Shown one piece after another: positions 1 to 64,000 of a DNA stretch of 64,000 nucleotides (positions are counted from its first letter, which is position 1; the number at the start of each line of letters is the position of its first letter). The stretch covers positions 1 through 64,000 of the forward strand of contig JAUCBJ010000091.1 of assembly GCA_032718475.1 (NCBI GenBank), in the 5' to 3' direction. A model generated the notes under the pieces. That model made no database searches and was not told where the DNA came from. It worked only from the letters and a program-made list of their open reading frames with translations. This stretch comes from Nemertoderma westbladi (lineage: Eukaryota; Animalia; Xenacoelomorpha). The translations under genes were made by a program, and so were the position numbers.

Positions 1-25
1 TGACAGATCTTATTATGTCAATAAA

Positions 26-1933
26 ATGCCTAAAGATCAGGTAAGTAAATCCGAGTCTCGACCCAATGACAGAAGGGAACCGGTACAAAAAACCCTTCCT
101 ACGTCTCCTAAAAGAATTCAGGTGAGAAAGCCCGAGGAAAGAACAAGTGTGCACCACATAGCACAGGTTAAAGTAAGTAACATCAAGCCGAAATGTGTGC
201 TGTGCGACGGGCCCCACCGTTTAAATGCGTGTGATAAATTCCTGAGGAAATCACCCGAGGATAGACGTGAAGTCATGTGGGATAAGCGGTTGTGTTATAA
301 TTGCCTCAGACGAGGACACCAACGGCGAACCTGTAACTCCGACGCAAGGTGTGCAAAGTGCGGCGCAAAACATCATATCTTGTTGCACACGGAATTCGAA
401 CGAAACAGCCCGAGTCAGGTAAGTGAGTCCGAACTACATGTCCAATTCAGTGATGTGAACGACACTGATCAATCTGAGATGGAAGGATTCTATACGGACG
501 AGTTCTCCGACCAAAACGAATCCTGTTACCTAATAAACACCACCGCAGTGTATCGAGCACTCATGTATGAGAAAGACACAGACAGCGACCTCACCCTAAC
601 TACTTCAGATCAACAACCATCTTGGAAAGCGCCAACTTCCAATATAGGAATCCGAGAATTTCCTGTAGTCCAGTTACGGGTCCACGGACCTCAGAAGAGC
701 TATATAGTGAACGCCCTCCTGGACTCCGGTAGCACAGGAACATTCATCGATAAAGAGCTAGCCGAAAATATATTTGCTGGACAACCCAAGTTCCAAACTA
801 AGCTCAACATGTCAGGCATTATGCAAGTTTGGAAATCTACAATAACAGCTGATTATTATGTCGGAGCGTTGTCCACCCCCCAGGACGAATTAGGAGAACA
901 CAGCATAAGGTCAGTGAAAATGGTGGCTATAAAGAACTTCGCTACTACTCAAGCAGACCTTTATGATTGGGACGAGGATGAGAGCATCCAACATCTTAAC
1001 ATACCTCGATTCCAGACTGATTATCCTGGAGTGCAAATACTCATCGGCCAAAACGCGCATGAGGCGCTGGAGACATTAGAGAAACGGCCTGCTCAACCGC
1101 AGCCACTACAGACCTATGCGGTAAGAACTAGAGTAGGTTGGTACCTTACTGGACCTTCCCGTAGAACGCTCAGGGAAAGACTGCTTCAAGATCGCGTCTG
1201 CCAGGTGAGTGAATGGGAAGATGATACTAGTGAGGGAGACGACCCAACTGAGGGAACACCACACTCCTCAGATAATGACAATCTTAGCTCCAATGTAGAT
1301 CAATGGAGATATTGCCCCAAGAAGTTTAATCCAACGGACATCGCTTCCAGAGGAGCAACTCCTCAAGAACTGACAGATACTATAGACAGGTTAGGTGAAC
1401 CCGACTTCCTGAGTAAGGAGAATGAATGGCCTCCCCATCTTACTCCGACTGAGATTAGACCAGCCAAGGGAGCGGAGAAAGTCGAACCTGAAACCCGGAC
1501 GGGTGGATCGGAGTTATTTGAACCCGGGATAGATCTGTCGGTATTACATGTTGCCAGGGACGACGCCGTGGATCTGGGCCTCCCCTCCACGAGTGGATCC
1601 TTCATGAAGATCAGAGAGAGCGATTGGAGCTCTGGAACATCAGACGTCTCGCAGGGACTCTCACCTCTCCTGCAGAGAGCGACGGACCACTATAGCTCCT
1701 GGAATCGGCTTTGTGACGCCGTCATATACTTTGAGCGATGTTTCTATCGTCACTATTCCAGGACGAAGAGGAAACCTGGAATTGTATTCAGGATGCAGCG
1801 ACTCAATCACCCAGTCGGTCGTTTGTGTTTATCGGAAGGGAATGGAGGACTCTCCGGAAACTGTGGAAGTCAAGATTCTCTTCCCACGACCACCTCCCTA
1901 ATCCTTCAAACATCTAGGGACTCCATAACGTAA
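26..1933 (+). CDS. C-terminal part of Gag-protease polyprotein (RT/RNaseH/IN deleted)
   Basis: BEL/Pao triple Cys-His boxes (CVLCDGPH, CYNCLRRGH, CAKCGAKH) and protease ALLDSGS; matches the C-terminus of the 26628..31592 ORF. The ORF continues upstream of the window. Confidence 0.9.
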   Translation: MPKDQVSKSESRPNDRREPVQKTLPTSPKRIQVRKPEERTSVHHIAQVKVSNIKPKCVLCDGPHRLNACDKFLRKSPEDRREVMWDKRLCYNCLRRGHQRRTCNSDARCAKCGAKHHILLHTEFERNSPSQVSESELHVQFSDVNDTDQSEMEGFYTDEFSDQNESCYLINTTAVYRALMYEKDTDSDLTLTTSDQQPSWKAPTSNIGIREFPVVQLRVHGPQKSYIVNALLDSGSTGTFIDKELAENIFAGQPKFQTKLNMSGIMQVWKSTITADYYVGALSTPQDELGEHSIRSVKMVAIKNFATTQADLYDWDEDESIQHLNIPRFQTDYPGVQILIGQNAHEALETLEKRPAQPQPLQTYAVRTRVGWYLTGPSRRTLRERLLQDRVCQVSEWEDDTSEGDDPTEGTPHSSDNDNLSSNVDQWRYCPKKFNPTDIASRGATPQELTDTIDRLGEPDFLSKENEWPPHLTPTEIRPAKGAEKVEPETRTGGSELFEPGIDLSVLHVARDDAVDLGLPSTSGSFMKIRESDWSSGTSDVSQGLSPLLQRATDHYSSWNRLCDAVIYFERCFYRHYSRTKRKPGIVFRMQRLNHPVGRLCLSEGNGGLSGNCGSQDSLPTTTSLILQTSRDSIT

Positions 1934-3586
1934 CAACATATGGAGTGGGTGTGTGACTCTATTATTTTATATTATTTTATTATTTTTATATTTCTGTATG
2001 TATTACTATGTAATTTTATTATAATCGTTTTCTTTAATTTTATTCAGTAGAATGTTATTTTAGCGATTATTTAGTAGATTAGTGCAATATATATTCGCGT
2101 TTATTACTTAATTACGTATATATTATATTTAATGCGACGGCAAGAAATAATTCTTTTCCTCTTTCTTTACTGTCCGTATCATATTATAAATACGTGACTA
2201 CAGTAAGATGAAATGTCCGTACTTATTAAAGTACAATAAAGCCACTACTATATTTTAGTATTATTGGTAGGCAGAGTATTAGGAATGCAAAGTTCAGATC
2301 CTCGTGTCTCGGCTAAACCAAGCTCTGGGTAGACCTTGGAAACGACTTGCCTCTTCACACTGACATTGCTTCGTGCGATATTGCTCTCATACCGTATATT
2401 AAATAATACATATAGTAGCGTGATGTCCCTTTAACAGTAGCGTATAACGCAAAATAAATCTGTTAAACCCTTTGACCATCTGTAATTCTAGTCGATTAAG
2501 ATATCGTGGCACCCACCGATATACTTGAAAGACAAATTATAGAATCAGTGGTTAACGTCCCCAGACAAGTTCTGGAATAAATCGGTGCCCATCTCAAATA
2601 TTAATTATTTAATATTTGTAAATCTAATACGTCAAAATCTGTAAAATTTAGATCCTTTAACAATTCTAGTCGATTAAGATATCGTAGCATTTACCGATAT
2701 TCTTAAAAAAGACAATTGTCATAGAATTAAGGATCTTGTGTCCCTAGACATGTTCTAGAATCAAAATATGTCCATTTAATTATCAAATAATAAAATTTCA
2801 GGGAATAAATTTAAATTCATGCCTTTTAATGAATTTAATAAATTGCCATTTTTACGCAATTTATAAAGTTCCCAAAATTCCATTAATTAATAGATCAAGG
2901 GAGCGGAGATTTATCTTATCATGCGTATGAGTGTGTGAAAGTCTCCCAAACATAGTCAATAGCCGATAAAATTCATAAAGTCATGTATAACACAGAACAT
3001 TGACTATTAAAGAATTACTATTAAATAACATCCCAGATCTGTATGCATTGGAATCACCCTAATTCTACCGCTAGCTTTGCATAATGTCACCATAGCAACA
3101 ACCACGCTAGAATTAGAATTGAGTTAAAAGAACAATAGAAAGCTTGTCCCATTGAATAGCATAGGGAATAAATAGTGCACTGATAGTATCCAAGGATACA
3201 TAATAATACAGTGACATTCTGGAAGGCATTGACTAACAGACAAGTGACCCGAGTGTGTGTAATTTGTGACAAGTTGTGTGTGGTACTTGTGAGCTTATAG
3301 GCGAATGTTACTACTAAGGTGTGTTTACAGTAGCCAGTCGCAATCGTAAAGTAACCTAACTCTCCAAGGAAAACCTGAAGTACATCTAAGCCTTTGGGAC
3401 GGACAGTTGAGTGACTTGTGCCGGTTGTCGTTGTCGTTGTGCGGCTACGTCGTTGGCGAAAGTACAGCGGCGACGACACATCGGCGCTGAGGATCTCGTA
3501 CTGTCCGGGGGTTGATTGGGGTAGGCAGCGACGCCCGCTCGCCTAAATATAAACTCATTATAATGTGAATAAACTCATATATAGCA

Positions 3587-4667
3587 GATATGACGGAGTT
3601 GATAGAAGATGGTCTTGTCATCCTATCGATTTACACAATACGGACTATGTCGACTATATATCCTGCCCAGCGGAGTTGGAACCATAAACGGAAATTCAAA
3701 TGCGAAAATTCTATTCGAAATCGACTCGAAAGAAAAGACACTTAAGAAACAAATGGACGCGGTAACTCCAACGTATATTTGGAATTCTTGATAGAAGCAT
3801 TGTAACAACAAATAAATATCACCCGCGTTTACCCTACCAGACGTGCGTCTTTGGTATTATTACGATAAATGCCCTAGACCCAACTAATGAACGGAAAGAC
3901 ATAAACATCCACGTAAACCGAAACTTGTTGACGTATCACCTATGCTCACTCGGCTCGAACGATCCTGGAGTAAACCTACGATCAGAGTCCCGGAATACTC
4001 GGTCAAACCTCCTCATTCCTTAGTTGGACCTCAGACCTGCGATCTTGGTGGTGTCGCGGATCCTCGCGGACTGTATTCACTGTTCAAAGATCTAGTGCTA
4101 CCCTAACAATTAATCGGTAACACTCCGACAGTGATTTCTAGCTAGCCGCCCATCTTACCTAGCCGGATTGTGACGCGGACACCTAATATCACTATCCAAC
4201 CGTATGGTCGTCCACGTTTAACACGATACAACCCCTCATCAAGGGGAAGGAGAGCGTTGTACGAAACGAGTTAAACGCTATTTTATAAAGATCAAAAAGG
4301 AAACCTGCGTTTGTTCAGATAAACGTAAGTTATAACGGTGAGTCCAATCGATAAACGAATTGGCCTTATCTCAATTCGATTGGGAAATCCAGAATCTCTA
4401 AGAAGTTATCGAACTTGGACGATCCTATTCTCTGCGAGAGTTTTTGGATGAACGTATCCAGCTACGAGCGGAGGAAAATCAGCTCGAGGAGAAGCATATC
4501 GAAACGGTAGATACCTCGACCACAATCCTACACCTTCTGATGCAATCATATTGCACCCTTCACCCAGGAGTTATGGCCCTCCTAGTAAAGTGGCTCCCCC
4601 CAAAGAGAAAAAGACTCTTGCTAGCCTCAAAAAACTGCGTAAACGCCGTCTGCGTAAGAAAGACTAA
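3587..4667 (+). pseudogene. Internally deleted, stop-ridden relic of the accessory exonuclease ORF
   Basis: Patchy similarity to 38649..42907 (MTELIED start, ENSIRNRLER, DERIQLRAEENQLEE, KKLRKRR end). Confidence 0.85.
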
Positions 4668-4745
4668 CTGTTTAGAGTATCTTTATGTTTTAGAAACTGT
4701 GATTTTTATATTCTATAGACTGAAAATCCCATTTTCTGGGAGCGG

Positions 4746-5994
4746 TGTAAAAGCCTTTGCTGAATTGCCCCGTTATTTTTATTATCTTTTACATTAAAAT
4801 ACTCTGTAGTTGATTTAATAAGTGTAAGAGACCGTATTATTGCTGTATCGGTGTTTTTAGAGGATCTAAGACCTATTTCCTCCGTATGTGTACTGTGAAA
4901 GGCATATTTTATGAATCTATGGCAATTCGTGACGCAAAGGGGTGATAGCTACTCTTGAACAGTAGTTACTATGACTACGGTTAACAGCTGACATTCATAC
5001 GTGTTGATTTCCTTTGTTCTACGGCGTCTCTCAGTTCAGTCAGCCAATTAGAGCGTTTTTGTGGCTCCTTGTACAGAAAATTTCCGAGAAATGACGCAAT
5101 GCCTATGTGCAGTGTTTACATTCAGTCCTGAGCCAAAGAAAGAACGGCTTGGAAGTATTTTGTGCTTTACTGTTTTTTAGTCTTACACTAGTAGGTTTAA
5201 TTATAAAGGGCATATATCCTTTAACCTAACGACTACCTGACTCATGGAATCACCTGCTAACTGATCATACATACTGACTGCTGAAACATTGCAAACTCAT
5301 AACAATCAGTGTTTTCATTGTTGTTTTATACTGCTATTTACCGTCAGTTCTTCATAATATGGTTGATGAATAATTATATTTGGAATAACGATAAATATCC
5401 CCGAAACCCAATATTCTTGATATACCGAAGGTAAGAGAGAAGGGTTACAGATAAACGATTGTGACTTATGTTAAAGTGGTTTGAAGTGAATCTAATGTTA
5501 TTTGATAGACCCTACATGAGTCAGTCTGTGTTCCTTTTATATGTGACTAAAATCAGTGAAGATTGGCAGATTAGTGTGCAGTATTGTGCAGCATTGTGTA
5601 TGAGTGAGTCTGTTAAAGAAGCAATTCCTAAAGAATGCGCCATATATGTGAATTATAATTAAGCCATATCGTTGTGAGTAGTTTAAGTCATAACTCTGTT
5701 TATATAGATAAAGCGCCACGTCCTAAAGGAACTGTTAATATTACCGAAGGTGAATAATATTGTCAGAGATTATATAGTACTGTCAGTCGAATAATACATT
5801 AGGCTTACATAGCAATAAAATTAAACCGTCGAACCCAATCTCCCGGGAATATCCAGCGGGTGAATGGTCGCGCACGGATTGGTTTCGACTAGTGTAGTGA
5901 ATCAAATACTTGTCATAGACTAAAAACTGATTTAATATCTAGAAGACATCTTAATTTGGTGGGTTAAACTGCCAAAGGTCTGAAAGCGCGAACA
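4746..5994 (+). repeat. 3' LTR of subfamily B copy 1 (1249 bp)
   Basis: TG...CA ends; homologous to 23206-24472; preceded by TCCCATTTTCTGGGAGCGG as in the other 3' LTRs. Confidence 0.93.
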
Positions 5995-6614
5995 AAAATT
6001 GCACAACCTCCTCGTTTAGTTTCCCGAGTGTCTTTTGATACCAGCTCATACATAACCGGGAAATTGAGTTTCTGAAAGATTTAAATTATTACACAAAAAG
6101 GTCTCTGAAAATGTAAACACATCAAATTTCGTTTTCATAGTTTCAAAAAAATCAGATATTTCGTGCTTACAGTATGAGCCGGTAGACTTTGGGTATTAAC
6201 ATGAAAAACTGAGAGAGATTTGGAATTATCTAAGTTGCTGAATTTTTTATCACATATTTCAGCTGTGAAATAATCTTGGGAAATTATGTTATTAATTAAA
6301 TGAATGTCTGGATCGATATCATTAAATGCGGGATTAGTTAAGTCATTATCAAAGTTAATATTAAGATTTGCAGACTCACAGTAAAAGATATCATCATCGT
6401 CATCACTGACGCTTGCAAATGTAAATAATTTTATGTAGCAATATATGCACAAAAGATTATTGGGGTGGGATGTATTTATGAATTGATTTGCCTCCTGCTG
6501 AGTAAGACAGGATCCACACTGAAAGTGGTAAATTAAATCACAAAGGTCGCATTTTAGTTTTAGGTCAGATATTGTGAATTTCGAGAAGCAAAAATCGCAG
6601 TTATTGTCATTCAT
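5995..6614 (-). pseudogene. LINE (CR1/L2-like) fragment: PHD-like finger plus start of APE endonuclease, interrupted by the LTR element
   Basis: CDFC..CDLC..HFQC..CIYC finger, DIDPD..SLSVFHVNTQSL endonuclease start, and on the minus strand of 5995-6035 TRETKRGGCAIF, which ends at the LTR junction. Confidence 0.7.
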
Positions 6615-7160
6615 AGTGTTAGAAGGGTTAGTATAGGGAGAGTGCTAGAGAATAAGTATAGAATATTAGGAGGGTAGGTTAAAAAAGGGGGTGGGGGGGG
6701 GGGGGGGGGTGTGGGGTTGAGGTTGAGGTTGTGTTCTTACCTTACTTCTTATTGGTATTGCCCAAAAACGAGCGGCATATACCAAAAAAAACCCGTAAGA
6801 TTAAAAGTAATTATATATACGATATTATACACTAACTTATTGCTTTACTTCTTATTGGTAGCTTCTTACTGATAGCCAAGATAACAGCAGTAGAGATACC
6901 GGTAGCATAGAAACTAAAATGTACATAAAAAGTCAAAACAAACGGACATAATGAGTGATTTAAACGGACAACAATAGTTATTCTCTTTTAAAATCGACTG
7001 TACTGCTATAGGTTCATTGTATAGTACAGTAGTAGGCCTACAGTAGTACATTGTAGTACCGTCACAGACTGACAGACGCCACAGACGGTATCGGTACCTA
7101 TGTACCTGCTGCAGTGCTGATCTGTGGTTGTGATAAAATTGTACAAAGTGCAAAGTTAAC

Positions 7161-8894
7161 ATGTCCTTTACTAAACTCGACTCAAAAGATCTTCAAAAAG
7201 GGCGCGAGGAGCCCAAGAAACAATCTCGTTTGGAATGGAAACAGCAGAAAGAGTTGGAAGAGGCTCGGAAAGCGGGTACCGCGCCTGCAGAAGTGGACGA
7301 ATTCGGCCACGACATCAACCCACACATCCCCCATTACATAGTCAGCTCGCCGTGGTACCTCCAAGCAAATGGGCCCACATTAGAGCACCAACGTGCTTTC
7401 AAAACCGCACAACGACAGCGACCCACCGCAGTCTCAGAAGAGATAGTAAAAACTGGCTACCTTCCCGGAGGGAGCGCTACTAAATACCGCAAGGGGGCGT
7501 GCGATAACTGCGGCGCGATGACTCACAAAAAGAAAGATTGTCTGGAGCGTCCGAGGAAGGTTGGGGCGCGGTACACCGGTTCGTTTATAATGCCGGACGA
7601 GCGAGTACTTCCGTCGCAATCGTTTACGTTCGATGGGAAACGCGACAGGTGGTGCGGCTACAACGCAGCCGATTACAAGGCCGTCATAGAGGAACACGAG
7701 AAGGTCGAACTCGCTAAGAAACAGCTGAAATCGAAGCAACTCGAGGAAGAGTTGGTGCGAAGTGACGTCACAGTTAGTGATGACGTCGACGACGACAAAT
7801 ACGCCGACCACGCCGATATGCCAGGGCAGAAGTTCGACTCGAAGATTCGGATCACCGTTCGGAACCTGCGGATACGGGAGGACACCGCCAAGTACCTGAG
7901 GAATCTCGGGGATGGTTCGGCGCATTACGACCCCAAGACGCGCGCGATGCGAGAGAACCCGTACGAGGAGAGCGGTAGGGAGAAGGGCGACTTGGATTAC
8001 GCGGGTGATAACTTCGTGCGGTACTCCGGTACTACTCGGCAGATGGGGCGCGCGCAGTTATTCGCGTGGGAGGCGGCCGAGCGGGGCGTCGACGTTCACA
8101 TGGAGGGGGAGCCGACCCGAACCGCAATGGCCTTGCGGGAGTTCGAGGGGAGAGCCGGCCGCGCGGAAGAGGAGCGTAGAGAGCGAATCGTGGGGAAGTA
8201 CGGGGAATTAGGGGTGGAAGGGGAGCGCGGATTGCTGTTGGGACAGACGGAAGAGTACAGGGAGTACAGCAGGAGTGGGGCCGTGATAAAGGGAAGGGAT
8301 GTTGTTAAAGCGAAGTCGCGTTACGAGGAGGACGTTTACGTGAACAATCACAGTTCGGTTTGGGGTTCCTACTGGACAGGGTGTCTGTGGGGCTACCGGT
8401 GTTGCAGGTCGACCGTGAGGAACTCTTACTGCGTGGGGGGCAGTGCTATGGAGCCGGAACTGCCCCCTGGGGGGTTGGGGGAAGGAGGGGGGGTGACTGA
8501 GGAGGGGGGGTCCCAGGGGATAGTAGTCGGGGAGAACGATCCAGGAGGGGACAACACCGAGGATAAACCAAAGTCATTATTGGAACTTCATAAGCAGAAG
8601 TTATTAAACTTAAAAAAACAGAGTAAAAAAAGGAAAGTTAGCGGATCGTCGTCTAGTGATTCAGATTCGCCAAGTTGCAATAAGAAACTCCACAAGGGAG
8701 ACATTGAATCGGCGTTGCTACGACACGACATGGAGACCCGCAGAACGGAGGAGATAATCTCGATGGACGAGAGACAACGTCCATATAACTCTATGTACGA
8801 AACCCACCAACCCACACAGGCAGAACTCGAAGTGTTTCGGTTGAAGAGACACCAAAAGGAGGATCCTATGTTTAAATTATTAGATAATAAATAA
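7161..8894 (+). CDS. SLU7: Pre-mRNA splicing factor SLU7 (intronless)
   Basis: Motifs ELEEARKAGTAPAEVDE..INPHIP, KGACDNCGAMTHKKKDCLERPRK, VRNLRIREDTAKYL, SRYEEDVYVNNHSSVWGSYW. Confidence 0.97.
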   Translation: MSFTKLDSKDLQKGREEPKKQSRLEWKQQKELEEARKAGTAPAEVDEFGHDINPHIPHYIVSSPWYLQANGPTLEHQRAFKTAQRQRPTAVSEEIVKTGYLPGGSATKYRKGACDNCGAMTHKKKDCLERPRKVGARYTGSFIMPDERVLPSQSFTFDGKRDRWCGYNAADYKAVIEEHEKVELAKKQLKSKQLEEELVRSDVTVSDDVDDDKYADHADMPGQKFDSKIRITVRNLRIREDTAKYLRNLGDGSAHYDPKTRAMRENPYEESGREKGDLDYAGDNFVRYSGTTRQMGRAQLFAWEAAERGVDVHMEGEPTRTAMALREFEGRAGRAEEERRERIVGKYGELGVEGERGLLLGQTEEYREYSRSGAVIKGRDVVKAKSRYEEDVYVNNHSSVWGSYWTGCLWGYRCCRSTVRNSYCVGGSAMEPELPPGGLGEGGGVTEEGGSQGIVVGENDPGGDNTEDKPKSLLELHKQKLLNLKKQSKKRKVSGSSSSDSDSPSCNKKLHKGDIESALLRHDMETRRTEEIISMDERQRPYNSMYETHQPTQAELEVFRLKRHQKEDPMFKLLDNK

Positions 8895-9766
8895 AATCAT
8901 TGTTTATATGTTTTAACAACCATGAGATTGTATAAATTATTAAATAATTCAAACAGGACTTAGGATTCAATCCCCGCTGGTGGCGAATTCATTTTTTCCG
9001 CTCCATTTGCTATAGAGTTGGATCATCATTGTTTAATGTTTGTTTATATAACTTTGGGGGGAATATAATAATTATTAGATATCCAACAGTAAAGTTTACA
9101 AATTCTATACTATTAATTATAAATTTTATTCTATAATTTTAATTCTTAATTTGAAATTCTACAATCGAGGTTTTCAAATGAAACATATGTCATATTTGCA
9201 CTTCATTGTTCACTTTTATTTCTATTCCAACTACGCTTTAAGGGTATTCTTAATTCCAAAACTCGTGATATTGAGTATTATATTTATTTCTAATAGGATT
9301 AAAATTATTTAAAATACACTATACGTCATAGGCCTACTCAACTAAATAAATATACATATATATTTTTCTTTTTTTTCTATTTTTTATGTCTTGATGGTTG
9401 CTATGCATTGATTCACTTAGCATTAAACGCGTAATCTAATAATATCCTCAATTTTTTAACATAAGTAAATCTGAGCATACCTAACCTAACCGTAATCCTA
9501 AATAGACCTGAGCTAATTACGACAGAAACATCGCATATAAGTAATTAAACTATCTCTAGTTTGCTTGCAGGTTTTATCAAAACTAAAAGAGCCAATATGA
9601 GTAACTCAGTACTTTACTACGATTATTTTTACTAGAGCCCCTTGGAGCTGAACCTAAAATTGGTTAATATCTATTTATTAAATGGGAAACAATATAGATC
9701 GCGAAATTAGAGAAATAAGCTATTCATTTTTCAAATAATGGGCCTACCTAATTTTATTTCAGAAGA

Positions 9767-12171
9767 TTGCCTTTTCCACCTCCCCCTATTGCTTTCCCCA
9801 CCTCCCCCCTATTGCCTTTTCCACCCCCCCCCCCCCCCCCCCATTGCCTTTTCCACCTCCCCTATTGCATTTTCCACCCCCCCCCCCCTCCCCTATTGTA
9901 GGGATACCAAGAACTCGCCCCACTATGTGGCTCGCCCCAGCAGTGTAGTCATACCATGGATTCGCCTTACTACGTGGCTCGCCCCAGAACACAGACATTA
10001 CTTTCAGACATTAATCCGCTCAGTACTGTAGCACGTAGCCTACTTATGCACCTTGTCTGCATGATACCAGTACAGCACTGCAGTCTCTTGGTATTATATG
10101 TAGCACTGGTCGGTCAGATCTATTTCGGCATTTCCGCTCATCCCGCCCGGTCCCCTCATATCGCATATCCTTACACCTATTGCCTTTTCCACCTCCCCCC
10201 TATTGCCTTTTCCACCTCCCCTATTGCCTTTTCCACTCCCCCTATTGCCTTTTCCACCTCCCCCTTTTGCCTTTTCCACCTCCCCCCTATTGCCTTTCCA
10301 CCTCCCCCTATTGCCTTTTCCACCTCCGCCTATTGCCTTTTCCACCTCCCCTATTGCCTTTCCCACCTCCCCCATTGCCTTTTCCACTTACCCTATTGCC
10401 TTTTCCACCTCCCCCTATTGCATTTTCCCCCTCCCCCTATTGCCTTTTCCCCCTCCCCCTATTGCCTTTTCCACCTCCCCTATTGCCTTTTCCTCCTCCC
10501 CCTATTGCCTTTTCCACCTCCCCCTATTGCCTTTTCCACCTCCCCCTATTGCCTTTTCCACCTCCCCCTTTTGCCTTTTCCACCTCCCCCTTTTGCCTTT
10601 TCCACCTCCCCCCTATTGCCTTTCCACCTCCCCCTATTGCCTTTTCCACCTCCGCCTATTGCCTTTTCCACCTCCCCTATTGCCTTTTCCACCTACCCTA
10701 TTGCCTTTTCCACCTCCCCCTATTGCCTTTTCCACCTCCCCCTATTGCCTTTTCCACCACCCCCCTATTGCCTTTCCACCTCCCCGTATTGCCTTTTCCA
10801 CCTCCCCGCATTGCCTTTTCCACCTCCCCCTATTGCCTTTTCCACCTCCCCCATTGCCTTTTCCACCTCCCCTATTGCCTTTTCCACCCACCCTATTGCC
10901 TTTTCCACCTCCCCCTATTGCCTTTTCCACCTCCCCCTATTGCCTTTTCCACCTCCCCCCCCCTATTGCCTTTCCACCTCCCCGTATTGCCTTTTCCACC
11001 TCCCCGCATTGCCTTTTCCACCTACCCTATTGCCTTTTCCACCTCCCCCTATTGCCTTTTCCACCTGCCCTATTGCCTTTTCCACCTCCCCCTATTGCCT
11101 TTTCCACCTCCCCCTATTGCCTTTTCCACCTCCCCCTATTGCCTTTTCCACCTCCCCCTATTGCCTTTTCCACCTCCCCCTATTGCCTTTTCCACCTCCC
11201 CCCTATTGCCTTTCCACCTCCCCGTATTGCCTTTTCCACCTCCCCGCATTGCCTTTTCCACCTCCCCCTATTGCCTTTTCCACCTCCCCCTATTGCCCTT
11301 TCCACCTCCCCCTATTGCCCTTTCCACCTCCCCCTATTGCCTTTTCCACCTCCCTCTATTGCCTTTTCCACCTCCCCCATTGCCTTTTCCACTTCCCCTA
11401 TTGCCTTTTCCACCTACCCTATTGCCTTTTCAACCTCCCCCTATTGCCTTTTCCACCTCCCCCTATTGCCTTTTCCACCTCCCCCCTATTGCCTTTCCAC
11501 CTCCCCGTATTGCCTTTTCCACCTCCCCGCATTGCCTTTTCCACCTCCCCCTATTGCCTTTTCCACCTCCCCCTATTGCCCTTTCCACCTCCCCCTATTG
11601 CCTTTTCCACCTACCCTATTGCCTTTTCCACCCCCCCCCCCCCCCCCCTATTGCCTTTTCCACCTACCCTATTGCCTTTTCCACCTCCCCCTATTGCCTT
11701 TTCCACCTCCCCCTATTGCCTTTTCCACCTCCCCCTATTGCCTTTTCCCACCTCCCCCCTATTGCCTTTCCACCTCCCCGTATTGCCTTTTCCACCTCCC
11801 CGCATTGCCTTTTCCACCTCCCCCTATTGCCTTTTCCACCTCCCCCTATTGCCCTTTCCACCTCCCCCTATTGCCCTTTCCACCTCCCCCTATTGCCTTT
11901 TCCACCTCCCTCTATTGCCTTTTCCACCTCCCCCTATTGCCTTTTCCACCTCCCCCTATTGCCTTTTCCACCTCCCCCCTATTGCCTTTCCACCTCCCCG
12001 TATTGCCTTTTCCACCTCCCCGCATTGCCTTTTCCACCTCCCCCTATTGCCTTTTCCACCTCCCCCTATTGCCCTTTCCACCTCCCCCTATTGCCTTTTC
12101 CACCTCCCCCTATTGCCTTTTCCACCTCCCCCTATTGCCTTTCCACCTCCCCGTATTGCCTTTTCCACCTC
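9767..12171. repeat. C/T-rich minisatellite, about 22-bp unit TATTGCCTTTTCCACCTCCCCC
   Basis: Directly visible tandem array with variable C-run length and recurring variants (CCCGTATT, CCCGCATT). Confidence 0.97.
9897..10175. mobile_element. Solo LTR (279 bp) of an unrelated LTR element inserted in the minisatellite
   Basis: Ends TGTAGGGATA...TATCCTTACA (inverted, 1 mismatch), flanked by the 5-bp duplication CCTAT (9892-9896, 10176-10180). Confidence 0.8.
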
Positions 12172-12890
12172 ACTTTGCTCACCTTAAATATTGTACCAAA
12201 CAGCAGTGGTAAGATTCCGGGGTAACCATGTGTATTCATATAAACTTTGATTTTAGAAGGTTTGTAGTACCGGTAGACGTTGGCATTTCTGATGTACAGT
12301 ATAATACAGGGGTGGGATGCCCGATATACGATGCCCAAATACCAGAAATTAAACGAAATACTGTTACAATTATAATTATACTATGACTTGGTATATAATA
12401 TTCTCATATTGGCTTCCGACACACACTCACACTGACACCTACACGGACAGACTTGGAAAACGGCCATAGTATAATAATTTATTTAACTGACGACATGCCA
12501 ACTTTAGGGCGTTCATATTTACTTAATTGGATAATGGTAAATAGCCTGATTTGTTTTATACAGGGTACCTAGCAACGCCAACTGCCAACAGCTGGATTAA
12601 ATAGCAGTTGCCCTTAAAACAACTAGAGTCACTATTTCGGAAGCCCTTAAAACAACTAGAGGCACTATCCGGTAACACAGGGCCAGTGACCGAACAAACA
12701 AGCAGCAGTTAAATTGACTAACACTGTGGGGCAAGCCACGAAAGTGAGCGTGCTTAGAATACGGGTACCAATCTCAACCTCTCGTCTGTCTAACGTCTGC
12801 CTGTCGTTGGTTAGTCGCTCCGTCTACTCTTTGAATGCTAGTACAGTACAGTAACTCAGCGAATCTTTGATGGAATTATACCAAACGTAG

Positions 12891-14067
12891 TGTAAAAGCT
12901 TTTGCGTAATTAACCGGTTATTTTCCCGTAAAGTACTCTGTAGTTGGTTTACCAGGCATAAAAAGGCCGTGTCCTTACTGTACTGGTGTTTTAGAGGACA
13001 TAAAAGTCATTTCTTCTGTATTTGTACTTTAGAGGACATAATCCGCAATCTCGTGACGCAATAAGCTAGATACTCTTGAAAACAGTGTCGCTACCATGAC
13101 GACGGCTAACAGCTGATATTGCCACGTCGACATTTCTTTGTTTCTTTGTTCTCTCGTTGTTCGGTCGACCAATCAGAGCGTTTTTTGTCTCTGTGTTGGA
13201 GGTGGATACAGAAACTCAGTAGTTCAGTGTTATGTTTTTGCCCAGAGCCTAAGAACACCGGCTTTTGGCACCTCCGTGTTTCAGTCTTTAGCTTAACATT
13301 AGTAGGCTTAATTATAGAGTGTATATCTGTTATCATACCAAAACTCAGTTATCTCAGTTAATAATCATAACATATCAAAACAAACCGCATCATTCATACC
13401 TTAACTTTACTGCTTTTACTGTCGGTTATTCATTATATTTGTTGATGAAATATTATATCGGAATACTGATCAATAGTCAGACACCCAACCTTCTTGATAT
13501 ACTAAAGGTTAGAGAGACCGGTTACAGATAAACGATTGCGACCTATGTTAAGTGGTTTGAAGTGAATCTAATGCTATTTCATAGGCCCGACATAAATTGT
13601 ATGTTGCTCTCTTTATACGTGACCAAATTTAGTGAAGGTCGGCAGATTAGTGTGCAGTATTGTGCAGCATTGTGTATGATTGTAACTGATAACAAAGCAT
13701 CTCCTAAAGAATGCGCCATATACATAACTCTATAGCCTTTTTGTTGTGTCTAGTTTAAGTCATAACTCTGTTTACATATTTAGAGCGCCACGTCCTAAAG
13801 GAACTGTTAATATTTCCCGAAAGTGAATAATATTTGTCAGAGATTATATATTACGATCAGTCGAATAATACGGTAGGCTTACACCATCAATCATTAAGCT
13901 TCCGAATTCAGTCTCCCGGGTATATCCAGCGGGTGAATGATTGCGCATAGACTGGCTTCGGCTAATGTAGTGTATCAAATACTCGTCATAGGCTAAAGAC
14001 TATATATCATCTAAAAGACATCCTAATTTGGCAGGTTAAACTGTCAAAGGTCTTAAAAGCGCAAACA
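12891..14067 (+). repeat. 5' LTR of element A
   Basis: TGTAAAAGC...GCGCAAACA; direct repeat of 42986-44162. Confidence 0.97.
13167..13178 (+). promoter_or_regulatory. CCAAT box in LTR U3
   Basis: GACCAATCAGAG in A; AGCCAATGAGAG at the homologous position in B. Confidence 0.55.
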
Positions 14068-14105
14068 ATAACAGATATTGCTTCTGGATTGCGGCGTAAG
14101 CAATC
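13283..14105 (+). ncRNA. Large structured cis-RNA in LTR R/U5 plus PBS (putative self-priming module, possible ribozyme)
   Basis: Many helices with compensatory changes between the A and B LTRs (see findings). Confidence 0.75.
14068..14078 (+). promoter_or_regulatory. Non-tRNA primer-binding site complementary to LTR 13323-13333
   Basis: ATAACAGATAT directly abuts the LTR end; its exact reverse complement ATATCTGTTAT is at 13323-13333; no TGG tRNA-type PBS. Confidence 0.85.
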
Positions 14106-14356
14106 AAGTCTAAAGTACCGGTACCGGTCGAACGGTAACCTGTACTGCTGTAACCAGTAGGCCTGACTGCCTGATCATCCGAACCGGTACTTACAGTACA
14201 GGTACAGCAGTATTATTCGATTGTGGTATTGTATACCGGTAGGCTGTTTAAGAGATTAGGGACTGTACACCCCTTGTTTCTTTTGGGAGCTTACTTATTT
14301 CTGTCAGTTTTATTTATTTGTAGGCCAGTATTGAGCAGAAGGCGTGTAAGCCTGCT

Positions 14357-14934
14357 CAGATTGTACAGATAATTTGTAGGCTTGACTGTTGGCTAACTGT
14401 TGTTAAGTCTGAACAGATTGCAGTGTGTGTAGAGCATCTGTCCGATAAAGTGCTAGTTAGGAAAGTAGGGGCTTCAAGTGCTGTGAGGTAAACCCCCTGT
14501 GAAAGAATAAGTCGTACTACTGGGTTAGAATGCATACTAACTAATCATTTCGGAGTCTGCATATACTGTAGTGTATTTGGGCTTGATAGTAGTCTGCCAT
14601 CGTTTGGTCTGTACTTTGTTTGTGTAGTCTGTACGGGTAGCGTATAATTTTATTTAGATAATTTGTAGGCTGGATAGTTGTTTGGCTGTTGTTGGGTTTG
14701 AGGAAATTTCGGTGTGTGTAGAGCATCTGTCCGATAAAGTGCTAAGTTAGGAAAGTAGGGGCTTCAAGTGCTGTGAGGTAAACCCCCTGTGAAAGAATAA
14801 GTCGTACTACTGGGTTAGAACGCATACTAACTAATCATTTCGGAGTCTGCATATACCGTAGTTTGTTTAGGCTTGATAGTAGTCTGTCAGTATTTGGTCT
14901 GCATTTTGTTTGAATAGTCTGTACGCGTAGCGTA
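14357..14934 (+). repeat. Two tandem copies (period about 289 bp) of a structured 5' leader module
   Basis: Direct repeat 14367-14644 / 14656-14934; also duplicated in B at 24740-25301. Confidence 0.85.
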
Positions 14935-16282
14935 ATATTTATTATTCAGAGTTTATGCGATTATTCGCAACATTCATTCCCCAAGTTTATTCCTACAGTA
15001 ATTGTGTTTGTTATACATACCGTTATAGTTAAACTAACCCCGGTACTACATCAGGGCTGCTCGGCGTAGGTAAAGACTGGAGATTTTATGCTTTGGTCAC
15101 TCCGGCAGATACCGTGGTTCTTTTAGCTGTTCAAGTATTTTTAACTACCGATTATTTGTTGTACAAGTACTTGTACCTAATTTAGGGTTTAGTGTACAGT
15201 ACTTTCCGAAGGTGATTAGTGTGTAGGCAGTGTATTTGTGTTGTAAAGTGGTTAATAGGCACGTTGGTTCTGGTAGACCGCGGTAATTAATCTCTAGGTA
15301 GGAACACTCCGTGATACATAACGTAGTACCTATAGCGATACGGTTATAGGTCGTCAGGCGGTGGTATTTTCCTATCTGGACAACGCAGTATATTTACTAC
15401 TACTTATTATTTTCAAATACCGTAGTAACCTGTCCGTTGTAATAACCAGATATTCTAACCCTTTGTTAGGCTGGTTAGTAGACTTCTTGTAAAAATACCC
15501 TAAAAAATTTGTATTTGTGTATTTGTAATTAAATTTTTGTGTTTATTTAGAGATTGTAATCTCTACCCGAATTGTACGTAACTTGTAGTATTAAGTAACT
15601 TAGGTAAATTAGAATTATTTGTTTTAGTGTCTAACAAGTAGCACTCCACTGAGAGCGCACAGCTTATGTGTAGTGACTCCCCCAGAAATAATAACATTTA
15701 TTTCAAACATTGACAAAAACCCATTTCAACGGGTATATATATATTATAAATCAACTCAAACGATTTATAAATAGTAGGCCTGCCATACAACAATTAGGTC
15801 TCAATATCAGTTGGACTACTGCTTAAATAACAGTAATAAAGTAAGTTAAAGTAACCAAGTAACCCTTAAAATTCAGAAATTCAATTATTTAAAATAATTG
15901 ATATACCGGTATTTACAATAGGCTTACTATCTTTATTTTTATAAATATAGGCTGAAATTATACCGGTATTCTGTAATTAATTCTAGTCTGTAATTGTACT
16001 TGTATTTTCACATTATAAGTGTAAGCTGTATACCGGTATTCAAGATAGGCCTATTATATATATAAACTTAGGCTGAAATAATACCGGTATTCTGCAATTA
16101 ATTCTAGTTACTAATAATACTTATATATACTATAAGCATACCGGTATTCTAATATTATATATATATCACGCTACACTGAGTAGCAGTATCGGTAATTAAT
16201 TACTAGGTTAGCAGTTAATGCTGAATTACTAGACTTGCTTAGACTGTAATATAGCAGTAGGCATTCAACTGTGTAAACAAAC

Positions 16283-19200
16283 ATGTCTGATACTAAGCAG
16301 AACCTGTCAGACAGTTTATTAGATGCAACTATCTGCGACTCAGATAAGGGTGTAGAACCGTCTACACCTAAGTTCAGTTCACCTCCCACTGTGAGGAAGG
16401 TCATCCCTCCAGTAGTAATAACAGAACCTAGGCTGGTCCAACATCGTAGGTCTATCATAGGCACTCGAGCTCAGGTCAAACGGGACCAAGAAGCAGCGGA
16501 ACAGCAACAACCCACGAGCCAAGAACTTATTTCTCAGCGGCCCGACAGCTCCAGTAGTGAGGATCTTGTAGAGCTGACACCCGAGCGCGGAGCAAAGATG
16601 ACGGATGCGGTTTATTCGGATCCCCTTCTCATCCTGCCTGCAGCCGTACTCACTAGGATATTGATCGCGGTGGAAGAACACCAGATCGATTGGGCGAGAA
16701 GTCAGCAATCAACTAAAGATAGTTATGCGGGATACACAAAGGAAGAACTGAAATCTATTGTCGAGTCGCAATGGAACTTCCCCGGACCCGGACTCCCGTT
16801 TGATTTATCAGAAGCTGCCTGGGAAGACATACACCGGATGGGAGTAGCCAAAGAAACCATCGATCCAGCTGTGTGGAAGAGGTCCGCAGCCGGATACGCA
16901 CAGGGATTCTTCAGCTCTATGGAGCGACTAAAATAACAACTGTTTCAACAACCACAAGGACCTCAAGAGCAGGGACAACTGCTTTATCAAGTTAGAGAAA
17001 GAATTCTGCGAATCAAGCTAATCTTATCGGCCTTTGAAGAGGCTTCTAAAAGAAGACAAGACACGTCGTTGCAAGTTGCCGTAAAGACTTGGTTTCAGCG
17101 GGTGAGTCTCCAGGTTCAAGGAACGGCTCAGTGGAAAGCTCAGCTAGAGGAGCGCTCAACCCATGGAGAATCAACAGACGCTACTTTTTCCCAAGTGGAA
17201 AGTGAAGCGACGGCAGAGAACCCGCATAAGAGGGATGCCATTGATATCTATCTGTCAGACTATCAACGTTTCTTAGGTGATGAAGAGTTGAGGAGAAGGT
17301 TGGATGGACTTAACCCTAATAGTGAAGGAGCACAGCGTGTGCTGGATGCCATCGACGTGGATAGGTTAGCGGCGAACCAAGCTAAATTCGATGAACAACT
17401 CCGCATCGCTAGAGTCCAAGAAGAACAGGTGAAGAAAAAACGTATAGAAGACAGAAAGAAAGCAACAGTAGCAGCTGCGGAAGCGGAAAGGAAAGCAGCC
17501 GAAGAGGAAAGTAAAGCAGCCGAAATGGAAAGAAAAGCGGCAGTGGCAGCGGCAGCGGCAGCGGCAGAGGCAGAAGCGAAAAGAAAAGCAGCTGAAATGG
17601 AAAGAAAAGTGGCAATGGCAGCGGCAGAAGCAGAGCGGATAGCGGCTGAAGAGATCGCCCAATTAGAATTGGAAAATATTCAGGAGAATCAAGACTGCAT
17701 AAATAAACAGTTAACAGCTAGTAATATGCAGATGATAAATCGATCTACTCCCAAAAGACAGGGATATACATCATCTGAGGAAGGCGATACCACCGATACT
17801 GAAGGCAAAGGAAATAGATCTCACCTAAGCAGACGTAAAAGAACATCCCACCGTCAGAAATTGCCTGATTTGCCTCCAGCTGTTAGAAGGCAACTAAATA
17901 ACACCAACTTGGGTAGTACAGAACCCACAGACCAAATAATTACAATAGAAAGACTCCCTACTATAGTAGATGAGCCTGAAATAATTAGGCCTGTTCTCGA
18001 AGCCACCCTTTCAGTGGTAGAGACACCTGTACTCCCTGAACCTACCTCTAAATTCCCTTTGCACAGTACCAAGCTACCTGTGCCCAGCAGAACAGCCCAT
18101 GAGACAGTTCATGCCCTGGACCCCGAGCGAAATATTCATGATTTGTCGCCCGTTGTCCCTCGTCCGCCCGCTACAACGTTGGCGAATCCCGCTTCGGCGG
18201 TCGAATGGGTGGATGAGAGACGACGGGGGATGGATCTCCTGCTCGGACAGATGCAGGAGACTGTTCAGCAATTCAAGGGCACAGTAAGGGAAAGTAGGTT
18301 AGAGTTGCAAGAAGTGCAGCAAAGTATCGCGCTAGAACGCGATAAATTAGTAAATACACAAAAGGGTATACCACCACCCCCTGTAACAATGTGTCAACCT
18401 GTTAGGTCTGAAGTATCTCATGCGCAAGGTGTGGACCCTACACGCATCTATACTGCTAGCGAAGTAGAAACTCCTATAGTGAACCCTATTAAGGGTAATT
18501 ATAGACCTGTTGATAATGATATTCCCTATAGACCGGATCATAATCCGAGAAATTTATATACCGATAACTCGATATTAAATAACACGATGGCCCAAGAAAG
18601 TTTTACGCGTCAAATGGCTAGAACCGAAGCCCGGCAAGCGGTAAAGGTGGGAGAGATCGTCAAGTTCAATGGAGATGAGATGAAATGGTTACCTTTTAAT
18701 GAATATTACAAAGATAACATACAGAACTCTGTACTATCTAATGGAGAGAAACTTAGATTCCTCATCGAGTGCTTGGAAGGATCTCCCAAGTTAATGGCGT
18801 TAAAGTTTATTGGACATCCAGATGGATTAAGACAAGTTTGGGATACACTAAACATCAGGTATGGTAATAGGAATAACATAGCTGGGTATTTGTATGCAAA
18901 GTTGGTAGCGCCCCGAAAGTTTATTAGCAGCGGGATTATAGAGTTTTCCGATGAGATTCAGGAGATCTGCAGACAATTAGATTGGCTAGGTAAGTCTCAT
19001 GAGTATCAGAGTGCTATGGTTATTAGAGCAGTGGCTTCTACTTTACCGAAGGGTGGAGTAGGTACACGCTGGGATAAGAAAGTGTTATATATGATGGAAC
19101 AACAACGACGAGACCCTACCATGGCTGATCTCATGTCATTCCTAGATGGAGAAGTGAAATTACAGCTCCTAAAACTGTCCAGAGAGAAGACCCCGGAAAA

Positions 19201-19726
19201 CAAGGTAAGTGAAAAACCCGTCTCTAGGAGAAAGGTAACACCGGTGTGTTATACAGACGACGGCGAAAACCAGACTTCTCAAGGAGAAGATAGCGGGAAA
19301 GACACTGACAGATCTTATTATGTCAATAAAATGCCTAAAGATCAGGTAAGTAAATTCAAGTCTCGAACTAATGACAGGAGAGAACAGGTAAGAAAAACTC
19401 CTCCTACGTCTCCCAAGAGAATTCAGGTGAGAAAGCCCGAAGAAAAAACAAGTGTGCACAATGTTACGCAAAATAAGGTAAGTAACATCAAACCGAAATG
19501 TGCGCTATGTGATGGGACCCATCGCTTGAATACGTGTGATGAATTCCTAAAGAAATCATTAACTGAGAGACGTGAAGTCATGTGGGATAAGCGGTTGTGT
19601 TATAATTGCCTCAGACAAGGACACCAACGGCGAACCTGTTACTCTGACACAAGATGTGCCAAGTGCGGTGCGAAACATCATGTCTTGTTGCACACTGAAT
19701 TCGGCGAAATAGTCCGAGTCAGGTAA
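16283..19726 (+). CDS. Gag of element A (in-frame TAA at 16934-16936, then frameshift relative to pol near 19705)
   Basis: ORFs 16283..16936 and 17069..19726 are in the same frame and colinear with B Gag; KFNGDEMKWLPF (DUF1759-type capsid region) and three Cys-His boxes. Confidence 0.88.
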
Positions 19727-19857
19727 GTGATTCCAAATTACATGTCCAATTCAGTGATGTGAATGACACTGATCAATCTGAGATGGAAGGATTCTATACG
19801 GACGAGTTCTCCGACGAAAACGAATCCTATTACATGATAAATACCACAGTGTATTGA

Positions 19858-22800
19858 GCACTCACGTATGAAAAGGATACGGACAGCGACCTTACCCTAG
19901 CTACTTCTGATCAACAACCATTTTGGAAAGCGCCAACTTCCAATGTAGGGATTAGAGAATTTCCTGTGGTACAGGTAAGGGTCCACGGACCAAAAAGGAA
20001 TTATGTAGTGAACGCCCTCCTTGACTCCGGTAGTACAGGAACATTCATCGACAAAGAGCTAGCCGAAGACATATTTGCTGGACAACCCAAGTTCCGAACT
20101 AAGCTAAACATGTCAGGAATTATGCAGGTTTGGAAATCTACAGTAACAGCGGATTATTATGTAGGTGCGTTGTCCACCCCCCAGGATGAACTAGGAGAAC
20201 ATAGCATAAGGTCAGTGAAAATGGTGGCTATAAAGAACTTCGCTACTACTCAAGCAGACCTTTATAATTGGGACGAGGATGAGAGCATCCAACATCTTAA
20301 GATACCTCGATTCCAGACTGATTATCCTGGAGTGCAAATACTCATCGGCCAAAACGCGCATGAGGCGCTCGAGACACTGGAGAAACGGCCTGCTCAACCG
20401 CAGCCACTACAAACCTATGCGGTAAGAACTAGAGTAGGTTGGTACTTTACTGGCCCTTCCCGTAGAACTCTCATGGAAAGATTACCGAAAGATCAGGTAT
20501 ATCAAGTGCGAGAATGGGAAGTTGAGAACAGTGAGTTCGACGATCCAACTGAGGGAACTCCATACTCCTCAGACAACGACGATATACATCAACTTTTCGA
20601 TGAGGAGAATGCCATCGATCTCCTTAAGGAAAGCGAGACTTGGCAAAATCAAGTGAACTTATGTCAACTCCTTCTCCCATCCGAGCGAGACGACTATAAC
20701 GACGAGCTTAATGACGTCATTGAACGTTATAATGCCAAGACTCGGGATGAACACGCCGTAAGATTCTTTACTCAAGAGGTTGTAGAGCCCAACTCCTACG
20801 ATAAGGCCCTATCGGTGGAGGAAGAAAGAGCCAAGCAGATCCAAGCGACAACTACTCGTTTTCTTAAAGATCAAGGTAGATATGAGATCGGTCTTCCTTT
20901 CCGAAAGCGAGAACCAAAGTTCATTAACAACAGACCTTTGGCGGAGAAAAGAATTGCTCAACTACATCGACGCCTTACGGCAAATTCTTCAGCTAAAGAA
21001 ATGTATCAAACGCAGTTGAAGAAGTTTATTAGTAAGGGATATGCGGAGCTAGTACCGGAAGAAACACCTATAACTGAGAGAACGTATTATTTAACTCACC
21101 ATTACGTTCCCAAACCCGGTAAACCCCATGAAGTACGAGTGGTGTTTGACGGTTCCGCCCTTTATATGGGCCAATCTCTTAATTCTGAATTGTTACCCGG
21201 ACCCAACTTACTAGAATCCTTGTTCGGAATACTATTAAGATTAAGACAATATTCCATTGCTTTCGCCTCAGATATAGAAGGCATGTTCTTACAAGTCAAA
21301 GCGCTGGATAGGGATCGAGATAGCCTACGATTTTTGTGGTGGCCTGAAGGAGACCTCAACAAGAAACCGGTGGAGTACTGGATGACCATCCAAGCCTTTG
21401 GGATAATCTCGAGCCCTTCAAACGCCTGTTCCGTGGTGCGCACCACTGCGGATGACAACCGAGACGCCTTCTCTAAAGAGGTGATCGACAATATCAAACG
21501 AAACATCTACATGGACGATAATCTGAAGTCCCTTCCATCAGTCGAAGAAGCCACTGCGGTCGCTGAAGGAACGGTAGAATGCTTAAAGAAAGGTGGATTT
21601 CGATTAACTAAATTCACTAGCAACTCCCGTGAGTTTCTGGAGTCGATCCCGGTAGAAGATCGAGGAGCAAAAGACCTAGATCTAATAAAGGATGATCTCC
21701 CAGAAACTAAGACCCTTGGTTTGAAATGGGACACAGAAAGAGATATCCTGTTTTTCCAATTAAAACAGCGAGATAATCCAGTTCGGACTAAACGGATTTG
21801 TTTAAGTATCCTGAGCACTTATTTCGATCCATTGGGATTTATTAGCCCAGTTATATTGATTGCTCGGAGTTTAGTACAACAAATGTGGCTTGAAAACCAC
21901 TCATGGGACGATCCACTTAAGGGAGAATTATTAAAGAAGTGGATGAAATGGGAAGATTCTCTACCAGCCATCGAAAACTTTATAATTTCCCGTTCATATT
22001 TTGGTCATGTTCTCCCTACGTATTCATATCAACTCCATGTGTTTGGAGACGCCAGCGATATGGGAATAGGTATAGTAGCCTACCTAAGGGTGGAAACTCC
22101 GGACGGAATCAAAGTCGCCTTGATTACCTCTAAGGCATTGATAAACAACAAGTTGAAGGTTCCTCGAGCGGAGTTAAAAGCGGCTCTATACGCTACAGCC
22201 ATCGGCCGGAATGTAACAGAACAGATCGACTATCCCCTGGAGAAAACTGTCTATTGGACCGACGCTTTACTCGTGTTGGAGTATATAACCAATGAAGTCT
22301 GTCAGTTCAGCGTCTTCGTTACCAACAGAGTAGCTATTATACTCAGTCGCACGACGATGGATCAATGGAGACATTGCCCCGGAACGATTAATCCAGCGGA
22401 CATCGCTTCCAGGGGAGCAACTCCACAAGAACTGGTAGATACTCCAGACTGGTTAGGTGGACCCGACTTCCTCTACAAAGAAGAAGAAGAATGGCCTCCT
22501 CATCTTACTACAGCAGAAATTAGACAGGCCAAGGGAGCGGAGAAAGTCAAGCCTAAAACTCAGGCGAGTAAATCGAAGTTATTCAAACCCACAGTAGATC
22601 TGTCTGTCCTACATACTTCCGGAGACGACGCTTTGGATCAGAAACCCACAGCCACAAATAAACCCGTTGTGGAAATCCGTGATAAGGATTGGAAATCTGG
22701 CATACCAGACGTCTCGCAAGGACTCTCACCTCTTCTGCAGAGAGCGATACATCACTACAGTTCCTGGAATCGGCTCTGTAAGGCCGTTACATATTTAAAG

Positions 22801-23205
22801 AGATGTTTTCACCATCACTACTCTGGGATGAAAACAAAGGGTGATACCGCTCCAATCACATCAGTGCAGGTCCATGTTATTAAAGATCTTCCCAAACATA
22901 AGATACCCGACAGGTTTCTGAAGGAGAAGATCAGTTATCAGGAGCATGAAGAAACCAACAAACAGATGCTGAGACTCTTACAATGCTATGAAGATTCCGA
23001 TAAGTATTTCCTGTTGTTGAGAAATCCACAGATGCGCTTAAGGGATCGTTTCTCTAGCACAAGGATAGATGGGTTGATACGTGTTGGAGGAAGGTTAACG
23101 AATGCCCCATTATCCTTTGATACTAAGTTCCCCATACTCATTAGAAATCTTGAAATACAAGTCAAGATGATTGTAGATGTTCACAGCAAACTTTATCATG
23201 CTGGT
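19858..23205 (+). CDS. Pol of element A: protease, reverse transcriptase, RNase H, start of integrase (interrupted by nested element)
   Basis: ALLDSGS; VRVVFDGS, SLNSELLPGPNL, DIEGMFLQV, YMDD; FDPLG, FGDAS, VPRAEL, WTD, NPADIASRG. Confidence 0.95.
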
Positions 23206-24472
23206 TGTAAAAGCCTTTGCTGAATTGCCCCGTTATTTTTATTATCTTTTACATTAAAATACTCTGTAGTTGATTTAATAAGTGTAAGAGACCGTATTAT
23301 TGCTGTATCGGTGTTTTTAGAGGATCTAAGACCTATTTCCTCCGTATGTGTACTGTGAAAGGCATATTTTATGATTCTATGGCAATTCGTGATGCAAAAG
23401 GGTGATAGCTACTCTTGAACAGTAGTTACTATGACTACGGTTAACAGCTGACATTCATACGTGTTGATTTCCTTTGTTCTACGGCGTCTCTCAGTTCAGT
23501 CAGCCAATGAGAGCGTTTTTGTGGCTCCTTGTACAGAAAATTTCCGAGAAATGACGCAATGCCTATGTGCAGTGTTTACATTCAGTCTTGAGCCAAATAA
23601 AGAACGGCTTGGAAGTATTTTTTGTGCTGTACTGCTTTTTAGTCGTACACTAGTAGGTTTAATTATAAAGGGCATATATCCTTTAACTGTAAATATCTCA
23701 CTGCTGCAATTTAACATACCTAACGAATACTGCTGACTGATGATCATACATGCTGACTGCTGAAACATTGCAAACTCATAACAATCAGTGTTCAGTAGTT
23801 ATTTTATACTGCTATTTACCGTCAGTTCTTCATAATATGGTTGATGAATTATTATATTTGGAATAACGATAAACAACCCCGAAACCCAATGTTCTTGATA
23901 TACCGAAGGTAAGAGAGAAGGGTTACAGATAAACGATTGTGACTTATGTTAAAGTGGTTTGAAGTGAATCTAATGTTATTTGATAGACCCTACATGAGTC
24001 AGCCTGTGTTCCTTTTATATGTGACTAAAATCAGTGAAGACTGGCAGATTAGTGTGCAGTATTGTGCAGCATTGTGTATGAGTGAGTCTGTTAAAGAAGC
24101 ATTCCTAAAGAATGCGCCATATATGTGAATTATAATTAAGCCATATCGTTGTGAGTAGTTTAAGTCATAACTCTGTTTATATAGATAAAGCGCCATGTCC
24201 TAAAGGAACTGTTAATATTACCGAAGGTGAATAATATTGTCAGAGATTATATAGTACTGTCAGTCGAATAATACATTAGGCTTACATAGCAATAAAAATT
24301 AAACCGTCGAACCCAATCTCCCGGGAATATCCAGCGGGTGAATGGTCGCGCACGGATTGGTTTCGACTAGTGTAGTGAATCAAATACTTGTCATAGACTA
24401 AAAGCAGATTTAATATCTAGAAGACATCTTAATTTGGTGGGTTAAACTGCCAAAGGTCTGAAAGCGCGAACA
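23206..24472 (+). repeat. 5' LTR of B copy 2 (1267 bp)
   Basis: TGTAAAAGCC...GCGCGAACA; matches 4746-5994 and 34402-35048. Confidence 0.95.
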
Positions 24473-24484
24473 TTAAAGGATATA
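24473..24484 (+). promoter_or_regulatory. Non-tRNA primer-binding site complementary to LTR 23675-23686
   Basis: TTAAAGGATATA versus TATATCCTTTAA, 12/12 complementary. Confidence 0.85.
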
Positions 24485-26627
24485 GCTTCTTTATTGCAGT
24501 AAGCAATAAAGTCGAAAGTACCGGTCGACCGGTAACCAGTAGGCCTGACTGCCTGATCATCCGGACCGGTACCTACAGCAGTATTATTCGATTTTGATTG
24601 TTATATACCAGTAGGCCTTAATAATTAATCAGGGACGGCCGCCCTGATTTTTTATTGAGATTTTACTTATTTCTGTCAAGATTTATTTGTTTGTAGGCCA
24701 GTATTGAACAGAAGGCGTGTAAACCTGATCAGATTGTACAGACAATTTGTAGGCTGAGCTGTTGTCTGATTGCTGTTAAGTCCGAACGAATTGCAGTGTG
24801 TGTAGAGCACTTGTCCGATTAAGTACGGTTAGGAAGTAGGGGCAGCCACGCTGTAAGGTAAACCCCCGACTAAAGAATAAGTCGCACTACTGGGTTAGAG
24901 CGCATACTCCCTAATCATTTCGGAGTCTGCATATACCGTAGTTTATTTAGGCTTGAGAGTAGTCTGCCATCGTTTAGTCTGTACTTTGTTTGTGTAAGTC
25001 TGTACGGGTAGCGTATAATTTTATTTAAATAATTTGTAGGCTGGATAGTTGTCTGGCTGTTATTAAGTCTGAACGGATTGCCGCGTGTGTAGATCATCTG
25101 TCCGATTAAGTACGATTAGGCAGTAGGGGCAGCAACGCTGTAAGGTAAACCCCCAACTAAAGAATAAGTCGCACTACTGGGTTAGAGCGCATACTCCCTA
25201 ATCATTTCGGAGTCTGCATATACCGTAGTTTGTTTAGGCTTGATAGTAGTCTGTCAGTGTTCGGTCTGTATTTTGTTTGAGTAGTTTGTACGCGTAGCGT
25301 AATATTTATTATTCAGAGTTTATGCGATTATTCGCAACATTCAAGTCCCTAAGTTTGTTCCTACAGTAATTGTGTTTGTTATACATACCGTTATAGTTAA
25401 ATTAACCCCGGTACTACACGGGCTGCTCGGCGTAGGTAAAGACTGGTGATTTTGTGCATCGGTCACTCCAGCAGATGCCGTGGTTCTTTTAGCTGTTCAA
25501 GTATATTTAATTACTGATTATCTGTTATACAAGTACTCGTACCTAATTTAGGGTTTAGTGTATGGTACTTTCCGAAGTAATCATTGTAGGCATTATATTT
25601 GTGTTGTAAAGTGGTTGATAGGCACATTCGATTAGCTCTATTAACTTCTAGGTAGGAACACTCCGTGATACATAACGTAGAACCTATAGCGATACGGCTA
25701 TAGGTCGTCAGGAGGTGGTATTTTCCTATCTAGACAACGCAGTGTATTTACTACTACTTATTATTTCAAATACCGTAGTACCCTGTCCGCTGTAATAACC
25801 GGTTTTCTAACCCTTTGTTAGGCTGGTTTGTAGACTTCTTGTAAAATTACCCTAAAAATTCGTATTTGTGTTTTTGTAAGATTTTGTGTTTATTTAGAGA
25901 TTGTAATCTCAACCCAAATTGTACGTAATTTGTAGTATTAAGTAACTTAGGTAAATTAGTATTATTTGTTTTAGTGTCCTGTACGTAACACTTCACTGAA
26001 AGCGCACCGCTTTGTGTAGTGATTACCCCCAGAAATAATAACATTTATTTCAAACATTGACAAAACCCATTAAAACGGGTATATATATATTATAAATCAA
26101 ATCTAACGATTTATAAATCGTAGGCCTACCATACAACCATTAGGCCTCAATATCAGTTGGATTACTGCTCAAATAACGGTAATAAAGTAAGTAAAGTAAC
26201 CAAGTAACCCTAAAGTAACAGAAATTCAATTATTTGAAATAATTGATATACCGGTATTTACGATAGGCCTATTATCTTTATTTCTATAAATCTAGGCTGA
26301 AATTATACCGGTACTTGTAATTAATTCTATTTCAGAATTATATATCCTACAAACTGTAAGCTGTATACCGGTATTCAGATAGGCCTATTATATATTTATA
26401 TATATTTGTGCTAAAATTATACCGGTATTCTGTGATAAACCTAGTCTGTAATAATACTTATATAGTTATATATACTATAAGTATACCGGTATTCTAATAT
26501 ATTATATATATCACGCTATACTGAGTAGCAGTACCGGTAATTAATTACTAGACTAGCAGGTAATACTGAGTTACTAGACTTACTCAGACTGTAATACAGC
26601 AGTAGACATTCAACGGTATACATAGTC

Positions 26628-29600
26628 ATGTCTGATACTAAGCAGAACCTGTCAGACAGTTTATTAGATGTAACTATCTGCGACTCAGATAGAGACGTAC
26701 AAACGTCTGGTCGTAAATCCAGTTCACCTCCCACTGTGAGGAAGGTCATCCCTCCAGTAGTAATAACAGAACCTAGGCTAGTCCAACATCGTAGGTCTAT
26801 CATAGGCACTCGAGCTCAGGTCAAGCGGGACCAAAAGGCAGCGGAACAGCAACAACCCGCTAGTCAAGAACTTATTCCTCAGCGGCCCAGCAGCTCCAGT
26901 AGTGATGATACTGTAGAGCTGACACCCGAGAGCGGAGCAGAGATGACGGATGCGGTTTATACGGATCCCCTTCTCATCCTTCCTGCAGCCGTGCTTGCCG
27001 GGTTATTGATCGCGGTGGAAGAACACCAGATCGATTGGGCGAGGAGTCAACGGACAACTAGAGATAGCTACGCGGGCTACACTAGTGAAGAACTGAAGTC
27101 TATTGTCGAGTCGCAATGGAACTTCCCCGGACCCGGACTCCCGTTTGATTTATCCGAAGCGGCCTGGGAAGACATACACCGGATGGGAGTAGCCCAGGAA
27201 ACCATCGATCCAGCTGTGTGGAAGAGGTCCGCAGCCGGATACGCACAGGGATTCTTCAGCTCTATGGAGCGAATAGAAAAGCAACTTTTTCAACAACCTC
27301 AAGGACCTCAAGAGCAGGGATCGCTGCTTTATCAAGTTAGAGAAAGAGTTCTGCGGATTAGGCTAATCTTATCCGCCTTTGAGGAGGCTTCTAAACGAAA
27401 GCAAGACACGTCGTTGCAAGTTGCCATAAAGACTTGGTTTCAAAGGGTGAGTCACCAGGTTCAAGGAGCAGCTCAGTGGAAAGCTCAATTGGAGGAGCGC
27501 TCAACCCATGGAGAATCAACGGACGCTATTTCTTCCCAAGTGGAAAGTGAAGCGACGGCAGAGAAACCGCATAAGAAGGATGCCATTGATATCTATCTGT
27601 CAGACTATCAGCGTTTTGTGGGAGATGAAGAGTTGAGGAGAAGGCTAGAGGGACTTAGCCCTAATAGCGAAGGAGCCAAACTTGTGTTAGATGCGATTGA
27701 TGTGGATAGGTTAGCGGCGAACCAAGCTAAATTCGATGAACAACTCCGCATCGCTAGAGAAAGGGAAGAACAAGTAAGGAAAAAGCGTATAGAAGACAGA
27801 AAGATAGCAGCAGTGGCAGAGGCAGAAAGAAAAGCGGCAGCGGCAGAGGCAAAAGCGGCAGCGGCAGCGGCAAAAGCGGCAGCAGTGGCGGAAGCAGAAC
27901 GAACAGTGGCGGAAGCAGAACGAAAAGCGGCAGCGGAAGAGGCAAAAGCGGCAGCAGCAGAGGCAAAAGCGGCAGCAGTGGCGGAAGTAGAACGAAAAGC
28001 GGCTGAAGAGATCATCCAACTGGAGTTGGAAAATCTTCAAGAGAAACAAGACGACTTCAGTAAACAGTTAGCAGCTAGTAATATGCAGATGATGAGTCGA
28101 TCTACTCCCAAAAGACAAGGGTATACCTCATCTGAGGAAGGCGATACCACCGACACTGAAGGCGGAAGAAATCGATCTCGCCTAAGCAGACGTAAAAGAA
28201 CATTCCACCGGCAGAAATTGCCTGATTTGCCTCCAGCTGTTAGAAGGCAACTAAATAACACTAACTTAGGTAGTACAGAGCCCACAGACCAAATAATTAA
28301 AATAGAAAGACTCCCTACTATAGTAGATGAGCCTGAAATAATTAGGCCTGTTCTTGAAATCACCCCTTCGGTGATAGACACACCTGTGCTCCCTGAAGCT
28401 ACTTCTAAATTCCCTCTACATAGCACTAAGCTACCTGTGCCCAGTAGAACTGCCCAGGCGACAGTTCAGGTCCTGGACCCCGAGCGAAATATTCATAATT
28501 TGTCGCCCGTTGTCCCTCGTCCGCCCGCTACAACGTTGGCGACTCCCGCTTCGGCGGTCGAATGGGTGGACGAGGGACGGCGGGGGATGGATATCCTGCT
28601 CGGACAGTTGCAGGAGACTGTCCAGCAATTCAAGGGCACAGTAAGGGAAAGTAGACTAGAGTTGCAAGAAGTGCAGCAAAGTATCGCGCTAGAACGCGAT
28701 AAATTAGTAAATACCCAAAAGGGTATACCACCACCCTCTGTAACAATGTGTCAACCTGTTAGGTCTGAAGTATTGCATGCGCAAGGTGTGGAGCCTACAC
28801 GCATATATACTGCTAGCGAAGTAGAAACTCCTATAGTGAACCCTATTAAGGGTAATTATAGACCTGTTGATAATGACATTCCCTATAGACCTGATCATAA
28901 TCCGAGAAATTTATATACCGATGACTCGATATTAAATAACACGATGGCCCAAGAAAGTTTTACGCGTCAAATGGCTAGAACCGAAGCCCGGCAAGCGGTG
29001 AAGGTGGGAGAGATAGTCAAATTCAATGGAGATGAGATGAAATGGTTACCTTTTAATGAATATTACAAAGATAACATACAGAACTCTGTACTATCTAATG
29101 GAGAAAAACTTAGATACCTCATCGAGTGCTTGGAAGGATCTCCCAAGTTAATGGCGTTAAAGTTTATTGGACATCCAGACGGATTAAGACAAGTTTGGGA
29201 CACGCTAAACATCAGGTATGGTAATAGGACTAACATAGCTAGGTATTTATATGCGAAATTAATGGCGCCCCGAAAGTTTCTTAGCAGCGGGATTATAGAG
29301 TTTTCCGATGAGATTCAGGAGATCTGTAGACAACTAGATTGGTTAGGTAAGTCTCATGAATACCAGAATTCTATGGTTGTAGGAGCCTTAGCATCTACTT
29401 TGCCCAAGGGTGGAGTAGGTACACGCTGGGACAAGAAGGTGTTATATATGATGGAACAACAACGACGAGACCCTACCATAGCTGATCTCATGTCATTCTT
29501 AGATGGAGAAGTGAAATTACAGCTCCTAAGGCAGTCCAGAGAGAAGACACTGGAAAACAAGGTAAGTGAGAAACCCGTTTCTAGGAGAAGGGTAATACCA

Positions 29601-31592
29601 GTATGTTATACCGACGACGGTGAAAGCCAAACTTCTCAAGGAGAGGACAGCGGGAAAGACACTGACAGATCTTATGTCAATAAAATGCCTAAAGATCAGG
29701 TAAGTAAATCCAAGTCTCGACCCAATGACAGAAGGGAACCGGTACAAAAAACCCCTCCTACGTCTCCTAAAAGAATTCAGGTGAGAAAGCCCGAGGAAAG
29801 AACAAGTGTGCACCACATAGCACAGGTTAAAGTAAGTAACATCAAGCCCAAATGTGTGCTGTGCGACGGGCCCCACCGTTTAAATGCGTGTGATAAATTC
29901 CTGAGGAAATCACTCGAGGATAGACGTGAAGTCATGTGGGATAAGCGGTTGTGTTATAATTGCCTCAGACGAGGACACCAACGGCGAACCTGTAACTCCG
30001 ACGCAAGGTGTGCAAAGTGCGGCGCAAATCATCATATCTTGTTGCACACGGAATTCGAACGAAACAGCCCGAGTCAGGTAAGTGAGTCCGAACTACATGT
30101 CCAATTCAGTGATGTGAACGACACTGATCAATCTGAGATGGAAGGATTCTATACGGACGAGTTCTCCGACCAAAACGAATCCTGTTACCTAATAAACACC
30201 ACCGCAGTGTATCGAGCACTCGTACATGAGAAAGACACAGACAGCGACCTTACCTTAACTACTTCCGATCAACAACCATCTTGGAAAGCGCCAACTTTCA
30301 ATATAGGAATCCGAGAGTTTCCTGTGGTGCAGGTAAGGGTGCACGGACCTAAACGGAGTTATGTAGTGAACGCCCTCCTGGACTCCGGCAGCACAGGAAC
30401 ATTCATCGATAAAGAGCTAGCCGAAGATATATTTGCTGGACAACCCAAGTTCCAAACTAAGCTCAACATGTCAGGCATTATGCAAGTTTGGAAATCTACA
30501 ATAACAGCTGATTATTATGTAGGCGCGTTGTCCACCCCACAAGACGAACTAGGAGAACATAGCATAAGGTCAGTGAAAATGGTGGCTATAAAGAACTTCG
30601 CTACTACTCAAGCAGACCTTTATAATTGGGACGAGGATGAGAGCATCCAACATCTTAACATACCTCGATTCCAGACTGATTATCCTGGAGTGCAAATACT
30701 CATCGGCCAAAACGCGCATGAGGCGCTGGAGACATTAGAGAAACGGCCTGCTCAACCGCAGCCACTACAGACCTATGCGGTAAGAACTAGAGTAGGTTGG
30801 TACCTTACTGGACCTTCCGGTAGAACGCTCAGGGAAAGACTGCTTCAAGATCGCGTCTGCCAGATGAGTGAATGGGAAGATGATACTAGTGAGGGAGACG
30901 ACCCAACTGAGGGAACACCACACTCCTCAGATAATGACAATCTTAGCTCCAATGTAGATCAATGGAGATATTGCCCCAAGAAGTTTTATCCAACGGACAT
31001 CGCTTCCAGAGGAGCAACTCCTCAAGAACTGACAGATACTATAGACCGGTTAGGTGAACCCGACTTCCTGAGTAAGGAGAATGAATGGCCTCCCCATCTT
31101 ACTCCGACTGAGATTAGACCAGCCAAGGGAGCGGAGAAAGTCGAACCTGAAACCCGGACGGGTGGATCGGAGTTATTTGAACCCGGGATAGATCTGTCGG
31201 TATTACATGTTGCCAGGGACGACGCCGTGGATCTGGGCCTCCCCTCCGCGAGTGGATCCTGCATGAAGATCAGAGAGAGCGATTGGAGCTCTGGAACATC
31301 AGACGTCTCGCAGGGACTCTCACCTCTCCTGCAGAGAGCGACGGACCACTATAGCTCCTGGAATCGGCTTTGTGACGCCGTCATATACTTTGAGCGATGT
31401 TTCTATCGTCACTATTCCAGGACGAAGAGGAAACCTGGAATTGTATTCAGGATACAGCGACTCAATCACCCAGTCGGTCGTTTGTGTTTATCGGAAGGGA
31501 ATGGAGGACTCTCCGGAAACTGTGGAAGGCAAGATTCTCTTCCCACGACCACCTCCCTAATCCTTCAAACATCTAGGGACTCCATAACGTAA
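26628..31592 (+). CDS. Intact Gag-protease polyprotein (1654 aa) with RT, most of RNase H and the IN core deleted in frame
   Basis: Uninterrupted ORF. Junctions SSDND/NLSSNVDQWRYCP and HYSRTKR/KPGIVF join segments that flank RT-RH and IN in element A. Confidence 0.92.
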   Translation: MSDTKQNLSDSLLDVTICDSDRDVQTSGRKSSSPPTVRKVIPPVVITEPRLVQHRRSIIGTRAQVKRDQKAAEQQQPASQELIPQRPSSSSSDDTVELTPESGAEMTDAVYTDPLLILPAAVLAGLLIAVEEHQIDWARSQRTTRDSYAGYTSEELKSIVESQWNFPGPGLPFDLSEAAWEDIHRMGVAQETIDPAVWKRSAAGYAQGFFSSMERIEKQLFQQPQGPQEQGSLLYQVRERVLRIRLILSAFEEASKRKQDTSLQVAIKTWFQRVSHQVQGAAQWKAQLEERSTHGESTDAISSQVESEATAEKPHKKDAIDIYLSDYQRFVGDEELRRRLEGLSPNSEGAKLVLDAIDVDRLAANQAKFDEQLRIAREREEQVRKKRIEDRKIAAVAEAERKAAAAEAKAAAAAAKAAAVAEAERTVAEAERKAAAEEAKAAAAEAKAAAVAEVERKAAEEIIQLELENLQEKQDDFSKQLAASNMQMMSRSTPKRQGYTSSEEGDTTDTEGGRNRSRLSRRKRTFHRQKLPDLPPAVRRQLNNTNLGSTEPTDQIIKIERLPTIVDEPEIIRPVLEITPSVIDTPVLPEATSKFPLHSTKLPVPSRTAQATVQVLDPERNIHNLSPVVPRPPATTLATPASAVEWVDEGRRGMDILLGQLQETVQQFKGTVRESRLELQEVQQSIALERDKLVNTQKGIPPPSVTMCQPVRSEVLHAQGVEPTRIYTASEVETPIVNPIKGNYRPVDNDIPYRPDHNPRNLYTDDSILNNTMAQESFTRQMARTEARQAVKVGEIVKFNGDEMKWLPFNEYYKDNIQNSVLSNGEKLRYLIECLEGSPKLMALKFIGHPDGLRQVWDTLNIRYGNRTNIARYLYAKLMAPRKFLSSGIIEFSDEIQEICRQLDWLGKSHEYQNSMVVGALASTLPKGGVGTRWDKKVLYMMEQQRRDPTIADLMSFLDGEVKLQLLRQSREKTLENKVSEKPVSRRRVIPVCYTDDGESQTSQGEDSGKDTDRSYVNKMPKDQVSKSKSRPNDRREPVQKTPPTSPKRIQVRKPEERTSVHHIAQVKVSNIKPKCVLCDGPHRLNACDKFLRKSLEDRREVMWDKRLCYNCLRRGHQRRTCNSDARCAKCGANHHILLHTEFERNSPSQVSESELHVQFSDVNDTDQSEMEGFYTDEFSDQNESCYLINTTAVYRALVHEKDTDSDLTLTTSDQQPSWKAPTFNIGIREFPVVQVRVHGPKRSYVVNALLDSGSTGTFIDKELAEDIFAGQPKFQTKLNMSGIMQVWKSTITADYYVGALSTPQDELGEHSIRSVKMVAIKNFATTQADLYNWDEDESIQHLNIPRFQTDYPGVQILIGQNAHEALETLEKRPAQPQPLQTYAVRTRVGWYLTGPSGRTLRERLLQDRVCQMSEWEDDTSEGDDPTEGTPHSSDNDNLSSNVDQWRYCPKKFYPTDIASRGATPQELTDTIDRLGEPDFLSKENEWPPHLTPTEIRPAKGAEKVEPETRTGGSELFEPGIDLSVLHVARDDAVDLGLPSASGSCMKIRESDWSSGTSDVSQGLSPLLQRATDHYSSWNRLCDAVIYFERCFYRHYSRTKRKPGIVFRIQRLNHPVGRLCLSEGNGGLSGNCGRQDSLPTTTSLILQTSRDSIT

Positions 31593-33245
31593 CAACATAT
31601 GGAGTGGGTGTGTGACTCTATTATTTTATATTATTATTATTATTTTTATATTTATGTACGTATTACTATGTAATTTTATTATAATCGTTTTATTTAATTT
31701 AGTAGAATATTATTTAGCGATTATTTTGTAGAATAGTGCGATATATTCGTGTTTATTACGTACGTCATTACTTATATTATATTTAGTGCGACGGCGAAGA
31801 GATAATTACTTTTCTCTTTCCTTACTGTCCGTATTATACTATAAATACGTAACAACAGTAAGATGAAATGTCTGTACTTATTAAAGTACAATAAAGCCAC
31901 TACTATATTTAAGTATTATTGGTAGGCAGAGTATTAGGAATGCAAAGTTCAGATCCTCGTGTCTCGGCTAAACCAAGCTCTGGGTAGACCTTGGAAACGA
32001 CTTGCCTCTTCACACTGACATTGCTTCGTGCGATATTGCTCTCATACCGTATATTAAATAATACATATAGTAGCGTGATGTCCCTTTAACAGTAGCGTAT
32101 AACGCAAAATAAATCTGTTAAACCCTTTGACCATCTGTAATTCTAGTCGATTAAGATATCGCGGCACCCACCGATATACTTGAAAGACAAATTCTAGAAT
32201 CAGTGGTTAACGTCCCCAGACAAGTTCTGGAATAAATCGGTGCCCATCTCAAATATTAATTAATTAATATTTGCAAAATCTAATAAATCAAAATCTGTAA
32301 AATTCAGATCCTTCAATAATTCTAGTCAATTAAGATATCGTAGTATTTACCGATATTCTTAAAAAGACAATTGTCATAGAACTAAGGATCTTGTGTCCCC
32401 AGACATGTTCTGGAATCAAAATATGTCCATTTAATTATCAAATAATAAAATTTCAGGGAATCAATTTAAATTCATGCCTTTTAATGAATTTAATAAATTG
32501 CCATTTTTACGCAATTTATAAAGTTCCCAAAATTCCATTAATTAATAGATCAAGGGAGCGGAGATTTATCTTAGCATGCGTATGAGTGTGTGAAAGTCTC
32601 CCAAACATAGTCAATAGCCGATAAAATTCATAAAGTCATGTATAAAACAGAACATTGACTATTAAAGAATTACTATTAAATAACATCCCAGATCTGTATG
32701 CATTGGAATTACTCTAATTCTACCGCTAGCTTTGCATAATGTCACCATAGCAACAACCACGCTAGAATTAGAATTGAGTTAAACTAACAATAGAAAGCTT
32801 GTCCCATTGAATAACATAGGGAATAAATAGTGCACTGATAGTATCCAAGGATACATAATAATACAGTGACATTCTGGAAGGCATTGACTAACGGACAAGT
32901 GACCCGAGTGTGTGTAATTTGTGACAAGTTGTGTGTGTGGTATTTGTGAGTTTATAGGTGAATGTTACTGCTAAGGTGTGTTTACAGTAGCTAGTCGCAA
33001 TCGTAAAAGTAACCTAACTCTCCAAGGAAACCTGAAGTACATCTAAGCCTTTGGGACGGACAGTTGAGTGACTTGTGCCGGTTGTCGTTGTCGTTGTGCG
33101 GCTACGTCGTTGGCGAAAGTACAGCGGCTACGACACATCGGCGCTGAGGATCTCGTACTGTCCGGGGTTGATTGGGGTAGGCAGTGACGCCCGCTCGCCT
33201 AAATATAAACTCATTATAATATGGATAAACTCATATATAGCAGAT

Positions 33246-34323
33246 ATGACGGAGTTGATAGAAGATGGTCTTGTCATCCTATCGATTTACACAATACGGA
33301 CTATGTCGACTATATATCCTGCCCAGCGGAGTCGGAACCATAAACGGAAATTCGAATGCGAAAATTCTATTCGAAATCGACTCGAAAGAAAAGACACTTA
33401 AGAAACAAATGGACGCGGTAACTCCAACGTATATTTGGAATTCTTGATAGAAGCATTGTAACAACAAATAAATATCACCCGCGTTTACCCTACCAGACGT
33501 GCGTCTTTGGTATTATTACGATAAATGCCCTAGACCCAACTAATAAACGGAAAGACATAAACATCCACGTAAACCGAAACTTGTTGACGTATCACCTATG
33601 CTTACTCGACTCGAACGATCCTGGAGTAAACCTACGATCAGAGTCCCGGAATACTCGGTCAAACCTCCTCATTCCTTAGTTGGACCTCAGACCTGCGATC
33701 TTGATGGTGTCGCGGATCCTCGCGGACTGTATTCACTGTTCAAAGATCTAGTGCTACCCTAACAATTAATCGGTAACACTCCGACAGTGATTTCTAGCTA
33801 ACCGCCCATCTTACCTAGCCGGATTGTGACGCGGACACCTAATATCACTATCCAACCGTATGGTCGTCCACGTTTAACGCGATACAACCCCTCATCAAGG
33901 GGAAGGAGAGCGTTGTACGAAACGAGTTAAACGCTATTTTATAAAGATCAAAAAGGAAACCTGCGTTTGTTCAGATAAACGTAAGTTATAACAGTGAGTC
34001 CAATCGATACACGAATTGGCCTTATCTCAATTCGATTGGGAAATCCAGAATCTCTGAGAAGTTATCGAACTTGGACGATCCTATTCTCTGCGAGAGTTTT
34101 TGGATGAACGTATCCAGCTACGAGCGGAGGAAAATCAGCTCGAGGAGAAGCATATCGAAACGGCAGATACCTCGACCACAATCCTACACCTTCTGATGCA
34201 ATCATATTGCACCCTTCACCCAGGAGTTATGGCCCTCCTAGTAAAGTGGCTCCCCCCAAAGAGAAAAAGACTCTTGCTAGCCTCAAAAAACTGCGTAAAC
34301 GCCGTCTGCGTAAGAAAGACTAA
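33246..34323 (+). pseudogene. Relic of accessory exonuclease ORF in B copy 2
   Basis: Near-identical to 3587-4667; deleted and frameshifted relative to 38649..42907. Confidence 0.85.
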
Positions 34324-34401
34324 CTGTTTAGAGTATCTTTATGTTTTAGAAACTGTGATTTTTATATTTTATAGACTGAAAATCCCATTTTCTGGGAGCG
34401 G

Positions 34402-35048
34402 TGTAAAAGCCTTTGCTGAATTGCCCCGTTATTTTTATTATCTTTTACATTAAAATACTCTGTAGTTGATTTAATAAGTGTAAGAGACCGTATTATTGCT
34501 GTATCGGTGTTTTTAGAGGATCTAAGACCTATTTCCTCCGTATGTGTACTGTGAAAGGCATATTTTATGATTCTATGGCAATTCGTGATGCAAAAGGGTG
34601 ATAGCTACTCTTGAACAGTAGTTACTATGACTACGGTTAACAGCTGACATTCATACGTGTTGATTTCCTTTGTTCTACGGCGTCTCTCAGTTCAGTCAGC
34701 CAATGAGAGCGTTTTTGTGGCTCCTTGTACAGAAAATTTCCGAGAAATGACGCAATGCCTATGTGCAGTGTTTACATTCAGTCTTGAGCCAAAGAAAGAA
34801 CGGCTTGGAAGTATTTTTTGTGCTGTACTGCTTTTTAGTCGTACACTAGTAGGTTTAATTATAAAGGGCATATATCCTTTAACTGTAAATATCTCACTGC
34901 TGCAATTTAACATACCTAACGACTACTGCTGACTGATGATCATACATGCTGACTGCTGAAACATTGCAAACTCATAACAATCAGTGTTCAGTAGTTATTT
35001 TATACTGCTATTTACCGTCAGTTCTTCATAATATGGTTGATGAATTAT
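34402..35048 (+). repeat. Truncated 3' LTR of B copy 2
   Basis: Matches the first 647 bp of 23206-24472, then switches to A pol sequence. Confidence 0.93.
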
Positions 35049-37008
35049 GGTAGATACTCCAGACTGGTTAGGTGGACCCGACTTCCTCTACAAAGAAGAA
35101 GAAGAATGGCCTCCTCATCTTACTACAGCAGAAATTAGACAGGCCAAGGGAGCGGAGAAAGTCAAGCCTAAAACTCAGGCGAGTAAATCGAAGTTATTCA
35201 AACCCACAGTAGATCTGTCTGTCCTACATACTTCCGGAGACGACGCTTTGGATCAGAAACCCACAGCCACAAATAAACCCGTTGTGGAAATCCGTGATAA
35301 GGATTGGAAATCTGGCATACCAGACGTCTCGCAAGGACTCTCACCTCTTCTGCAGAGAGCGATACATCACTACAGTTCCTGGAATCGGCTCTGTAAGGCC
35401 GTTACATATTTAAAGAGATGTTTTCACCATCACTACTCTGGGATGAAAACAAAGGGTGATACCGCTCCAATCACATCAGTGCAGGTCCATGTTATTAAAG
35501 ATCTTCCCAAACATAAGATACCCGACAGGTTTCTGAAGGAGAAGATCAGTTATCAGGAGCATGAAGAAACCAACAAACAGATGCTGAGACTCTTACAATG
35601 CTATGAAGATTCCGATAAGTATTTCCTGTTGTTGAGAAATCCACAGATGCGCTTAAGGGATCGTTTCTCTAGCACAAGGATAGATGGGTTGATACGTGTT
35701 GGAGGAAGGTTAACGAATGCCCCATTATCCTTTGATACTAAGTTCCCCATACTCATTAGAAATCTTGAAATACAAGTCAAGATGATTGTAGATGTTCACA
35801 GCAAACTTTATCATGCTGGTAGAGAACGAGTTCTTAGCGAAATTCGAACTCGCTATTATTTTTATAAACCCCGTAGAGCTCTGAACCAAGTTCTTAGGAA
35901 CTGTATACCCTGTAGGAAAGCATTCAGTAGGCCTTTAACACAGAGAGAGGCAAAATTACCTAGGGAACGAGTAAGCTTTTATGAACCACCCTTTACTAAT
36001 ACCGGTGTGGATTTATTTGGCCCTATTGAAGTATATCGTGCTAGGACTATAGTCAAGAGATGGTGTGTAATCTTTGTTTGTATGACTTGTAGAGCCATCC
36101 ATCTCGATATGGTGAACGATTTATCTACCAACAGCTTTCTATTAAGCTTACGACGACAGATCGCTTGCTTTGGCACTAGTAACACGATGAGATCTGATAA
36201 GGGAACAAACTTCATTGGTGCCAACAATGAAATCAAAGCTTACGTCAAAGATTGGAACCAAAGACAGGTGGACGACCAACTACGAGTAACAGCGTCTAGT
36301 TGGACCTTCAACGCCGCCGACGCCCCTTGGTGGGGAGGAAGTTGGGAGAGATTAATAAGAAGTGTGAAGACAGCATTTCATTTTATAGTGCCTTGCCGCG
36401 CTTATCTCACCGACGAACTTTTGCGGACGTTAATGGAAGAAATCGCCGCCTATCTCAACGAGAGACCGCTTATGCCAGTCTCATCGAGTCCCGATTCCCT
36501 GGAAGCGCTAACACCCGCGCACTTCCTACTGAAGAAACCTGTAGCCATGCTCCCACAATCGGAAATCACAGATGGAGACAAATACTGCCGACAAACTTGG
36601 CAACTCATGCAGTTGTTATCCCGTCGTTTCACTGACCATTTCGAAAAACATTATCTGCCCACGCTACAACTTCGAACTAAGTGGTTTGCGCAGCAAGAAA
36701 ACGTCAGCGCTGGAGACATGGTTCTTATTGTGGATGTAGATCTTCCACGTAAGCAGTGGCAGACAGGTCGTATAATCGAGACCCACATCTCGGATGACGG
36801 TTTGGTGCGATCGGTAGAACTCGTCGTCATGCGACGTAACTTCAAGAAACCGGGAATTGTCTTCGAGACGCAGCAGCTCAATCGCCCAGTTGGTCGCTTA
36901 TGTTTACTGGAAAGAGACAGAGAACTCTCCGGAAACTATGGGAGACAAGATACTCTTCCCACGACCACCTCCCTAATCCAACAAACATCTAGGGACTCCC
37001 CAACTTAA
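35047..37008 (+). CDS. Integrase of element A (with duplicated RH-IN linker)
   Basis: HSKLYH..CIPC zinc finger, GVDLFGP, SDKGTNF, WWGGSWER DDE core, LTPAHFL. Confidence 0.95.
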   Translation: MVDTPDWLGGPDFLYKEEEEWPPHLTTAEIRQAKGAEKVKPKTQASKSKLFKPTVDLSVLHTSGDDALDQKPTATNKPVVEIRDKDWKSGIPDVSQGLSPLLQRAIHHYSSWNRLCKAVTYLKRCFHHHYSGMKTKGDTAPITSVQVHVIKDLPKHKIPDRFLKEKISYQEHEETNKQMLRLLQCYEDSDKYFLLLRNPQMRLRDRFSSTRIDGLIRVGGRLTNAPLSFDTKFPILIRNLEIQVKMIVDVHSKLYHAGRERVLSEIRTRYYFYKPRRALNQVLRNCIPCRKAFSRPLTQREAKLPRERVSFYEPPFTNTGVDLFGPIEVYRARTIVKRWCVIFVCMTCRAIHLDMVNDLSTNSFLLSLRRQIACFGTSNTMRSDKGTNFIGANNEIKAYVKDWNQRQVDDQLRVTASSWTFNAADAPWWGGSWERLIRSVKTAFHFIVPCRAYLTDELLRTLMEEIAAYLNERPLMPVSSSPDSLEALTPAHFLLKKPVAMLPQSEITDGDKYCRQTWQLMQLLSRRFTDHFEKHYLPTLQLRTKWFAQQENVSAGDMVLIVDVDLPRKQWQTGRIIETHISDDGLVRSVELVVMRRNFKKPGIVFETQQLNRPVGRLCLLERDRELSGNYGRQDTLPTTTSLIQQTSRDSPT

Positions 37009-38648
37009 CAACGGCTGGAGTGGGTGTGTGACCATATTATTTTATATTTGTATTTGTTTTATTTTTATATTTATGTATGTATTATTATGTAATTTTATTT
37101 TAATCGTTTTATTTAATTTTATTTAGTAACATGTTATTTTAGCGAGCATTTAGTAGATTAGTGCAATATATTCGCATTTATTACGTAATTACTTATATTA
37201 TATATTTAGTGCGACGGCGAGAAATAATTCTTTTTCTCCTTCCTTACTGCCCGTATTACATTATAAATACGTGACTACAGTAAGATGAAATATCCGTACT
37301 TATTAAAGTACAATAACGCCACTACTATATTCAAGTATTATTGGTAGGCAGAGTATTAGGAATGCAAAGTTCAGATCCTCGTGTCTCGGCTAAACCAAGC
37401 TCTGGGTAGACCTTGGAAACGACTTGCCTCTTCACACTGACATTGCTTCGTGCGATATTGCTCTCATACCGTATATTAAATAATACATATAGTAGCGTGA
37501 TGTCCCTTTAACAGTAGCGTATAACGCAAAATAAATCTGTTAAACCCTTTGACCATCTGTAATTCTAGTCGATTAAGATATCGTGGCACCCACCGATATA
37601 CTTGAAAGACAAAATTCTAGAATCAATGGTTAACGTCCCCAGACAAGTTCTGGAATAAACTGGTGCCCATCCTAAATATTAATTATTAATATTTACAAAA
37701 ATCTGTCAAATATCAGATCCTTTAAAATTCTAGTCGATTAAGATATCGTAGCACTTACCGATACTCTTAAAAGGACAAAATTCCTAGAATCAAGGATCCA
37801 AGTTCCCAGACACGTTCTGGAATAAAATTGTGTCTATTTAACATTAAATAATAAAATTTACGGGAATAAATTTAAATTCAGATATTTTAATGAATTTAAT
37901 AAATTGTCATTTTAGACAATTTATAACATTCCCAAAATTCCATTAATTAATAGATCATGGGAGCGGAGATTCACTCTATTAAGTGTATTTGTGTGCGAGA
38001 ATCTCCAATGTATAGTCAATAGCCGATAAAATTCATAGAATCATGTATAAAGGGGATATTGACCATTAAAGAATTACTATTAAATAGCATCCCAGATCTG
38101 TATGCATGAGAATTACCCTAATTCTACCGCTAGCTTTCCATAATGTCACCATGGCAACAACCATGCTAGAATTAGAAGTGAGTTAAAAGAACAATAGAAG
38201 GCATGCCCCATTGAATAGCATAGGGAATAAATAGCGCATTGCTAGTATCCAAGGATACATAATAAATACAGTGACATTCTGGAAGGTACTGACTAACGGA
38301 CAAATGGCCCGAATGTGTGCAGTTTGTTGCAGTTGTGTTGAATTTGTGCGTTTGTAGGTGAATGTTACTACTAAGGTGTGTTTACAGTAGCGAGTCGCAA
38401 TTGTGAAAGTAACCCTAACTCTCCAAGAAGAACCTGCAGTACATCTAAGCCTTTGGGACGGACAGTGAAGTGACTTGTGCCGGTTATCGTTGTCGTTGTG
38501 TAGCTACATCGTTGGCGAAAGCACAGCGACGACGGTACATCGGCGCTGAGGATCTTACACTGTCCGGGGGCAAAAGAGGGGTAGGCAGCGACGCCCGCTA
38601 GCCTAATATATATAAACTCATTATAATATTGATAAACTCATAGCAGAT

Positions 38649-41600
38649 ATGACTGAGTTGATAGAAGATGATCTTGGTATCAGGGAGCGATATACTCTAC
38701 CTTTACAAGCGTTTGTCGATAGCTTGATACGCGGCGACGCTGGTCCAACTACTACGGAGGATGATGGTCGTTATATCGAACCGCCAATGTCCCCGGAGCA
38801 ACTTACGCGTGAATTGGATTATAGAAAGTTCACCGCTCGTTATACGCATCGTAATGGTACGTATATGGACTTCCTAACTACTGGCCACCCTATCGATTTA
38901 CACGATACGGACGATGTGGATACCAAAAGGGAAATGGTTTTATTTAAATATCATACCCAGCGGAATCGGAACGATAAGCCAAGAACAGAACACGAGAACT
39001 CTATTCGAAACAGACTCGAAAGAGAAGACGTTGAAGAGCCGGATAAACGCAACGACTTCAACGATTATCTGGAATTCTTGAGAGAAACATACCTCAATAT
39101 TGCCAGTCAACAAAATCTCGAAACTCGATATCCTCAAGGTATACATCATGATCCTATGATAGAACTCAAACGACTCTATTTCACTATGATGTATCTTAGC
39201 GCCGATCGACCGCTACCTGTTGTCCCAGATAGCTTCGAACAGATGGAGGAATATTGTAAAACTGGAGAACGATCACCCGCGTTTCCTCTGCAGGACATGC
39301 GTCTTTGGTATTACTGCGACGAATGCCCTAGACCCAATCAGCAAACGGAAAGACATAAACATCCGCGGAGACGTTGCGCTAAACACAGTTTTACACGATA
39401 TACTTACGGGAGTTTCGAGCGAAACCTGTTCGACGTGTCCCCTGCGGTCGCTCGACTCAAGCGATCCTTGAACAAACCGATGATCAGAGTTCCGGAATAC
39501 TCGGTCAGACCTCCGCATTCCTTAGTCAGACCTCAAACTCTTGACCCTAATAGTATCACGGATCCTCCCGAACTGTACTCACTGTTCAAAGATCTAGTGT
39601 TACCCGAACAGTTGATCGGTGGCACTCCGGTAGTAGGCTCACGGGACATTCGCCAACCCTACCTAGCTGGATTGGGACGTGGTCATCTAATATCGCCGTT
39701 TAACCCATACAACCGTCCCGGCTTCACCTCTATCCAACCCGTTATGGAAGTCGAAGAGAGCGTCGTACGAAACGCATTAGATGCTATTCGGCAGAAAATC
39801 GGAAAGGGAACGTACGATTGTTTGGAGAAGCGTAAATTGCAGCAACAAGTCCAAGCGGTGAAGGAATTAGCTTTACCCCAGTTCGATAGAGAAATACAAA
39901 ATCTCGAGGAGGACATCGAACGTGGACGAACCTACTCTTTACAAGAGTTTCTAGATGAGCGTCTACAACAACAAGCGGAGGAGAATCAGCTCGAGGAGAG
40001 ACATATAGAACTGGATGAGAGAGAAGAAGCGGCTTTAGCTCAACCCGAAGCGCAAATCCTTATGACGGATCTCTACTCTAAAACCATTCTTCATCCCTCG
40101 ATGGTTCCCCATTTCGGAGACAAACTTTTTGCGATGGCACAACCCCAACCGGTTGATATCAACCTAAGATCTCGAGATCTTATCGCCGACGCTCCTCTGT
40201 TGCAGCGTCCGCCCATCGAATCCGCTCGTGTCGATGGTATACTCGTTGAACCTCCGGACAATAGAGCAGATCTTGTCCGTCGCATGGTACACGATGTAAA
40301 CATACGCGCTAGACCTTTACCGGACTCGTTTTACGGGATCAAAGATCACCCTTATTACGTCAATCTAAAACAATATTACATGGTAAAACCGGAAGATCCT
40401 ACACATAGTCTGAAGTTTCTACCGCTAATAAATCCTCTCGATCTTGTCGAACTCGAACAACTGCAGAAACATCTGGATCAGTTAGTTAAAGTAAACTCAT
40501 TTCGAAAACCATATAATGTTTCCAGAATAGAGAAAGAAACAATACCTCCGTATAATCTTGATGGATTCATCAAAACTCGTTTAGTGCACTGGAATCTTGA
40601 TGTGTTATTCGAGGAGGAAAGAATACAACGATATGGAGATGAGGAAACACATACCACACAATATTTAAAGTATAAAGACCTGCCTAATGCTAGCGAATGC
40701 GCTACCTTGTGGCATCCTGTGGGAATGACACTAGAAAACGCCACAAAAGAGTGGAACGAAACTCTTAATGTTATCGAGATGTATGGAGTTGTCACTTACG
40801 ATAACGAAGGTAGCGTTCCGGTTGGAGAACTTGGAACTACGCGGATGATACATATACGAGGACTCGCTGGTTCTACCCACGTATTTACTCGAGCGTGTTC
40901 CGACGTTATTGATTATTCTTTTGAAACTCTTACTGAGACGCAAAAGAAACTCCGACATGGACAATTTGAACTCGCGCAGCATTACGTCACCGACACCGAG
41001 CGCAAACCGGCCATGGGTATCGATGGATCGATGTTACCCCAACCCGTGCTCGAGATGTTGTTTAACGAAGGAATCCTTAAAATCGGCTCAGCTGTTTATG
41101 GAGACCTACAGAACGACTTTCGGAATATGGAGAACATTCCATACCCCTTCGTTGACACTCAGCTGATTGCTCCTTGGGCAGAAGGCCGAGGTTTCTTCCG
41201 CACTATGTATGCCAATACACCCAGCGGAATTACTAAAGTACAACGAACCTCCATCGGACATCTTGCCTTTCAAGAATACGGATGGAATTTCAAGGTTGGA
41301 AATCCTATAAATTACCAACAAGTATACGGAGATCATTATTCTCGTTTATACTTTGATGGACCATTGACCGCACCTGGCGCCGTGTATAGCTTTATGAGTG
41401 TTCCACTTCGTCCCTCCTTAGCTATATACACGATCTTTGAAAACGCAGCACTTGCCGGTTGGCTAGCCGATGTGTGCAGTCGTACCATACGCGCCCATCC
41501 CTTAATACTTGGAACCAAACTCGCCAAGTTAGATGAATACAATAAATTCATCCGCTTTGAATGTTTCAGGCGCTTTCTGACTCCGTTCCGTAACATTGAT

Positions 41601-42907
41601 AGTCAGTTCAAAGACCACGCTCTGACCAAACTCAGCCTGAGAGACTCAGCGGCGGAGAAGCTAAACAGCGCGGGATTTGCCCTTTTTCAGGACATTTGTA
41701 TACAGAACTTACATTCATCTGTTATACAAAGACCCCGAATACCCACGGGTTATTCTGTCGTCGAAGTTCAGACAGTGGGTCCTCTTGCGGAGACAGCCGC
41801 ACCTACCTCAGCTATGCAATTGGAAGACGAACCAATATGCTTAGAAGCTGAAGCGATTCAACCTACAGCGCCCCGGAGCAGCGATAACGACTACGTCTTA
41901 GAGTGGTATCAAGGTCCACAATGTCTCACTGCATACGATTATCGACACGCTAACTATGTTTCTCGAAAACGTTGTCGATTATGCGCATTGAGAGACCATT
42001 TCACCCCTATGGACTCAGACGTACCCTGCTCCTATTTCCACGAACAACCGATGATGGAGATATATTGTGCGTATTGCAGACTTAATAACTCTCATATTTT
42101 TGCAGTCTGCCCCCAATTTATGACTCAATGCCACCACTGTCAACTTAAAGGACATGCCAGTTATAATTGCCCCTTTAATCACGATTTAGAGAGCGTAGAT
42201 GAAATGATTACCCTGCGCTACATCCGAGCTTGGGAAGCGAACGCGGATTTACATTGTGAGTCCCGTCATCGATACTACCCTGGACGCTCTTACGAGGGAG
42301 TTTACGCGTTCCATCCTTATTTATTAGCGTCTGTGGAACAAAAAACACGCATACCGAGTTACGAGCTAATGAAGCGTGTTGGTGAGTGTATTTCCACCAA
42401 ATTTGTTCGAAGATATCTTAGGAACGTCAACCCGATCCTAACGATATTACTTCATACCATTTGATCAATTATATCCGTCAAGACCCTGAGTATGGTGATT
42501 TATTTATCAACTCGCACCCTGAGTTACAGGAAGTATCTCGACGGCCCTACGAATATCGAGCCCGAGAACGCGAGCTGGAAAGAACTATTAAACCAAGGAA
42601 GTTTCTCACCACTCACGGTCCACCTACCGCCGTTGTCCAGACGACCCGTCAAGGACCAGTAGGAGCTGCTGTCCTAAGACGCGCCTTAAAGGCCGTTAGA
42701 CCTCGCTCCGCTGAAGTTGATATCGATCAACCAGGTACCTCGACCGGCGGATACACCGATCGCAATCCGAAACCTTCTGATGCAATTGTATTGCACCCTT
42801 CACCCAGGAGTTACAGCCCTCCTAGTAAAGTGGCTCGCCCCAAAGAGAAATGGACTCTTGCTAGCCTCAAAAAACTGCGTAAACGCCGTCCGCGTAAGAA
42901 AGACTAA
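38649..42907 (+). CDS. Accessory protein: DEDD-like (WRN/EXD/Mut-7-type) 3'-5' exonuclease domain plus CCHC zinc fingers and basic tail; probable 1-nt frameshift near 42420
   Basis: VVTYDNEG (ExoI), LFNEGILKIGSAVYGD (ExoII), FVDTQ, SIGHLA, LAIYTIFE (ExoIII-like); CAYCRLNNSHIFAVC and CHHCQLKGHASYNC. ORF 42461..42907 is open in the -1 frame from 42422. Confidence 0.72.
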
Positions 42908-42985
42908 CTGTTTAGAGTATTTTTATAATTTAGAAACTGTGATTTGTTATATTTTATAGACTTAAATCCCATTTTCTGGGAGCGG

Positions 42986-44162
42986 TGTAAAAGCTTTTGC
43001 GTAATTAACCGGTTATTTTCCCGTAAAGTACTCTGTAGTTGGTTTACCAGGCATAAAAAGGCCGTGTCCTTACTGTACTGGTGTTTTAGAGGACATAAAA
43101 GTCATTTCTTCTGTATTTGTACTTTAGAGGACATAATCCGCAATCTCGTGACGCAATAAGCTAGATACTCTTGAAAACAGTGTCGCTACCATGACGACGG
43201 CTAACAGCTGATATTGCCACGTCGACATTTCTTTGTTTCTTTGTTCTCTCGTTGTTCGGTCGACCAATCAGAGCGTTTTTTGTCTCTGTGTTGGAGGGGG
43301 ATACAGAAACTCAGTAGTTCAGTGTTATGTTTTTGCCCAGAGCCTAAGAACACCGGCTTTTCGCACCTCCGTGTTTCAGTCTTTAGCTTAACATTAGTAG
43401 GCTTAATTATAGAGTGTATATCTGTTATCATACCAAAACTCAGTTATCTCAGTTAATAATCATAACATATCAAAACAAACCGCATCATTCATACCTTAAC
43501 TTTACTGCTTTTACTGTCGGTTATTCATTATATTTGTTGATGAAATATTATATCGGAATACTGATCAATAGTCAGACACCCAACCTTCTTGATATACTAA
43601 AGGTTAGAGAGACCGGTTACAGATAAACGATTGCGACCTATGTTAAGTGGTTTGAAGTGAATCTAATGCTATTTCATAGGCCCGACATAAATTGTATGTT
43701 GCTCTCTTTATACGTGACCAAATTTAGTGAAGGTCGGCAGATTAGTGTGCAGTATTGTGCAGCATTGTGTATGATTGTAACTGATAACAAAGCATCTCCT
43801 AAAGAATGCGCCATATACATAACTCTATAGCCTTTTCGTTGTGTCTAGTTTAAGTCATAACTCTGTTTACATATTTAGAGCGCCACGTCCTAAAGGAACT
43901 GTTAATATTTCCCGAAAGTGAATAATATTTGTCAGAGATTATATATTACGATCAGTCGAATAATACGGTAGGCTTACACCATCAATCATTAAGCTTCCGA
44001 ATTCAGTCTCCCGGGTATATCCAGCGGGTGAATGATTGCGCATAGACTGGCTTCGGCTAATGTAGTGTATCAAATACTCGTCATAGGCTAAAGACTATAT
44101 ATCATCTAAAAGACATCCTAATTTGGCAGGTTAAACTGTCAAAGGTCTTAAAAGCGCAAACA
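42986..44162 (+). repeat. 3' LTR of element A
   Basis: Direct repeat of 12891-14067 followed by TSD CGTAG. Confidence 0.97.
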
Positions 44163-45427
44163 CGTAGTAATCAAGTACAGTACGAGAATCAAAGACCATT
44201 ATCTTTTACAAATAATAGACAAAATTGTCAAATAATAGTCACAAACTAACCATTGCTTTCTATGGGTCTTTGGCTATTATTTTACACATTTGCCTTTTAA
44301 AGTCAAATCAAGGAGATCCGTTTGACTTTGCTTTGCATTTTCTGTGACAGTTTTGACTTTTTCTGATTTGACGTTTTAGAAATATTTGCCTTTTTAGTCA
44401 AATCTCGCCATCGGTGCTCAGTGGGAGATGAATATAAAATGGAGAGTTAATCGAAATTATTTTTTTTGGGGGGGGGGGGGGAGGATTGACCCAGTGTATT
44501 AGGGTGATCTGGAACCCTATGCTCTTTAATTGAAACTTTGAAAATAGTGATATATTTTTATACATTACATCTACTAGAAAAGTTAATTCCTGTTCTAATT
44601 AAGCCTATACATTGCATAAACATAATACCCTTAGTATAGCGCACTTTTATAATAATTTTTATTCCTTTCGCTGGATAAATATATTTTTACAAAACACCGA
44701 AAGCTCCAATCTTTTACTGAAACATGTAAGACATCGATGAGGCGCGAGCGCTGATACAGTAGTAATCTCACTATACAATCCTTTCCCCCATGCCCAGCAT
44801 ATGTCAGGTTCGCATCAGCTCTTGGTGTCTCGAAGATATTAAGTAAAATATAGTTTTAGATGCAAACTTTATCATGTTATGTTATATTTACAAGATGGAA
44901 AGTCAATGTGGTTTTGTTTTGAGAGTCTGAAATCTACTGCTGCTATTGGGTTAATTTTTCAAAGGAATGAATAATGTGGTGGAGGGAAATTTAAACTAGA
45001 TTTTAGTTCTTTTTAAAAAATTGTATTGTTTTTTTTATTTTAGCGTTTTATCGTAATTGAGGTACCTGATGTAATATTCACCTTAATAAGTACAACCACA
45101 AATAAGTACTCTGATAGAGATACTGTAGAGCGTCATCGTGTATAGGGTTAGGTTAGTCCTATTGCCACATAACATAACAATTTTAATTAGGGTTTGGATC
45201 AGAGCCGCTAACTAAGTAAGTAAGTATTTATATTAATATTACAGTATAAACTACTGTTAATTTGAGTGGTTGTGGATCATGGTATGTTATTTGTTTTATT
45301 CCAAAATTGTAACATATTACTCAACGCCGTTAGTATTAACAGCGAGTTGTTATTTAGCACGTTACAACTTTAGAAGACATTACAGTATTGTATTGGCCTG
45401 TACCTTACTATTGTATTTGGTGTTATT

Positions 45428-45510
45428 GTTTACGTGGTAACCCATGACGGCGTTAAGTAATGTCCACTAAGGGGACATTACTTAACGCCGTCATTGGATA
45501 CCACGTAAAT
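45428..45510. repeat. Near-perfect inverted repeat of about 83 bp
   Basis: TTTACGTGGTAACCCATGACGGCGTTAAGTAATGTCC / GGACATTACTTAACGCCGTCATTGGATACCACGTAAA. Confidence 0.85.
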
Positions 45511-45995
45511 AATAGGTGGAAATTTGCCTCATAGACAGATAGGCCTACTGCATTACCTACCGGTAGGCGGGGTATAGCTATTAATAACCAGTAGGGCCTA
45601 TATCTATGAACATGGCTCCAAACGCCACCATAAATGTAAACTCTTTGGTATGATCAACCTGGAAGATTTCCTACACCTTAAAACTTGCGTTATTTACCTA
45701 CAGCATCTTAAATAGTCCCAATAGAAAGGTTCTTTTTTTCTTTCATCATTTAATCTGTCTGCACCTTGCAGATTTGTCTTGTGCTTAGATATTCTTCCGT
45801 TATGGTGTCTCCGCATGGCACCTCGGTTTACCACGTTTGTCTTCTCTGAGTGTCTCCAGATACAGTTTCAAGGTCATACGGAATCGACATGGAAAATCTC
45901 AAGCCACCGAACTGAGTCCTGCTAGTCAGTATAAACTCTAATTTTATGGTACCATACTGAGTGGCACCACTGGCTCACATTGAGCTCGCCACTTA

Positions 45996-48775
45996 GTGGT
46001 AATGGACTTTTATAATCTTGATCCAACTGCACATGCAGCATTGGACAAAATAGACCAAATCTCTAACCGCATCATCCGTTGCCACTTCTCATGTTCTGGA
46101 AGACTGGCTAAGAAGTTTCCTAAGGTGGTTCTGATTGTGTGCTACTCTCCAACTAGTGTTGCCCCTGTAGAGGAGGTGGAAAATTTCTACCAGAATCTAC
46201 AAGCAGCTACTGATGGAGTGGATCAGCATGCATTCTTAACATTCTTGGGAGACTTTAATGCAAGTCTGCATCAATCACCTACATCGCCCTGGGTCTATAG
46301 CAATAGTGTTAACCGAAATTCCGTCCATCTTCAGGATTTTATCTCTGGAAATGGATTGTTTTCGGCTGGAACCCAGTTCAAGAAGCGAACTGGAAAGCTA
46401 TGGACTCATAGTGGACCCAGTGGTCACAAGTCCCAGATAGACCATATCCTCTTTCGTAGGAAATACAGGAGCTCTATACAAGACTGTAATGCATTTACAC
46501 TACGACCCTTCTCCAGTGATCACCGCCTTATTGTGGCCAAGGTAAGACTTAGTCTGCGTGCTAGCAGAACAACGAAATCTGCCTTGCCGCGGCATGACTG
46601 GTCCTCTCTGTTGCAACAGCCAAGTGTGAGATCCAGCTTCACATTACAGCTGAGCAACAGGTATGAGGCTCTTGCCTCTGAGGCGGCAGATCACTGTGAG
46701 GGCTATACTGCCTTCACAGAGGCAGTTAAGTTAGCAGCTGCAGAAACAGTTCCTGTATACCCTCGAAACAGGAAACGGGCACCCTGGACTGACAACAAAA
46801 TTCAGAAGTGCCGAAATGACCTCTACAAGGCGCAGAAAGAGTCCCGACTCAAACAGACTACACAGCGGCCAAGAATGCAGTTAAGGCTGCATCTAGGTCC
46901 CTGAACAGGCAGTACTCTGTTAATTTACAGGAGCTAATAAACCAACAGGTTGATGCCATCAATGATGCTGACGACAGCAGGCAATCATCCCAGGCATGGA
47001 GATCGATCAACTTGCTTGCTGGTCGAAAAAGCCAACCAACCACCAAGGTTAAGGCTGAATCACCAGCCGATCGCCTCAATGGTTGGAAGGCCCACTTTGA
47101 AAAGCTCCTCGATAATGACAGGGTATTGCCTGATAACTTTATAGAAGTAAAAGTGTCTGAGTCTGTACTCCCAGATATTCCCATTGGTGATATCTAGTTT
47201 GCAGAAGTGAAGGCTGCTGCAAAGAGCATTAAGACCAATCGTGCCAGTGGAGTAGATGGTGTTCCCCCTGAGGTCTTTAAAATACCTGAGTGTTTAAAGC
47301 TCATCTATCCCATCATAGTAGACATGTACCGTACAACAAGAGTCCCACAAGAAATGAAAACAAATAAGTTGGTACCAGTTCCCAAGAAGGGCAACCTAAC
47401 ACTCTATGGTTCTTTTCGGGGAATCTCATTGATCTCGATTGCTGCAAAGCTATACAATAGAATTCTATTAAATCGCATCAGGGATCCCATTGAGAGACTG
47501 CTCCGTGGAAATCAGAATGGGTTCCGTAAAGGTCGTGGGACCATGGAGCCCATTTTGGCACTCAGAAGGATAATTGAAGAGTTATCAAAAAAGAAAGACA
47601 GGCATCTGGCTGTTATCTGTGTTGACTTCTTCAAGGCCTTTGATTCAGTCTCTCGCTCACGTATGTTCAGCATACTTTCATTATATGGGATTGCTGATGA
47701 AATTATTGCAGCAATCAGATCAGTACGATGGTTCGACAACATTTGTGTCTACTGTTGACGGTGACACAGAACCATTTGAAGTGTTATGGGGCGTCCTCCA
47801 GGGAGACACACTTGCACCATTCTTGTTCATAATTGTTGTTGACTATGTTCTACGCATGTCCTTAGATCGTCACAATGATGATGGGGTGATGATAACTCCA
47901 CCTACTGGCTCCAGAAGTCGAGGAAATCCTGCCAAGTACCTAACTGATCTAGACTTTGCTGATGACTTAGGAGTACTCTCAGAATCACTAGAGGGAGCTC
48001 AACGGCTCCTCAGCTCATTAGAACATGCTGCTTCTAGTGTTGGTCTTTTTATTAACTCCAGAAAGACCAAAATTTTGACAGTTAACTTTGAAAGTCCTCA
48101 GCAAGTCTCTGATCGGATGAGCATAAGATCAAAAGATGGTATGCTTGAGCATGTGGATGACTTCTGTTACCTGGGATCATGGATCCGGAAGTCAGGTGAG
48201 GACCTTCGAATACGTAAGGGAAAGGCATGGGCAGCCTTGAATAGGCTTTCCAGGATTTGGAAGTCACCGAGAATTAATCGGAAACTTAAGGTCCGGTTAT
48301 TTAGAGCAGCAGTAGTTCCAGTACTCCTCTATGGGAGTCCATGCTGGGCTCTAACTGCTGAGGACACCAAATCTCTGGATGGCACATTCACAAGAATGCT
48401 ACGCCGGGTTCATTGTGTCAAGTACAATGCACACATCTCCAACCAGACACTATATAACATTGGAGGTGTCTCATTGGTTCCCCCAAGCTTGACACTAGAA
48501 CAAAATCGCCTCCGCTTTGCAGGACATTGCTTTCGCCGTGAGGACCAGCCAGTGCATAATCTTGTACTTTGGCAGCCTCATGGAGTGAATAAGCATGGTG
48601 GACAGCCCATGACTTTCTTGAGACGCATCTTAAAGGACACTGGCCTTGAAGATGCGGATGATCTAGCAAATGTCATGGGTGATAGGGAGTTGTGGCGGTG
48701 CAATTTTGTCGATAAGCCGGCACAGCATTCTTAAAAATGCAGCTGCAATGCAGCATGCCGATCCTAGTAGTAGTT
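45996..48775 (+). mobile_element. RTE-clade LINE, 5'-truncated, frameshifted EN-RT ORF
   Basis: CYSPT, GDFNA, QIDHI, SDH endonuclease motifs; RGISL, QNGFR, DFFKAFDS, QGD, FADD RT motifs over four ORF pieces; short (TAG)n tail at 48766. Confidence 0.9.
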
Positions 48776-49468
48776 TATAATCTTAATCAATAATAATAAT
48801 ATCTATAAAAGTATAAGTATAATAAATAATACTTAATCAATAATACTCCTAATAATACGAGTTATTTTAACTGATATGATACTATTTGCTTTTCGGCCCT
48901 TACATGCCAAAACCGGCCGTTTTGTATTGTTATTGTATCTTGTTGTTGCTCTTATTTTGTGTTATTTTAATTAATTTGATGTTGCTAGACCATTTTACCA
49001 ATAATAGCCGCCGGGGCGTAAGCCGGATGTTTAAATAAAAAAAAAGTGCTACTTTACACACACAGTATGTAAATAGTTATTACAGTTTTATAATAGGATT
49101 TGAATAGAACGTAATTAATAATCTCATAATGAATAATATTCAACATACTGCCAGTTTAGACTGTTAGATCGGATAGGCCAGCCAGGCCTACCCTAAACTG
49201 GTAAACCTATTTCCTACAGGTACGAGCTACAGAGCTGAGGCAGTATAGTAATTAAGAAGTATACATCGCCTCGGGCCTCGCCGTACTGGCAGACTGGTAG
49301 GCCCTAAATTATTATATTATTTGTGATACAGGCTCATTGTAGATAGCAGGCTGGCAGGAGAACCACTCAATCAAAGTAGATGCTGTGACTAATTCGCCCC
49401 GACTATTCCAAACAATTTGTTTAGTGTATTTAATATTTCAGTATCGGTGGTAGGACTATACGGTTGTT

Positions 49469-50449
49469 ATGGATACCGATTTCAGTACCCCGCCTTTCCT
49501 TAAATTAGTAACAGAAACAAAGAAGACTATTCTTCTAAAAGCTGTAATTGAGACAGGGCGTTTGGATATCACTATAACAGATGGCGCCACTGTCTGGAAA
49601 GGGAGAAGCCAGCCCAGCGAAGTTGAAGGCATGGCGAACGTTCTAGGCATGGACACTGGCGAGTATGTTAGCGAAATGAGACTGGCCATGTCGACTATTA
49701 ATGATATATATTTATATGATCTGAAAGACAACTCTTTTTCTTGGAAAAAGCAAGTTCCCACGGGAACATCTAAAATAAAAGTTACTTTTGGAAGCATCAA
49801 CGTAGAGCCTTGTAAAGATTCCAGTGTAGAGTTGATCGATTTACTGACGGATTTATGCGATAAGATCGTTCTACTGAACCTGGAAGTCGGAGAATTGGGT
49901 TGTCAGAAGAAACAGTTAGCAGCAGATAGACAGAAAGCCGTAGATTTCGTTAAAACTCGAGTCCTTTCTAAAGAGGAAATGGAAAATAATTTGTTATCTA
50001 AATTCCTTCTCGTGTTGAACGCCAAGAAAGAAAGAATTCGCGAACTTGAAAACGAGTTGGAATTACTTAAACGAGAAAATAAAACCGAGATGAAAGAAAC
50101 TGAATCTACCGGTTCTCCGCGGACCGATTACGTTGCTAAGGAGACAGAATACCCCAGCGATTTTGATACAGACGACGAGAAAGAATCGGCCAGCATTAAG
50201 TCTCGTCTCGCCGCCGCTGAAAGTCGCCCGTTCCAGGTTGGCAGCTCTGCTGTAGTAGACATTGTCCAATCAGGGTCAAGGGATATCGTTAAACGTAAGA
50301 GAGTGAGAGTCTGTCCCCCAGCTGTAGCTGTTAGTCGCCGACAACCAATAGAAACTCAGCAACCACAGCCACAGACAATTAAGCAAATAGACCAATCAAC
50401 GGAGGATACATTGTGTCTATCTACCACCGACCTAATACACGATTTATAA
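49469..50449 (+). CDS. XRCC4: DNA repair protein XRCC4 (intronless)
   Basis: ITDGATVWKG head domain, FSWKK, coiled coil KEEMENNLLSKFLLVLNAKKERIREL, acidic TDDE tail. Confidence 0.9.
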   Translation: MDTDFSTPPFLKLVTETKKTILLKAVIETGRLDITITDGATVWKGRSQPSEVEGMANVLGMDTGEYVSEMRLAMSTINDIYLYDLKDNSFSWKKQVPTGTSKIKVTFGSINVEPCKDSSVELIDLLTDLCDKIVLLNLEVGELGCQKKQLAADRQKAVDFVKTRVLSKEEMENNLLSKFLLVLNAKKERIRELENELELLKRENKTEMKETESTGSPRTDYVAKETEYPSDFDTDDEKESASIKSRLAAAESRPFQVGSSAVVDIVQSGSRDIVKRKRVRVCPPAVAVSRRQPIETQQPQPQTIKQIDQSTEDTLCLSTTDLIHDL

Positions 50450-51514
50450 GGTTTCCCCAGGTAAACGGCTATGTTGAGCCTCTATAAACAATCTCCTACA
50501 CTTAAAAAAGATGTGATAAATGAGTATAAAACTAGATATTTATATAAAATATTATTATTAAATTAAGTTAAATGTTGACAATATATTATTATTTTTAATT
50601 TAATTATGAAACTGTGGATATGCTTTTATTTTATCCTCGTGGGATTAATCAAGCTACTGTACTGTGTGCCTATGTGTCCAAGACAAAGTTATAATATAAA
50701 CCTAATATTAATGTATAACTGTATATTATTAATGAATTAAATGCTATTGAATAGTTTTTTAATAAAATATTAAGTAAATAAAAACAACAGAGTTACTTAT
50801 TAGAAGAATAAGGTGGCCGCTTTAATTTCTCTAAGAATAATGCAGTTCTTAATATAGACAGTTTGGGGATTTCGGTGCAGGGTTTGAAGTGGTCGCAATT
50901 CGTTGCAGGTAATCCACAAAGCCAGCATTTACACGAAGCTGTTGGTCGCCAACATTTACTCTGGTCACAGAGTTGTTGATGTTGGCCATTCGAAATCAAC
51001 CTTGCAGCTGCTCGTCGCCTTAAACCGGTTAATCTTCCAATAGGCCTAATGTCTGATTTTTTAATTATAAGGCGTTTGAACTTAATAAATGGCTTTCCTT
51101 ATTGAAATTTTTGTGGAATTGCGTGTGAAATTAGCAATAATTATTATATTGACTCAGCGCGAAAACGTTGATGTTAGATTGAGTTACCACAGTGAATGAC
51201 CAGTTTATCGTCAGGCAATTTAGAAACTCTGGTAAATCTAATTTAATTTAGATAGTTTAAAAGACTACAGCTATTATTACTTCGTTCTATCTTATGTTAT
51301 ATTTTTTTCTCTGTGTCATTAGGACCTGAATCCTTGCGTCCTGTAAATGCGGTCCTTACCGGTATGTTAACTGCGTCGATAGGTCCCGTATCTGTCGACG
51401 CAGGACCTAACCCGCAAAGGACCAAATGGCGCGGTACCCTCCCTCCAGTTCTGTTCATGCATACAATAAATACAAGTACAATATCTGATTCAGGAAAAAA
51501 GTGGTGAAATATAA

Positions 51515-51611
51515 AAAAAACCGGCTTTGGCCGGAATTCCGGCCGGATTTTTTTTTACAAATCCGACTCCGTCCTGGCCGGTTTGAAAAAGGTCAATCCG
51601 GCACATCCCTA
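51515..51611. mobile_element. End of a hAT-like MITE
   Basis: Terminus ...CCGGCACATCCCTA (reverse complement TAGGGATGTG, hAT-type) with CCGG subterminal repeats; other end not found. Confidence 0.45.
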
Positions 51612-53902
51612 GTAATTATGTTTATTTAGGTCTGTAGTTTGTGCGAGGTATGGCGTGCGGCGGAGTGAGTGGGTCTAACCTTTATAGCGGAATCCGCAAA
51701 GAATCAGAAATTTCCGCCAATTCAGAATCGGCGGAATATTCACACGAACCTTTTACCCCTGTAGTAAGCTATTATTTGGAGATGTTGTATATACTGTACA
51801 GTTTTTATTTAAGTGTCAGTTTTTATTGTTGTTTTATACGGTAAACTAGAAACGTTTGTAATTGGTTATAAGACCATCAGCCATACCTCGCGACGATTCC
51901 TTACTATTGGTGAACTGTTATAATGTGCCTTTATTTTCAGTTATATATTTATATAATCGGCATGTCTGTATTGTTATGCCGGCTTAACAAACAAAATTGA
52001 GCTGCCATCACACAATCGGCATACGGCATTGCAGCTTGCATTAAGAATGCTATACCGGCTTGACGACAAAATTGCGCCGCCACAATCCCATATCCCCCCA
52101 TGACTTATCGCGAGATTATCTGCATCATATATAATTTTATGTTAAGGTTAACTAACTTGTGTTATGTAACTTATATAACTCATATTAAGTAACTTTGAGG
52201 AAGAGATGCAGTAGCAGCTAAGCTCGGAATTCCTCTCCGTAAAGCGAATTAAAGGACATTAATAATTGTTATAAATTAATAAACAGAGTTAAGAAAACCT
52301 CTCAGCGGGTTATTTTATTTCTCACGGTTATTTAATTTGTTTAATCAATAACAACATCATTTCTCAACTATGCTGTTATACCTACTTACGAATATGATTA
52401 TGTATATTGTTGAGTTGTAGCGATGGTTGGGCTGCAATGAGTTGACTATATCCAACGGACCTCAACCTCAATGGCGGACGGGAAATAAATAAATAAGGCG
52501 ATGATTTTTACAATAAACATGCAACAGCGTACCCTTAGCAGAGCAGCAGAGCAAACTGCTCGTTGGGGCAGTTTCCCAGGTTGCGGATAGGGATAACATT
52601 TCACACATCGCACTAATTGTAATTTGTCTGCGTATACGACTGTGTATTACAATTAGACAGGAGGAAGTTTCTTTGGTTAATGCAAGTCATTCTTAGTTTG
52701 CATCTTCCAATCTCTGTTTCTTGGAGTCTGTGTCATATATGCTAGTTACGGCGGCGGAGACAGATTCCATCTTATACTGAGAGGTCAGCCTCGGGGCCAC
52801 TCAGTATACGTGCAGGTTGGGGGTGCCGGCCTTACGAATAACAGAATCACTCTTGAATTTCACTAATTAAAATGGCCTTTTTAAGAGAGGATACACTGCA
52901 AGACTGCAAGGCTTACTAATTAATATGTTGTGAATAGTCGGTCTATATTGGTGGGGGGGGGGGGGGGGGGGGGGTGTCTCTCGATGCTGCAAAGGATACA
53001 TCACACTCAGCAATATGTGGATTACCGCGGCAATAATACCCTAATTTCGTATTCATAATGTCATCAAAAACCCACGGCCAGATCTTTTATAACTCCAATA
53101 GTGTAACAACTACACGACACCTACAACCACCCCTAATATAAGTGAGAGTTACACGGCGTACCTGAAGCAAATCCAAGCTAACAATAACACAAATTATAGT
53201 CTAATTTAAATTCTTTGTATTCTGAGATTATAAAGCAAAAAATAATAGTCGTTAATATAGTATATTGGCGATTAATTCATTTATAATCAGTAATCAGATA
53301 TGTAGAAAATTGTATCATCTAATACTCCCGCTTAGACATGCAGCAGTTGGCGAACAAATTATTTTGCAAAATGAATCTTGGGTGTGTCTGGAATAAGCGA
53401 AGTGTGTGGAAATTATAACAAAATTAATGCGAAAAAGTTGTTTATTCCAATTATTTGACTAATAATGTAGAATTCCTTCATTATAGTCGTATGTTATATA
53501 AAGTTCAATAGCGTGTTATATAATTTTACTTTATATCACATTTACTGGGAGAGATGGAATTTTTCGAAAATGGGATTTTCTCTGCAAATATTAATTCCAG
53601 AGGCGACACAAAGGTTAATGTAGGTAAGGATAGGGCGCCACAAATACCCCGAGGTTATCATATACTCACCGTATATTAATATCACGAACTGAAGCCCCGC
53701 CGCATATGGAGAAAAAATCAATAAATGTGGCGTTAAGCAATTAATGATTTTTTTTATGAATGACATTTAATAAAGATAATGTCAAATACATTAATACATA
53801 AGGAACCAATAACTATATTACACGAATTCAAAAGAGTTCACTTCAATCAATAACAATAATCTATTGCTATGGTTACTGTATGATGAACACGCTTTGCTAT
53901 GG

Positions 53903-56617
53903 TTACCGTTTCCAAGGGCGTTCGAGGTCCAAATCGTCGTCATCGTCTTCATCATATTCCTCGTCCCCCAGTAAGTCCCTCGCCAGATCGGCCACTTTCG
54001 GCTCGATCGACTGGGGTTTAACCTGATGATGGGGCGACTGCTGATTGGCTGGGAGTTTGGGACTGAGGACCTCAGTGGGAACGTTCCACTGGATCACCAA
54101 CGGCTTACCCTGGAACACCCGGCCGTTCATCACGGCCGACTCGGCCTCGTGGCGCGTCGAGTAGGTTACCACGCAACGGCCGTCCTCCGCAGTAAAATGT
54201 TTCGATTCGATGACCCCGAACTGAGAAAAGTGGTCCTCTAAGTCGTCCTCAGTCGCGTTACCGGGGTAACCGCTGACGATAAAGGACTTGGGCCGGTGGT
54301 CTACCGTGGAGATACTGTTGAAGAGGAACCGAGCGCCCCTTGCGGATCTCCTACCTCGGATTCCCCGGCCACCACGACGACCCATATCGGGTACCGCCAA
54401 CCCCATCCTGGAGGCCTCCACTCTCATACTGTTAACCCGAAGTTTAAGATTCTTTGTGTCCTCGTCGGTTAGCTCCTTATTGAGGAGGTCCATCTCCGCG
54501 TCCAACAACTCCTTCTTCATTTCTATCTTATTTCTAGGTTTATTACTCGGTTTAACATTGCCATCGAGTTCTCTCTTTAGACTCGTTATAACCTTATCGA
54601 GTAGCTTTATGGCCCCGACAACCGTCACCTTCTCTTTCCCCTTTAGGTTCTTCGATTCTAGACGTTCCAATAATTTCTTCTGCTCAACGACTTGCCGCTC
54701 CAACAGCAATCGTTTCTGCCTCTTTATATCCAAAGACAATTTAATCGCGAGATTCTGTTTAGCGACTTTGTTATTCTTCTTCAGTTCGCTCGCCGGCGGT
54801 ATCTTAGCAACGGCGAACGCAACCTGAGGCGGTCGGACGACGTCGCCGCCTCCCGGGGCCACGACAACCCGGTTGCTAGGCGGCAACGAATCAGTCACGG
54901 GCGTGGCGACCGCGGTGGTTACCGCGGGGTCTATCGAGGCGACGGTAACCGCGGTTACCGCGCTCTGCTCCTGAGTTCCCTGATGCCAAAAGAGTTTAAT
55001 GAATCGGTTGCCCATGACTGCGTCGGCACAGGTGTAGGCTTGCCGCGCCTCCGAGTTGGCGTCGAACGCGACGAGCGCTGCGTCCGCCATCCCGCTGTAC
55101 GAGGCGTCCACGCTCGTAACCGTGCCGAAACGCTCGAAGTATTCCCGGATCTTATCGACGGTGTTGAGATCCGACGGGATCCGTCGCATCTCTAGCTTGG
55201 TCCCCCCCGAATGCCCCCCTCGAAAGCCGCGGAAGCCCCCTCGGTAGTTTACCTGCCGAGGGGGGCGGTAGAAGGGGGGCTCCTGGGAAGGAGGGGGTCC
55301 CGCAGTGAGGTCGACCAGGTTGCGAGCGAGGGGGAACATATCGGGGGCGAACTGGGGGGGCAGGAACATCGGGGGCGGGTAGACGGAGGTATCCATGGGG
55401 TAGAGGGGCGGGGGGTTGGGGGGCAGGAAGAGGGGGCTCCCCAGGGGGAACTGGGGGGGATCCATCCCGGGGGTCTCGGGGTTGTATCCGTCGACCGGGG
55501 GGACGGGGGGCAGCGGTTGGTACATCGGGGGGGCGCTGGGGTACAGCGAGGGCGGGGGCATCGTGTAGATGGGGGCGCCGACCGGGGGCGGCACAGGAGG
55601 GGGCCGGGGGGACGACTTGGACGGCTCCACCGTGATCGCATCCATCCCGTGGTCGTAGGGGCAGCCGTCGCCGCGGATACAGTAGCCCTTCTCGTCGAAG
55701 TCCGGACAGCGGAGCTCGGTGGTGGGGGCCCCGGGGTGCAGGGGGAGCATCGTGATGGTGGGGGACAATCCCCGGGTGTCCCTGTCCCGTAGTGGCGGGG
55801 ACATCCTGTGGTTGGGACTGCGGGACCTCATGTGTCTGTGGTGCCGGTGTCCCGGGGACCTCCGTCGGTTGCTGCGCCACGGACTCCCCTTATTCCTGCG
55901 ACTCGGGCTGTATCGACGGGTGCGACGACCAGCGGGGGACCGACGCAACTTCCCGGAGAACTTCCGACCGGAGTGTTTGGACGCCGTCTGGCGGCGTGGA
56001 GGGGAACCCTCATCACTCTCCGTGATAGAAGGGCTGCTCTGGGAACGAGTGCGTGGGCCCCTAGTCGGGGGGACGGCTAGACCCACAGGGGGCAGCGTGA
56101 CGCCCCCTGCGGGGGCGGTTATTCCTCCAATCCCACCAACAGGGTCGGTAGTCGCCTCGGTCGGCGGATCCAACGGCTGAAACACGACGGGGTTTGGACG
56201 CATTGCTTCGTCGATGGAATGAGACGCAACCGAGTTGAATACCTCGTCGGGGATGAGGTTGGGAACAACCTCGGTGTCCAGGAAGGGGGGCGAGTCCATC
56301 GGGAATGGTGGCGAGTTCATGGGGTCCCCCGGGGTAACTTCAGGTTCCGGCGAGTATGGTTCGTCTAACGGGTTGTGCGCCATGTAGGATTTCGTGTCCA
56401 GAGCGACAAACAGCCGCTCCACAAACGGTTCTGTGTGATCTTGCAGGAAGACTTTGAGACATTCGGAACAGCTGTCTCGTATTGTCGCGCGGTCCTTATC
56501 CTTTTTGACAAGAGCGATAACGTACTTGGCCAATGCGACAGGATCCGCGTCGCATATCGGCTCCAACGTTCTCTCCAACCACGGTTTGAATAAATCGACT
56601 CCCTCAATTGCAGGCAT
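53903..56617 (-). CDS. RBM26: RNA-binding protein RBM26/27 (intronless)
   Basis: N-terminal PWI-like LEPICDADPVALAKYVIALVKKDK, CCCH finger RCPDFDEKGYCIRGDGCPYDHG, two RRMs (NRFIKLFWH), coiled coil. Confidence 0.95.
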   Translation of the reverse strand: MPAIEGVDLFKPWLERTLEPICDADPVALAKYVIALVKKDKDRATIRDSCSECLKVFLQDHTEPFVERLFVALDTKSYMAHNPLDEPYSPEPEVTPGDPMNSPPFPMDSPPFLDTEVVPNLIPDEVFNSVASHSIDEAMRPNPVVFQPLDPPTEATTDPVGGIGGITAPAGGVTLPPVGLAVPPTRGPRTRSQSSPSITESDEGSPPRRQTASKHSGRKFSGKLRRSPAGRRTRRYSPSRRNKGSPWRSNRRRSPGHRHHRHMRSRSPNHRMSPPLRDRDTRGLSPTITMLPLHPGAPTTELRCPDFDEKGYCIRGDGCPYDHGMDAITVEPSKSSPRPPPVPPPVGAPIYTMPPPSLYPSAPPMYQPLPPVPPVDGYNPETPGMDPPQFPLGSPLFLPPNPPPLYPMDTSVYPPPMFLPPQFAPDMFPLARNLVDLTAGPPPSQEPPFYRPPRQVNYRGGFRGFRGGHSGGTKLEMRRIPSDLNTVDKIREYFERFGTVTSVDASYSGMADAALVAFDANSEARQAYTCADAVMGNRFIKLFWHQGTQEQSAVTAVTVASIDPAVTTAVATPVTDSLPPSNRVVVAPGGGDVVRPPQVAFAVAKIPPASELKKNNKVAKQNLAIKLSLDIKRQKRLLLERQVVEQKKLLERLESKNLKGKEKVTVVGAIKLLDKVITSLKRELDGNVKPSNKPRNKIEMKKELLDAEMDLLNKELTDEDTKNLKLRVNSMRVEASRMGLAVPDMGRRGGRGIRGRRSARGARFLFNSISTVDHRPKSFIVSGYPGNATEDDLEDHFSQFGVIESKHFTAEDGRCVVTYSTRHEAESAVMNGRVFQGKPLVIQWNVPTEVLSPKLPANQQSPHHQVKPQSIEPKVADLARDLLGDEEYDEDDDDDLDLERPWKR

Positions 56618-56669
56618 TTTGACAAGGTTATTGATAAGTAATTACTATTCTTACTGCTGTCTGGCTGTA

Positions 56670-58063
56670 CCGTAATTCGGGGTGACTTGATACAGTTTTT
56701 GCCTTTAACTGTGAATATCTTCTGAAGTTTTTATCCTACACAGACTGACAGATGGAATAAAAAGAAAATTTTATAGTCGGGATGAGTACTACACCACTAG
56801 ACTAAAGCACTATTTCAGGTGCTTAGTCTAGTTGGTGTTTTTTTCTTAAAAACCAGCTATATCAAGTCACCCCACATAACGGGGTGACTTGATACACAAG
56901 CAAATTTTCCGCAATAATACCACTCTGTGAATGAGTTTGGATCATATTGTAGGCTGTGGGGGTGACTTGATACATCTTGGAAATTTTAAAAAAAGAACGA
57001 AGTCACCACCTAACGGGGATATAAAATTATGGCTAAAATTAAAAATATCTCCATTTTTTATGGCAAAATATTTCATATTTAACAAGTTAAATTGCACTTT
57101 AAAAACGAAAAAGACCTTCATTGCATAGTGACATCCAGACACCAGTAAGTAAGACAATACATTTTAGAAAAAACTGGAAACTAAAACAATGATTTTATTT
57201 AAGCACAAATTTTGCAAAATTAAGGTTTAAGTAAAGATAAAATATTTTAGAAAATTTAACATATAACAATATTTAACAAGTTAAATTGCACTTTAAAAAC
57301 GAAAAAGACTTTCATTGCATTGTGACATCCTGACACCAGTAAATAAGACAAAACATTTTAGAAAAAACTGGAAACTAAAACAATGATTTTAAGCACAAAT
57401 TTTGCAAAATTAAAGTTTAAGTAAAGATAAAATATTTTAGAAAATTTAACATAGGCCTATAACAATATTTAACAAGTTAAATTGGACTTTAAAAACGAAA
57501 AAGACCTTCATTGCATAGTGACATCCTGACACCAGTAAGTAAGACAATACATTTTAGAAAAAACTGGAAACTAAATCAATGAATTTAAGCACAAATTTTG
57601 CAAAATCGACGTTTAAGTCATAGGTAGTCACAGGTATCTGGGTATCAGAACATTTTTTCCTACATTATACCATATATATGTATCAATTCACCCCATTTTG
57701 AGACACACTTTCAAAAAACGGGCACTCCACCCCCAATTCATATGAAAATTTGTAAATGCTCATAATATTCAAACTCATCTATTAGCATCTGTAAAAATAT
57801 TTTTTGAACAACATTAACCCAAAGTGTCAAAAATTTGACCTATATTTTGACATTGAAAAAAAGTGAATTTTTGAAAAATGCATTTTTGGCTCTAGTGATC
57901 ACAAATGCGAAGCAATGACAAAATTTATTTTACTATTTGATAGACAATTTATTCAGACATCTTCTAATATTTCAATTTTTATCATAACATCACGCAATCA
58001 CCCACAATCCATTAAAGAAAAAAAGTGTAACTTGCTGTATCTTGCTGTCACCCCGAATTACGG
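56670..58063. mobile_element. Non-autonomous Tc1/mariner-superfamily DNA transposon
   Basis: TIR CCGTAATTCGGGGTGAC / GTCACCCCGAATTACGG, TA on both sides, internal GGGGTGACTTGATAC repeats. Confidence 0.88.
57076..57617. repeat. About 195-bp tandem repeat (about 2.7 copies) inside the Tc1/mariner-like element
   Basis: ATATTTAACAAGTTAAATTG...TTAAGT recurs at about 57076, 57269 and 57465. Confidence 0.9.
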
Positions 58064-58619
58064 TACTGTACTGTCTTATCACAGTTGTCAAATGTCAGTG
58101 TATTATCTATGTATAGGCCTATTACAGTATTACATTTACAGTAAGTACTGAAGTAGGCCTATTTCTGTATTTGGCCTAATCAGCTAATACGCAGAGCAGA
58201 TGACGAACAGAGAGCAGGAGAGAGAGACACAGACGTTTGGACGTAGGGCAGTTGTAGGCCCTATGGCAGCGGCCCACGGCAGGGCCTGCTAGGAAAGGAC
58301 ATGGATTAAATTACACTCCACGATTACAAAGGACAATACTTTCATACACTGATAATATTTAATAAAATCATTTTACAAGACGTAATAAATTCGATAATAT
58401 ACTATAATACTAATATATTCGACACTATAATGAAAAAGTAATGTTCTTCGATAAAAAAAAAGTATCGGAAAGAAACGCTTTTTTAACTAATTTTGATTGA
58501 CCGAGGTTAAATGAAATTAGTGACAATGGATTTCTTTCCGGACACGTTTTTTTGATCGTAGACACTATTTTATCTGAAAAATTAATCGATTTACCGGTTT
58601 ACATTTAATATATATTTCG

Positions 58620-59300
58620 TTTTTTTTTTATCTACACCCCCATGCGGGGCAAATGGTTCCATTTAATAGTAAAATATTGTTAAAATTAATTATAAAAATA
58701 CACACATATGACGTATAAAATATATAGTTATGATTATGAGTCATGAGTAGTTAAATAAAATATTTGCTATGAACCAAGAACGGATAATGGAGGACAGTGG
58801 TTGCAGGAGAGAGCGTGGTTTCGGTCTATATTTCTATGGCCACAAAATTTACATTCACAGGCCGTGTTATTGATATCGTGGAATGGTGTCAAGTCAAATG
58901 CACAGTTTATAATGGAAGCCGTGCACTGTAGCCCTTGTAATCAAATGGCGGTATCTTTGGTTTGAGTTTTTCCATGTTGTCGACTTGAAGGCCGGTCCTT
59001 AAGGCCGGTCTCCTGTACAAAGTTTAGTTCCCTTCCCATTCTGTATGAACGATATTCATTTAGCGCTTCCGTATTAAAGGGGTACTTGGTTGCGAGTTCT
59101 TCTACATATGACTGACATCCAATCAGTTTAAAAGCTAATGTTGTGGATGAATTTTAGTGAATATTTAGGAGCCGCTTTACATATCTGCCTTTAATTTTAT
59201 CAATTTCTTTGAGGTTGTTAGCGGTGAAATAAAGCGCAATTTCATGGAAAGCATAGGATAACATTGGATCAATTTTCATGTTAAATATTAGTATTCCAGT
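58620..59300 (-). pseudogene. Degenerate 3' end of a LINE
   Basis: IDKIKGRYVKRLLNIH resembles a LINE RT C-terminus; A-tail on the minus strand at 58620-58629. Confidence 0.5.
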
Positions 59301-59529
59301 TTCTATGGTTAATATATATTTAGTTAAACAGCAGTAATAATTATTGTCAATGATAGGCCTAGTATTTTTATGAATTATCATTAAAATATGGCGAATACAA
59401 ATTGTCATATGTTATATTATTTTTACGTATTATACTTCAAACAGTGTTATGCAAATTCTTATAATTAATGATGCATTGTCCAATTTGAATTATTTCGATT
59501 AACAAAAAAACACATCCATAGACATGGCG

Positions 59530-60836
59530 GGTAACAGACGTTTCGGTCTAAGACGTTTTGGCCTAGGACGTTTCGGCCCAATGAATGAAATACAAGATTT
59601 TCTTGTCGGACGTTTTGGCCCAAAGACTCACTTTACTCCCTTAAATAAACTATTAATAATAAGTTATTCAATATATTTGTTTTGTAGTTTTTTACGTTCG
59701 TTACGAGGAACTGCTCCGACACGACACCTGTTTGAAAGTCGTCAAGATCGAAGTTCTACATTATATTTACAAATAATAACTAATGTAATATTATTATTAT
59801 TATTTATTTATATAAATTTACACCATACTGTAACTTAGAACAAAGATAACATATGCTGACAAATTAACTTTAGTTAATACAGTTAGATAGTTAAAAGTAA
59901 GTAATAGTAAAGGTAATAGGTAAAGTAATAAAGGTAAAGTAATAGTTAAAAACATACGTATTTTAAAATGTGAGTCAATAAATAAAGTACATTAAAATAC
60001 ACCGAATTAAAATTATTACTGTATTTTAATGTTAGACTTAAAAATATAATAGATAAGAAATATTCCATTAAAGGAGCATTGCTTTATGAGACAGGCTGGA
60101 TGTCATATGGAATGAGATAAAATATATGCGTATTAAACTTAAATTTAGATGAAATATATGGGTATTAAATTTAAATTTAGAGGAAATATATGCGTATTAA
60201 AAGGACCAGAGTGGATGTGAAGTGAAATAAAATATGTATTAATAAAAGCATTATACGTCGTTATCTATGGGTATAAATCATCTATCATCGAGATGAGAGT
60301 TATTGTTTCAACAGATCATTAAGACATTGCTGCATTACACTGTCCAGCTACAACAATTATCAATTGAGTAGGCCTAATGTTTAAACTAATGAAGTATCTC
60401 CAAAATAATCGATCAGACGCGATTATTTAAGCCCTAAATGGTTCGTGAAATTGATTCGCTTTAGTAGAATATTAGCAATGTGGTACTCGGTACCAAAAGT
60501 TTTGTTCTGACTTGCATTTTTTCGGCCGCAAAACATAATAGGGCAGAGCACCACATGCATAATGTTTATTTTATTTTGAAATAAATTAAATAGCCATTTC
60601 ATGAAAGATATTTCATAAGTGTTTGTATATTATTGTGAAATAATTATAATTTTAATGAATAATTATTATCATATCACACAAGTTGGCCTTTTCATTCGGT
60701 TACAGTTACAGTCAGGCCGAAACGTCCGGGCCGAATCGTCCGAGCCGAAATGTCCGGGCCGAAACGTCCTGGACCGAAACGTCCTAGGCCGAAACGTCCT
60801 GGACCGAAACGTCCTAGGCCGAAACGTCTGTATACC
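59530..60836. mobile_element. Foldback/Mutator-like non-autonomous DNA transposon
   Basis: TIR GGTA(T)ACAGACGTTTCGG, 15-bp subterminal repeats (GGCCGAAACGTCC), flanking duplication AGACATGGCG (59520-59529, 60837-60846). Confidence 0.85.
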
Positions 60837-62089
60837 AGACATGGCGGTTAAAATGTCTGAATTTTATTATTTTACATAAACTAATTAATTATAATAATTA
60901 TTATATCTTTGCGACTCTCTGTGTTTATTTTATTAGTTTAACTACCATTTTACCAAGTTCGGGGTTTATCTATTACAATTTCAGTATTAAATATCTGAAT
61001 GTAGTGTGGGTTTTCCCGATTTAATCGCCATCTATGCAAATAAAGGCGGGGTATCTCAGTTGATTGCGCGTGTAGAATTTTCACCGATTAATGTGTTTAC
61101 AGTGCTACATAAAACAAGCTGGCAAGCCTGGAAGGTTCACGGTCCTCCTACTTAATCAGTACAATAATAATACGTTTTCGTTCGGGTAGGCCTATGTTTC
61201 CTTTTCACTTGTTCCCATCGTAGGCGACCTCATGCTCCTGTGCTCATCCCACCACGACCACGACCACCAGTTACGAGTTGGGTAGGCGTCTACCGGCAAC
61301 CGGTAAGTAATTACGCGCCACACGACGTCATCCCGCCATCCGCCAACATTTATACTGGTACGGTAAGCCTACCACCTACCGGCTGGCTACCATCGCACCG
61401 TAGGTCTACCGCCTACGCCTACCGGTCAACCGGTAACGGTAGGCTACCGCGTACCGGTACAGCGGTACTCAAAGTCGTACCGGTATTGTCGTAATTGACA
61501 AATGCAGGATTAAACCGTAACCCGTTCCAGTACCGGTACCATATGCATCTGAACGACTGGACGGTTAATCTCATAGCATAGCTGCATAGGCCTACTGGTA
61601 GTCAGTGCGAAGTCGCCTGCGAACATGGCGAAATATTATATTTACTGCTAGGGCTAGGCTAGGACCTACTGCTGTACTGACCTATGACAGTATGAAGATA
61701 GGCAGATAGGCCTACAGTGGTCAGGTAGTACCGGTCCGGTATGCCTACTACAGGCAGACAATCAGACAGTACTAGCAGTGCTAATTAATTACCTTAATTA
61801 AATCTTCAATTAGGTCATAATGTAGGTCCAAATTTAAAAATCGGCCTCCGTTAATCGATTTACAAATAATTCAGGTACCTCCATGCCAAATATCAGAATC
61901 ATTCATTGCGTTCCCTATGACAAGATAGCTTTTTCCTAAACCATGCGAAAACACGCAAATATAGCGCTCACATCGCACAAATACCATCTCGACACCCAAT
62001 TTTTTGTATGAGCCTTCGCCATCCCTATATCTAACTTTTGTCCAAATTTTGTTTCGATTGATTAATAAATAACTGAGATATCGCTCTGG

Positions 62090-62136
62090 ACACACACACA
62101 CACACACACACACACTAACACACACACACACACACA
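62090..62136. repeat. (CA)n microsatellite
   Basis: Directly visible. Confidence 0.95.
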
Positions 62137-62324
62137 TTACGGTAATAATGGTCACCTATGTCAAGGACCGTGAACCAATAAATGGGAAATTAAGTAAAAC
62201 GCCGGATGGTTTCCCTAGTTACAGGTGTTTGTAAAATTAGCACGTTGCTTAGCTGCCCTGCTATCGGTTATATTTAATATTTCGTTAATAACTCATACCC
62301 TGCCATCATAGTGTGGTTAACAGC

Positions 62325-62990
62325 TATAATTGTGCCCTTATTTAAGAAAGGCGATCCCACGGACCAATATAATTACCGCCCTGTTTCTCTGACCTGTGTA
62401 TCGTGCAAACTTAATGGAACTTTGTATAAAAAACGAACTATCTGATTATTTACTCATAAATAAAATTATATCGAAGGCGCAGCACGGTTTTGTGAAATGT
62501 AGATTGGATGTACTCAACTTTTGGAATGTTCAACTGAATGGTACAAGGGTTTAGACAAACGCTATACAGTTGATATTGTATATGTCGATTTAGCCAAGGC
62601 ATTCGATTCAGTTGTTCACCGAAAGTTGATACATAAATTGGCCAGTTATGGGGTAACCGGTGATTTGTTGTGCTGGATTGAAGCTTTTCTCTGTAATCGT
62701 ACTCAGAATGTAATTATTGGTAATAGTATTTCATCTTCCGTTAATGTTATCTCAGGAACGTTCCAAGGTAGTTTCTTGGGCCGCTATTATTTTTTCTTTA
62801 TATCAATGAGCTACCCGAGCTAATACCAAATGTATTTGTAATAAATGTATCGTGTAAATTTTTTGCGAATGACTTACTGTAAAGTTGCACGCGAGATCAG
62901 GCGATAGTGATTTGCAGCGCACTGCGTATACTGGAAAGCTGGACAGCCAATTGGCAACTAAACATAGCGGCTCATAAGTGCACTCACTCT
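62325..62990 (+). pseudogene. LINE (CR1/Jockey-like) reverse transcriptase fragment
   Basis: NYRPVSLT, QHGF, YVDLAKAFDSV, QGSFLG, with frameshifts. Confidence 0.85.
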
Positions 62991-63114
62991 TCTTCGTTTT
63001 GGTGTCAGTAAAGCTAATGTAGTTACAGAACAATTTATATATTATATATAATTTATATATATGTTATATATTAATATTTTCTAAACGGTCGGCATTCCAT
63101 CAAAGGAGGAACTA

Positions 63115-63625
63115 ATGAGAACCGACATTTTTATTGCCCACCTGGAGACACTTCGTTCTGTCAATATAAACGCACTGGTGAGCTGCCGGTGGACAAAAAC
63201 CACTATCTTGACTATTCATTTATTGGATATATACATCCCTATCTACCGCCGCCTTACATCGAAAAGACTACTCATACGTGTCTGCCGGGTTTCACCCAAA
63301 ACCAATCTGAGTCTTTTAATTCTCTGGTCTGGCTTCGTGCTGCCAAACACAAGTTTTTTGGTACCACCCGTATCAAAAGCCTTGAGCGCCATATTATATT
63401 ATAATAATGGTGCCTCAGCCCGAGCTCTAATTCTAGAAAAACTCATTGTATGTGATGTGGACGGATCTATGATTATGGAGCAAAAACATATCAGAAAGGA
63501 TTCCATGCGAATTGCTGACAGCCTGGAGAAAGTCAATAAGAAAGACCAGAGGAGACAGAGATACGAGTCCAAATTGGCGAAGTTGTCTAAGGATTCCGAC
63601 AAGGATTATTTACCCGGAGGCTACT
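63115..63625 (+). pseudogene. C-terminal fragment of a Mutator-like transposase
   Basis: CLPGFTQNQSESFNSLVW..K, YNNG and terminal YLPGGY, split over two frames. Confidence 0.65.
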
Positions 63626-64000
63626 ACAGTAGGACTCGAGAACTTTCATTAGGCGCTGAGAATTACATTTATAATTATTATTAAAACATAACTGTTATTT
63701 TTATTTGGACCGCTAGATAGCCTGTATGCCTAATAGACGTGGTCAGTGACTCTCAAACCTGTCTAGTTAGATTCAGCACCATCGATTTAGTCATAAAATA
63801 TTTAAGATTTTTGTTAAACCTCATAAAATGGCTTTAAAATGTTGAAAAATTATGTTATTTAATTTTTAGTGTTTTTCTCGAAATGCACTTTTTTGAGCTT
63901 CAAAATGCATCTCCTCCGCCATTTTTGGGCATATCCTAGTTTTTGTTTTATTCGATGGGCAATCACATGCAGAACAAAAGTTATGCTTTTTATAACTTCA

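Follow-up and report, generated by a model that had tools for sequence, protein, structure and literature searches.

Reverse transcription of element A, a BEL/Pao retrotransposon in the 64,000-nt stretch of DNA that was analyzed (the window), is quite probably primed by the element's own RNA. A mature tRNA primer requires a primer binding site (PBS) that starts with TGG. This start is absent both from A and from the related element B, which favors tRNA-independent priming. The PBS of each element is complementary to a segment of its own LTR, the resulting duplex is flush with the LTR boundary and covaries between the two elements, and the same signature recurs in relatives that lack TGG. Thus, self-priming without tRNA, as proposed in the initial annotation of the window, is the best reading of the data. 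Judged by its sequence, A is likely to be a variant of a known self-priming mechanism in a superfamily that is defined as tRNA-primed.

Organization of the elements

The window contains three related LTR elements (A, B and C) amid host open reading frames. The principal features are as follows.

12891–44162, + strand: element A, with an LTR pair and the target site duplication (TSD) CGTAG on both flanks
12891–14067, + strand: 5′ LTR of A, 1177 bp, TG...CA, 99.7% match to 42986–44162, TSD CGTAG
16277–19726, + strand: gag region of A, with DUF1759 and zinc knuckles and an in-frame stop near 16936
19858–23223, + strand: pol of A, with protease, reverse transcriptase (RT; YMDD at 21508) and RNase H (Peptidase_A17), located after a frame break and cut by the insertion of B
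35044–37008, + strand: integrase region of A (H2C2, DUF5641)
42986–44162, + strand: 3′ LTR of A, preceded by a purine-rich tract, with a primer copy at 43418–43428
23206–35048, + strand: element B, a derivative that has lost the RT and integrase cores to deletion and has a truncated 3′ LTR
23206–24472, + strand: 5′ LTR of B, 95% to the 3′ LTR of C at 4746–5994
1–5994: element C, with its 3′ LTR at 4746–5994

On the sequence evidence A is a young BEL/Pao retrotransposon, its two LTRs showing three differences over 1177 bp. The proteins of A comprise BEL/Pao Gag/Pol domains in the order PR-RT-RH-IN (DUF1759, Peptidase_A17 with E 1.8e-36, Integrase_H2C2 and DUF5641). The closest RT-RNase H homologues are of BEL/Pao type, share the same domains and are 37–45% identical, with those that are named deriving from marine invertebrates and fish. 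Element A also has motifs of RT and RNase H, from which the corresponding activities are predicted. The gag-pol region is broken at three places: near 16936, near 19726–19858, and by B.

Elements B and C are 96.6% identical over their common part, and both lack the cores of RT and integrase as well as the greater part of ORF2. The identical internal deletions in C (1–5994) and B (23206–35048) suggest that an RT-less form was amplified. Element B is flanked by two identical 773-bp copies of the pol of A (22433–23205 and 35048–35820), and its left LTR end is precise, with the 3′ LTR cut at position 647. This arrangement may reflect aberrant integration, a template switch or an assembly artefact.

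Complementarity between PBS and LTR in elements A and B

The pairing partners in the two elements are located as follows.

14068–14078, + strand: site of the PBS in A, directly adjoining the LTR end (offset 0) and without TGG
13323–13333, + strand: putative self-primer of A, exact complement of 14068–14078
24473–24484, + strand: site of the PBS in B, likewise at offset 0 and without TGG
23675–23686, + strand: putative self-primer of B, complement of 24473–24484, identical sequence also in C (5213) and in the 3′ LTR piece of B (34871)

The initial annotation had reported that TGG is absent after the 5′ LTR of A and that the sequence there pairs perfectly with the LTR interior, which a complement search bore out. 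The primer of A is contiguous and lies 734 nt upstream of the PBS, and in A and B alike the match is the sole one of its length within the element's own LTR. Also upheld were the abutment of the duplex on the LTR boundary, with offset 0 in both elements, and its retention in B through three compensatory changes. Eight of the 11 pairs are unchanged between A and B, all three changed pairs are compensatory, none is broken, and the duplex of B is longer by a 12th pair. The terminal pair, which adjoins the CA of the LTR, is among the three that changed. This core covariation consists of two linked primer-PBS pairs, those of A and B, as the PBS of C lies beyond the window. The PBS letters differ at four of 12 positions between these close subfamilies. 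The pairs native to each element have energies of −16.1 (A) and −20.2 (B) kcal/mol, whereas the cross-pairs are weaker (−9.6 and −8.8 kcal/mol).

Complementarity of at least 11 bp to the preceding 1177 nt occurred at 12 of 8371 window positions (0.0014), and of at least 12 bp at seven of 8371 (0.0008). With a laxer null in which offsets and splicing were allowed, p was 0.017 for A and 0.010 for B. The primer-PBS feature is real and exceeds chance. The matched changes may have been copied from primer to PBS in a single round of replication rather than selected three times. Such copying would explain them under self-priming, but would render them non-independent. A primer built by splicing was rejected for both A and B: the best junction gives 8 bp, and the best match is contiguous with no GT-AG intron there. 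ARAGORN detected no tRNA genes in the window.

Self-complementary primer binding sites in relatives

A search with an RT profile provided 80 metagenome loci (the best 80 of 571) and 37 genome-bin loci. A repeat flanked the RT in 42 of these 117 loci, of which 24 were examined by hand and four were dropped because the repeat stopped short of the LTR end; the LTR ends of L080 and L106 were placed by eye. Of the 20 loci kept, seven showed TGG no more than 7 nt from the LTR, and 13 did not. Self-complementarity was assessed at offsets of 0–5 with an optional GT-AG junction, using 300 random interior positions per locus as the null.

A self-complementary PBS of 10–15 bp was evident in 12 of the 13 loci without TGG (p at most 0.013 each), but in none of the seven with TGG (p at least 0.55). 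The single failure among the non-TGG loci was L085 (p 0.156). Three locus pairs are near-copies, which gives a family-level count of about nine of 10. The supposition that the signature is peculiar to A did not survive. Instead, the sequences indicate that a self-complementary PBS is a trait of a lineage and not a one-off.

In 11 of the 12 positives (L019, L030, L032, L033, L040, L068, L071, L080, L083, L084 and L106) the primer spans a splice junction in the LTR, with an LTR intron of 67–451 nt, donors of GTAAG-, GTGAG- or GTACG-type and pyrimidine-rich acceptors. The match in the remaining locus, L058, is contiguous like that of A. Comparison of L083 with L084 revealed matched changes on both sides of the splice junction, and the PBS varies freely among the relatives while matching its own LTR in each positive. 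In a blind scan, run without a null, of seven further loci for which the LTR end is unknown, the junction ranked first in six and second in one, with two of the seven duplicating counted loci. Among the 13 non-TGG relatives, six possess a TATA consensus 122–220 nt upstream of the primer and 12 a poly(A) hexamer within the 3′ part of the LTR, which lies 1–94 nt past the primer in 11 of the 12 positives. Purine tracts were located in eight circular loci.

The 37 loci L081–L117 sit in bacterial or archaeal genome bins, although BEL/Pao elements are known from animals; host contamination is the most likely source. An LTR pattern search of metagenome and viral contigs produced no matches, and the RT profile search of viral contigs disclosed no relative. 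The BEL/Pao family of the window is very diverse in the contigs compared, which came from four of seven runs (11,100 contigs in one run).

Phylogeny and number of origins

RT trees were constructed with 109 rows (quick) and 38 rows (careful), neither of which included a gypsy sequence. The non-TGG relatives form one supported clade (97 in the quick tree, 100/97 in the careful tree), the sister of which is a group that holds the TGG elements L023 and L057. A long branch (96/91) places element A outside this clade and its sister, and other TGG elements are more distant still. An AU test in which A was constrained into the non-TGG clade did not reject this placement (p 0.083). Within BEL/Pao the sequences may therefore reflect either one origin, with A misplaced, or two. 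An origin separate from Tf1 is likely on the basis of the different superfamily and the TGG-type BEL/Pao elements on the RT tree. This independence follows from the superfamily assignment, as both the domains and the homologues are BEL/Pao. The independent origin claimed in the initial annotation is thus likely with respect to Tf1, but self-priming had already been predicted in a second superfamily, for TAR/Houba in copia (PMC6317226, in the part available).

Position of the primer in the RNA and predicted folds

The following features flank the primer of A or are predicted to pair in its vicinity.

13169–13173, + strand: CCAAT box kept in A, B and C, with a putative promoter role, 154 nt upstream of the primer
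13301–13310, + strand: upstream arm, predicted pairing with leader 14347–14356, one compensatory and one broken pair of 10
13315–13322, + strand: predicted continuation of the primer:PBS duplex on its 5′ side with imperfect pairing, bringing the total to 18 bp in A and 21 in B
13718–13739, + strand: arm within the LTR that, by prediction, masks the primer region, covering all of the primer in B and C and its 5′ half in A
13785–13871, + strand: U5-side arm of a long predicted stem, partner leader 14210–14345, crossing the primer:PBS duplex as a pseudoknot
14210–14356, + strand: leader arms, predicted pairing with U5 and the upstream arm

Motifs of TCAGT type are present at 13216 and 13224. No TATA consensus was found upstream of the primer in A or B, nor any A(A/T)TAAA in the LTR of A, so the U3/R/U5 borders are guesses. 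Transcription typically begins about 30 nt from a TATA box, which, for the six relatives with an upstream TATA consensus, would place the primer 90–190 nt into the RNA.

The primer:PBS duplex of A and B reaches 7–9 imperfect pairs 5′ of the core. Folding programs miss this duplex because it is part of a pseudoknot. In the predicted folds the PBS is mostly unpaired and enclosed by the long U5-leader stem, of which 45 of 50 pairs are unchanged between A and B, three are one-sided, one is broken, one is a gap and none is compensatory. This stem, kept in both elements, invites comparison with Tf1, in which a U5-leader stem reportedly lies beside the PBS. In folds of the LTR alone, with the leader absent, an in-LTR helix forms over 13303–13326. 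Other leader windows score as well as the PBS with the primer region of A. The predicted structures, from two or three sequences, suggest an RNA switch that frees the primer in the 5′ copy only.

The initial annotation cited covarying helices upstream of the primer as grounds for an internal primer. Comparison by automatic alignment of the two sequences A and B lent this partial support: the 13301–13310 arm has one matched change, but also the broken pair, and the helix 13282–13295:14377–14388 is mostly one-sided or broken (one compensatory, five one-sided and three broken pairs of 11). Neither do these helices prove an internal location, as the 3′ LTR copy of the RNA carries the same sequence and the covariation is thin. 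On sequence grounds, an internal primer is plausible.

Formation of the primer 3′ end and ORF2

The initial annotation further held that an internal primer demands an extra processing step. This does not follow, since the primer of Tf1 is itself freed when RNase H cleaves the RNA between bases 11 and 12 (PMC7175516, in the part available). An internal primer therefore needs no new enzyme, and a longer 5′ tail changes nothing in this respect. A first-step spliceosomal cut was rejected as the source of the 3′ end, there being no GT after the primer in A or C. An Rfam scan of 12800–16300 identified no ribozyme; two sub-threshold tmRNA matches were taken as chance.

38616–42464, + strand: ORF2 of A, encoding 1282 aa, weakly similar to RNase D near 41040–41180 and with zinc knuckles at the C terminus

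The RNase D-like domain of ORF2 may be a candidate trimming enzyme. Profile matches of ORF2 all fell below cut-offs (TIGR01388, E 0.017; PRK10829, E 0.038; PDB RNase D, E 1.3; zf-CCHC_3, E 0.016), and Pfam gave no match for the RNase D-like domain of the window's ORF2. Only two distant homologues were recovered among 1.84 billion representatives, one of which, P0121, matched DNA_pol_A_exo1 at E 0.2; a search for further homologues of P0121 was negative. The structure model of ORF2 was unusable (pLDDT 31). No ORF2 match was observed in the 117 related loci, and the domain is absent from B and C. Thus, trimming by ORF2 cannot be general. A role of ORF2 in priming, or in countering small-RNA defence by the host, is conceivable.

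Proposed mechanism and alternatives

The best single mechanism, to which we assign slightly more than an even chance, is an internal primer from the 5′ copy that is cut by RT. The start of transcription would lie roughly 100 nt upstream of the primer. Within the 5′ LTR copy, pairing of the leader with U5 and with 13301–13310 would present the PBS, 13323–13333 would anneal to it, and cleavage of the RNA after 13333 would follow, probably through the RNase H activity of RT by analogy with Tf1. RT would extend the primer into U5 and then jump to the 3′ R. In the 3′ LTR copy, where the leader is absent, the primer would be masked by the in-LTR helix. The RT-less elements B and C would rely on this cis structure too, RT being provided in trans.

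A self-primer furnished by the 3′ LTR copy, or in trans by a short RNA of the LTR alone, and trimmed at its 3′ end back to the duplex, a step that the RNase D-like domain in ORF2 may perform, is an unlikely alternative. Relatives that require splicing for the primer yet retain the intron in their DNA fit a separate primer RNA, and the poly(A) hexamers shortly after the primer in the positives and the weak RNase D-like matches in ORF2 point in the same direction. Were the cap-proximal intron spliced preferentially, the intron would likewise be retained. Moreover, ORF2 is unmatched in the 117 loci, the domain is missing from B and C, and its matches lie below curated cut-offs. A start at or just before the primer (about 13315–13323), as in Tf1 where the first 11 bases prime (PMC7175516, in the part available), with the upstream helices confined to the 3′ LTR copy, is a little less probable again. 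The in-LTR helix over 13303–13326 in LTR-only folds agrees with such a start, but the matched change of the 13301–13310 arm with the leader, the TATA boxes of relatives far upstream of the primer and the CCAAT box 154 nt upstream argue against it.

The primer of A contains letters that, by eye, we take to resemble the anticodon loop of tRNA-Asn. The pairing might be structural, serving packaging, dimer formation or a translation switch, while a host tRNA fragment or another RNA primes, a reading whose probability we judge fractionally lower still. tRNA priming is given for the family by ICTV (PMC8742986), and half-tRNA primers are known in copia (PMC6317226, in the part available). Against this, the PBS differs at four of 12 positions between close subfamilies and freely among relatives yet matches its own LTR, a tRNA primer offers no route by which the LTR could be copied, and the duplex is flush with the LTR end. 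The AT-rich composition of primer and PBS and the laxer nulls (p 0.010–0.017) leave room for chance complementarity, but its recurrence at the same place in two subfamilies with three of three matched changes (about 1/165 x 1/27 by our own arithmetic) and the disparity among relatives (12 of 13 versus none of seven) make chance highly improbable.

An extension of the internal-primer mechanism would be a wide, undescribed, tRNA-free BEL/Pao lineage in which the primer is activated only in the 5′ LTR copy, through splicing in the relatives and leader-triggered refolding in A, with A maybe a second origin that maybe has its own RNase D-like primer trimming; in this full form the proposal is doubtful.

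Comparison with known systems

For the Belpaoviridae, ICTV describes an 18-nt PBS for tRNA-Arg or tRNA-Gly, host-tRNA priming and a length of 4.2–10 kb (PMC8742986), in agreement with the statement in the initial annotation that BEL/Pao elements are described as tRNA-primed; BEL/Pao replication is called poorly understood in the same source. Element A is alike in its LTRs, gag followed by PR-RT-RH-IN, purine tract, BEL/Pao Pfam domains and animal host, but unlike in the absence of a PBS for tRNA-Arg or tRNA-Gly, its length of about 18.7 kb without the B insert, and a third ORF with no env match.

The available parts of PMC7175516, PMC4600332 and PMC6317226 indicate that, like A, Tf1/Tf2 of S. 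pombe, Tj1 of S. japonicus, and Tf1/sushi and Tcn1 of Ty3/gypsy have no tRNA PBS, and that in Tf1-type elements, as in A, the PBS is paired with a stretch of about 11 nt from the LTR RNA of the element itself and a cut must make the 3′-OH. A PBS complementary to the element's own LTR over at least 10 bp beside the LTR end, as expected of Tf1-type self-priming, is found in A and B. The PBS of Tf1 begins ATAAC, as does that of A, which probably is coincidence, and about half of Tf1 cDNA retains a single-stranded DNA end of PBS length (PMC11042837, in the part available). A differs from Tf1 in superfamily (BEL/Pao), in the position of its primer, which precedes the PBS by 734 nt and is probably internal, unlike the first 11 nt used by Tf1, in its 1.2-kb LTR and in the extra ORF2. 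Unlike Tf1/sushi, A is not of the Ty3/gypsy chromovirus RT lineage, as its domains and homologues are BEL/Pao, the tree having no gypsy row.

In its available part, PMC6317226 lists self-priming for Tf1/sushi and Tcn1 and as a prediction for TAR/Houba in copia. For the TAR lineage (Houba, Osr-1) of plant Ty1/copia elements, the same part specifies LTR-PBS complementarity of at least 10 bp situated 0–5 bp after the LTR, a rule that A and B fit, but these are copia elements of plants in which self-priming is prediction only. The splice-junction-primer clade of BEL/Pao elements in public contigs is like A in having no TGG and a self-complementary PBS of 10–15 nt near the LTR end; A differs in its contiguous primer without intron, located far from the LTR end, and in its RT, which is outside the clade on a long branch. 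In the BEL/Pao survey PMC3118150 the terms tRNA, primer, PBS and self do not occur, and the available parts of PMC3601003, PMC5443660, PMC4600332 and PMC13524379 do not mention BEL/Pao self-priming. No paper on BEL/Pao self-priming or the splice-junction-primer clade was found in a search of literature outside Repbase entries, supplements and most subscription journals.

If self-priming in A is true, it would extend to a third LTR superfamily and to animals beyond the sushi group. Elements of this kind would be freed from constraints that the supply of host tRNA imposes, and would be overlooked or wrongly labeled by annotation tools in which a tRNA PBS is mandatory. As an internal primer is present in both LTR copies of the RNA, the question arises how one copy alone is used, which is less sharp for the end-located primer of Tf1.

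Other features of the window

The 2.2-kb leader of A (14068–16283) includes a duplicated 290-nt block (14367–14950) and short repeats (15902–16166). Splicing between a donor-like site at 13510, of which B has a stronger counterpart at 23912, and a conserved acceptor-like site at 14323 could remove the PBS. Outside the LTR elements, a C-rich 22-nt tandem repeat occupies about 2.4 kb at 9766–12225. The host genes SLU7, XRCC4 and an RBM26/27-like gene (7137–8894, 49454–50449 and 53903–56641, respectively) each consist of one uninterrupted ORF, which is unusual for an animal; the name RBM26/27-like is our reading of the PWI, CCCH and RRM domains in that ORF. SLU7 matches homologues in many animals at about 45–57%, a range that favors no single animal group. 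The region 45984–48734 harbors a non-LTR retrotransposon in fragments, with RT pieces and, by eye, an endonuclease-like piece.

Follow-up and report, generated by a model that had tools for sequence, protein, structure and literature searches.

Introduction

The closest described system for priming reverse transcription without a tRNA is that of the LTR retrotransposon Tf1, in which the first 11 bases pair with the primer-binding site (PBS); cleavage by RNase H falls between base 11 and base 12 (PMC7175516). The replication of BEL/Pao elements is called poorly understood and is described as primed by host tRNA, and the ICTV profile of the group lists a PBS of 18 nt that matches a host tRNA, with LTR lengths of 0.2-1.2 kb (PMC8742986); the main text of PMC3118150 makes no mention of a primer, a PBS, or a tRNA. 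Titles and the opening lines of abstracts, in a coverage lying mostly outside subscription journals and outside the Repbase notes, held no account of BEL/Pao self-priming or of a large LTR RNA structure. Two further systems resemble parts of the locus described here. LTR elements of bdelloid rotifers carry an ORF3 for a DEDDy exonuclease, for which the authors propose possible processing of retrotransposon RNA 3′ ends (PMC5408684), and retrozymes carry hammerhead ribozymes within plant LTRs (PMC4918200).

We analyzed animal DNA in a window (the whole stretch of 64,000 nt under study) that contains nested BEL/Pao LTR retrotransposons, here termed element A and family B. Like Tf1 and Tf2 of Schizosaccharomyces pombe, Tj1, and the Tf1/sushi group, as far as the consulted parts of these sources describe them (PMC7175516, PMC4600332), element A lacks a tRNA site, carries in its LTR an 11-nt complement of the PBS, shows RNA structure about the junction, and has an RNase H at its disposal. 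Unlike the Tf1/sushi elements, which are Ty3/gypsy, element A is BEL/Pao, and, in contrast to Tf1, its primer apparently sits ~40 nt into the transcript, after three additional long-range helices and 734 nt from the LTR end, a pseudoknot lies beside the PBS, and there is an extra ORF with a probable exonuclease. This extra ORF, with its probable DEDD 3′-5′ exonuclease, recalls the rotifer elements, but the latter are not described as self-priming in the consulted parts of PMC5408684, and the ORF of element A is much longer and has zinc knuckles. With the retrozymes, element A shares a structured RNA within the LTR; however, it has no hammerhead, is coding, and needs a cut that forms a 3′-OH. 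Overall, we conclude that the LTRs of element A and family B appear, from their sequences, to represent a variant of Tf1-type self-priming in BEL/Pao. The reading we favor, tRNA-free self-priming in which the internal primer is clamped and a protein makes its 3′ end, has in our estimate a probability of about 0.6.

Element A and Family B Are Nested BEL/Pao Retrotransposons

The features of the two families are collected in Table 1. The LTR pair of element A differs at 3 of 1177 bases. Element A has a DUF1759 Gag with Cys-His knuckles, the order protease, RT, RNase H, and integrase, Pao-type domains, TG..CA LTRs, a polypurine tract, and a 5-bp target-site duplication, which, together with Peptidase_A17 and DUF5641, likens it to the Belpaoviridae (Sinbad/Suzu-type elements of marine invertebrates); the Pfam domains found in the window are DUF1759, Peptidase_A17, Integrase_H2C2, and DUF5641. 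The DAS motif of RNase H is named for Sinbad (PMC554778). Pol is of the BEL/Pao type and not of the Ty3/gypsy type that characterizes the Tf1/sushi lineage, and the RT-RNase H region is 38-44% identical to cnidarian, echinoderm, and mollusc elements among the best 120 of 714 matches. What departs from the ICTV profile of the Belpaoviridae is the PBS, which in A and B is not of the tRNA type, and LTR length, which at 1177-1267 nt reaches or exceeds the upper limit. Querying with Pol yielded no relative among viral contigs, and DNA patterns from the conserved LTR core had no match in viral or metagenome contigs.

Several observations describe the state of these elements and their surroundings. 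An exact 773-bp duplication (22433-23205 and 35048-35820) flanks the nested B element, the 3′ LTR of which is cut at 35048; this represents either recombination or an assembly fault. The gag-pol frame of element A (16283-19858) contains a stop at ~16936, and the frame is broken near 19726-19858. Most of RT and the exonuclease part of the extra ORF are missing from both B copies (26628-31592). In both families, the 2.2-kb 5′ leader contains a tandem duplication of ~290 nt (14367-14950 and 24740-25317). Upstream of element A lies a ~2.4-kb array of 22-bp C/T-rich tandem repeats (9766-12180), and a broken non-LTR retrotransposon with endonuclease and RT pieces lies at 45996-48734. Host genes for Slu7, an XRCC4-like protein, and a PWI/RRM (RBM26-like) protein are located at 7161-8894, 49469-50449, and 53903-56617, each as one long ORF and apparently intronless; Slu7 is at most ~50% identical to that of any animal among the matches listed, which come from many phyla.

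Table 1. Coordinates of the features of element A, family B, and the element A LTR RNA. Compensatory, one-sided, and broken refer to changes between A and copy B2.
Feature	Position	Strand	Remarks
Element A (BEL/Pao)	12891-44162	+	5-bp target duplication on both sides
Element A 5′ LTR	12891-14067	+	1177 nt; TG...CA; 99.7% identity to 42986-44162
Element A 3′ LTR	42986-44162	+	
Purine-rich tract upstream of the element A 3′ LTR	42978-42985	+	
Nested family B element, 5′ LTR	23206-24472	+	comparison copy B2
Other family B element, 3′ LTR	4746-5994	+	copy B1
Cut family B LTR	34402-35048		
Element A protease, RT (YMDD), RNase H (DAS motif) frame	19858-23223	+	resumes past the nested B element
Continuation of the element A Pol frame, integrase	35044-37008	+	
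Extra ORF (ORF2)	38649-42464	+	1271 aa; probable DEDD-type 3′-5′ exonuclease domain, then zinc knuckles
CCAAT box	13169-13173	+	motif scan; present in B too; putative promoter role
Initiator-like pyrimidine run/TCAGT	13279-13285	+	putative transcription start A13283 = first base of P1
5′ strands of clamp helices P1, P2, P3	13283-13312	+	
P1	13285:13999	+	9 bp; 2 compensatory, 2 one-sided; 3′ strand in 13991-14001
P2	13296:13968	+	7 bp; 1 compensatory; 3′ strand 13962-13968
P3	13305:13900	+	8 bp; 1 compensatory, 1 one-sided; 3′ strand 13893-13900
P3alt, 5′ strand	13304-13326	+	pairs with 13718-13738; kept with different letters in B
Candidate self-primer	13323-13333	+	11/11 Watson-Crick with the PBS in A and B; B2 23676-23686
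Free A/C-rich linker 3′ of the primer	13334-13407	+	42% A/B identity; ~40-120 nt across copies; putative cut/trim site
Branched stem domain H4-H12	13408-13659	+	2 compensatory, several one-sided; some C-A mismatches in A
H4	13408:13659	+	6 bp; invariant
H5	13419:13645	+	9 bp; 1 compensatory, 2 one-sided, 1 broken
Conserved core	13660-13890	+	85% identity; GCGCCA and CCTAAAG each occur twice; scant pairing support
3′ hairpin domain	13902-13961	+	large bulge holds pseudoknot strand 13941-13946; pairs kept in host variants
3′ hairpin	13902:13961	+	13 bp; 2 compensatory, 2 one-sided, 1 mismatch
Pseudoknot helix	13941-13946:14059-14064	+	6 bp; one U-A to C-G compensatory change
Terminal U5 hairpin	14027:14048	+	8 bp; 3 one-sided
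Non-tRNA PBS	14068-14078	+	directly after the LTR end; B2 24473-24483
Post-PBS hairpin	14087:14105	+	6 bp; 1 compensatory

The PBS Is Complementary to a Segment of the LTR

No TGG follows the 5′ LTR of element A until 14085, and none occurs within 60 nt of that of family B; judged by the TGG at the LTR end, neither family has a PBS for the 3′ end of a host tRNA. A search with ARAGORN returned no tRNA. Instead, in both families the sequence that directly follows the LTR pairs with a segment inside it (Table 1). The two families differ at three positions of this duplex, and all three differences are compensated. The pairing ends exactly at the LTR boundary, and family B has 12 pairs at the matching place. 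Such a match occurred in 51 and 59 of 20000 shuffled LTRs, i.e. with a chance of ~0.3% per family. The primer pairs were counted from the coordinates, because the mafft alignment (A1) misregisters the primer, shifting it by 2 nt. As in Tf1-type elements, the RNA of the element itself thus contains, within the LTR, the complement of the PBS, and this holds in two families. We conclude that the candidate self-primer is well supported by sequence comparison. The initial annotation had proposed that RNA structure in the LTR probably positions or generates a self-primer, and the positioning is supported by the compensated primer:PBS duplex and by P1-P3 and a covarying pseudoknot, which surround the junction.

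It is highly improbable that splicing out an LTR-internal intron builds the primer. One GT..AG joint in element A (13329 to 14034) would provide 10 pairs at an offset of 1, but family B lacks such a joint, reaching 8 pairs at best, the contiguous primer is already perfect in both families, and the base that follows it is C and not a GT donor. We rejected this candidate, as the 10-pair joint occurs in element A alone and the primer is not followed by a donor.

Promoter-like Motifs Suggest an RNA Start Upstream of the Primer

The CCAAT box and the initiator-like TCAGT suggest that the RNA starts at 13283, which would be 40 nt upstream of the primer; at the initiator place, family B has a pyrimidine run followed by A, and the exact motif is absent. 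AATAAA is absent from the LTR of element A. Were the RNA to start at 13323, only the 3′ LTR copy could form P1-P3, and these helices would not clamp the primer. A start at ~13323, with the first 11 bases acting as the primer as in plain Tf1-type priming, is unlikely. The 11-nt primer does have the length of that of Tf1, and the internal complement in distant BEL loci (see below) begins at an initiator-like A, but the pyrimidine-run/initiator pattern of those relatives is found at 13283, where P1 begins, and not at 13323. With a start at ~13323, P1-P3, the alternative helix P3alt, and the core would act in the 3′ LTR copy (in 3′-end formation, packaging, or strand transfer) or as DNA sites for transcription factors, a role that we consider equally unlikely. 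The twice-repeated GCGCCA and CCTAAAG do resemble binding sites; however, the pseudoknot and the post-PBS hairpin flank the PBS, which is present only after the 5′ LTR.

We further considered that the primer is a separate short RNA, transcribed from the upstream initiator, running from ~13283 into the linker, and trimmed by the exonuclease, that the genomic RNA comes from a second, downstream promoter, and that P1-P3 anneal in trans. BEL elements of the Cer7 type in Caenorhabditis elegans reportedly use an element-encoded primer RNA, and the ~25 extra clamp pairs would suit an intermolecular duplex. There is a TATA-like element at 13313-13318 (an exact TATAAA at 23664 in B) followed by TCAGT at 13345 and 13354 in A; these downstream initiator-like motifs, however, lie in the unconserved linker and are absent at the aligned place in B, and the TATA-like bases double as a strand of P3alt. 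We regard a primer supplied in trans as quite unlikely and retain the clamped internal primer as our preferred reading.

Long-range Helices in the LTR Covary between the Two Families

The LTR comparison rests on element A, copies B1 and B2, variant tables of four host contig runs, and 79 distant loci. Every helix strand quoted in the initial annotation is located in element A at the position it gave, each with the family B counterpart it named. In a set of 22 helices picked by hand from both families on the + strand, 107 of the 139 pairs are unchanged between A and B2, 10 show compensatory changes, 17 show one-sided changes, and 5 are broken. The 278 cells of these helices contain 37 G-U and 4 C-A pairs, a count that is biased because the helices were chosen on the + strand. 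Because the helices were hand-picked, we added a blind test, in which the 12 best greedy, non-overlapping perfect helices were compared with those from 100 class-preserving column shuffles. As a result, 7 compensatory pairs were found against 1.65 ± 1.09 in the shuffles, of which the maximum was 5 and none of the 100 reached 7. The reverse strand gave 5 compensatory pairs, as expected for Watson-Crick swaps. One-sided changes numbered 12 on the + strand and 3 on the - strand; because 9 of the 100 shuffles reach 12, the strand argument is suggestive only, and the claim that the G-U pairs work on the + strand alone is thus favored in direction but is within reach of chance. An earlier, rougher tally of perfect helices did not clearly exceed chance.

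Folding energies were uneven across the region. The overall value is unremarkable (z -0.98), and the H4-H12 domain gives z -1.1 in A and -2.4 in B2, with the - strand similar, whereas the 3′ domain gives z -2.3 and -2.7. In the 3′ domain, all 96 of 96 cells are paired and 3 double changes occur, a number reached by 23 of 500 shuffles; this count uses three rows only and leaves the mismatched pair 13907:13956 out of the structure. Single-sequence folds of A and B disagree over much of the region. A covariance model of the 3′ domain matched only the four full LTRs of the window and none of the 79 relatives.

The covariation had been described as family-wide; it is better described as resting on two families and the B1/B2 variants. 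The host runs contain many more copies (7611 contigs aligned in run X1), from which we examined the 56 variants listed between 13459 and 14024 in two tables, a row at 13205 being left out as outside the region. Among these listed rows, 44 of 56 variants are of the B type. Seventeen fall in helices, 16 of which match family B, and 15 of the 17 can pair with the partner base of either A or B; of the remaining two, one is at the known mismatch and one is a new change that breaks P1. Taken together, we consider a multi-helix RNA scaffold in the LTR moderately supported by these sequence comparisons.

We also note that, at 13985-14001, the 3′ strand of P1 follows an invariant GTCA-TA-G, which resembles an LTR end (CA), two bases, and a PBS for the transcript's first 11 nt. 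As a speculation, P1 may be an older primer:PBS pair left in a lengthened LTR.

The Conserved Core Has Little Pairing Support

The initial annotation presented the LTR as a structured RNA of ~800 nt with invariant joining segments and a freely diverging U3 and linker. The identity between A and B is 66% in U3-like DNA, 42% in the linker, 81%, 85%, and 81% in three parts of the core, and 88% in the non-coding 5′ leader. Of the two segments said to diverge freely, the linker does so in both sequence and length (~40-120 nt). The joining segments are not special, since the 85% of the core does not exceed the 88% of the leader; set against U3, the core is conserved, but set against other parts of the element it is not. 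Nor is structure supported throughout, because ~230 nt (13660-13890) are almost without pairing support: 34 nt of this stretch fall within the chosen helices, with 2 changes, and ~13660-13895 folds no better than shuffles (z +1.3 in A and -0.3 in B). The deepest cover by contigs of the host runs is at 13762-13833, in the core. As a guess, the role of the core could be protein binding, packaging, or promoter activity. A coding role was rejected, the longest stop-free stretch in the LTR core being 100 codons with indels between A and B.

A Predicted Pseudoknot Adjoins the PBS, and an Alternative Helix Would Cover Part of the Primer

The strongest conserved perfect helix, which was absent from the initial annotation, is a pseudoknot that joins the bulge of the 3′ hairpin to the LTR end, 3 nt before the PBS (Table 1). 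At the other end of the LTR RNA, P3alt has a predicted energy of -15.4 kcal/mol in A and -21.1 kcal/mol in B1 and B2, against approximately -8 kcal/mol for P3. It covers part of the primer and excludes P3. Because P3 and P3alt are mutually exclusive, they may constitute a switch; because P3alt is the stronger of the two, the fold proposed for priming is not the predicted ground state. By eye, we further noted a possible contact between 13693-13699 and 14079-14086, beside the PBS, with 8 bp in B and 7 bp with a bulge in A, which competes with a small hairpin.

A Model for Priming with a Clamped Internal Primer

In the proposed mechanism, the long-range helices of R-U5 would fold the transcript into a scaffold that holds 13323-13333 on 14068-14078. 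With a start near 13283, the primer would be the 3′ end of a ~50-nt 5′ RNA piece. P1-P3 would tie the 5′ flank of the primer to the 3′ end of the LTR and, with ~25 bp, would keep the 5′ piece bound after cutting. The 3′-OH could arise in two ways. First, the RNase H of the element could cut at the end of the duplex, by analogy with Tf1; RNase H motifs are present in Pol. Second, a cut anywhere in the linker could be followed by trimming back to the duplex by the putative exonuclease of ORF2. Because the linker has no constraint on sequence or length, it would suit trimming or a structure-guided cut by a protein. RT would then copy U5 and R starting at 14067, and P3alt may hide the primer where no PBS follows, i.e. 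in the 3′ LTR copy. The model is precise and testable: it specifies a single primer and a single position of the cut, a clamp together with a pseudoknot, and a candidate enzyme for the trimming.

The size and pattern of the LTR RNA had initially been taken as typical of large ribozymes or RNP scaffolds. We therefore weighed the idea that the LTR RNA is a large ribozyme that hydrolyzes the bond after the primer:PBS duplex and leaves a 3′-OH, by analogy with 5′ splice-site hydrolysis by group I/II introns or with RNase P. The geometry would fit, as the guide-like duplex ends at the scissile bond with the pseudoknot 3 nt away; the ~230-nt conserved, poorly paired core receives the best cover from other families in the host runs; and the non-autonomous B copies retain it. 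However, the bases that flank the would-be cut vary freely, the identity of the core is not above that of the leader, and protein routes exist (RNase H and the probable 3′-5′ exonuclease). A hammerhead-like pattern occurs only in the variable linker of B2 and in neither A nor B1, and small self-cleaving ribozymes leave a cyclic phosphate, which is unable to prime. Searches of Rfam 15, whose described ribozymes include group I/II introns, RNase P, hammerhead, HDV-like, and twister families, also failed to bear out the ribozyme claim, with no ribozyme at the gathering score in the window or at E ≤ 10 in either LTR or the core. No family of any kind reached the gathering score, and only tmRNA, miRNA, snoRNA, CRISPR, and sRNA chance matches (E 0.12-9.3) were returned. 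We rejected a tmRNA-like match across the LTR end (E 0.12-0.52 in A) as chance because it is not repeated in B, and resemblances to core motifs of RNase P, group I, and group II seen by eye were not borne out by Rfam.

Overall, it is very unlikely that the LTR RNA acts as such a ribozyme, and just as doubtful is the fuller version of this idea, in which a large, undescribed ribozyme, the 700-nt R-U5 RNA, takes the PBS as its guide and hydrolyzes its own RNA into the 3′-OH primer of reverse transcription, and in which the P3/P3alt switch keeps it off until the PBS has been transcribed. If the RNA did make its own 3′-OH, it would represent a new class of large ribozyme in animals. The 3′ end is, in the reading we prefer, made by a protein.

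ORF2 Encodes a Probable DEDD-type Exonuclease

The candidate trimming enzyme is encoded by the extra ORF of element A, the exonuclease part of which is absent from both B copies. ORF2 had no match in Pfam and no homologue in a word-based search, and its candidate exonuclease domain had no match in the PDB. Two homologues were found among 1.84 billion representatives. The better one, P0241 (E 1.6e-6), aligned over the middle domain and the zinc knuckles; it has a faint score to Pfam DNA_pol_A_exo1 (E 0.2), and its nearest Atlas cluster carries DNA_pol_A_exo1 and zf-CCHC at 0.86, which is a lead only. Structure prediction for the ORF2 domain gave no usable fold (pLDDT 32), and a comparison of ORF2 with itself was uninformative. 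In our own reading of the sequence, E takes the place of the usual D in the last acidic motif. The assignment of ORF2 as a probable DEDD-type 3′-5′ exonuclease is an indirect one, through P0241.

Some Distant BEL/Pao Loci Have a Simpler Signature of Possible Self-priming

Searches with the LTR and ORF2 (blastn, nhmmer, and tblastn) against 79 related loci found homology to neither the LTR nor ORF2. In a quick tree, with 75 rows after 5 short loci were dropped, one BEL clade of 20 rows was recovered (SH-aLRT 97). The element of the window lies on a long branch outside this clade, which has sites resembling self-priming. Ten loci in the clade (L002, L006, L009, L021, L024, L031, L033, L040, L062, and L065), representing ~7 distinct elements, have, 3-5 nt past the 5′ LTR, a site not of the tRNA type, together with a 9-nt LTR-internal complement that starts at an initiator-like A. 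The complement lies 195-282 nt upstream in 8 loci and is seen in the 3′ LTR in 2. Of 15 occurrences of the 9-mer in 541,531 nt, 14 belong to the clade, and the site and its complement are the only conserved blocks of five aligned, otherwise unalignable LTRs. The sites are invariant, without covariation, near-palindromic, and similar to the T-loop/B-box of tRNA, and their duplex energies are no better than those of tRNA-primed controls. Because the sites are invariant and T-loop-like, with energies no better than the controls, priming by a tRNA fragment stays a rival for this clade. Together with element A and family B, these relatives suggest that priming without a tRNA is common among BEL/Pao elements, which have elaborated it in various ways.

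Two further sets of loci were noted. In L008, L010, L011, L036, L037, L038, and L039, there is no TGG after the LTR, and the internal complements are weak (6 bp in L010/L011). L047, L050, and L055 have ordinary sites of the tRNA type.

What the first reader, a model, noticed from the sequence alone, without database searches (positions are those of the whole stretch)
13941..14067. Covarying pseudoknot that grips the LTR 3' terminus next to the priming site
Seen: loop TTGCGC (13941-13946) complements GCGCAA (14059-14064), 3 nt before the LTR end. In B both change: TCGCGC (24346-24351) with GCGCGA (24464-24469). Inference: two adjacent guide pairings (this one and primer:PBS) bracket the first template bases. 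This recalls EBS/IBS recognition in group II introns or a template-positioning element, and could gate initiation of reverse transcription.
Basis: partly seen in the sequence, partly recalled or inferred. Interest (0 to 1): 0.7.

Follow-up and report, generated by a model that had tools for sequence, protein, structure and literature searches.

The report
Retrotransposon RNA knot beside self-priming site
In two subfamilies of an animal BEL/Pao jumping gene, a six-letter stretch three bases from the end of the terminal repeat keeps its match to a partner 120 bases upstream through one paired change; it likely folds into an RNA knot beside what is predicted to be a self-made primer and would help set up the start of reverse transcription, like the known yeast Tf1 structure but in a group where my searches found no such report.

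Summary
TTGCGC (13941-46) and GCGCAA (14059-64) are complementary, end 3 nt before the LTR end (14067), and both change in subfamily B. That is one compensatory pair in two sequences. Such a helix anywhere in U5 is common by chance (P about 0.6), but anchored at the LTR end it is not (P about 0.02). The element is a BEL/Pao retrotransposon whose PBS is complementary to an 11-mer inside its LTR, with 3 compensatory changes, as in Tf1 self-priming. Pseudoknot topology is favoured, not proven. The enclosing 12-bp helix P1 (13902-14/13949-61) beat 150 of 150 shuffles, while the extra helices of the rival nested fold are at chance level; energies tie. The group II EBS/IBS analogy is not supported for this helix; the real analogues are the Tf1 'pretzel' flanking duplex and the Ty1 pseudoknot. 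New here: a third site (13688-94) pairs with primer bases 6-12 with 3 compensatory changes (0 of 600 shuffles). A TATA-like box lies only 10-12 nt upstream of the primer, so the transcription start is uncertain. Covariation across further subfamilies could not be tested.

The parts
12891..14067 (+). 5' LTR of BEL/Pao element type A (TG...CA); 3' LTR 42986-44162; 5-bp target-site duplication CGTAG
   Evidence: Pfam DUF1759, Peptidase_A17, DUF5641 in internal ORFs
13313..13319 (+). TATA-like box in a block conserved between A and B, only 10 nt (B: 12 nt) upstream of the putative self-primer
   Evidence: sequence
13323..13333 (+). putative 11-nt self-primer, complementary to the PBS (B: 23676-23686)
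   Evidence: (11 WC pairs, 3 compensatory)
13688..13694 (+). second partner of primer bases 6-12 (13328-13334), spanning the presumed 11|12 cut; B: 24090-24096
   Evidence: (7 WC pairs, 3 compensatory; 0 of 600 shuffles)
13902..13914 (+). P1 5' strand (12 bp with one pyrimidine mismatch)
13915..13933 (+). invariant CCCG/CGGG hairpin stacked on P1 (present in both folds)
13941..13946 (+). 5' hexamer of the finding, in the 15-nt bulge closed by P1 (B: 24346-24351)
13949..13961 (+). P1 3' strand
14027..14048 (+). 8-bp hairpin with GUUAAA loop, three one-sided changes that keep pairing
14059..14064 (+). 3' hexamer of the finding, template positions 4-9 for minus-strand synthesis (B: 24464-24469)
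14068..14078 (+). PBS directly after the LTR, not starting with TGG (B: 24473-24483)
14087..14105 (+). hairpin just downstream of the PBS, one compensatory change
23206..24472 (+). 5' LTR of type B element nested in A; further B LTRs at 4746-5994 and, truncated, 34402-35048

Best explanation
The hexamer pair is likely a real RNA helix, predicted to close a pseudoknot at the end of U5 in a BEL/Pao retrotransposon that likely primes reverse transcription with its own RNA, and it would serve as the template-side arm of a Tf1-'pretzel'-like initiation structure. Shown: complementarity kept in two subfamilies, position 3 nt from the LTR end, an LTR-internal 11-mer complementary to the PBS. Inferred: P1 forms first and displays the hexamer in a 15-nt bulge; the last bases of U5 dock on it; the self-primer anneals to the PBS next door; RNase H frees the primer 3' end as in Tf1; RT copies ACA and must then open the 6-bp G-C-rich helix. 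The helix would hold the PBS open and set the geometry or a pause of initiation. It is not a guide of the group II kind.
For: Helix is in the lowest-energy fold of A and B: P 0.89-0.91 (A, 3 local windows) and 0.70-0.95 (B, 4 windows). Positions -9..-4 are paired more than in shuffled U5: 1 of 30 and 0 of 30 shuffles reached it. LTR-end-anchored null P about 0.02. P1: 12 pairs, 2 compensatory and 2 one-sided changes, none broken; 0 of 150 shuffles held such a helix, while nested-only helices were at chance level, 7 vs 7.8 and 49 vs 58.5. With the hexamers barred, P1 has P 0.93-0.96 in A and about 0.5 in B. In contigs of public runs C at 13908 is far commoner than G at 13940 in 3 of 4 runs (81/43%, 95/38%, 80/4%; 98/95% in the fourth), which breaks a pair of the nested fold but not P1. 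Primer:PBS: 11 WC pairs, 3 compensatory. Tf1 needs flanking duplexes next to the PBS (passages); a Ty1 5' pseudoknot is needed for reverse transcription (passages).
Against: Only one compensatory event in two sequences; the pair-shuffle control is uninformative (63 of 500). In the full A fold (13323-14110) the helix falls to P 0.03. Nested and pseudoknot models tie: 4 vs 3 compensatory pairs of 40; -45.1 vs -41 to -45 kcal/mol in A and -49.4 vs -46 to -50 in B, with an assumed knot penalty of 7-11. RNAalifold, which cannot draw pseudoknots, gives the nested fold. Thresholds were set after the fact. Depths are unphased contig sums, not copy numbers. None of 13 LTR ends from 11 distant BEL/Pao loci had more end pairing than its shuffles (best 8 of 30). 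The TATA-like box is 10-12 nt from the primer, shorter than the roughly 30 nt usual in animals (recalled), so the primer may not be the RNA 5' end. No functional data.
Confidence: 0.45

Rival explanations
1. The helix is real but nested: it closes a 120-nt U5 stem-loop domain next to the PBS, an ordinary U5-IR-type stem with the same likely role in initiation. The RNA may also switch between the two folds.
For: It is the minimum-energy and RNAalifold structure for A and B; 4 compensatory and 5 one-sided pairs of 40, none broken. A distant BEL/Pao locus with a self-complementary PBS (L054) folds a nested 6-bp helix ending 4 nt before its LTR end in both LTR copies.
Against: Its three extra compensatory pairs lie in short or isolated helices that occur at chance rate; it leaves P1's two compensatory pairs unexplained; pair 13908-13940 appears broken in much of the population. 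The L054 helix was not above its own null (8 and 11 of 30).
Confidence: 0.25
2. The knot is real but belongs to a large U5 domain used for packaging, dimerisation, Gag binding or translation; its place beside the PBS is incidental.
For: R-U5 is about 735 nt with many conserved hairpins and A-rich loops; the Ty1 pseudoknot region is tied to Gag binding and packaging as well.
Against: The helix ends exactly 3 nt from the first template base; in Ty1, pseudoknot mutants lost reverse transcription rather than packaging.
Confidence: 0.15
3. The match is chance: two transitions on one lineage that happen to fit, in a GC-alternating motif constrained by the integrase attachment site.
For: A 6-bp helix with one compensatory pair arises somewhere in U5 in about 60% of shuffles; a single event; no third phased haplotype seen.
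Against: Anchored and G-C-rich nulls are 0.5-2.5%; it is the dominant predicted pairing in both types; neighbouring helices also keep pairing through their changes.
Confidence: 0.15

Closest known systems
Tf1/sushi self-priming 'pretzel' (three-duplex 5' UTR structure; U5-IR-like stem)
   Same: 11-nt LTR-internal sequence complementary to a PBS directly after the LTR; a second duplex formed by PBS-adjacent U5 sequence with LTR sequence downstream of the primer (bioRxiv 10.1101/2022.12.06.519325, passages; PMC7175516, passages).
   Different: Host element is BEL/Pao, not a chromovirus; primer and PBS are about 735 nt apart; the flanking duplex is probably a pseudoknot; no covarying downstream-side duplex to the LTR was found; a second primer partner exists; primer at the RNA 5' end not shown.
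Ty1 5'-terminal long-range pseudoknot
   Same: Pseudoknot in the 5' region of an LTR-retrotransposon RNA needed for reverse transcription (PMC3681743, passages).
   Different: Ty1 is tRNA-primed copia. That its knot uses the RNA's first bases rather than the U5 end is recalled. No homology shown.
Retroviral U5-IR stem (RSV)
   Same: U5 helix next to the PBS tied to initiation (titles in reference lists only; papers not held).
   Different: tRNA-primed; a short local stem-loop (recalled).
Group II intron EBS/IBS pairing
   Same: Short covarying 6-7 bp pairings. The third site 13688-94 covers 6 nt before and 1 nt after the presumed cut, like EBS1 plus delta (geometry recalled).
   Different: No Rfam match; no domain V or GUGYG start seen by eye; the finding's helix does not flank a cut.

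Membership tests
BEL/Pao LTR retrotransposon | LTRs TG...CA with target-site duplication | tested here: met
   LTRs 12891-14067 and 42986-44162, TSD CGTAG
BEL/Pao LTR retrotransposon | BEL-type gag-pol domains | tested here: met
   DUF1759, Peptidase_A17, DUF5641, Integrase_H2C2; relatives at about 32-42% identity carry PF05380
Tf1-type self-priming structure | PBS 0-5 nt after the LTR complementary to at least 10 nt of the LTR | tested here: met
   11 bp (A), 12 bp (B), offset 0, 3 compensatory changes; criterion as in PMC6317226
Tf1-type self-priming structure | primer is the 5' end of the transcript | not testable with these tools
   no raw RNA reads; TATA-like box only 10-12 nt upstream raises doubt
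Tf1-type self-priming structure | duplex on the U5 side of the PBS | tested here: met
   13941-46/14059-64, by prediction and one compensatory pair
Tf1-type self-priming structure | duplex on the leader side of the PBS with LTR sequence | tested here: inconclusive
   only 5-bp candidates at chance level; a local hairpin 14087-14105 is predicted instead
Tf1-type self-priming structure | [quoted passage not shown] | not testable with these tools
   needs RNA or cDNA ends
Tf1/sushi chromovirus group | gypsy-type pol with chromodomain integrase | tested here: not met
   Pfam gives BEL/Pao domains and no chromodomain
RNA pseudoknot | hexamer lies inside a closed helix (P1) while its partner lies outside | tested here: inconclusive
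   P1 favoured; ties
Group II intron ribozyme | domain V and six-domain core | tested here: not met
   no Rfam hit at E<=10 for group II models in either LTR, none at gathering score in the window
tmRNA | tRNA-like domain and conserved tag frame | tested here: not met
   ARAGORN 0 genes; Rfam E 0.13 and 0.59, far below gathering; tag-like frame with stop in A only

The most novel reading that the evidence does not exclude
The 735-nt R-U5 of this BEL/Pao family is a folded priming machine. A guide (13688-94) grips the self-primer across its cut site and hands it to the PBS, while the terminal pseudoknot clamps the template 3 nt ahead. Because the TATA-like box is too close, the primer may be made from the RNA's 3' copy, by RNA-catalysed cutting or by trimming with the element's own 3'-5' exonuclease-like ORF3, giving a circular, tRNA-free start of reverse transcription.
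Probability: 0.08. Interest if true: 0.88.

Novelty: new variant of a known kind. Interest (0 to 1): 0.52.

Why it matters
Self-priming is described for Tf1/sushi/Tcn1 gypsy elements and proposed for TAR copia elements; my searches listed no BEL/Pao case. A third superfamily with tRNA-free priming and its own PBS-flanking structure would show that the same RNA architecture evolved again. It would also give a compact natural RNA in which to see how a helix 3 nt ahead of the primer shapes initiation. The second primer-binding site is a specific, testable addition to the Tf1 model.

Tried and rejected
More copies: no own genome is held. Pattern scans found 0 loci in metagenome contigs, genome contigs and viral contigs; a shorter pattern gave 15 viral loci, all chance, with no match beyond 21 nt. 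A protein scan of viral contigs found nothing. 79 metagenome BEL/Pao loci share no LTR sequence with the window (blastn, nhmmer). No RNA holder was listed, which says nothing about expression. In one search position 14063 was not among the 40 rows shown (134 hidden) and no listed piece spans both hexamers, so the decisive covariation test stays open. tmRNA likeness (tag-like frame after the helix) is rejected as coincidence. Group I/II cores and hammerhead motifs were looked for by Rfam and by eye; none is shared by A and B. A blind scan for self-complementary PBS after ACA/ATA in 45 loci showed no enrichment (10 vs 10.3 expected). The quick tree (78 of 82 rows; L049, L076 and both B pol pieces dropped for short hits) puts the window pol on a long branch, and self-PBS loci do not cluster (227 of 500 shuffles as low). 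The single-sequence fold of the ORF3 domain was unusable (pLDDT 31); no homologs among shorter proteins; the profile-library search was busy and not run. Earlier-findings look-ups were empty. Lin and Levin 1998, Levin 1996, Miller 1997 and the Tf1 review were not held.

Full report
Context. The window comes from an animal genome. An intronless SLU7 ORF is about 43-57% identical to many animal groups, so the host is divergent and was left unidentified. It holds nested BEL/Pao LTR retrotransposons: DUF1759, Peptidase_A17, DUF5641 and integrase zinc finger. Type A runs 12891-44162 with TG...CA LTRs 99.7% alike and a CGTAG target duplication. Type B LTRs lie at 4746-5994, 23206-24472 and, truncated, 34402-35048. 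U5 of A and B is 81-85% identical, no higher than the leader, so conservation alone says little. The closest pol proteins are only about 40% identical and the window pol is a long branch.

Observation. The four hexamers are as stated and ACA separates the helix from the PBS. The covariation is one U-A/C-G event between two sequence types. In 600 column shuffles a 6-bp Watson-Crick window with a compensatory pair appeared anywhere in 63%, at the LTR end in 2.5%, and with four or more G-C pairs in 0.5% (57%, 1.8%, 1% with ends fixed). The criteria are post hoc. Folding predicts the helix at P 0.89-0.91 in three local A windows and 0.70-0.95 in four B windows, but 0.03 in the full A R-U5-PBS fold. 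Pairing of positions -9 to -4 exceeded 29 of 30 (A) and 30 of 30 (B) shuffled U5s. I put the odds that the helix is real at about 0.8.

Priming site. The 11 bases after the LTR do not begin with TGG and are perfectly complementary to 13323-13333; in B, 12 bases match 23675-23686; three pairs change on both sides. This meets the criterion used to predict self-priming (PMC6317226, passages) and matches Tf1, whose first 11 bases pair with the PBS and are cut off by RNase H (PMC7175516, passages). Against it: a conserved TATA-like box lies only 10-12 nt upstream of the 11-mer, and LTR A has no AATAAA. The RNA ends are unknown.

Pseudoknot or nested stem. Fold 1: P1 pairs 13902-14 with 13949-61 (12 pairs, one pyrimidine mismatch that swaps between A and B), stacks on the CCCG/CGGG hairpin and leaves a 15-nt bulge holding the hexamer, which then pairs outside as a knot. 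Fold 2, the pseudoknot-free optimum: the hexamer helix closes a 120-nt domain. Pair counts tie (3 vs 4 compensatory, 5 one-sided each, of 40), and so do energies for an assumed penalty of 7-11 kcal/mol. Two things favour fold 1. P1-like helices appeared in 0 of 150 shuffles, whereas fold 2's extra helices are at chance level (7 vs 7.8; 49 vs 58.5). In public-run contigs, C13908 is much commoner than G13940 in 3 of 4 runs (81/43%, 95/38%, 80/4%; 98/95% in the fourth), which breaks a fold 2 pair but suits P1. Those depths are unphased contig sums. I put the knot at about 0.6 given a real helix; a switch between the folds is possible.

Population test. The family is very abundant in the runs laid. 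C13942 holds 90%, 89%, 100% and 74% of depth, so the A-type U-A pair is the minority form. Searches of metagenome, genome and viral collections gave no further copies.

A second primer partner. 13688-13694 is complementary to 13328-13334 (primer bases 6-11 plus base 12) and changes at three positions in step with the primer in B. Apart from the primer:PBS duplex it is the only 7-bp window with three compensatory pairs, and none arose in 600 shuffles under either null. It competes with the PBS and is weaker (-5.5 vs -10.6 kcal/mol in A). It could hold the primer until the PBS is made, or present the 11|12 junction for cutting. This is better supported by covariation than the finding's own helix.

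Mechanism. Shown: complementarities, positions, compensatory changes. Inferred: P1 folds first and displays the hexamer; the U5 end docks on it; the primer moves from 13688-94 to the PBS; cleavage frees its 3' end; RT copies ACA and then has to melt six mostly G-C pairs. The helix would keep the PBS accessible and set the geometry or timing of initiation.

Comparison. It works like the Tf1 'pretzel', in which two duplexes join PBS-adjacent sequence to LTR sequence downstream of the self-primer (bioRxiv 10.1101/2022.12.06.519325, passages, figure not seen), and recalls the Ty1 pseudoknot whose loss impairs reverse transcription (PMC3681743, passages). The U5-IR papers were seen only as titles. 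It is not a Tf1/sushi member (BEL/Pao domains), and no group II intron, tmRNA or other Rfam family matches. Among 13 LTR-PBS junctions of distant BEL/Pao loci, 3 (L013, L054, L072) have a 9-11 bp self-complement, but a blind scan of 45 loci showed no enrichment, they do not cluster with the window element, and none of 13 LTR ends had end pairing above its null. Literature searches (listings, plus passages of PMC3601003, PMC4600332 and PMC13524379) gave no self-priming BEL/Pao element. The library lacks most subscription journals and Repbase reports, and I read no supplements; element tables there could already note such a PBS.

Verdict. A probably real, probably knotted U5-terminal helix that is a new variant of a known PBS-flanking structure, resting on a single compensatory change. 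The self-priming BEL/Pao context and the second primer partner carry much of the interest. Interest 0.52.

Noticed in passing
window 38649-42464: Third ORF (1271 aa) between pol and the 3' LTR of A. No Pfam hit. Atlas points to a 3'-5' exonuclease (DNA_pol_A_exo1; 0.88 whole, 0.92 for residues 700-970, shared features under 170) plus a CCHC knuckle. Lead only; the third acidic motif looks altered. DEDDy ORF3s are known in rotifer LTR elements (PMC5408684, passages).
   Followed up: partly
window 13688-13694 and 24090-24096: Second covarying partner of the self-primer, spanning the presumed cut site.
   Followed up: yes
window 13300-13322 and 23651-23675: Conserved block with a TATA-like box only 10-12 nt before the primer; no AATAAA in LTR A.
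   Followed up: partly
L013:105, L054:326, L072:911, L036:374: Distant BEL/Pao loci whose PBS is complementary to their own LTR region (9-11 bp); L072 ends in a 6-bp hairpin abutting the PBS; L054 has a 6-bp helix ending 4 nt before the LTR end.
   Followed up: partly
L055:405, L060:55, L069:2772: TGG-starting, tRNA-like PBS (identities recalled, not tested) at 2, 5 and about 11 nt from the LTR end.
   Followed up: no
window 22433-23205 and 35048-35820: 773-bp exact duplication flanking the nested B element, whose 3' LTR is cut at 647 bp; recombination or an assembly artefact.
   Followed up: no
window 7137-8894, 49454-50449, 53903-56641: Intronless SLU7, XRCC4 and PWI/CCCH/RRM (RBM26-like) ORFs among the elements; retrocopies or an intron-poor host.
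   Followed up: partly
window 14367-14950 and 24744-25317: About 290-bp tandem duplication in the leader of both types, rich in a repeated GTAGGC motif.
   Followed up: no
window 14061-14099: A tmRNA-tag-like reading frame ending Ala-Ala-stop in A only; judged coincidence.
   Followed up: yes
window 9766-12200; 45984-48734; 59534-60831: 22-bp satellite array; LINE-type endonuclease and RT fragments; a 45-bp inverted-repeat pair 1.2 kb apart, like a MITE.
   Followed up: no

Follow-up and report, generated by a model that had tools for sequence, protein, structure and literature searches.

The window, i.e. the stretch of 64,000 nucleotides analysed here (Nemertoderma westbladi, contig JAUCBJ010000091.1, positions 1 to 64,000), contains a BEL/Pao LTR retrotransposon, which has LTRs with TG...CA ends and is bounded on both sides by a CGTAG target-site duplication. 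The LTR pair is 99.7% identical (12890-14067 versus 42985-44162 in self-BLAST), and the open reading frames of the element carry the BEL/Pao hallmark domains Peptidase_A17 (1.8e-36) and DUF1759 (8.2e-11 and 4.6e-13). Judged by its coordinates, the integrase ORF (35044-37008) shares its reading phase with the pol ORF at 19858-23223 across the duplicated 773 bases, and summing the coordinates, with the nested copy left out, gives an element of about 18.7 kb. ORF3 is the third gene of this element and an integral part of it. The features of the locus are as follows, with positions given in the window.

12886..12890, + strand: target-site duplication CGTAG, 5' copy, matching the five bases beyond the 3' LTR
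12891..14067, + strand: 5' LTR of the ORF3-bearing element, TG...CA (self-BLAST, ends read)
35044..37008, + strand: integrase part of pol (Integrase_H2C2 1.7e-7, DUF5641 3.5e-20)
37009..38648, + strand: pol-ORF3 spacer of 1.6 kb, without a + strand ORF of 100 codons
38649..42464, + strand: ORF3 main frame, 1271 codons counted from the first ATG (ORF calling)
40011..42744, + strand: part of ORF3 absent from related copies, comprising exonuclease, knuckles and C-terminal module (self-BLAST)
40758..41495, + strand: exonuclease-like domain, residues ~715-960 of the window protein, P0001 (language-model neighbours, NCBIfam, hhalign, block ranks)
40800..40808, + strand: candidate ExoI, D729-N-E731 (core block rank 5/1276), with an alternative at VIDYS, D766
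41067..41171, + strand: ExoII block (EGILKIGSAVYGDLQNDF, Asp830) and P-x-V-D-T-Q block (top block scores; TIGR01388, NF008089)
41400..41456, + strand: ExoIII block, VPL-x3-L-x2-Y939-x3-E943
41973..42170, + strand: three CCHC zinc knuckles, residues 1120-1185 (pattern scan; Cys and His invariant in three homologues)
42234..42362, + strand: conserved C-terminal module, E1207...Y1249, of no known family (invariant alignment columns)
42422..42464, + strand: frame overlap, the break site of ORF3 in the window copy (frames, DNA contigs)
42422..42907, + strand: ORF3 tail frame, 161 codons, with the C-terminal basic run KKLRKRRPRKKD (ORF calling)
42978..42985, + strand: purine run GGGAGCGG adjoining the 3' LTR, a putative polypurine tract by position
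42986..44162, + strand: 3' LTR (self-BLAST)
44163..44167, + strand: target-site duplication CGTAG, 3' copy (read from the sequence)

Reading frames and copies of ORF3

The stop-to-stop frame of ORF3 (38616..42464, + strand) comprises 1282 codons, a stop-free length that has a probability of 2.8e-31 at the local base composition, and counting from its first methionine (residue 12, at 38649) leaves 1271 amino acids. ORF calling (38649-42464) thereby bears out the initial annotation, which had placed a 1271-residue ORF between integrase and 3' LTR. A second frame of 161 amino acids (42422..42907), in a different phase, overlaps the main frame. In contigs from the DNA runs X1 and X3, a length other than that of the window accounts at about position 42430 for 8589.5 of 11489.8 and 6771.5 of 9418 of contig depth, respectively. 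Since this majority length difference is short and not a multiple of three, it turns both ORF3 frames into one. The frameshift that had been suspected near 42420 is thus indeed repairable, the frames being continuous in most other genomic copies. The break is real, the defect is private to the window copy or to a minority of copies, and the intact protein has approximately 1,420 codons. Of the 27 variable places downstream of the break, 21 are third codon positions in the tail frame (P=2.9e-6), and the bias is weak upstream (6 of 12), as measured solely in the tail frame and the 130 bases preceding the break; the tail frame is under purifying selection among copies.

Two related copies of the element, located by self-BLAST at 1-5998 and 24473-35048, do not have the stretch 40011..42744, and the deletion joint (40010 to 42772/42773) recurs in contigs from both DNA runs, X1 and X3. 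At the same position in the element, both deletion derivatives retain ORF3 residues 89-498 (approximately 50% identity) as well as the ORF3 tail (78% amino-acid identity); their spacer, within which a 90-nt unit (family D17) is repeated, is 87-88% identical to that at 37009..38648. The source genome is exceedingly rich in this element family (64,588 contig pieces in X1), with a depth 3-10 times greater over spacer and LTR than over ORF3, and the derivatives without the nuclease region are the commoner forms.

The exonuclease-like domain and its motifs

ORF3 matches no Pfam family at E 0.01 or better, PF01612 is absent among the Pfam matches of the window protein even at E up to 10, and sequence or profile searches with ORF3 found no exonuclease in the PDB. 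For the exonuclease-like domain, AlphaFold2 gave a pLDDT of 30.7 with the single sequence and of 34.0 with a three-sequence alignment. A phmmer search with residues 629-1282 against 1.84 billion representative proteins returned two matches: P0003 (648 aa; E 1.5e-6), which aligns across the ExoII-to-ExoIII stretch, and P0004 (633 aa; E 6.4e-4), which aligns across the knuckles and the C-terminal module (query residues 426-614). Both share the layout of the window protein, i.e. an exonuclease-like domain followed by three CCHC knuckles and the C-terminal module, and P0003 and the window protein are just 24% identical.

Several comparisons nevertheless converge on the PF01612 family. This domain occurs in 24 of the 30 language-model neighbours of window residues 640-1010 (scores 0.91-0.92) and in 25 of the 30 neighbours of P0003 residues 1-300 (0.94-0.95; 172-184 shared features). 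Sub-threshold RNase D matches of the window segment, to TIGR01388 (E 0.02) and NF008089 (E 0.045), cover model positions 60-109, which hold ExoII, at bit scores of 14.2 and 12.8 that are well under the respective cut-offs; P0003 matches PF01612 itself at model positions 64-106 (E 0.2; 11.9 bits, the cut-off being 23.6). When the three-sequence family alignment was compared with 29 bacterial PF01612 domains, hhalign returned a score of 31.5 (P=0.0012; hhalign 'probability' 19%) from ExoI through DTQ, which was reached by none of 267 column shuffles (38 plus 229, with maxima of 18.4 and 19.5); the reversed-query control scored 10.7, and P0004 on its own gave P=0.062.

All sequence motifs listed in the initial annotation were found (VVTYDNEG at residue 725, ILKIGSAVYGD at 820, FVDTQ at 845, SIGHLA at 879 and IYTIFE at 937). 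The ExoII, DTQ and ExoIII assignments are in line with the block scans; for ExoI, VVTYDNEG is one of two equally scoring candidate sites. In an ungapped scan, the ExoII and DTQ blocks rank first in the window protein as well as in P0003 and lie 24 residues apart, which is the RNase D spacing; in the window protein, the ExoII Asp sits in an h-K-h-G-x-x-x-x-x-D-L context, followed by D-T-Q. The two ExoI placements are D729-N-E731 (hhalign 31.0, rank 5/1276) and D766-Y-S (31.5, rank 19/1276), the latter without D-x-E, and the ExoI core of P0003 reads D-V-E (rank 1/642). The Y-x3-D of a canonical ExoIII was not found: as had been noted, Glu takes the last Asp position, both in the window protein (Y939-x3-E943, 19-residue block at rank 3/1264) and in P0003, where the aligned site is Y-x3-E (rank 1/630). 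A first block scan placed neither a longer version of the ExoIII block nor the ExoI blocks at top rank, and hhalign did not put the ExoIII sub-alignment on ExoIII. The blocks follow the canonical order ExoI, ExoII, DTQ, ExoIII. P0004 has neither the ExoI Glu nor the ExoII Asp nor the ExoIII block; at least one relative can therefore do without catalysis.

Taken together, the two distant homologues with their shared layout, the language-model neighbours, the sub-threshold RNase D matches, the profile-profile alignment and the motif blocks uphold the kinship with WRN-type DEDD exonucleases proposed at the outset, and at the level of sequence the second half of ORF3 is very probably a highly diverged PF01612 (RNase D/WRN-type, DEDDy) exonuclease domain. 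If so, it would adopt a DnaQ-like fold, with D729/E731, D830 and Y939/E943 forming the active site. It resembles RNase D, WRN-exo and Rrp6 (PF01612) in the order and spacing of ExoI, ExoII, P-x-x-D-T-Q and P-L-x3-Q-x2-Y-x3-acid, but differs from the family by an insertion of ~35-40 residues near ExoI, another one before ExoIII, and Glu for Asp in ExoIII. In contrast to RNase D and Rrp6, an HRDC domain was not found after the nuclease: Pfam HRDC is not matched by the window protein, and hhalign of residues 941-1115 (plus residues 236-345 of P0003) against 22 full-length RNase D proteins gave P=0.33 and 0.55.

Zinc knuckles, C-terminal module and the env position

The tandem CCHC fingers and the basic tail KKLRKRRPRKKD of the initial annotation were recovered by pattern scan and in the tail-frame ORF, respectively. 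The knuckles start at residues 1120, 1151 and 1172, each as C-x2-C...H...C; the third has the canonical form C-x2-C-x4-H-x4-C, and the first two read C-x2-C-x4-H-x9-C and C-x2-C-x5-H-x4-C. On the window protein, zf-CCHC_3 reaches an E-value of only 0.032. In the PDB, the tandem knuckles of P0003 match the HIV-1 nucleocapsid NCp7 (E 1.1e-4) and Air2 (0.064); the window protein's own knuckles have no nucleocapsid match there, nor do they show kinship with the gag knuckles of the same element (E 0.29). Tandem C-x2-C-x4-H-x4-C knuckles are a likeness to retroviral nucleocapsid and to Air2 of the TRAMP complex, although, unlike in the nucleocapsid, the spacing is altered in two of the three ORF3 knuckles. 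Air2 knuckles work beside an RNase D-type nuclease, Rrp6. The C-terminal module is marked by the invariant columns E579, A582, R589, R591, G600, F604 and Y621 of alignment A1, and P0004 has knuckle and C-terminal module in duplicate. The knuckles probably bind nucleic acid, and the basic tail may represent a nuclear signal.

In BEL/Pao elements, env-like ORF3 genes are exemplified by the nematode Cer and Tas elements. The present ORF3 occupies the same slot, from integrase to 3' LTR, but lacks a signal peptide, a membrane anchor and the features of a fusion protein, and is not env-like despite its position. Its 19-residue Kyte-Doolittle mean peaks at 1.19, in the ExoIII helix, which speaks against a membrane helix in the ORF3 protein, and its N-terminus is acidic with no signal peptide found, in line with what had been claimed for this ORF.

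Related genes, possible roles and significance

A DEDDy (RNase D-like) exonuclease ORF3 was described in 2017 in the Juno1/2 and Vesta2/5 LTR retrotransposons of bdelloid rotifers, and the Athena/Terminon Penelope-like elements also bear a DEDDy ORF3 (Rodriguez, Kenefick & Arkhipova, PMC5408684). The novelty attributed to an exonuclease accessory gene was therefore overstated, such genes being known from other LTR lineages since then, and the BEL/Pao ORF3 represents a new host and a new architecture rather than a new kind of gene. Set beside the published description (PMC5408684), the BEL/Pao ORF3 shares with its rotifer counterparts the lack of env features and a Glu at one of the DEDD acidic positions. 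The rotifer proteins are described there as free of membrane or coiled-coil segments, with 3'-end processing as their proposed function. They reside in the Juno/Vesta/TelKA/Mag clades rather than in BEL/Pao, show 'strong homology' to DEDDy enzymes, whereas the BEL/Pao domain stays under every Pfam and NCBIfam threshold, and have the acidic pattern DEED as opposed to D-E-D-E. A Cys/His zinc motif, given for some rotifer members, is a further likeness; compared with that description, the N-terminal region of ~690 residues, the three knuckles, the C-terminal module and the basic tail are extra in the BEL/Pao ORF3.

On balance, we lean slightly towards an overall reading of ORF3 as a diverged DEDDy exonuclease with knuckles and a basic tail that processes the nucleic acids of the element, probably in the nucleus. 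The protein would likely bind single-stranded RNA or cDNA, and its exonuclease would cut back 3' ends as the element itself replicates; the substrate that gets trimmed is something we infer, and 3'-end processing of the element's own nucleic acids, taken by itself, is put forward tentatively, at somewhat less than an even chance. Of the two roles suggested at the outset, neither primer maturation nor an anti-piRNA function draws support from any of the results. A further, highly speculative version, to which we give very little weight, has the nuclease act in trans as a partner of the reverse transcriptase, repairing or proofreading 3' ends and so permitting an unusually large LTR-retroelement genome. 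ORF3 would then be to retroelements what the zinc-bearing ExoN is to nidoviruses, and this version would account for the capture of DEDDy domains by three unrelated classes, i.e. Juno/Vesta, the giant Athena/Terminon elements and BEL/Pao.

It is very improbable that the motif resemblance is a coincidence, with ORF3 encoding either an orphan protein folded in some other way or the remains of an envelope protein. Pfam and PDB searches without a match, AlphaFold models without a confident fold and the low hhalign 'probability' would fit with this, but a profile-profile score unreached by shuffling, four blocks that rank 1-5 among more than 1260 positions and keep the canonical order in two proteins of just 24% identity, the canonical ExoII-DTQ spacing, independent sub-threshold RNase D/PF01612 matches on one motif and the agreement of the language-model neighbours argue against coincidence, as does the absence of membrane helix and signal peptide against a decayed envelope gene. 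A domain that is genuinely nuclease-derived but catalytically dead, with the protein acting as an RNA/cDNA-binding or chaperone factor via its knuckles and the nuclease-derived fold, deserves more weight, even if we consider it unlikely. P0004 has lost its catalytic positions and yet duplicated the knuckle and C-terminal module, Glu replaces Asp at ExoIII in P0003 as well as in the window protein, the ExoI Glu is missing from one of the two candidate ExoI sites of the latter, and inactive DEDD derivatives such as Maelstrom and EXD1 keep RNA binding, according to PMC5408684. With ExoI at D729, however, the window protein has D, E, D and Y at the first four of the five positions and an acidic residue at the last; P0003, too, has D-x-E, D and Y-x3-E; Glu is capable of binding metal; and P0004 may be merely a decayed copy.

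Alternatively, an active enzyme could be directed at the host, as a counter-defence factor that degrades or trims small RNAs of the host, at the 3' ends of piRNAs or siRNAs, or else other sensing RNAs, which we regard as improbable. Small RNAs are the targets of Nibbler and Mut-7, and viruses, too, have DEDD enzymes with zinc sites, namely arenavirus NP and nidovirus ExoN; by analogy, DEDD exonucleases serve some RNA viruses to dampen the responses of the host, and the domain assignment, the basic tail and the extreme abundance of the family (64,588 contig pieces in X1) could be read in this way. By contrast, nuclease-less derivatives are the commoner forms, which is equally compatible with any trans-acting protein, and in PMC5408684 DEDDy ORF3 genes are without a clear link to copy number.

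Should the domain call be true, BEL/Pao would be a third retroelement class that has independently taken up a 3'-5' exonuclease gene, in this case fused to nucleocapsid-like knuckles. Such repeated capture would argue that processing of single-stranded 3' ends, though poorly understood, is useful in retroelement replication or in the escape from silencing. The abundant copies without the nuclease region provide a natural contrast for the question of whether the ORF3 protein acts in trans. Moreover, this ORF3 family is too diverged for standard domain annotation and, with two relatives found among 1.84 billion representative proteins, similar genes have probably been overlooked in other animal genomes.

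The third gene and its element

ORF3, the third gene of a BEL/Pao element, lies between the integrase and the 3' LTR in animal-type DNA that carries many copies of a single BEL/Pao family. The ORF3-bearing element is bounded by TG...CA LTRs, which were delimited by self-comparison and reading of their ends, are 99.7% identical and have the 5-base duplication CGTAG on both sides. Its coding parts show BEL/Pao hallmarks in Pfam, including DUF1759 in gag and Peptidase_A17 (1.8e-36) in pol. Downstream of the integrase, the order is 1.6-kb spacer, ORF3, purine run (42978-42985), 3' LTR.

Features of the ORF3-bearing element
12891-14067, forward strand: 5' LTR
35044-37008, forward strand: integrase ORF (Integrase_H2C2 and DUF5641 in Pfam)
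38616-42464, forward strand: ORF3 open frame, stop to stop, 1282 codons
38649, forward strand: first ATG of ORF3, start of a 1271-aa protein
42422-42907, forward strand: ORF3 tail frame, 161 codons, in another phase and overlapping the end of the main frame; it stops after KKLRKRRPRKKD
42986-44162, forward strand: 3' LTR

This element is interrupted by a second, related copy, made up of an LTR (23206-24472), internal sequence and a second LTR that breaks off at 35048; without the nested insert its length, summed from coordinates, is about 18.7 kb. The nested copy (24473-35048) is 96.6% alike to another copy at 1-5998. In both, the reverse-transcriptase region is missing, as are most of the integrase and the ORF3 stretch corresponding to 40011-42744, i.e. 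its nuclease and knuckle part; of ORF3 they retain residues 89-498 (about 50% identity) and the tail (78%). The deletion joints (35162 to 36879 and 40010 to 42772) recur in contigs from independent DNA runs, and every joint found in a further run, X5, whose RNA nature is only guessed, is also present in the DNA runs. In the DNA runs, the shared spacer and LTR are covered 3-10 times as deeply as ORF3, and copies of this type look like an abundant non-autonomous derivative family. Since these copies share parts of ORF3 and their deletion joints recur, ORF3 is integral to the family, and the nuclease-less forms are deletion derivatives.

Several further traits of these copies were observed. The nested copy sits in the integrase region, in a rearrangement at 22433-23852 and 34402-35820: its 3' LTR ends after 647 bases, and the 773 bases of 22433-23205 are repeated immediately behind it at 100% identity. 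Its flanks are thus a 773-base direct duplication and not a 5-base one, which could reflect recombination, template switching or an assembly artefact. All three copies repeat a 90-base unit in the spacer between pol and ORF3 (37519-37608 and 37684-37773; also 2442-2709 and 32097-32365); no other part of the element is as abundant in the DNA runs. In gag (16277-19726 and 26595-31592), an extension of about 800 residues precedes DUF1759 and includes 21-base repeats (17493-17657 and 27790-28017) encoding a stretch rich in Ala, Glu and Lys. An in-frame stop codon (16934-16936) interrupts gag in the ORF3-bearing copy, whose gag and pol are also in different phases; the nested copy encodes gag and protease in a single frame of 1665 codons.

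The surrounding window contains host-type genes in single long frames, with a non-LTR retrotransposon remnant among them (endonuclease, 45984-46904; reverse transcriptase, 47574-48734). At 9902-12225 there is a long tandem array of more than 70 units of 21-23 bases (55% G+C, GC skew -0.77), in which all three forward frames are open solely through the repeat. Scans of the window for tRNA genes and Rfam families gave no match.

Host-type genes
7137-8894: Slu7 (1.8e-87)
49454-50449: XRCC4-like protein
53903-56641, reverse strand: PWI-CCCH-RRM protein, in a 61% G+C island

A frame break in the window copy

With local base composition, the chance of 1282 stop-free codons is 2.8e-31, and the first ATG yields exactly the 1271 aa of the initial annotation, which had also proposed about 1420 aa for a frameshift-repaired protein. 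At about 42430, contigs accounting for a depth of 8589.5 out of 11489.8 in one DNA sequencing run (X1) and 6771.5 out of 9418 in another (X3) differ from the window by a short length that is not a multiple of three, so that in most of the contig depth the main and tail frames become one. Moreover, 21 of the 27 places that vary among copies in the tail frame downstream of the break are third codon positions (P=2.9e-6); this bias is weak in the 130 bases upstream of it (6/12). Because of the joined frames and the third-position bias in the tail, the length of about 1420 aa is right for the family, and the window copy is defective at the frame break.

Two other accounts of the break were rejected. 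Programmed frameshifting at 42422-42464 is countered by the absence of a slippery heptamer and by the single frame of most copies; a natural end of ORF3 at 42464, an idea that came from resemblance to the C-terminus of the distant homologue P0004, conflicts with that same single frame and with the third-position bias in the tail.

A putative exonuclease domain followed by knuckles

The five motifs on which the initial annotation had based a nuclease reading (ExoI to ExoIII) are present at their places, as are three Cys/His knuckles. Conventional searches with the protein stayed almost silent. In Pfam, ORF3 matched no family at E 0.01, and up to E 10 only zf-CCHC_3 (0.032) and a ZNF451 finger (0.51) appeared, without PF01612, the family of RNase D/WRN-type DEDDy exonucleases. 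PHROGs gave merely one 'exonuclease' family (E 0.32), sequence and profile searches of the PDB found no exonuclease, and word-index protein searches confirmed none of 4024 candidates for the window protein and, for the homologue P0003, itself alone among 7989. The ORF3 family profile confirmed 0 of 5443 candidates at E up to 10, and none of 38 pattern matches in viral contigs held. Two AlphaFold2 models, the fold check that the initial annotation had proposed, were unusable (pLDDT 30.7 and 34.0).

An exhaustive phmmer search with residues 629-1282 against 1.84 billion representative proteins returned two proteins, P0003 (648 aa; E 1.5e-6, over the ExoII-ExoIII stretch) and P0004 (633 aa; E 6.4e-4, over the knuckles and the region after them). 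Both share the layout of ORF3: the exo-like domain is N-terminal, and three CCHC knuckles come next, ahead of a conserved module whose columns read E..A......R.R........G...F. P0004 (79-2025 on its contig) has the knuckles and C-terminal module in duplicate and has lost both the ExoI Glu and the ExoII Asp along with the ExoIII block. A metagenome scan (141 pattern matches) gave one relative, which was P0004's own 3685-base contig, too short for retroelement context to be read.

Other comparisons point to PF01612. Among 30 language-model neighbours each, PF01612 clusters account for 24 with the window part as query (scores 0.91-0.92) and for 25 with P0003 (0.94-0.95; 172-184 shared features). 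Residues 809-853 of the window protein gave sub-threshold matches to the RNase D models TIGR01388 (E 0.02) and NF008089 (E 0.045), and P0003 matched PF01612 positions 64-106, likewise sub-threshold (E 0.2), at the same motif. In hhalign, the alignment of the three family members was compared with 29 PF01612 domains (from 30 loci in 61 bacterial genomes, one incomplete locus being left out); it scored 31.5 (P=0.0012) from ExoI to D-T-Q, with a database-style probability of 19%. None of 38 and 229 column shuffles reached this score; their maxima were 18.4 and 19.5, and reversing the query gave 10.7. Singly, the window protein gave P=0.0077, P0003 0.0043 and P0004 0.062.

In ungapped block tables scanned along each whole protein, ExoII and D-T-Q take first place in the window protein and also in P0003, with the 24-residue spacing seen in RNase D. 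A 19-residue ExoIII block ranks 3/1264 in the window protein and 1/630 in P0003, reading P-L-x3-(L/Q)-x2-Y-x3-E where RNase D has P-L-x3-Q-x2-Y-x3-D; aligned alone in hhalign, the ExoIII piece was placed elsewhere, and in a first block scan longer ExoI blocks and a 22-residue ExoIII block were not top-ranked. The ExoI core ranks 1/642 in P0003 and 5/1276 at the annotated window site; in hhalign, an alternative placement of the window's ExoI, VIDYS, which has no Glu, scores equally. On the language-model, RNase D-model, profile-profile and motif-block evidence, the nuclease reading is probably right and, by sequence, the domain is very probably a diverged homologue of PF01612 enzymes. It is not classed as a strict DEDD member because its last Asp is Glu.

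By sequence, the knuckles are of nucleocapsid type: the P0003 pair matches HIV-1 NCp7 (E 1.1e-4) and Air2 (0.064), the window's own are too diverged for an NCp7-type match in the PDB, and those of the element's gag are unrelated. No HRDC domain was found downstream of the nuclease with hhalign, and no relatives outside the family were found for the first ~690 residues, in which a stretch near residues 400-480 is acidic and rich in Glu, Gln and Leu. As annotated, signal peptide and membrane segment are absent (most hydrophobic 19-residue stretch 1.19, N-terminus acidic); the basic run closing the tail resembles a nuclear signal.

Known relatives and possible function

Exonuclease ORF3s in retroelements are already known. 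RNase D-like DEDDy ORF3s have been described in the bdelloid-rotifer Juno/Vesta LTR retrotransposons and Athena/Terminon elements (Rodriguez, Kenefick and Arkhipova 2017, PMC5408684); in that paper, DEDD is changed to DEED, membrane and coiled-coil segments are absent, some members have a Cys-His-Cys motif and the function is given as not known. A DnaQ-like exonuclease also figures among the known accessory domains in a 2019 opinion paper (PMC6338049). Full-text searches outside subscription journals turned up no BEL/Pao element reported to carry an exonuclease ORF. New here are the BEL/Pao host, the extreme divergence, the three knuckles, the long N-terminal region and the missing HRDC domain.

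Three rival explanations have to be weighed. The motif resemblance might be coincidental, a reading to be set against the shuffled controls and the convergence on PF01612. The protein might be inactive and act by binding alone, as the residues lost from P0004 suggest, or it might be a counter-silencing nuclease. The leader hairpin directly after the 5' LTR (14068-14110 and 24473-24510; ATTGCTT...AAGCAAT), with conserved flanks and a loop differing between the two copies, is common to a nuclease-bearing and a nuclease-less copy and hence neutral as to the primer-trimming role first proposed for ORF3.

With a knuckle array that would bind single strands, a putative 3'-5' nuclease domain and no env features, the ORF3 protein would most likely work in trans on 3' ends of the element's single-stranded RNA or cDNA, and primer trimming would be one version of this. 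Acting in trans, the protein could also serve the abundant derivatives that have lost the gene.
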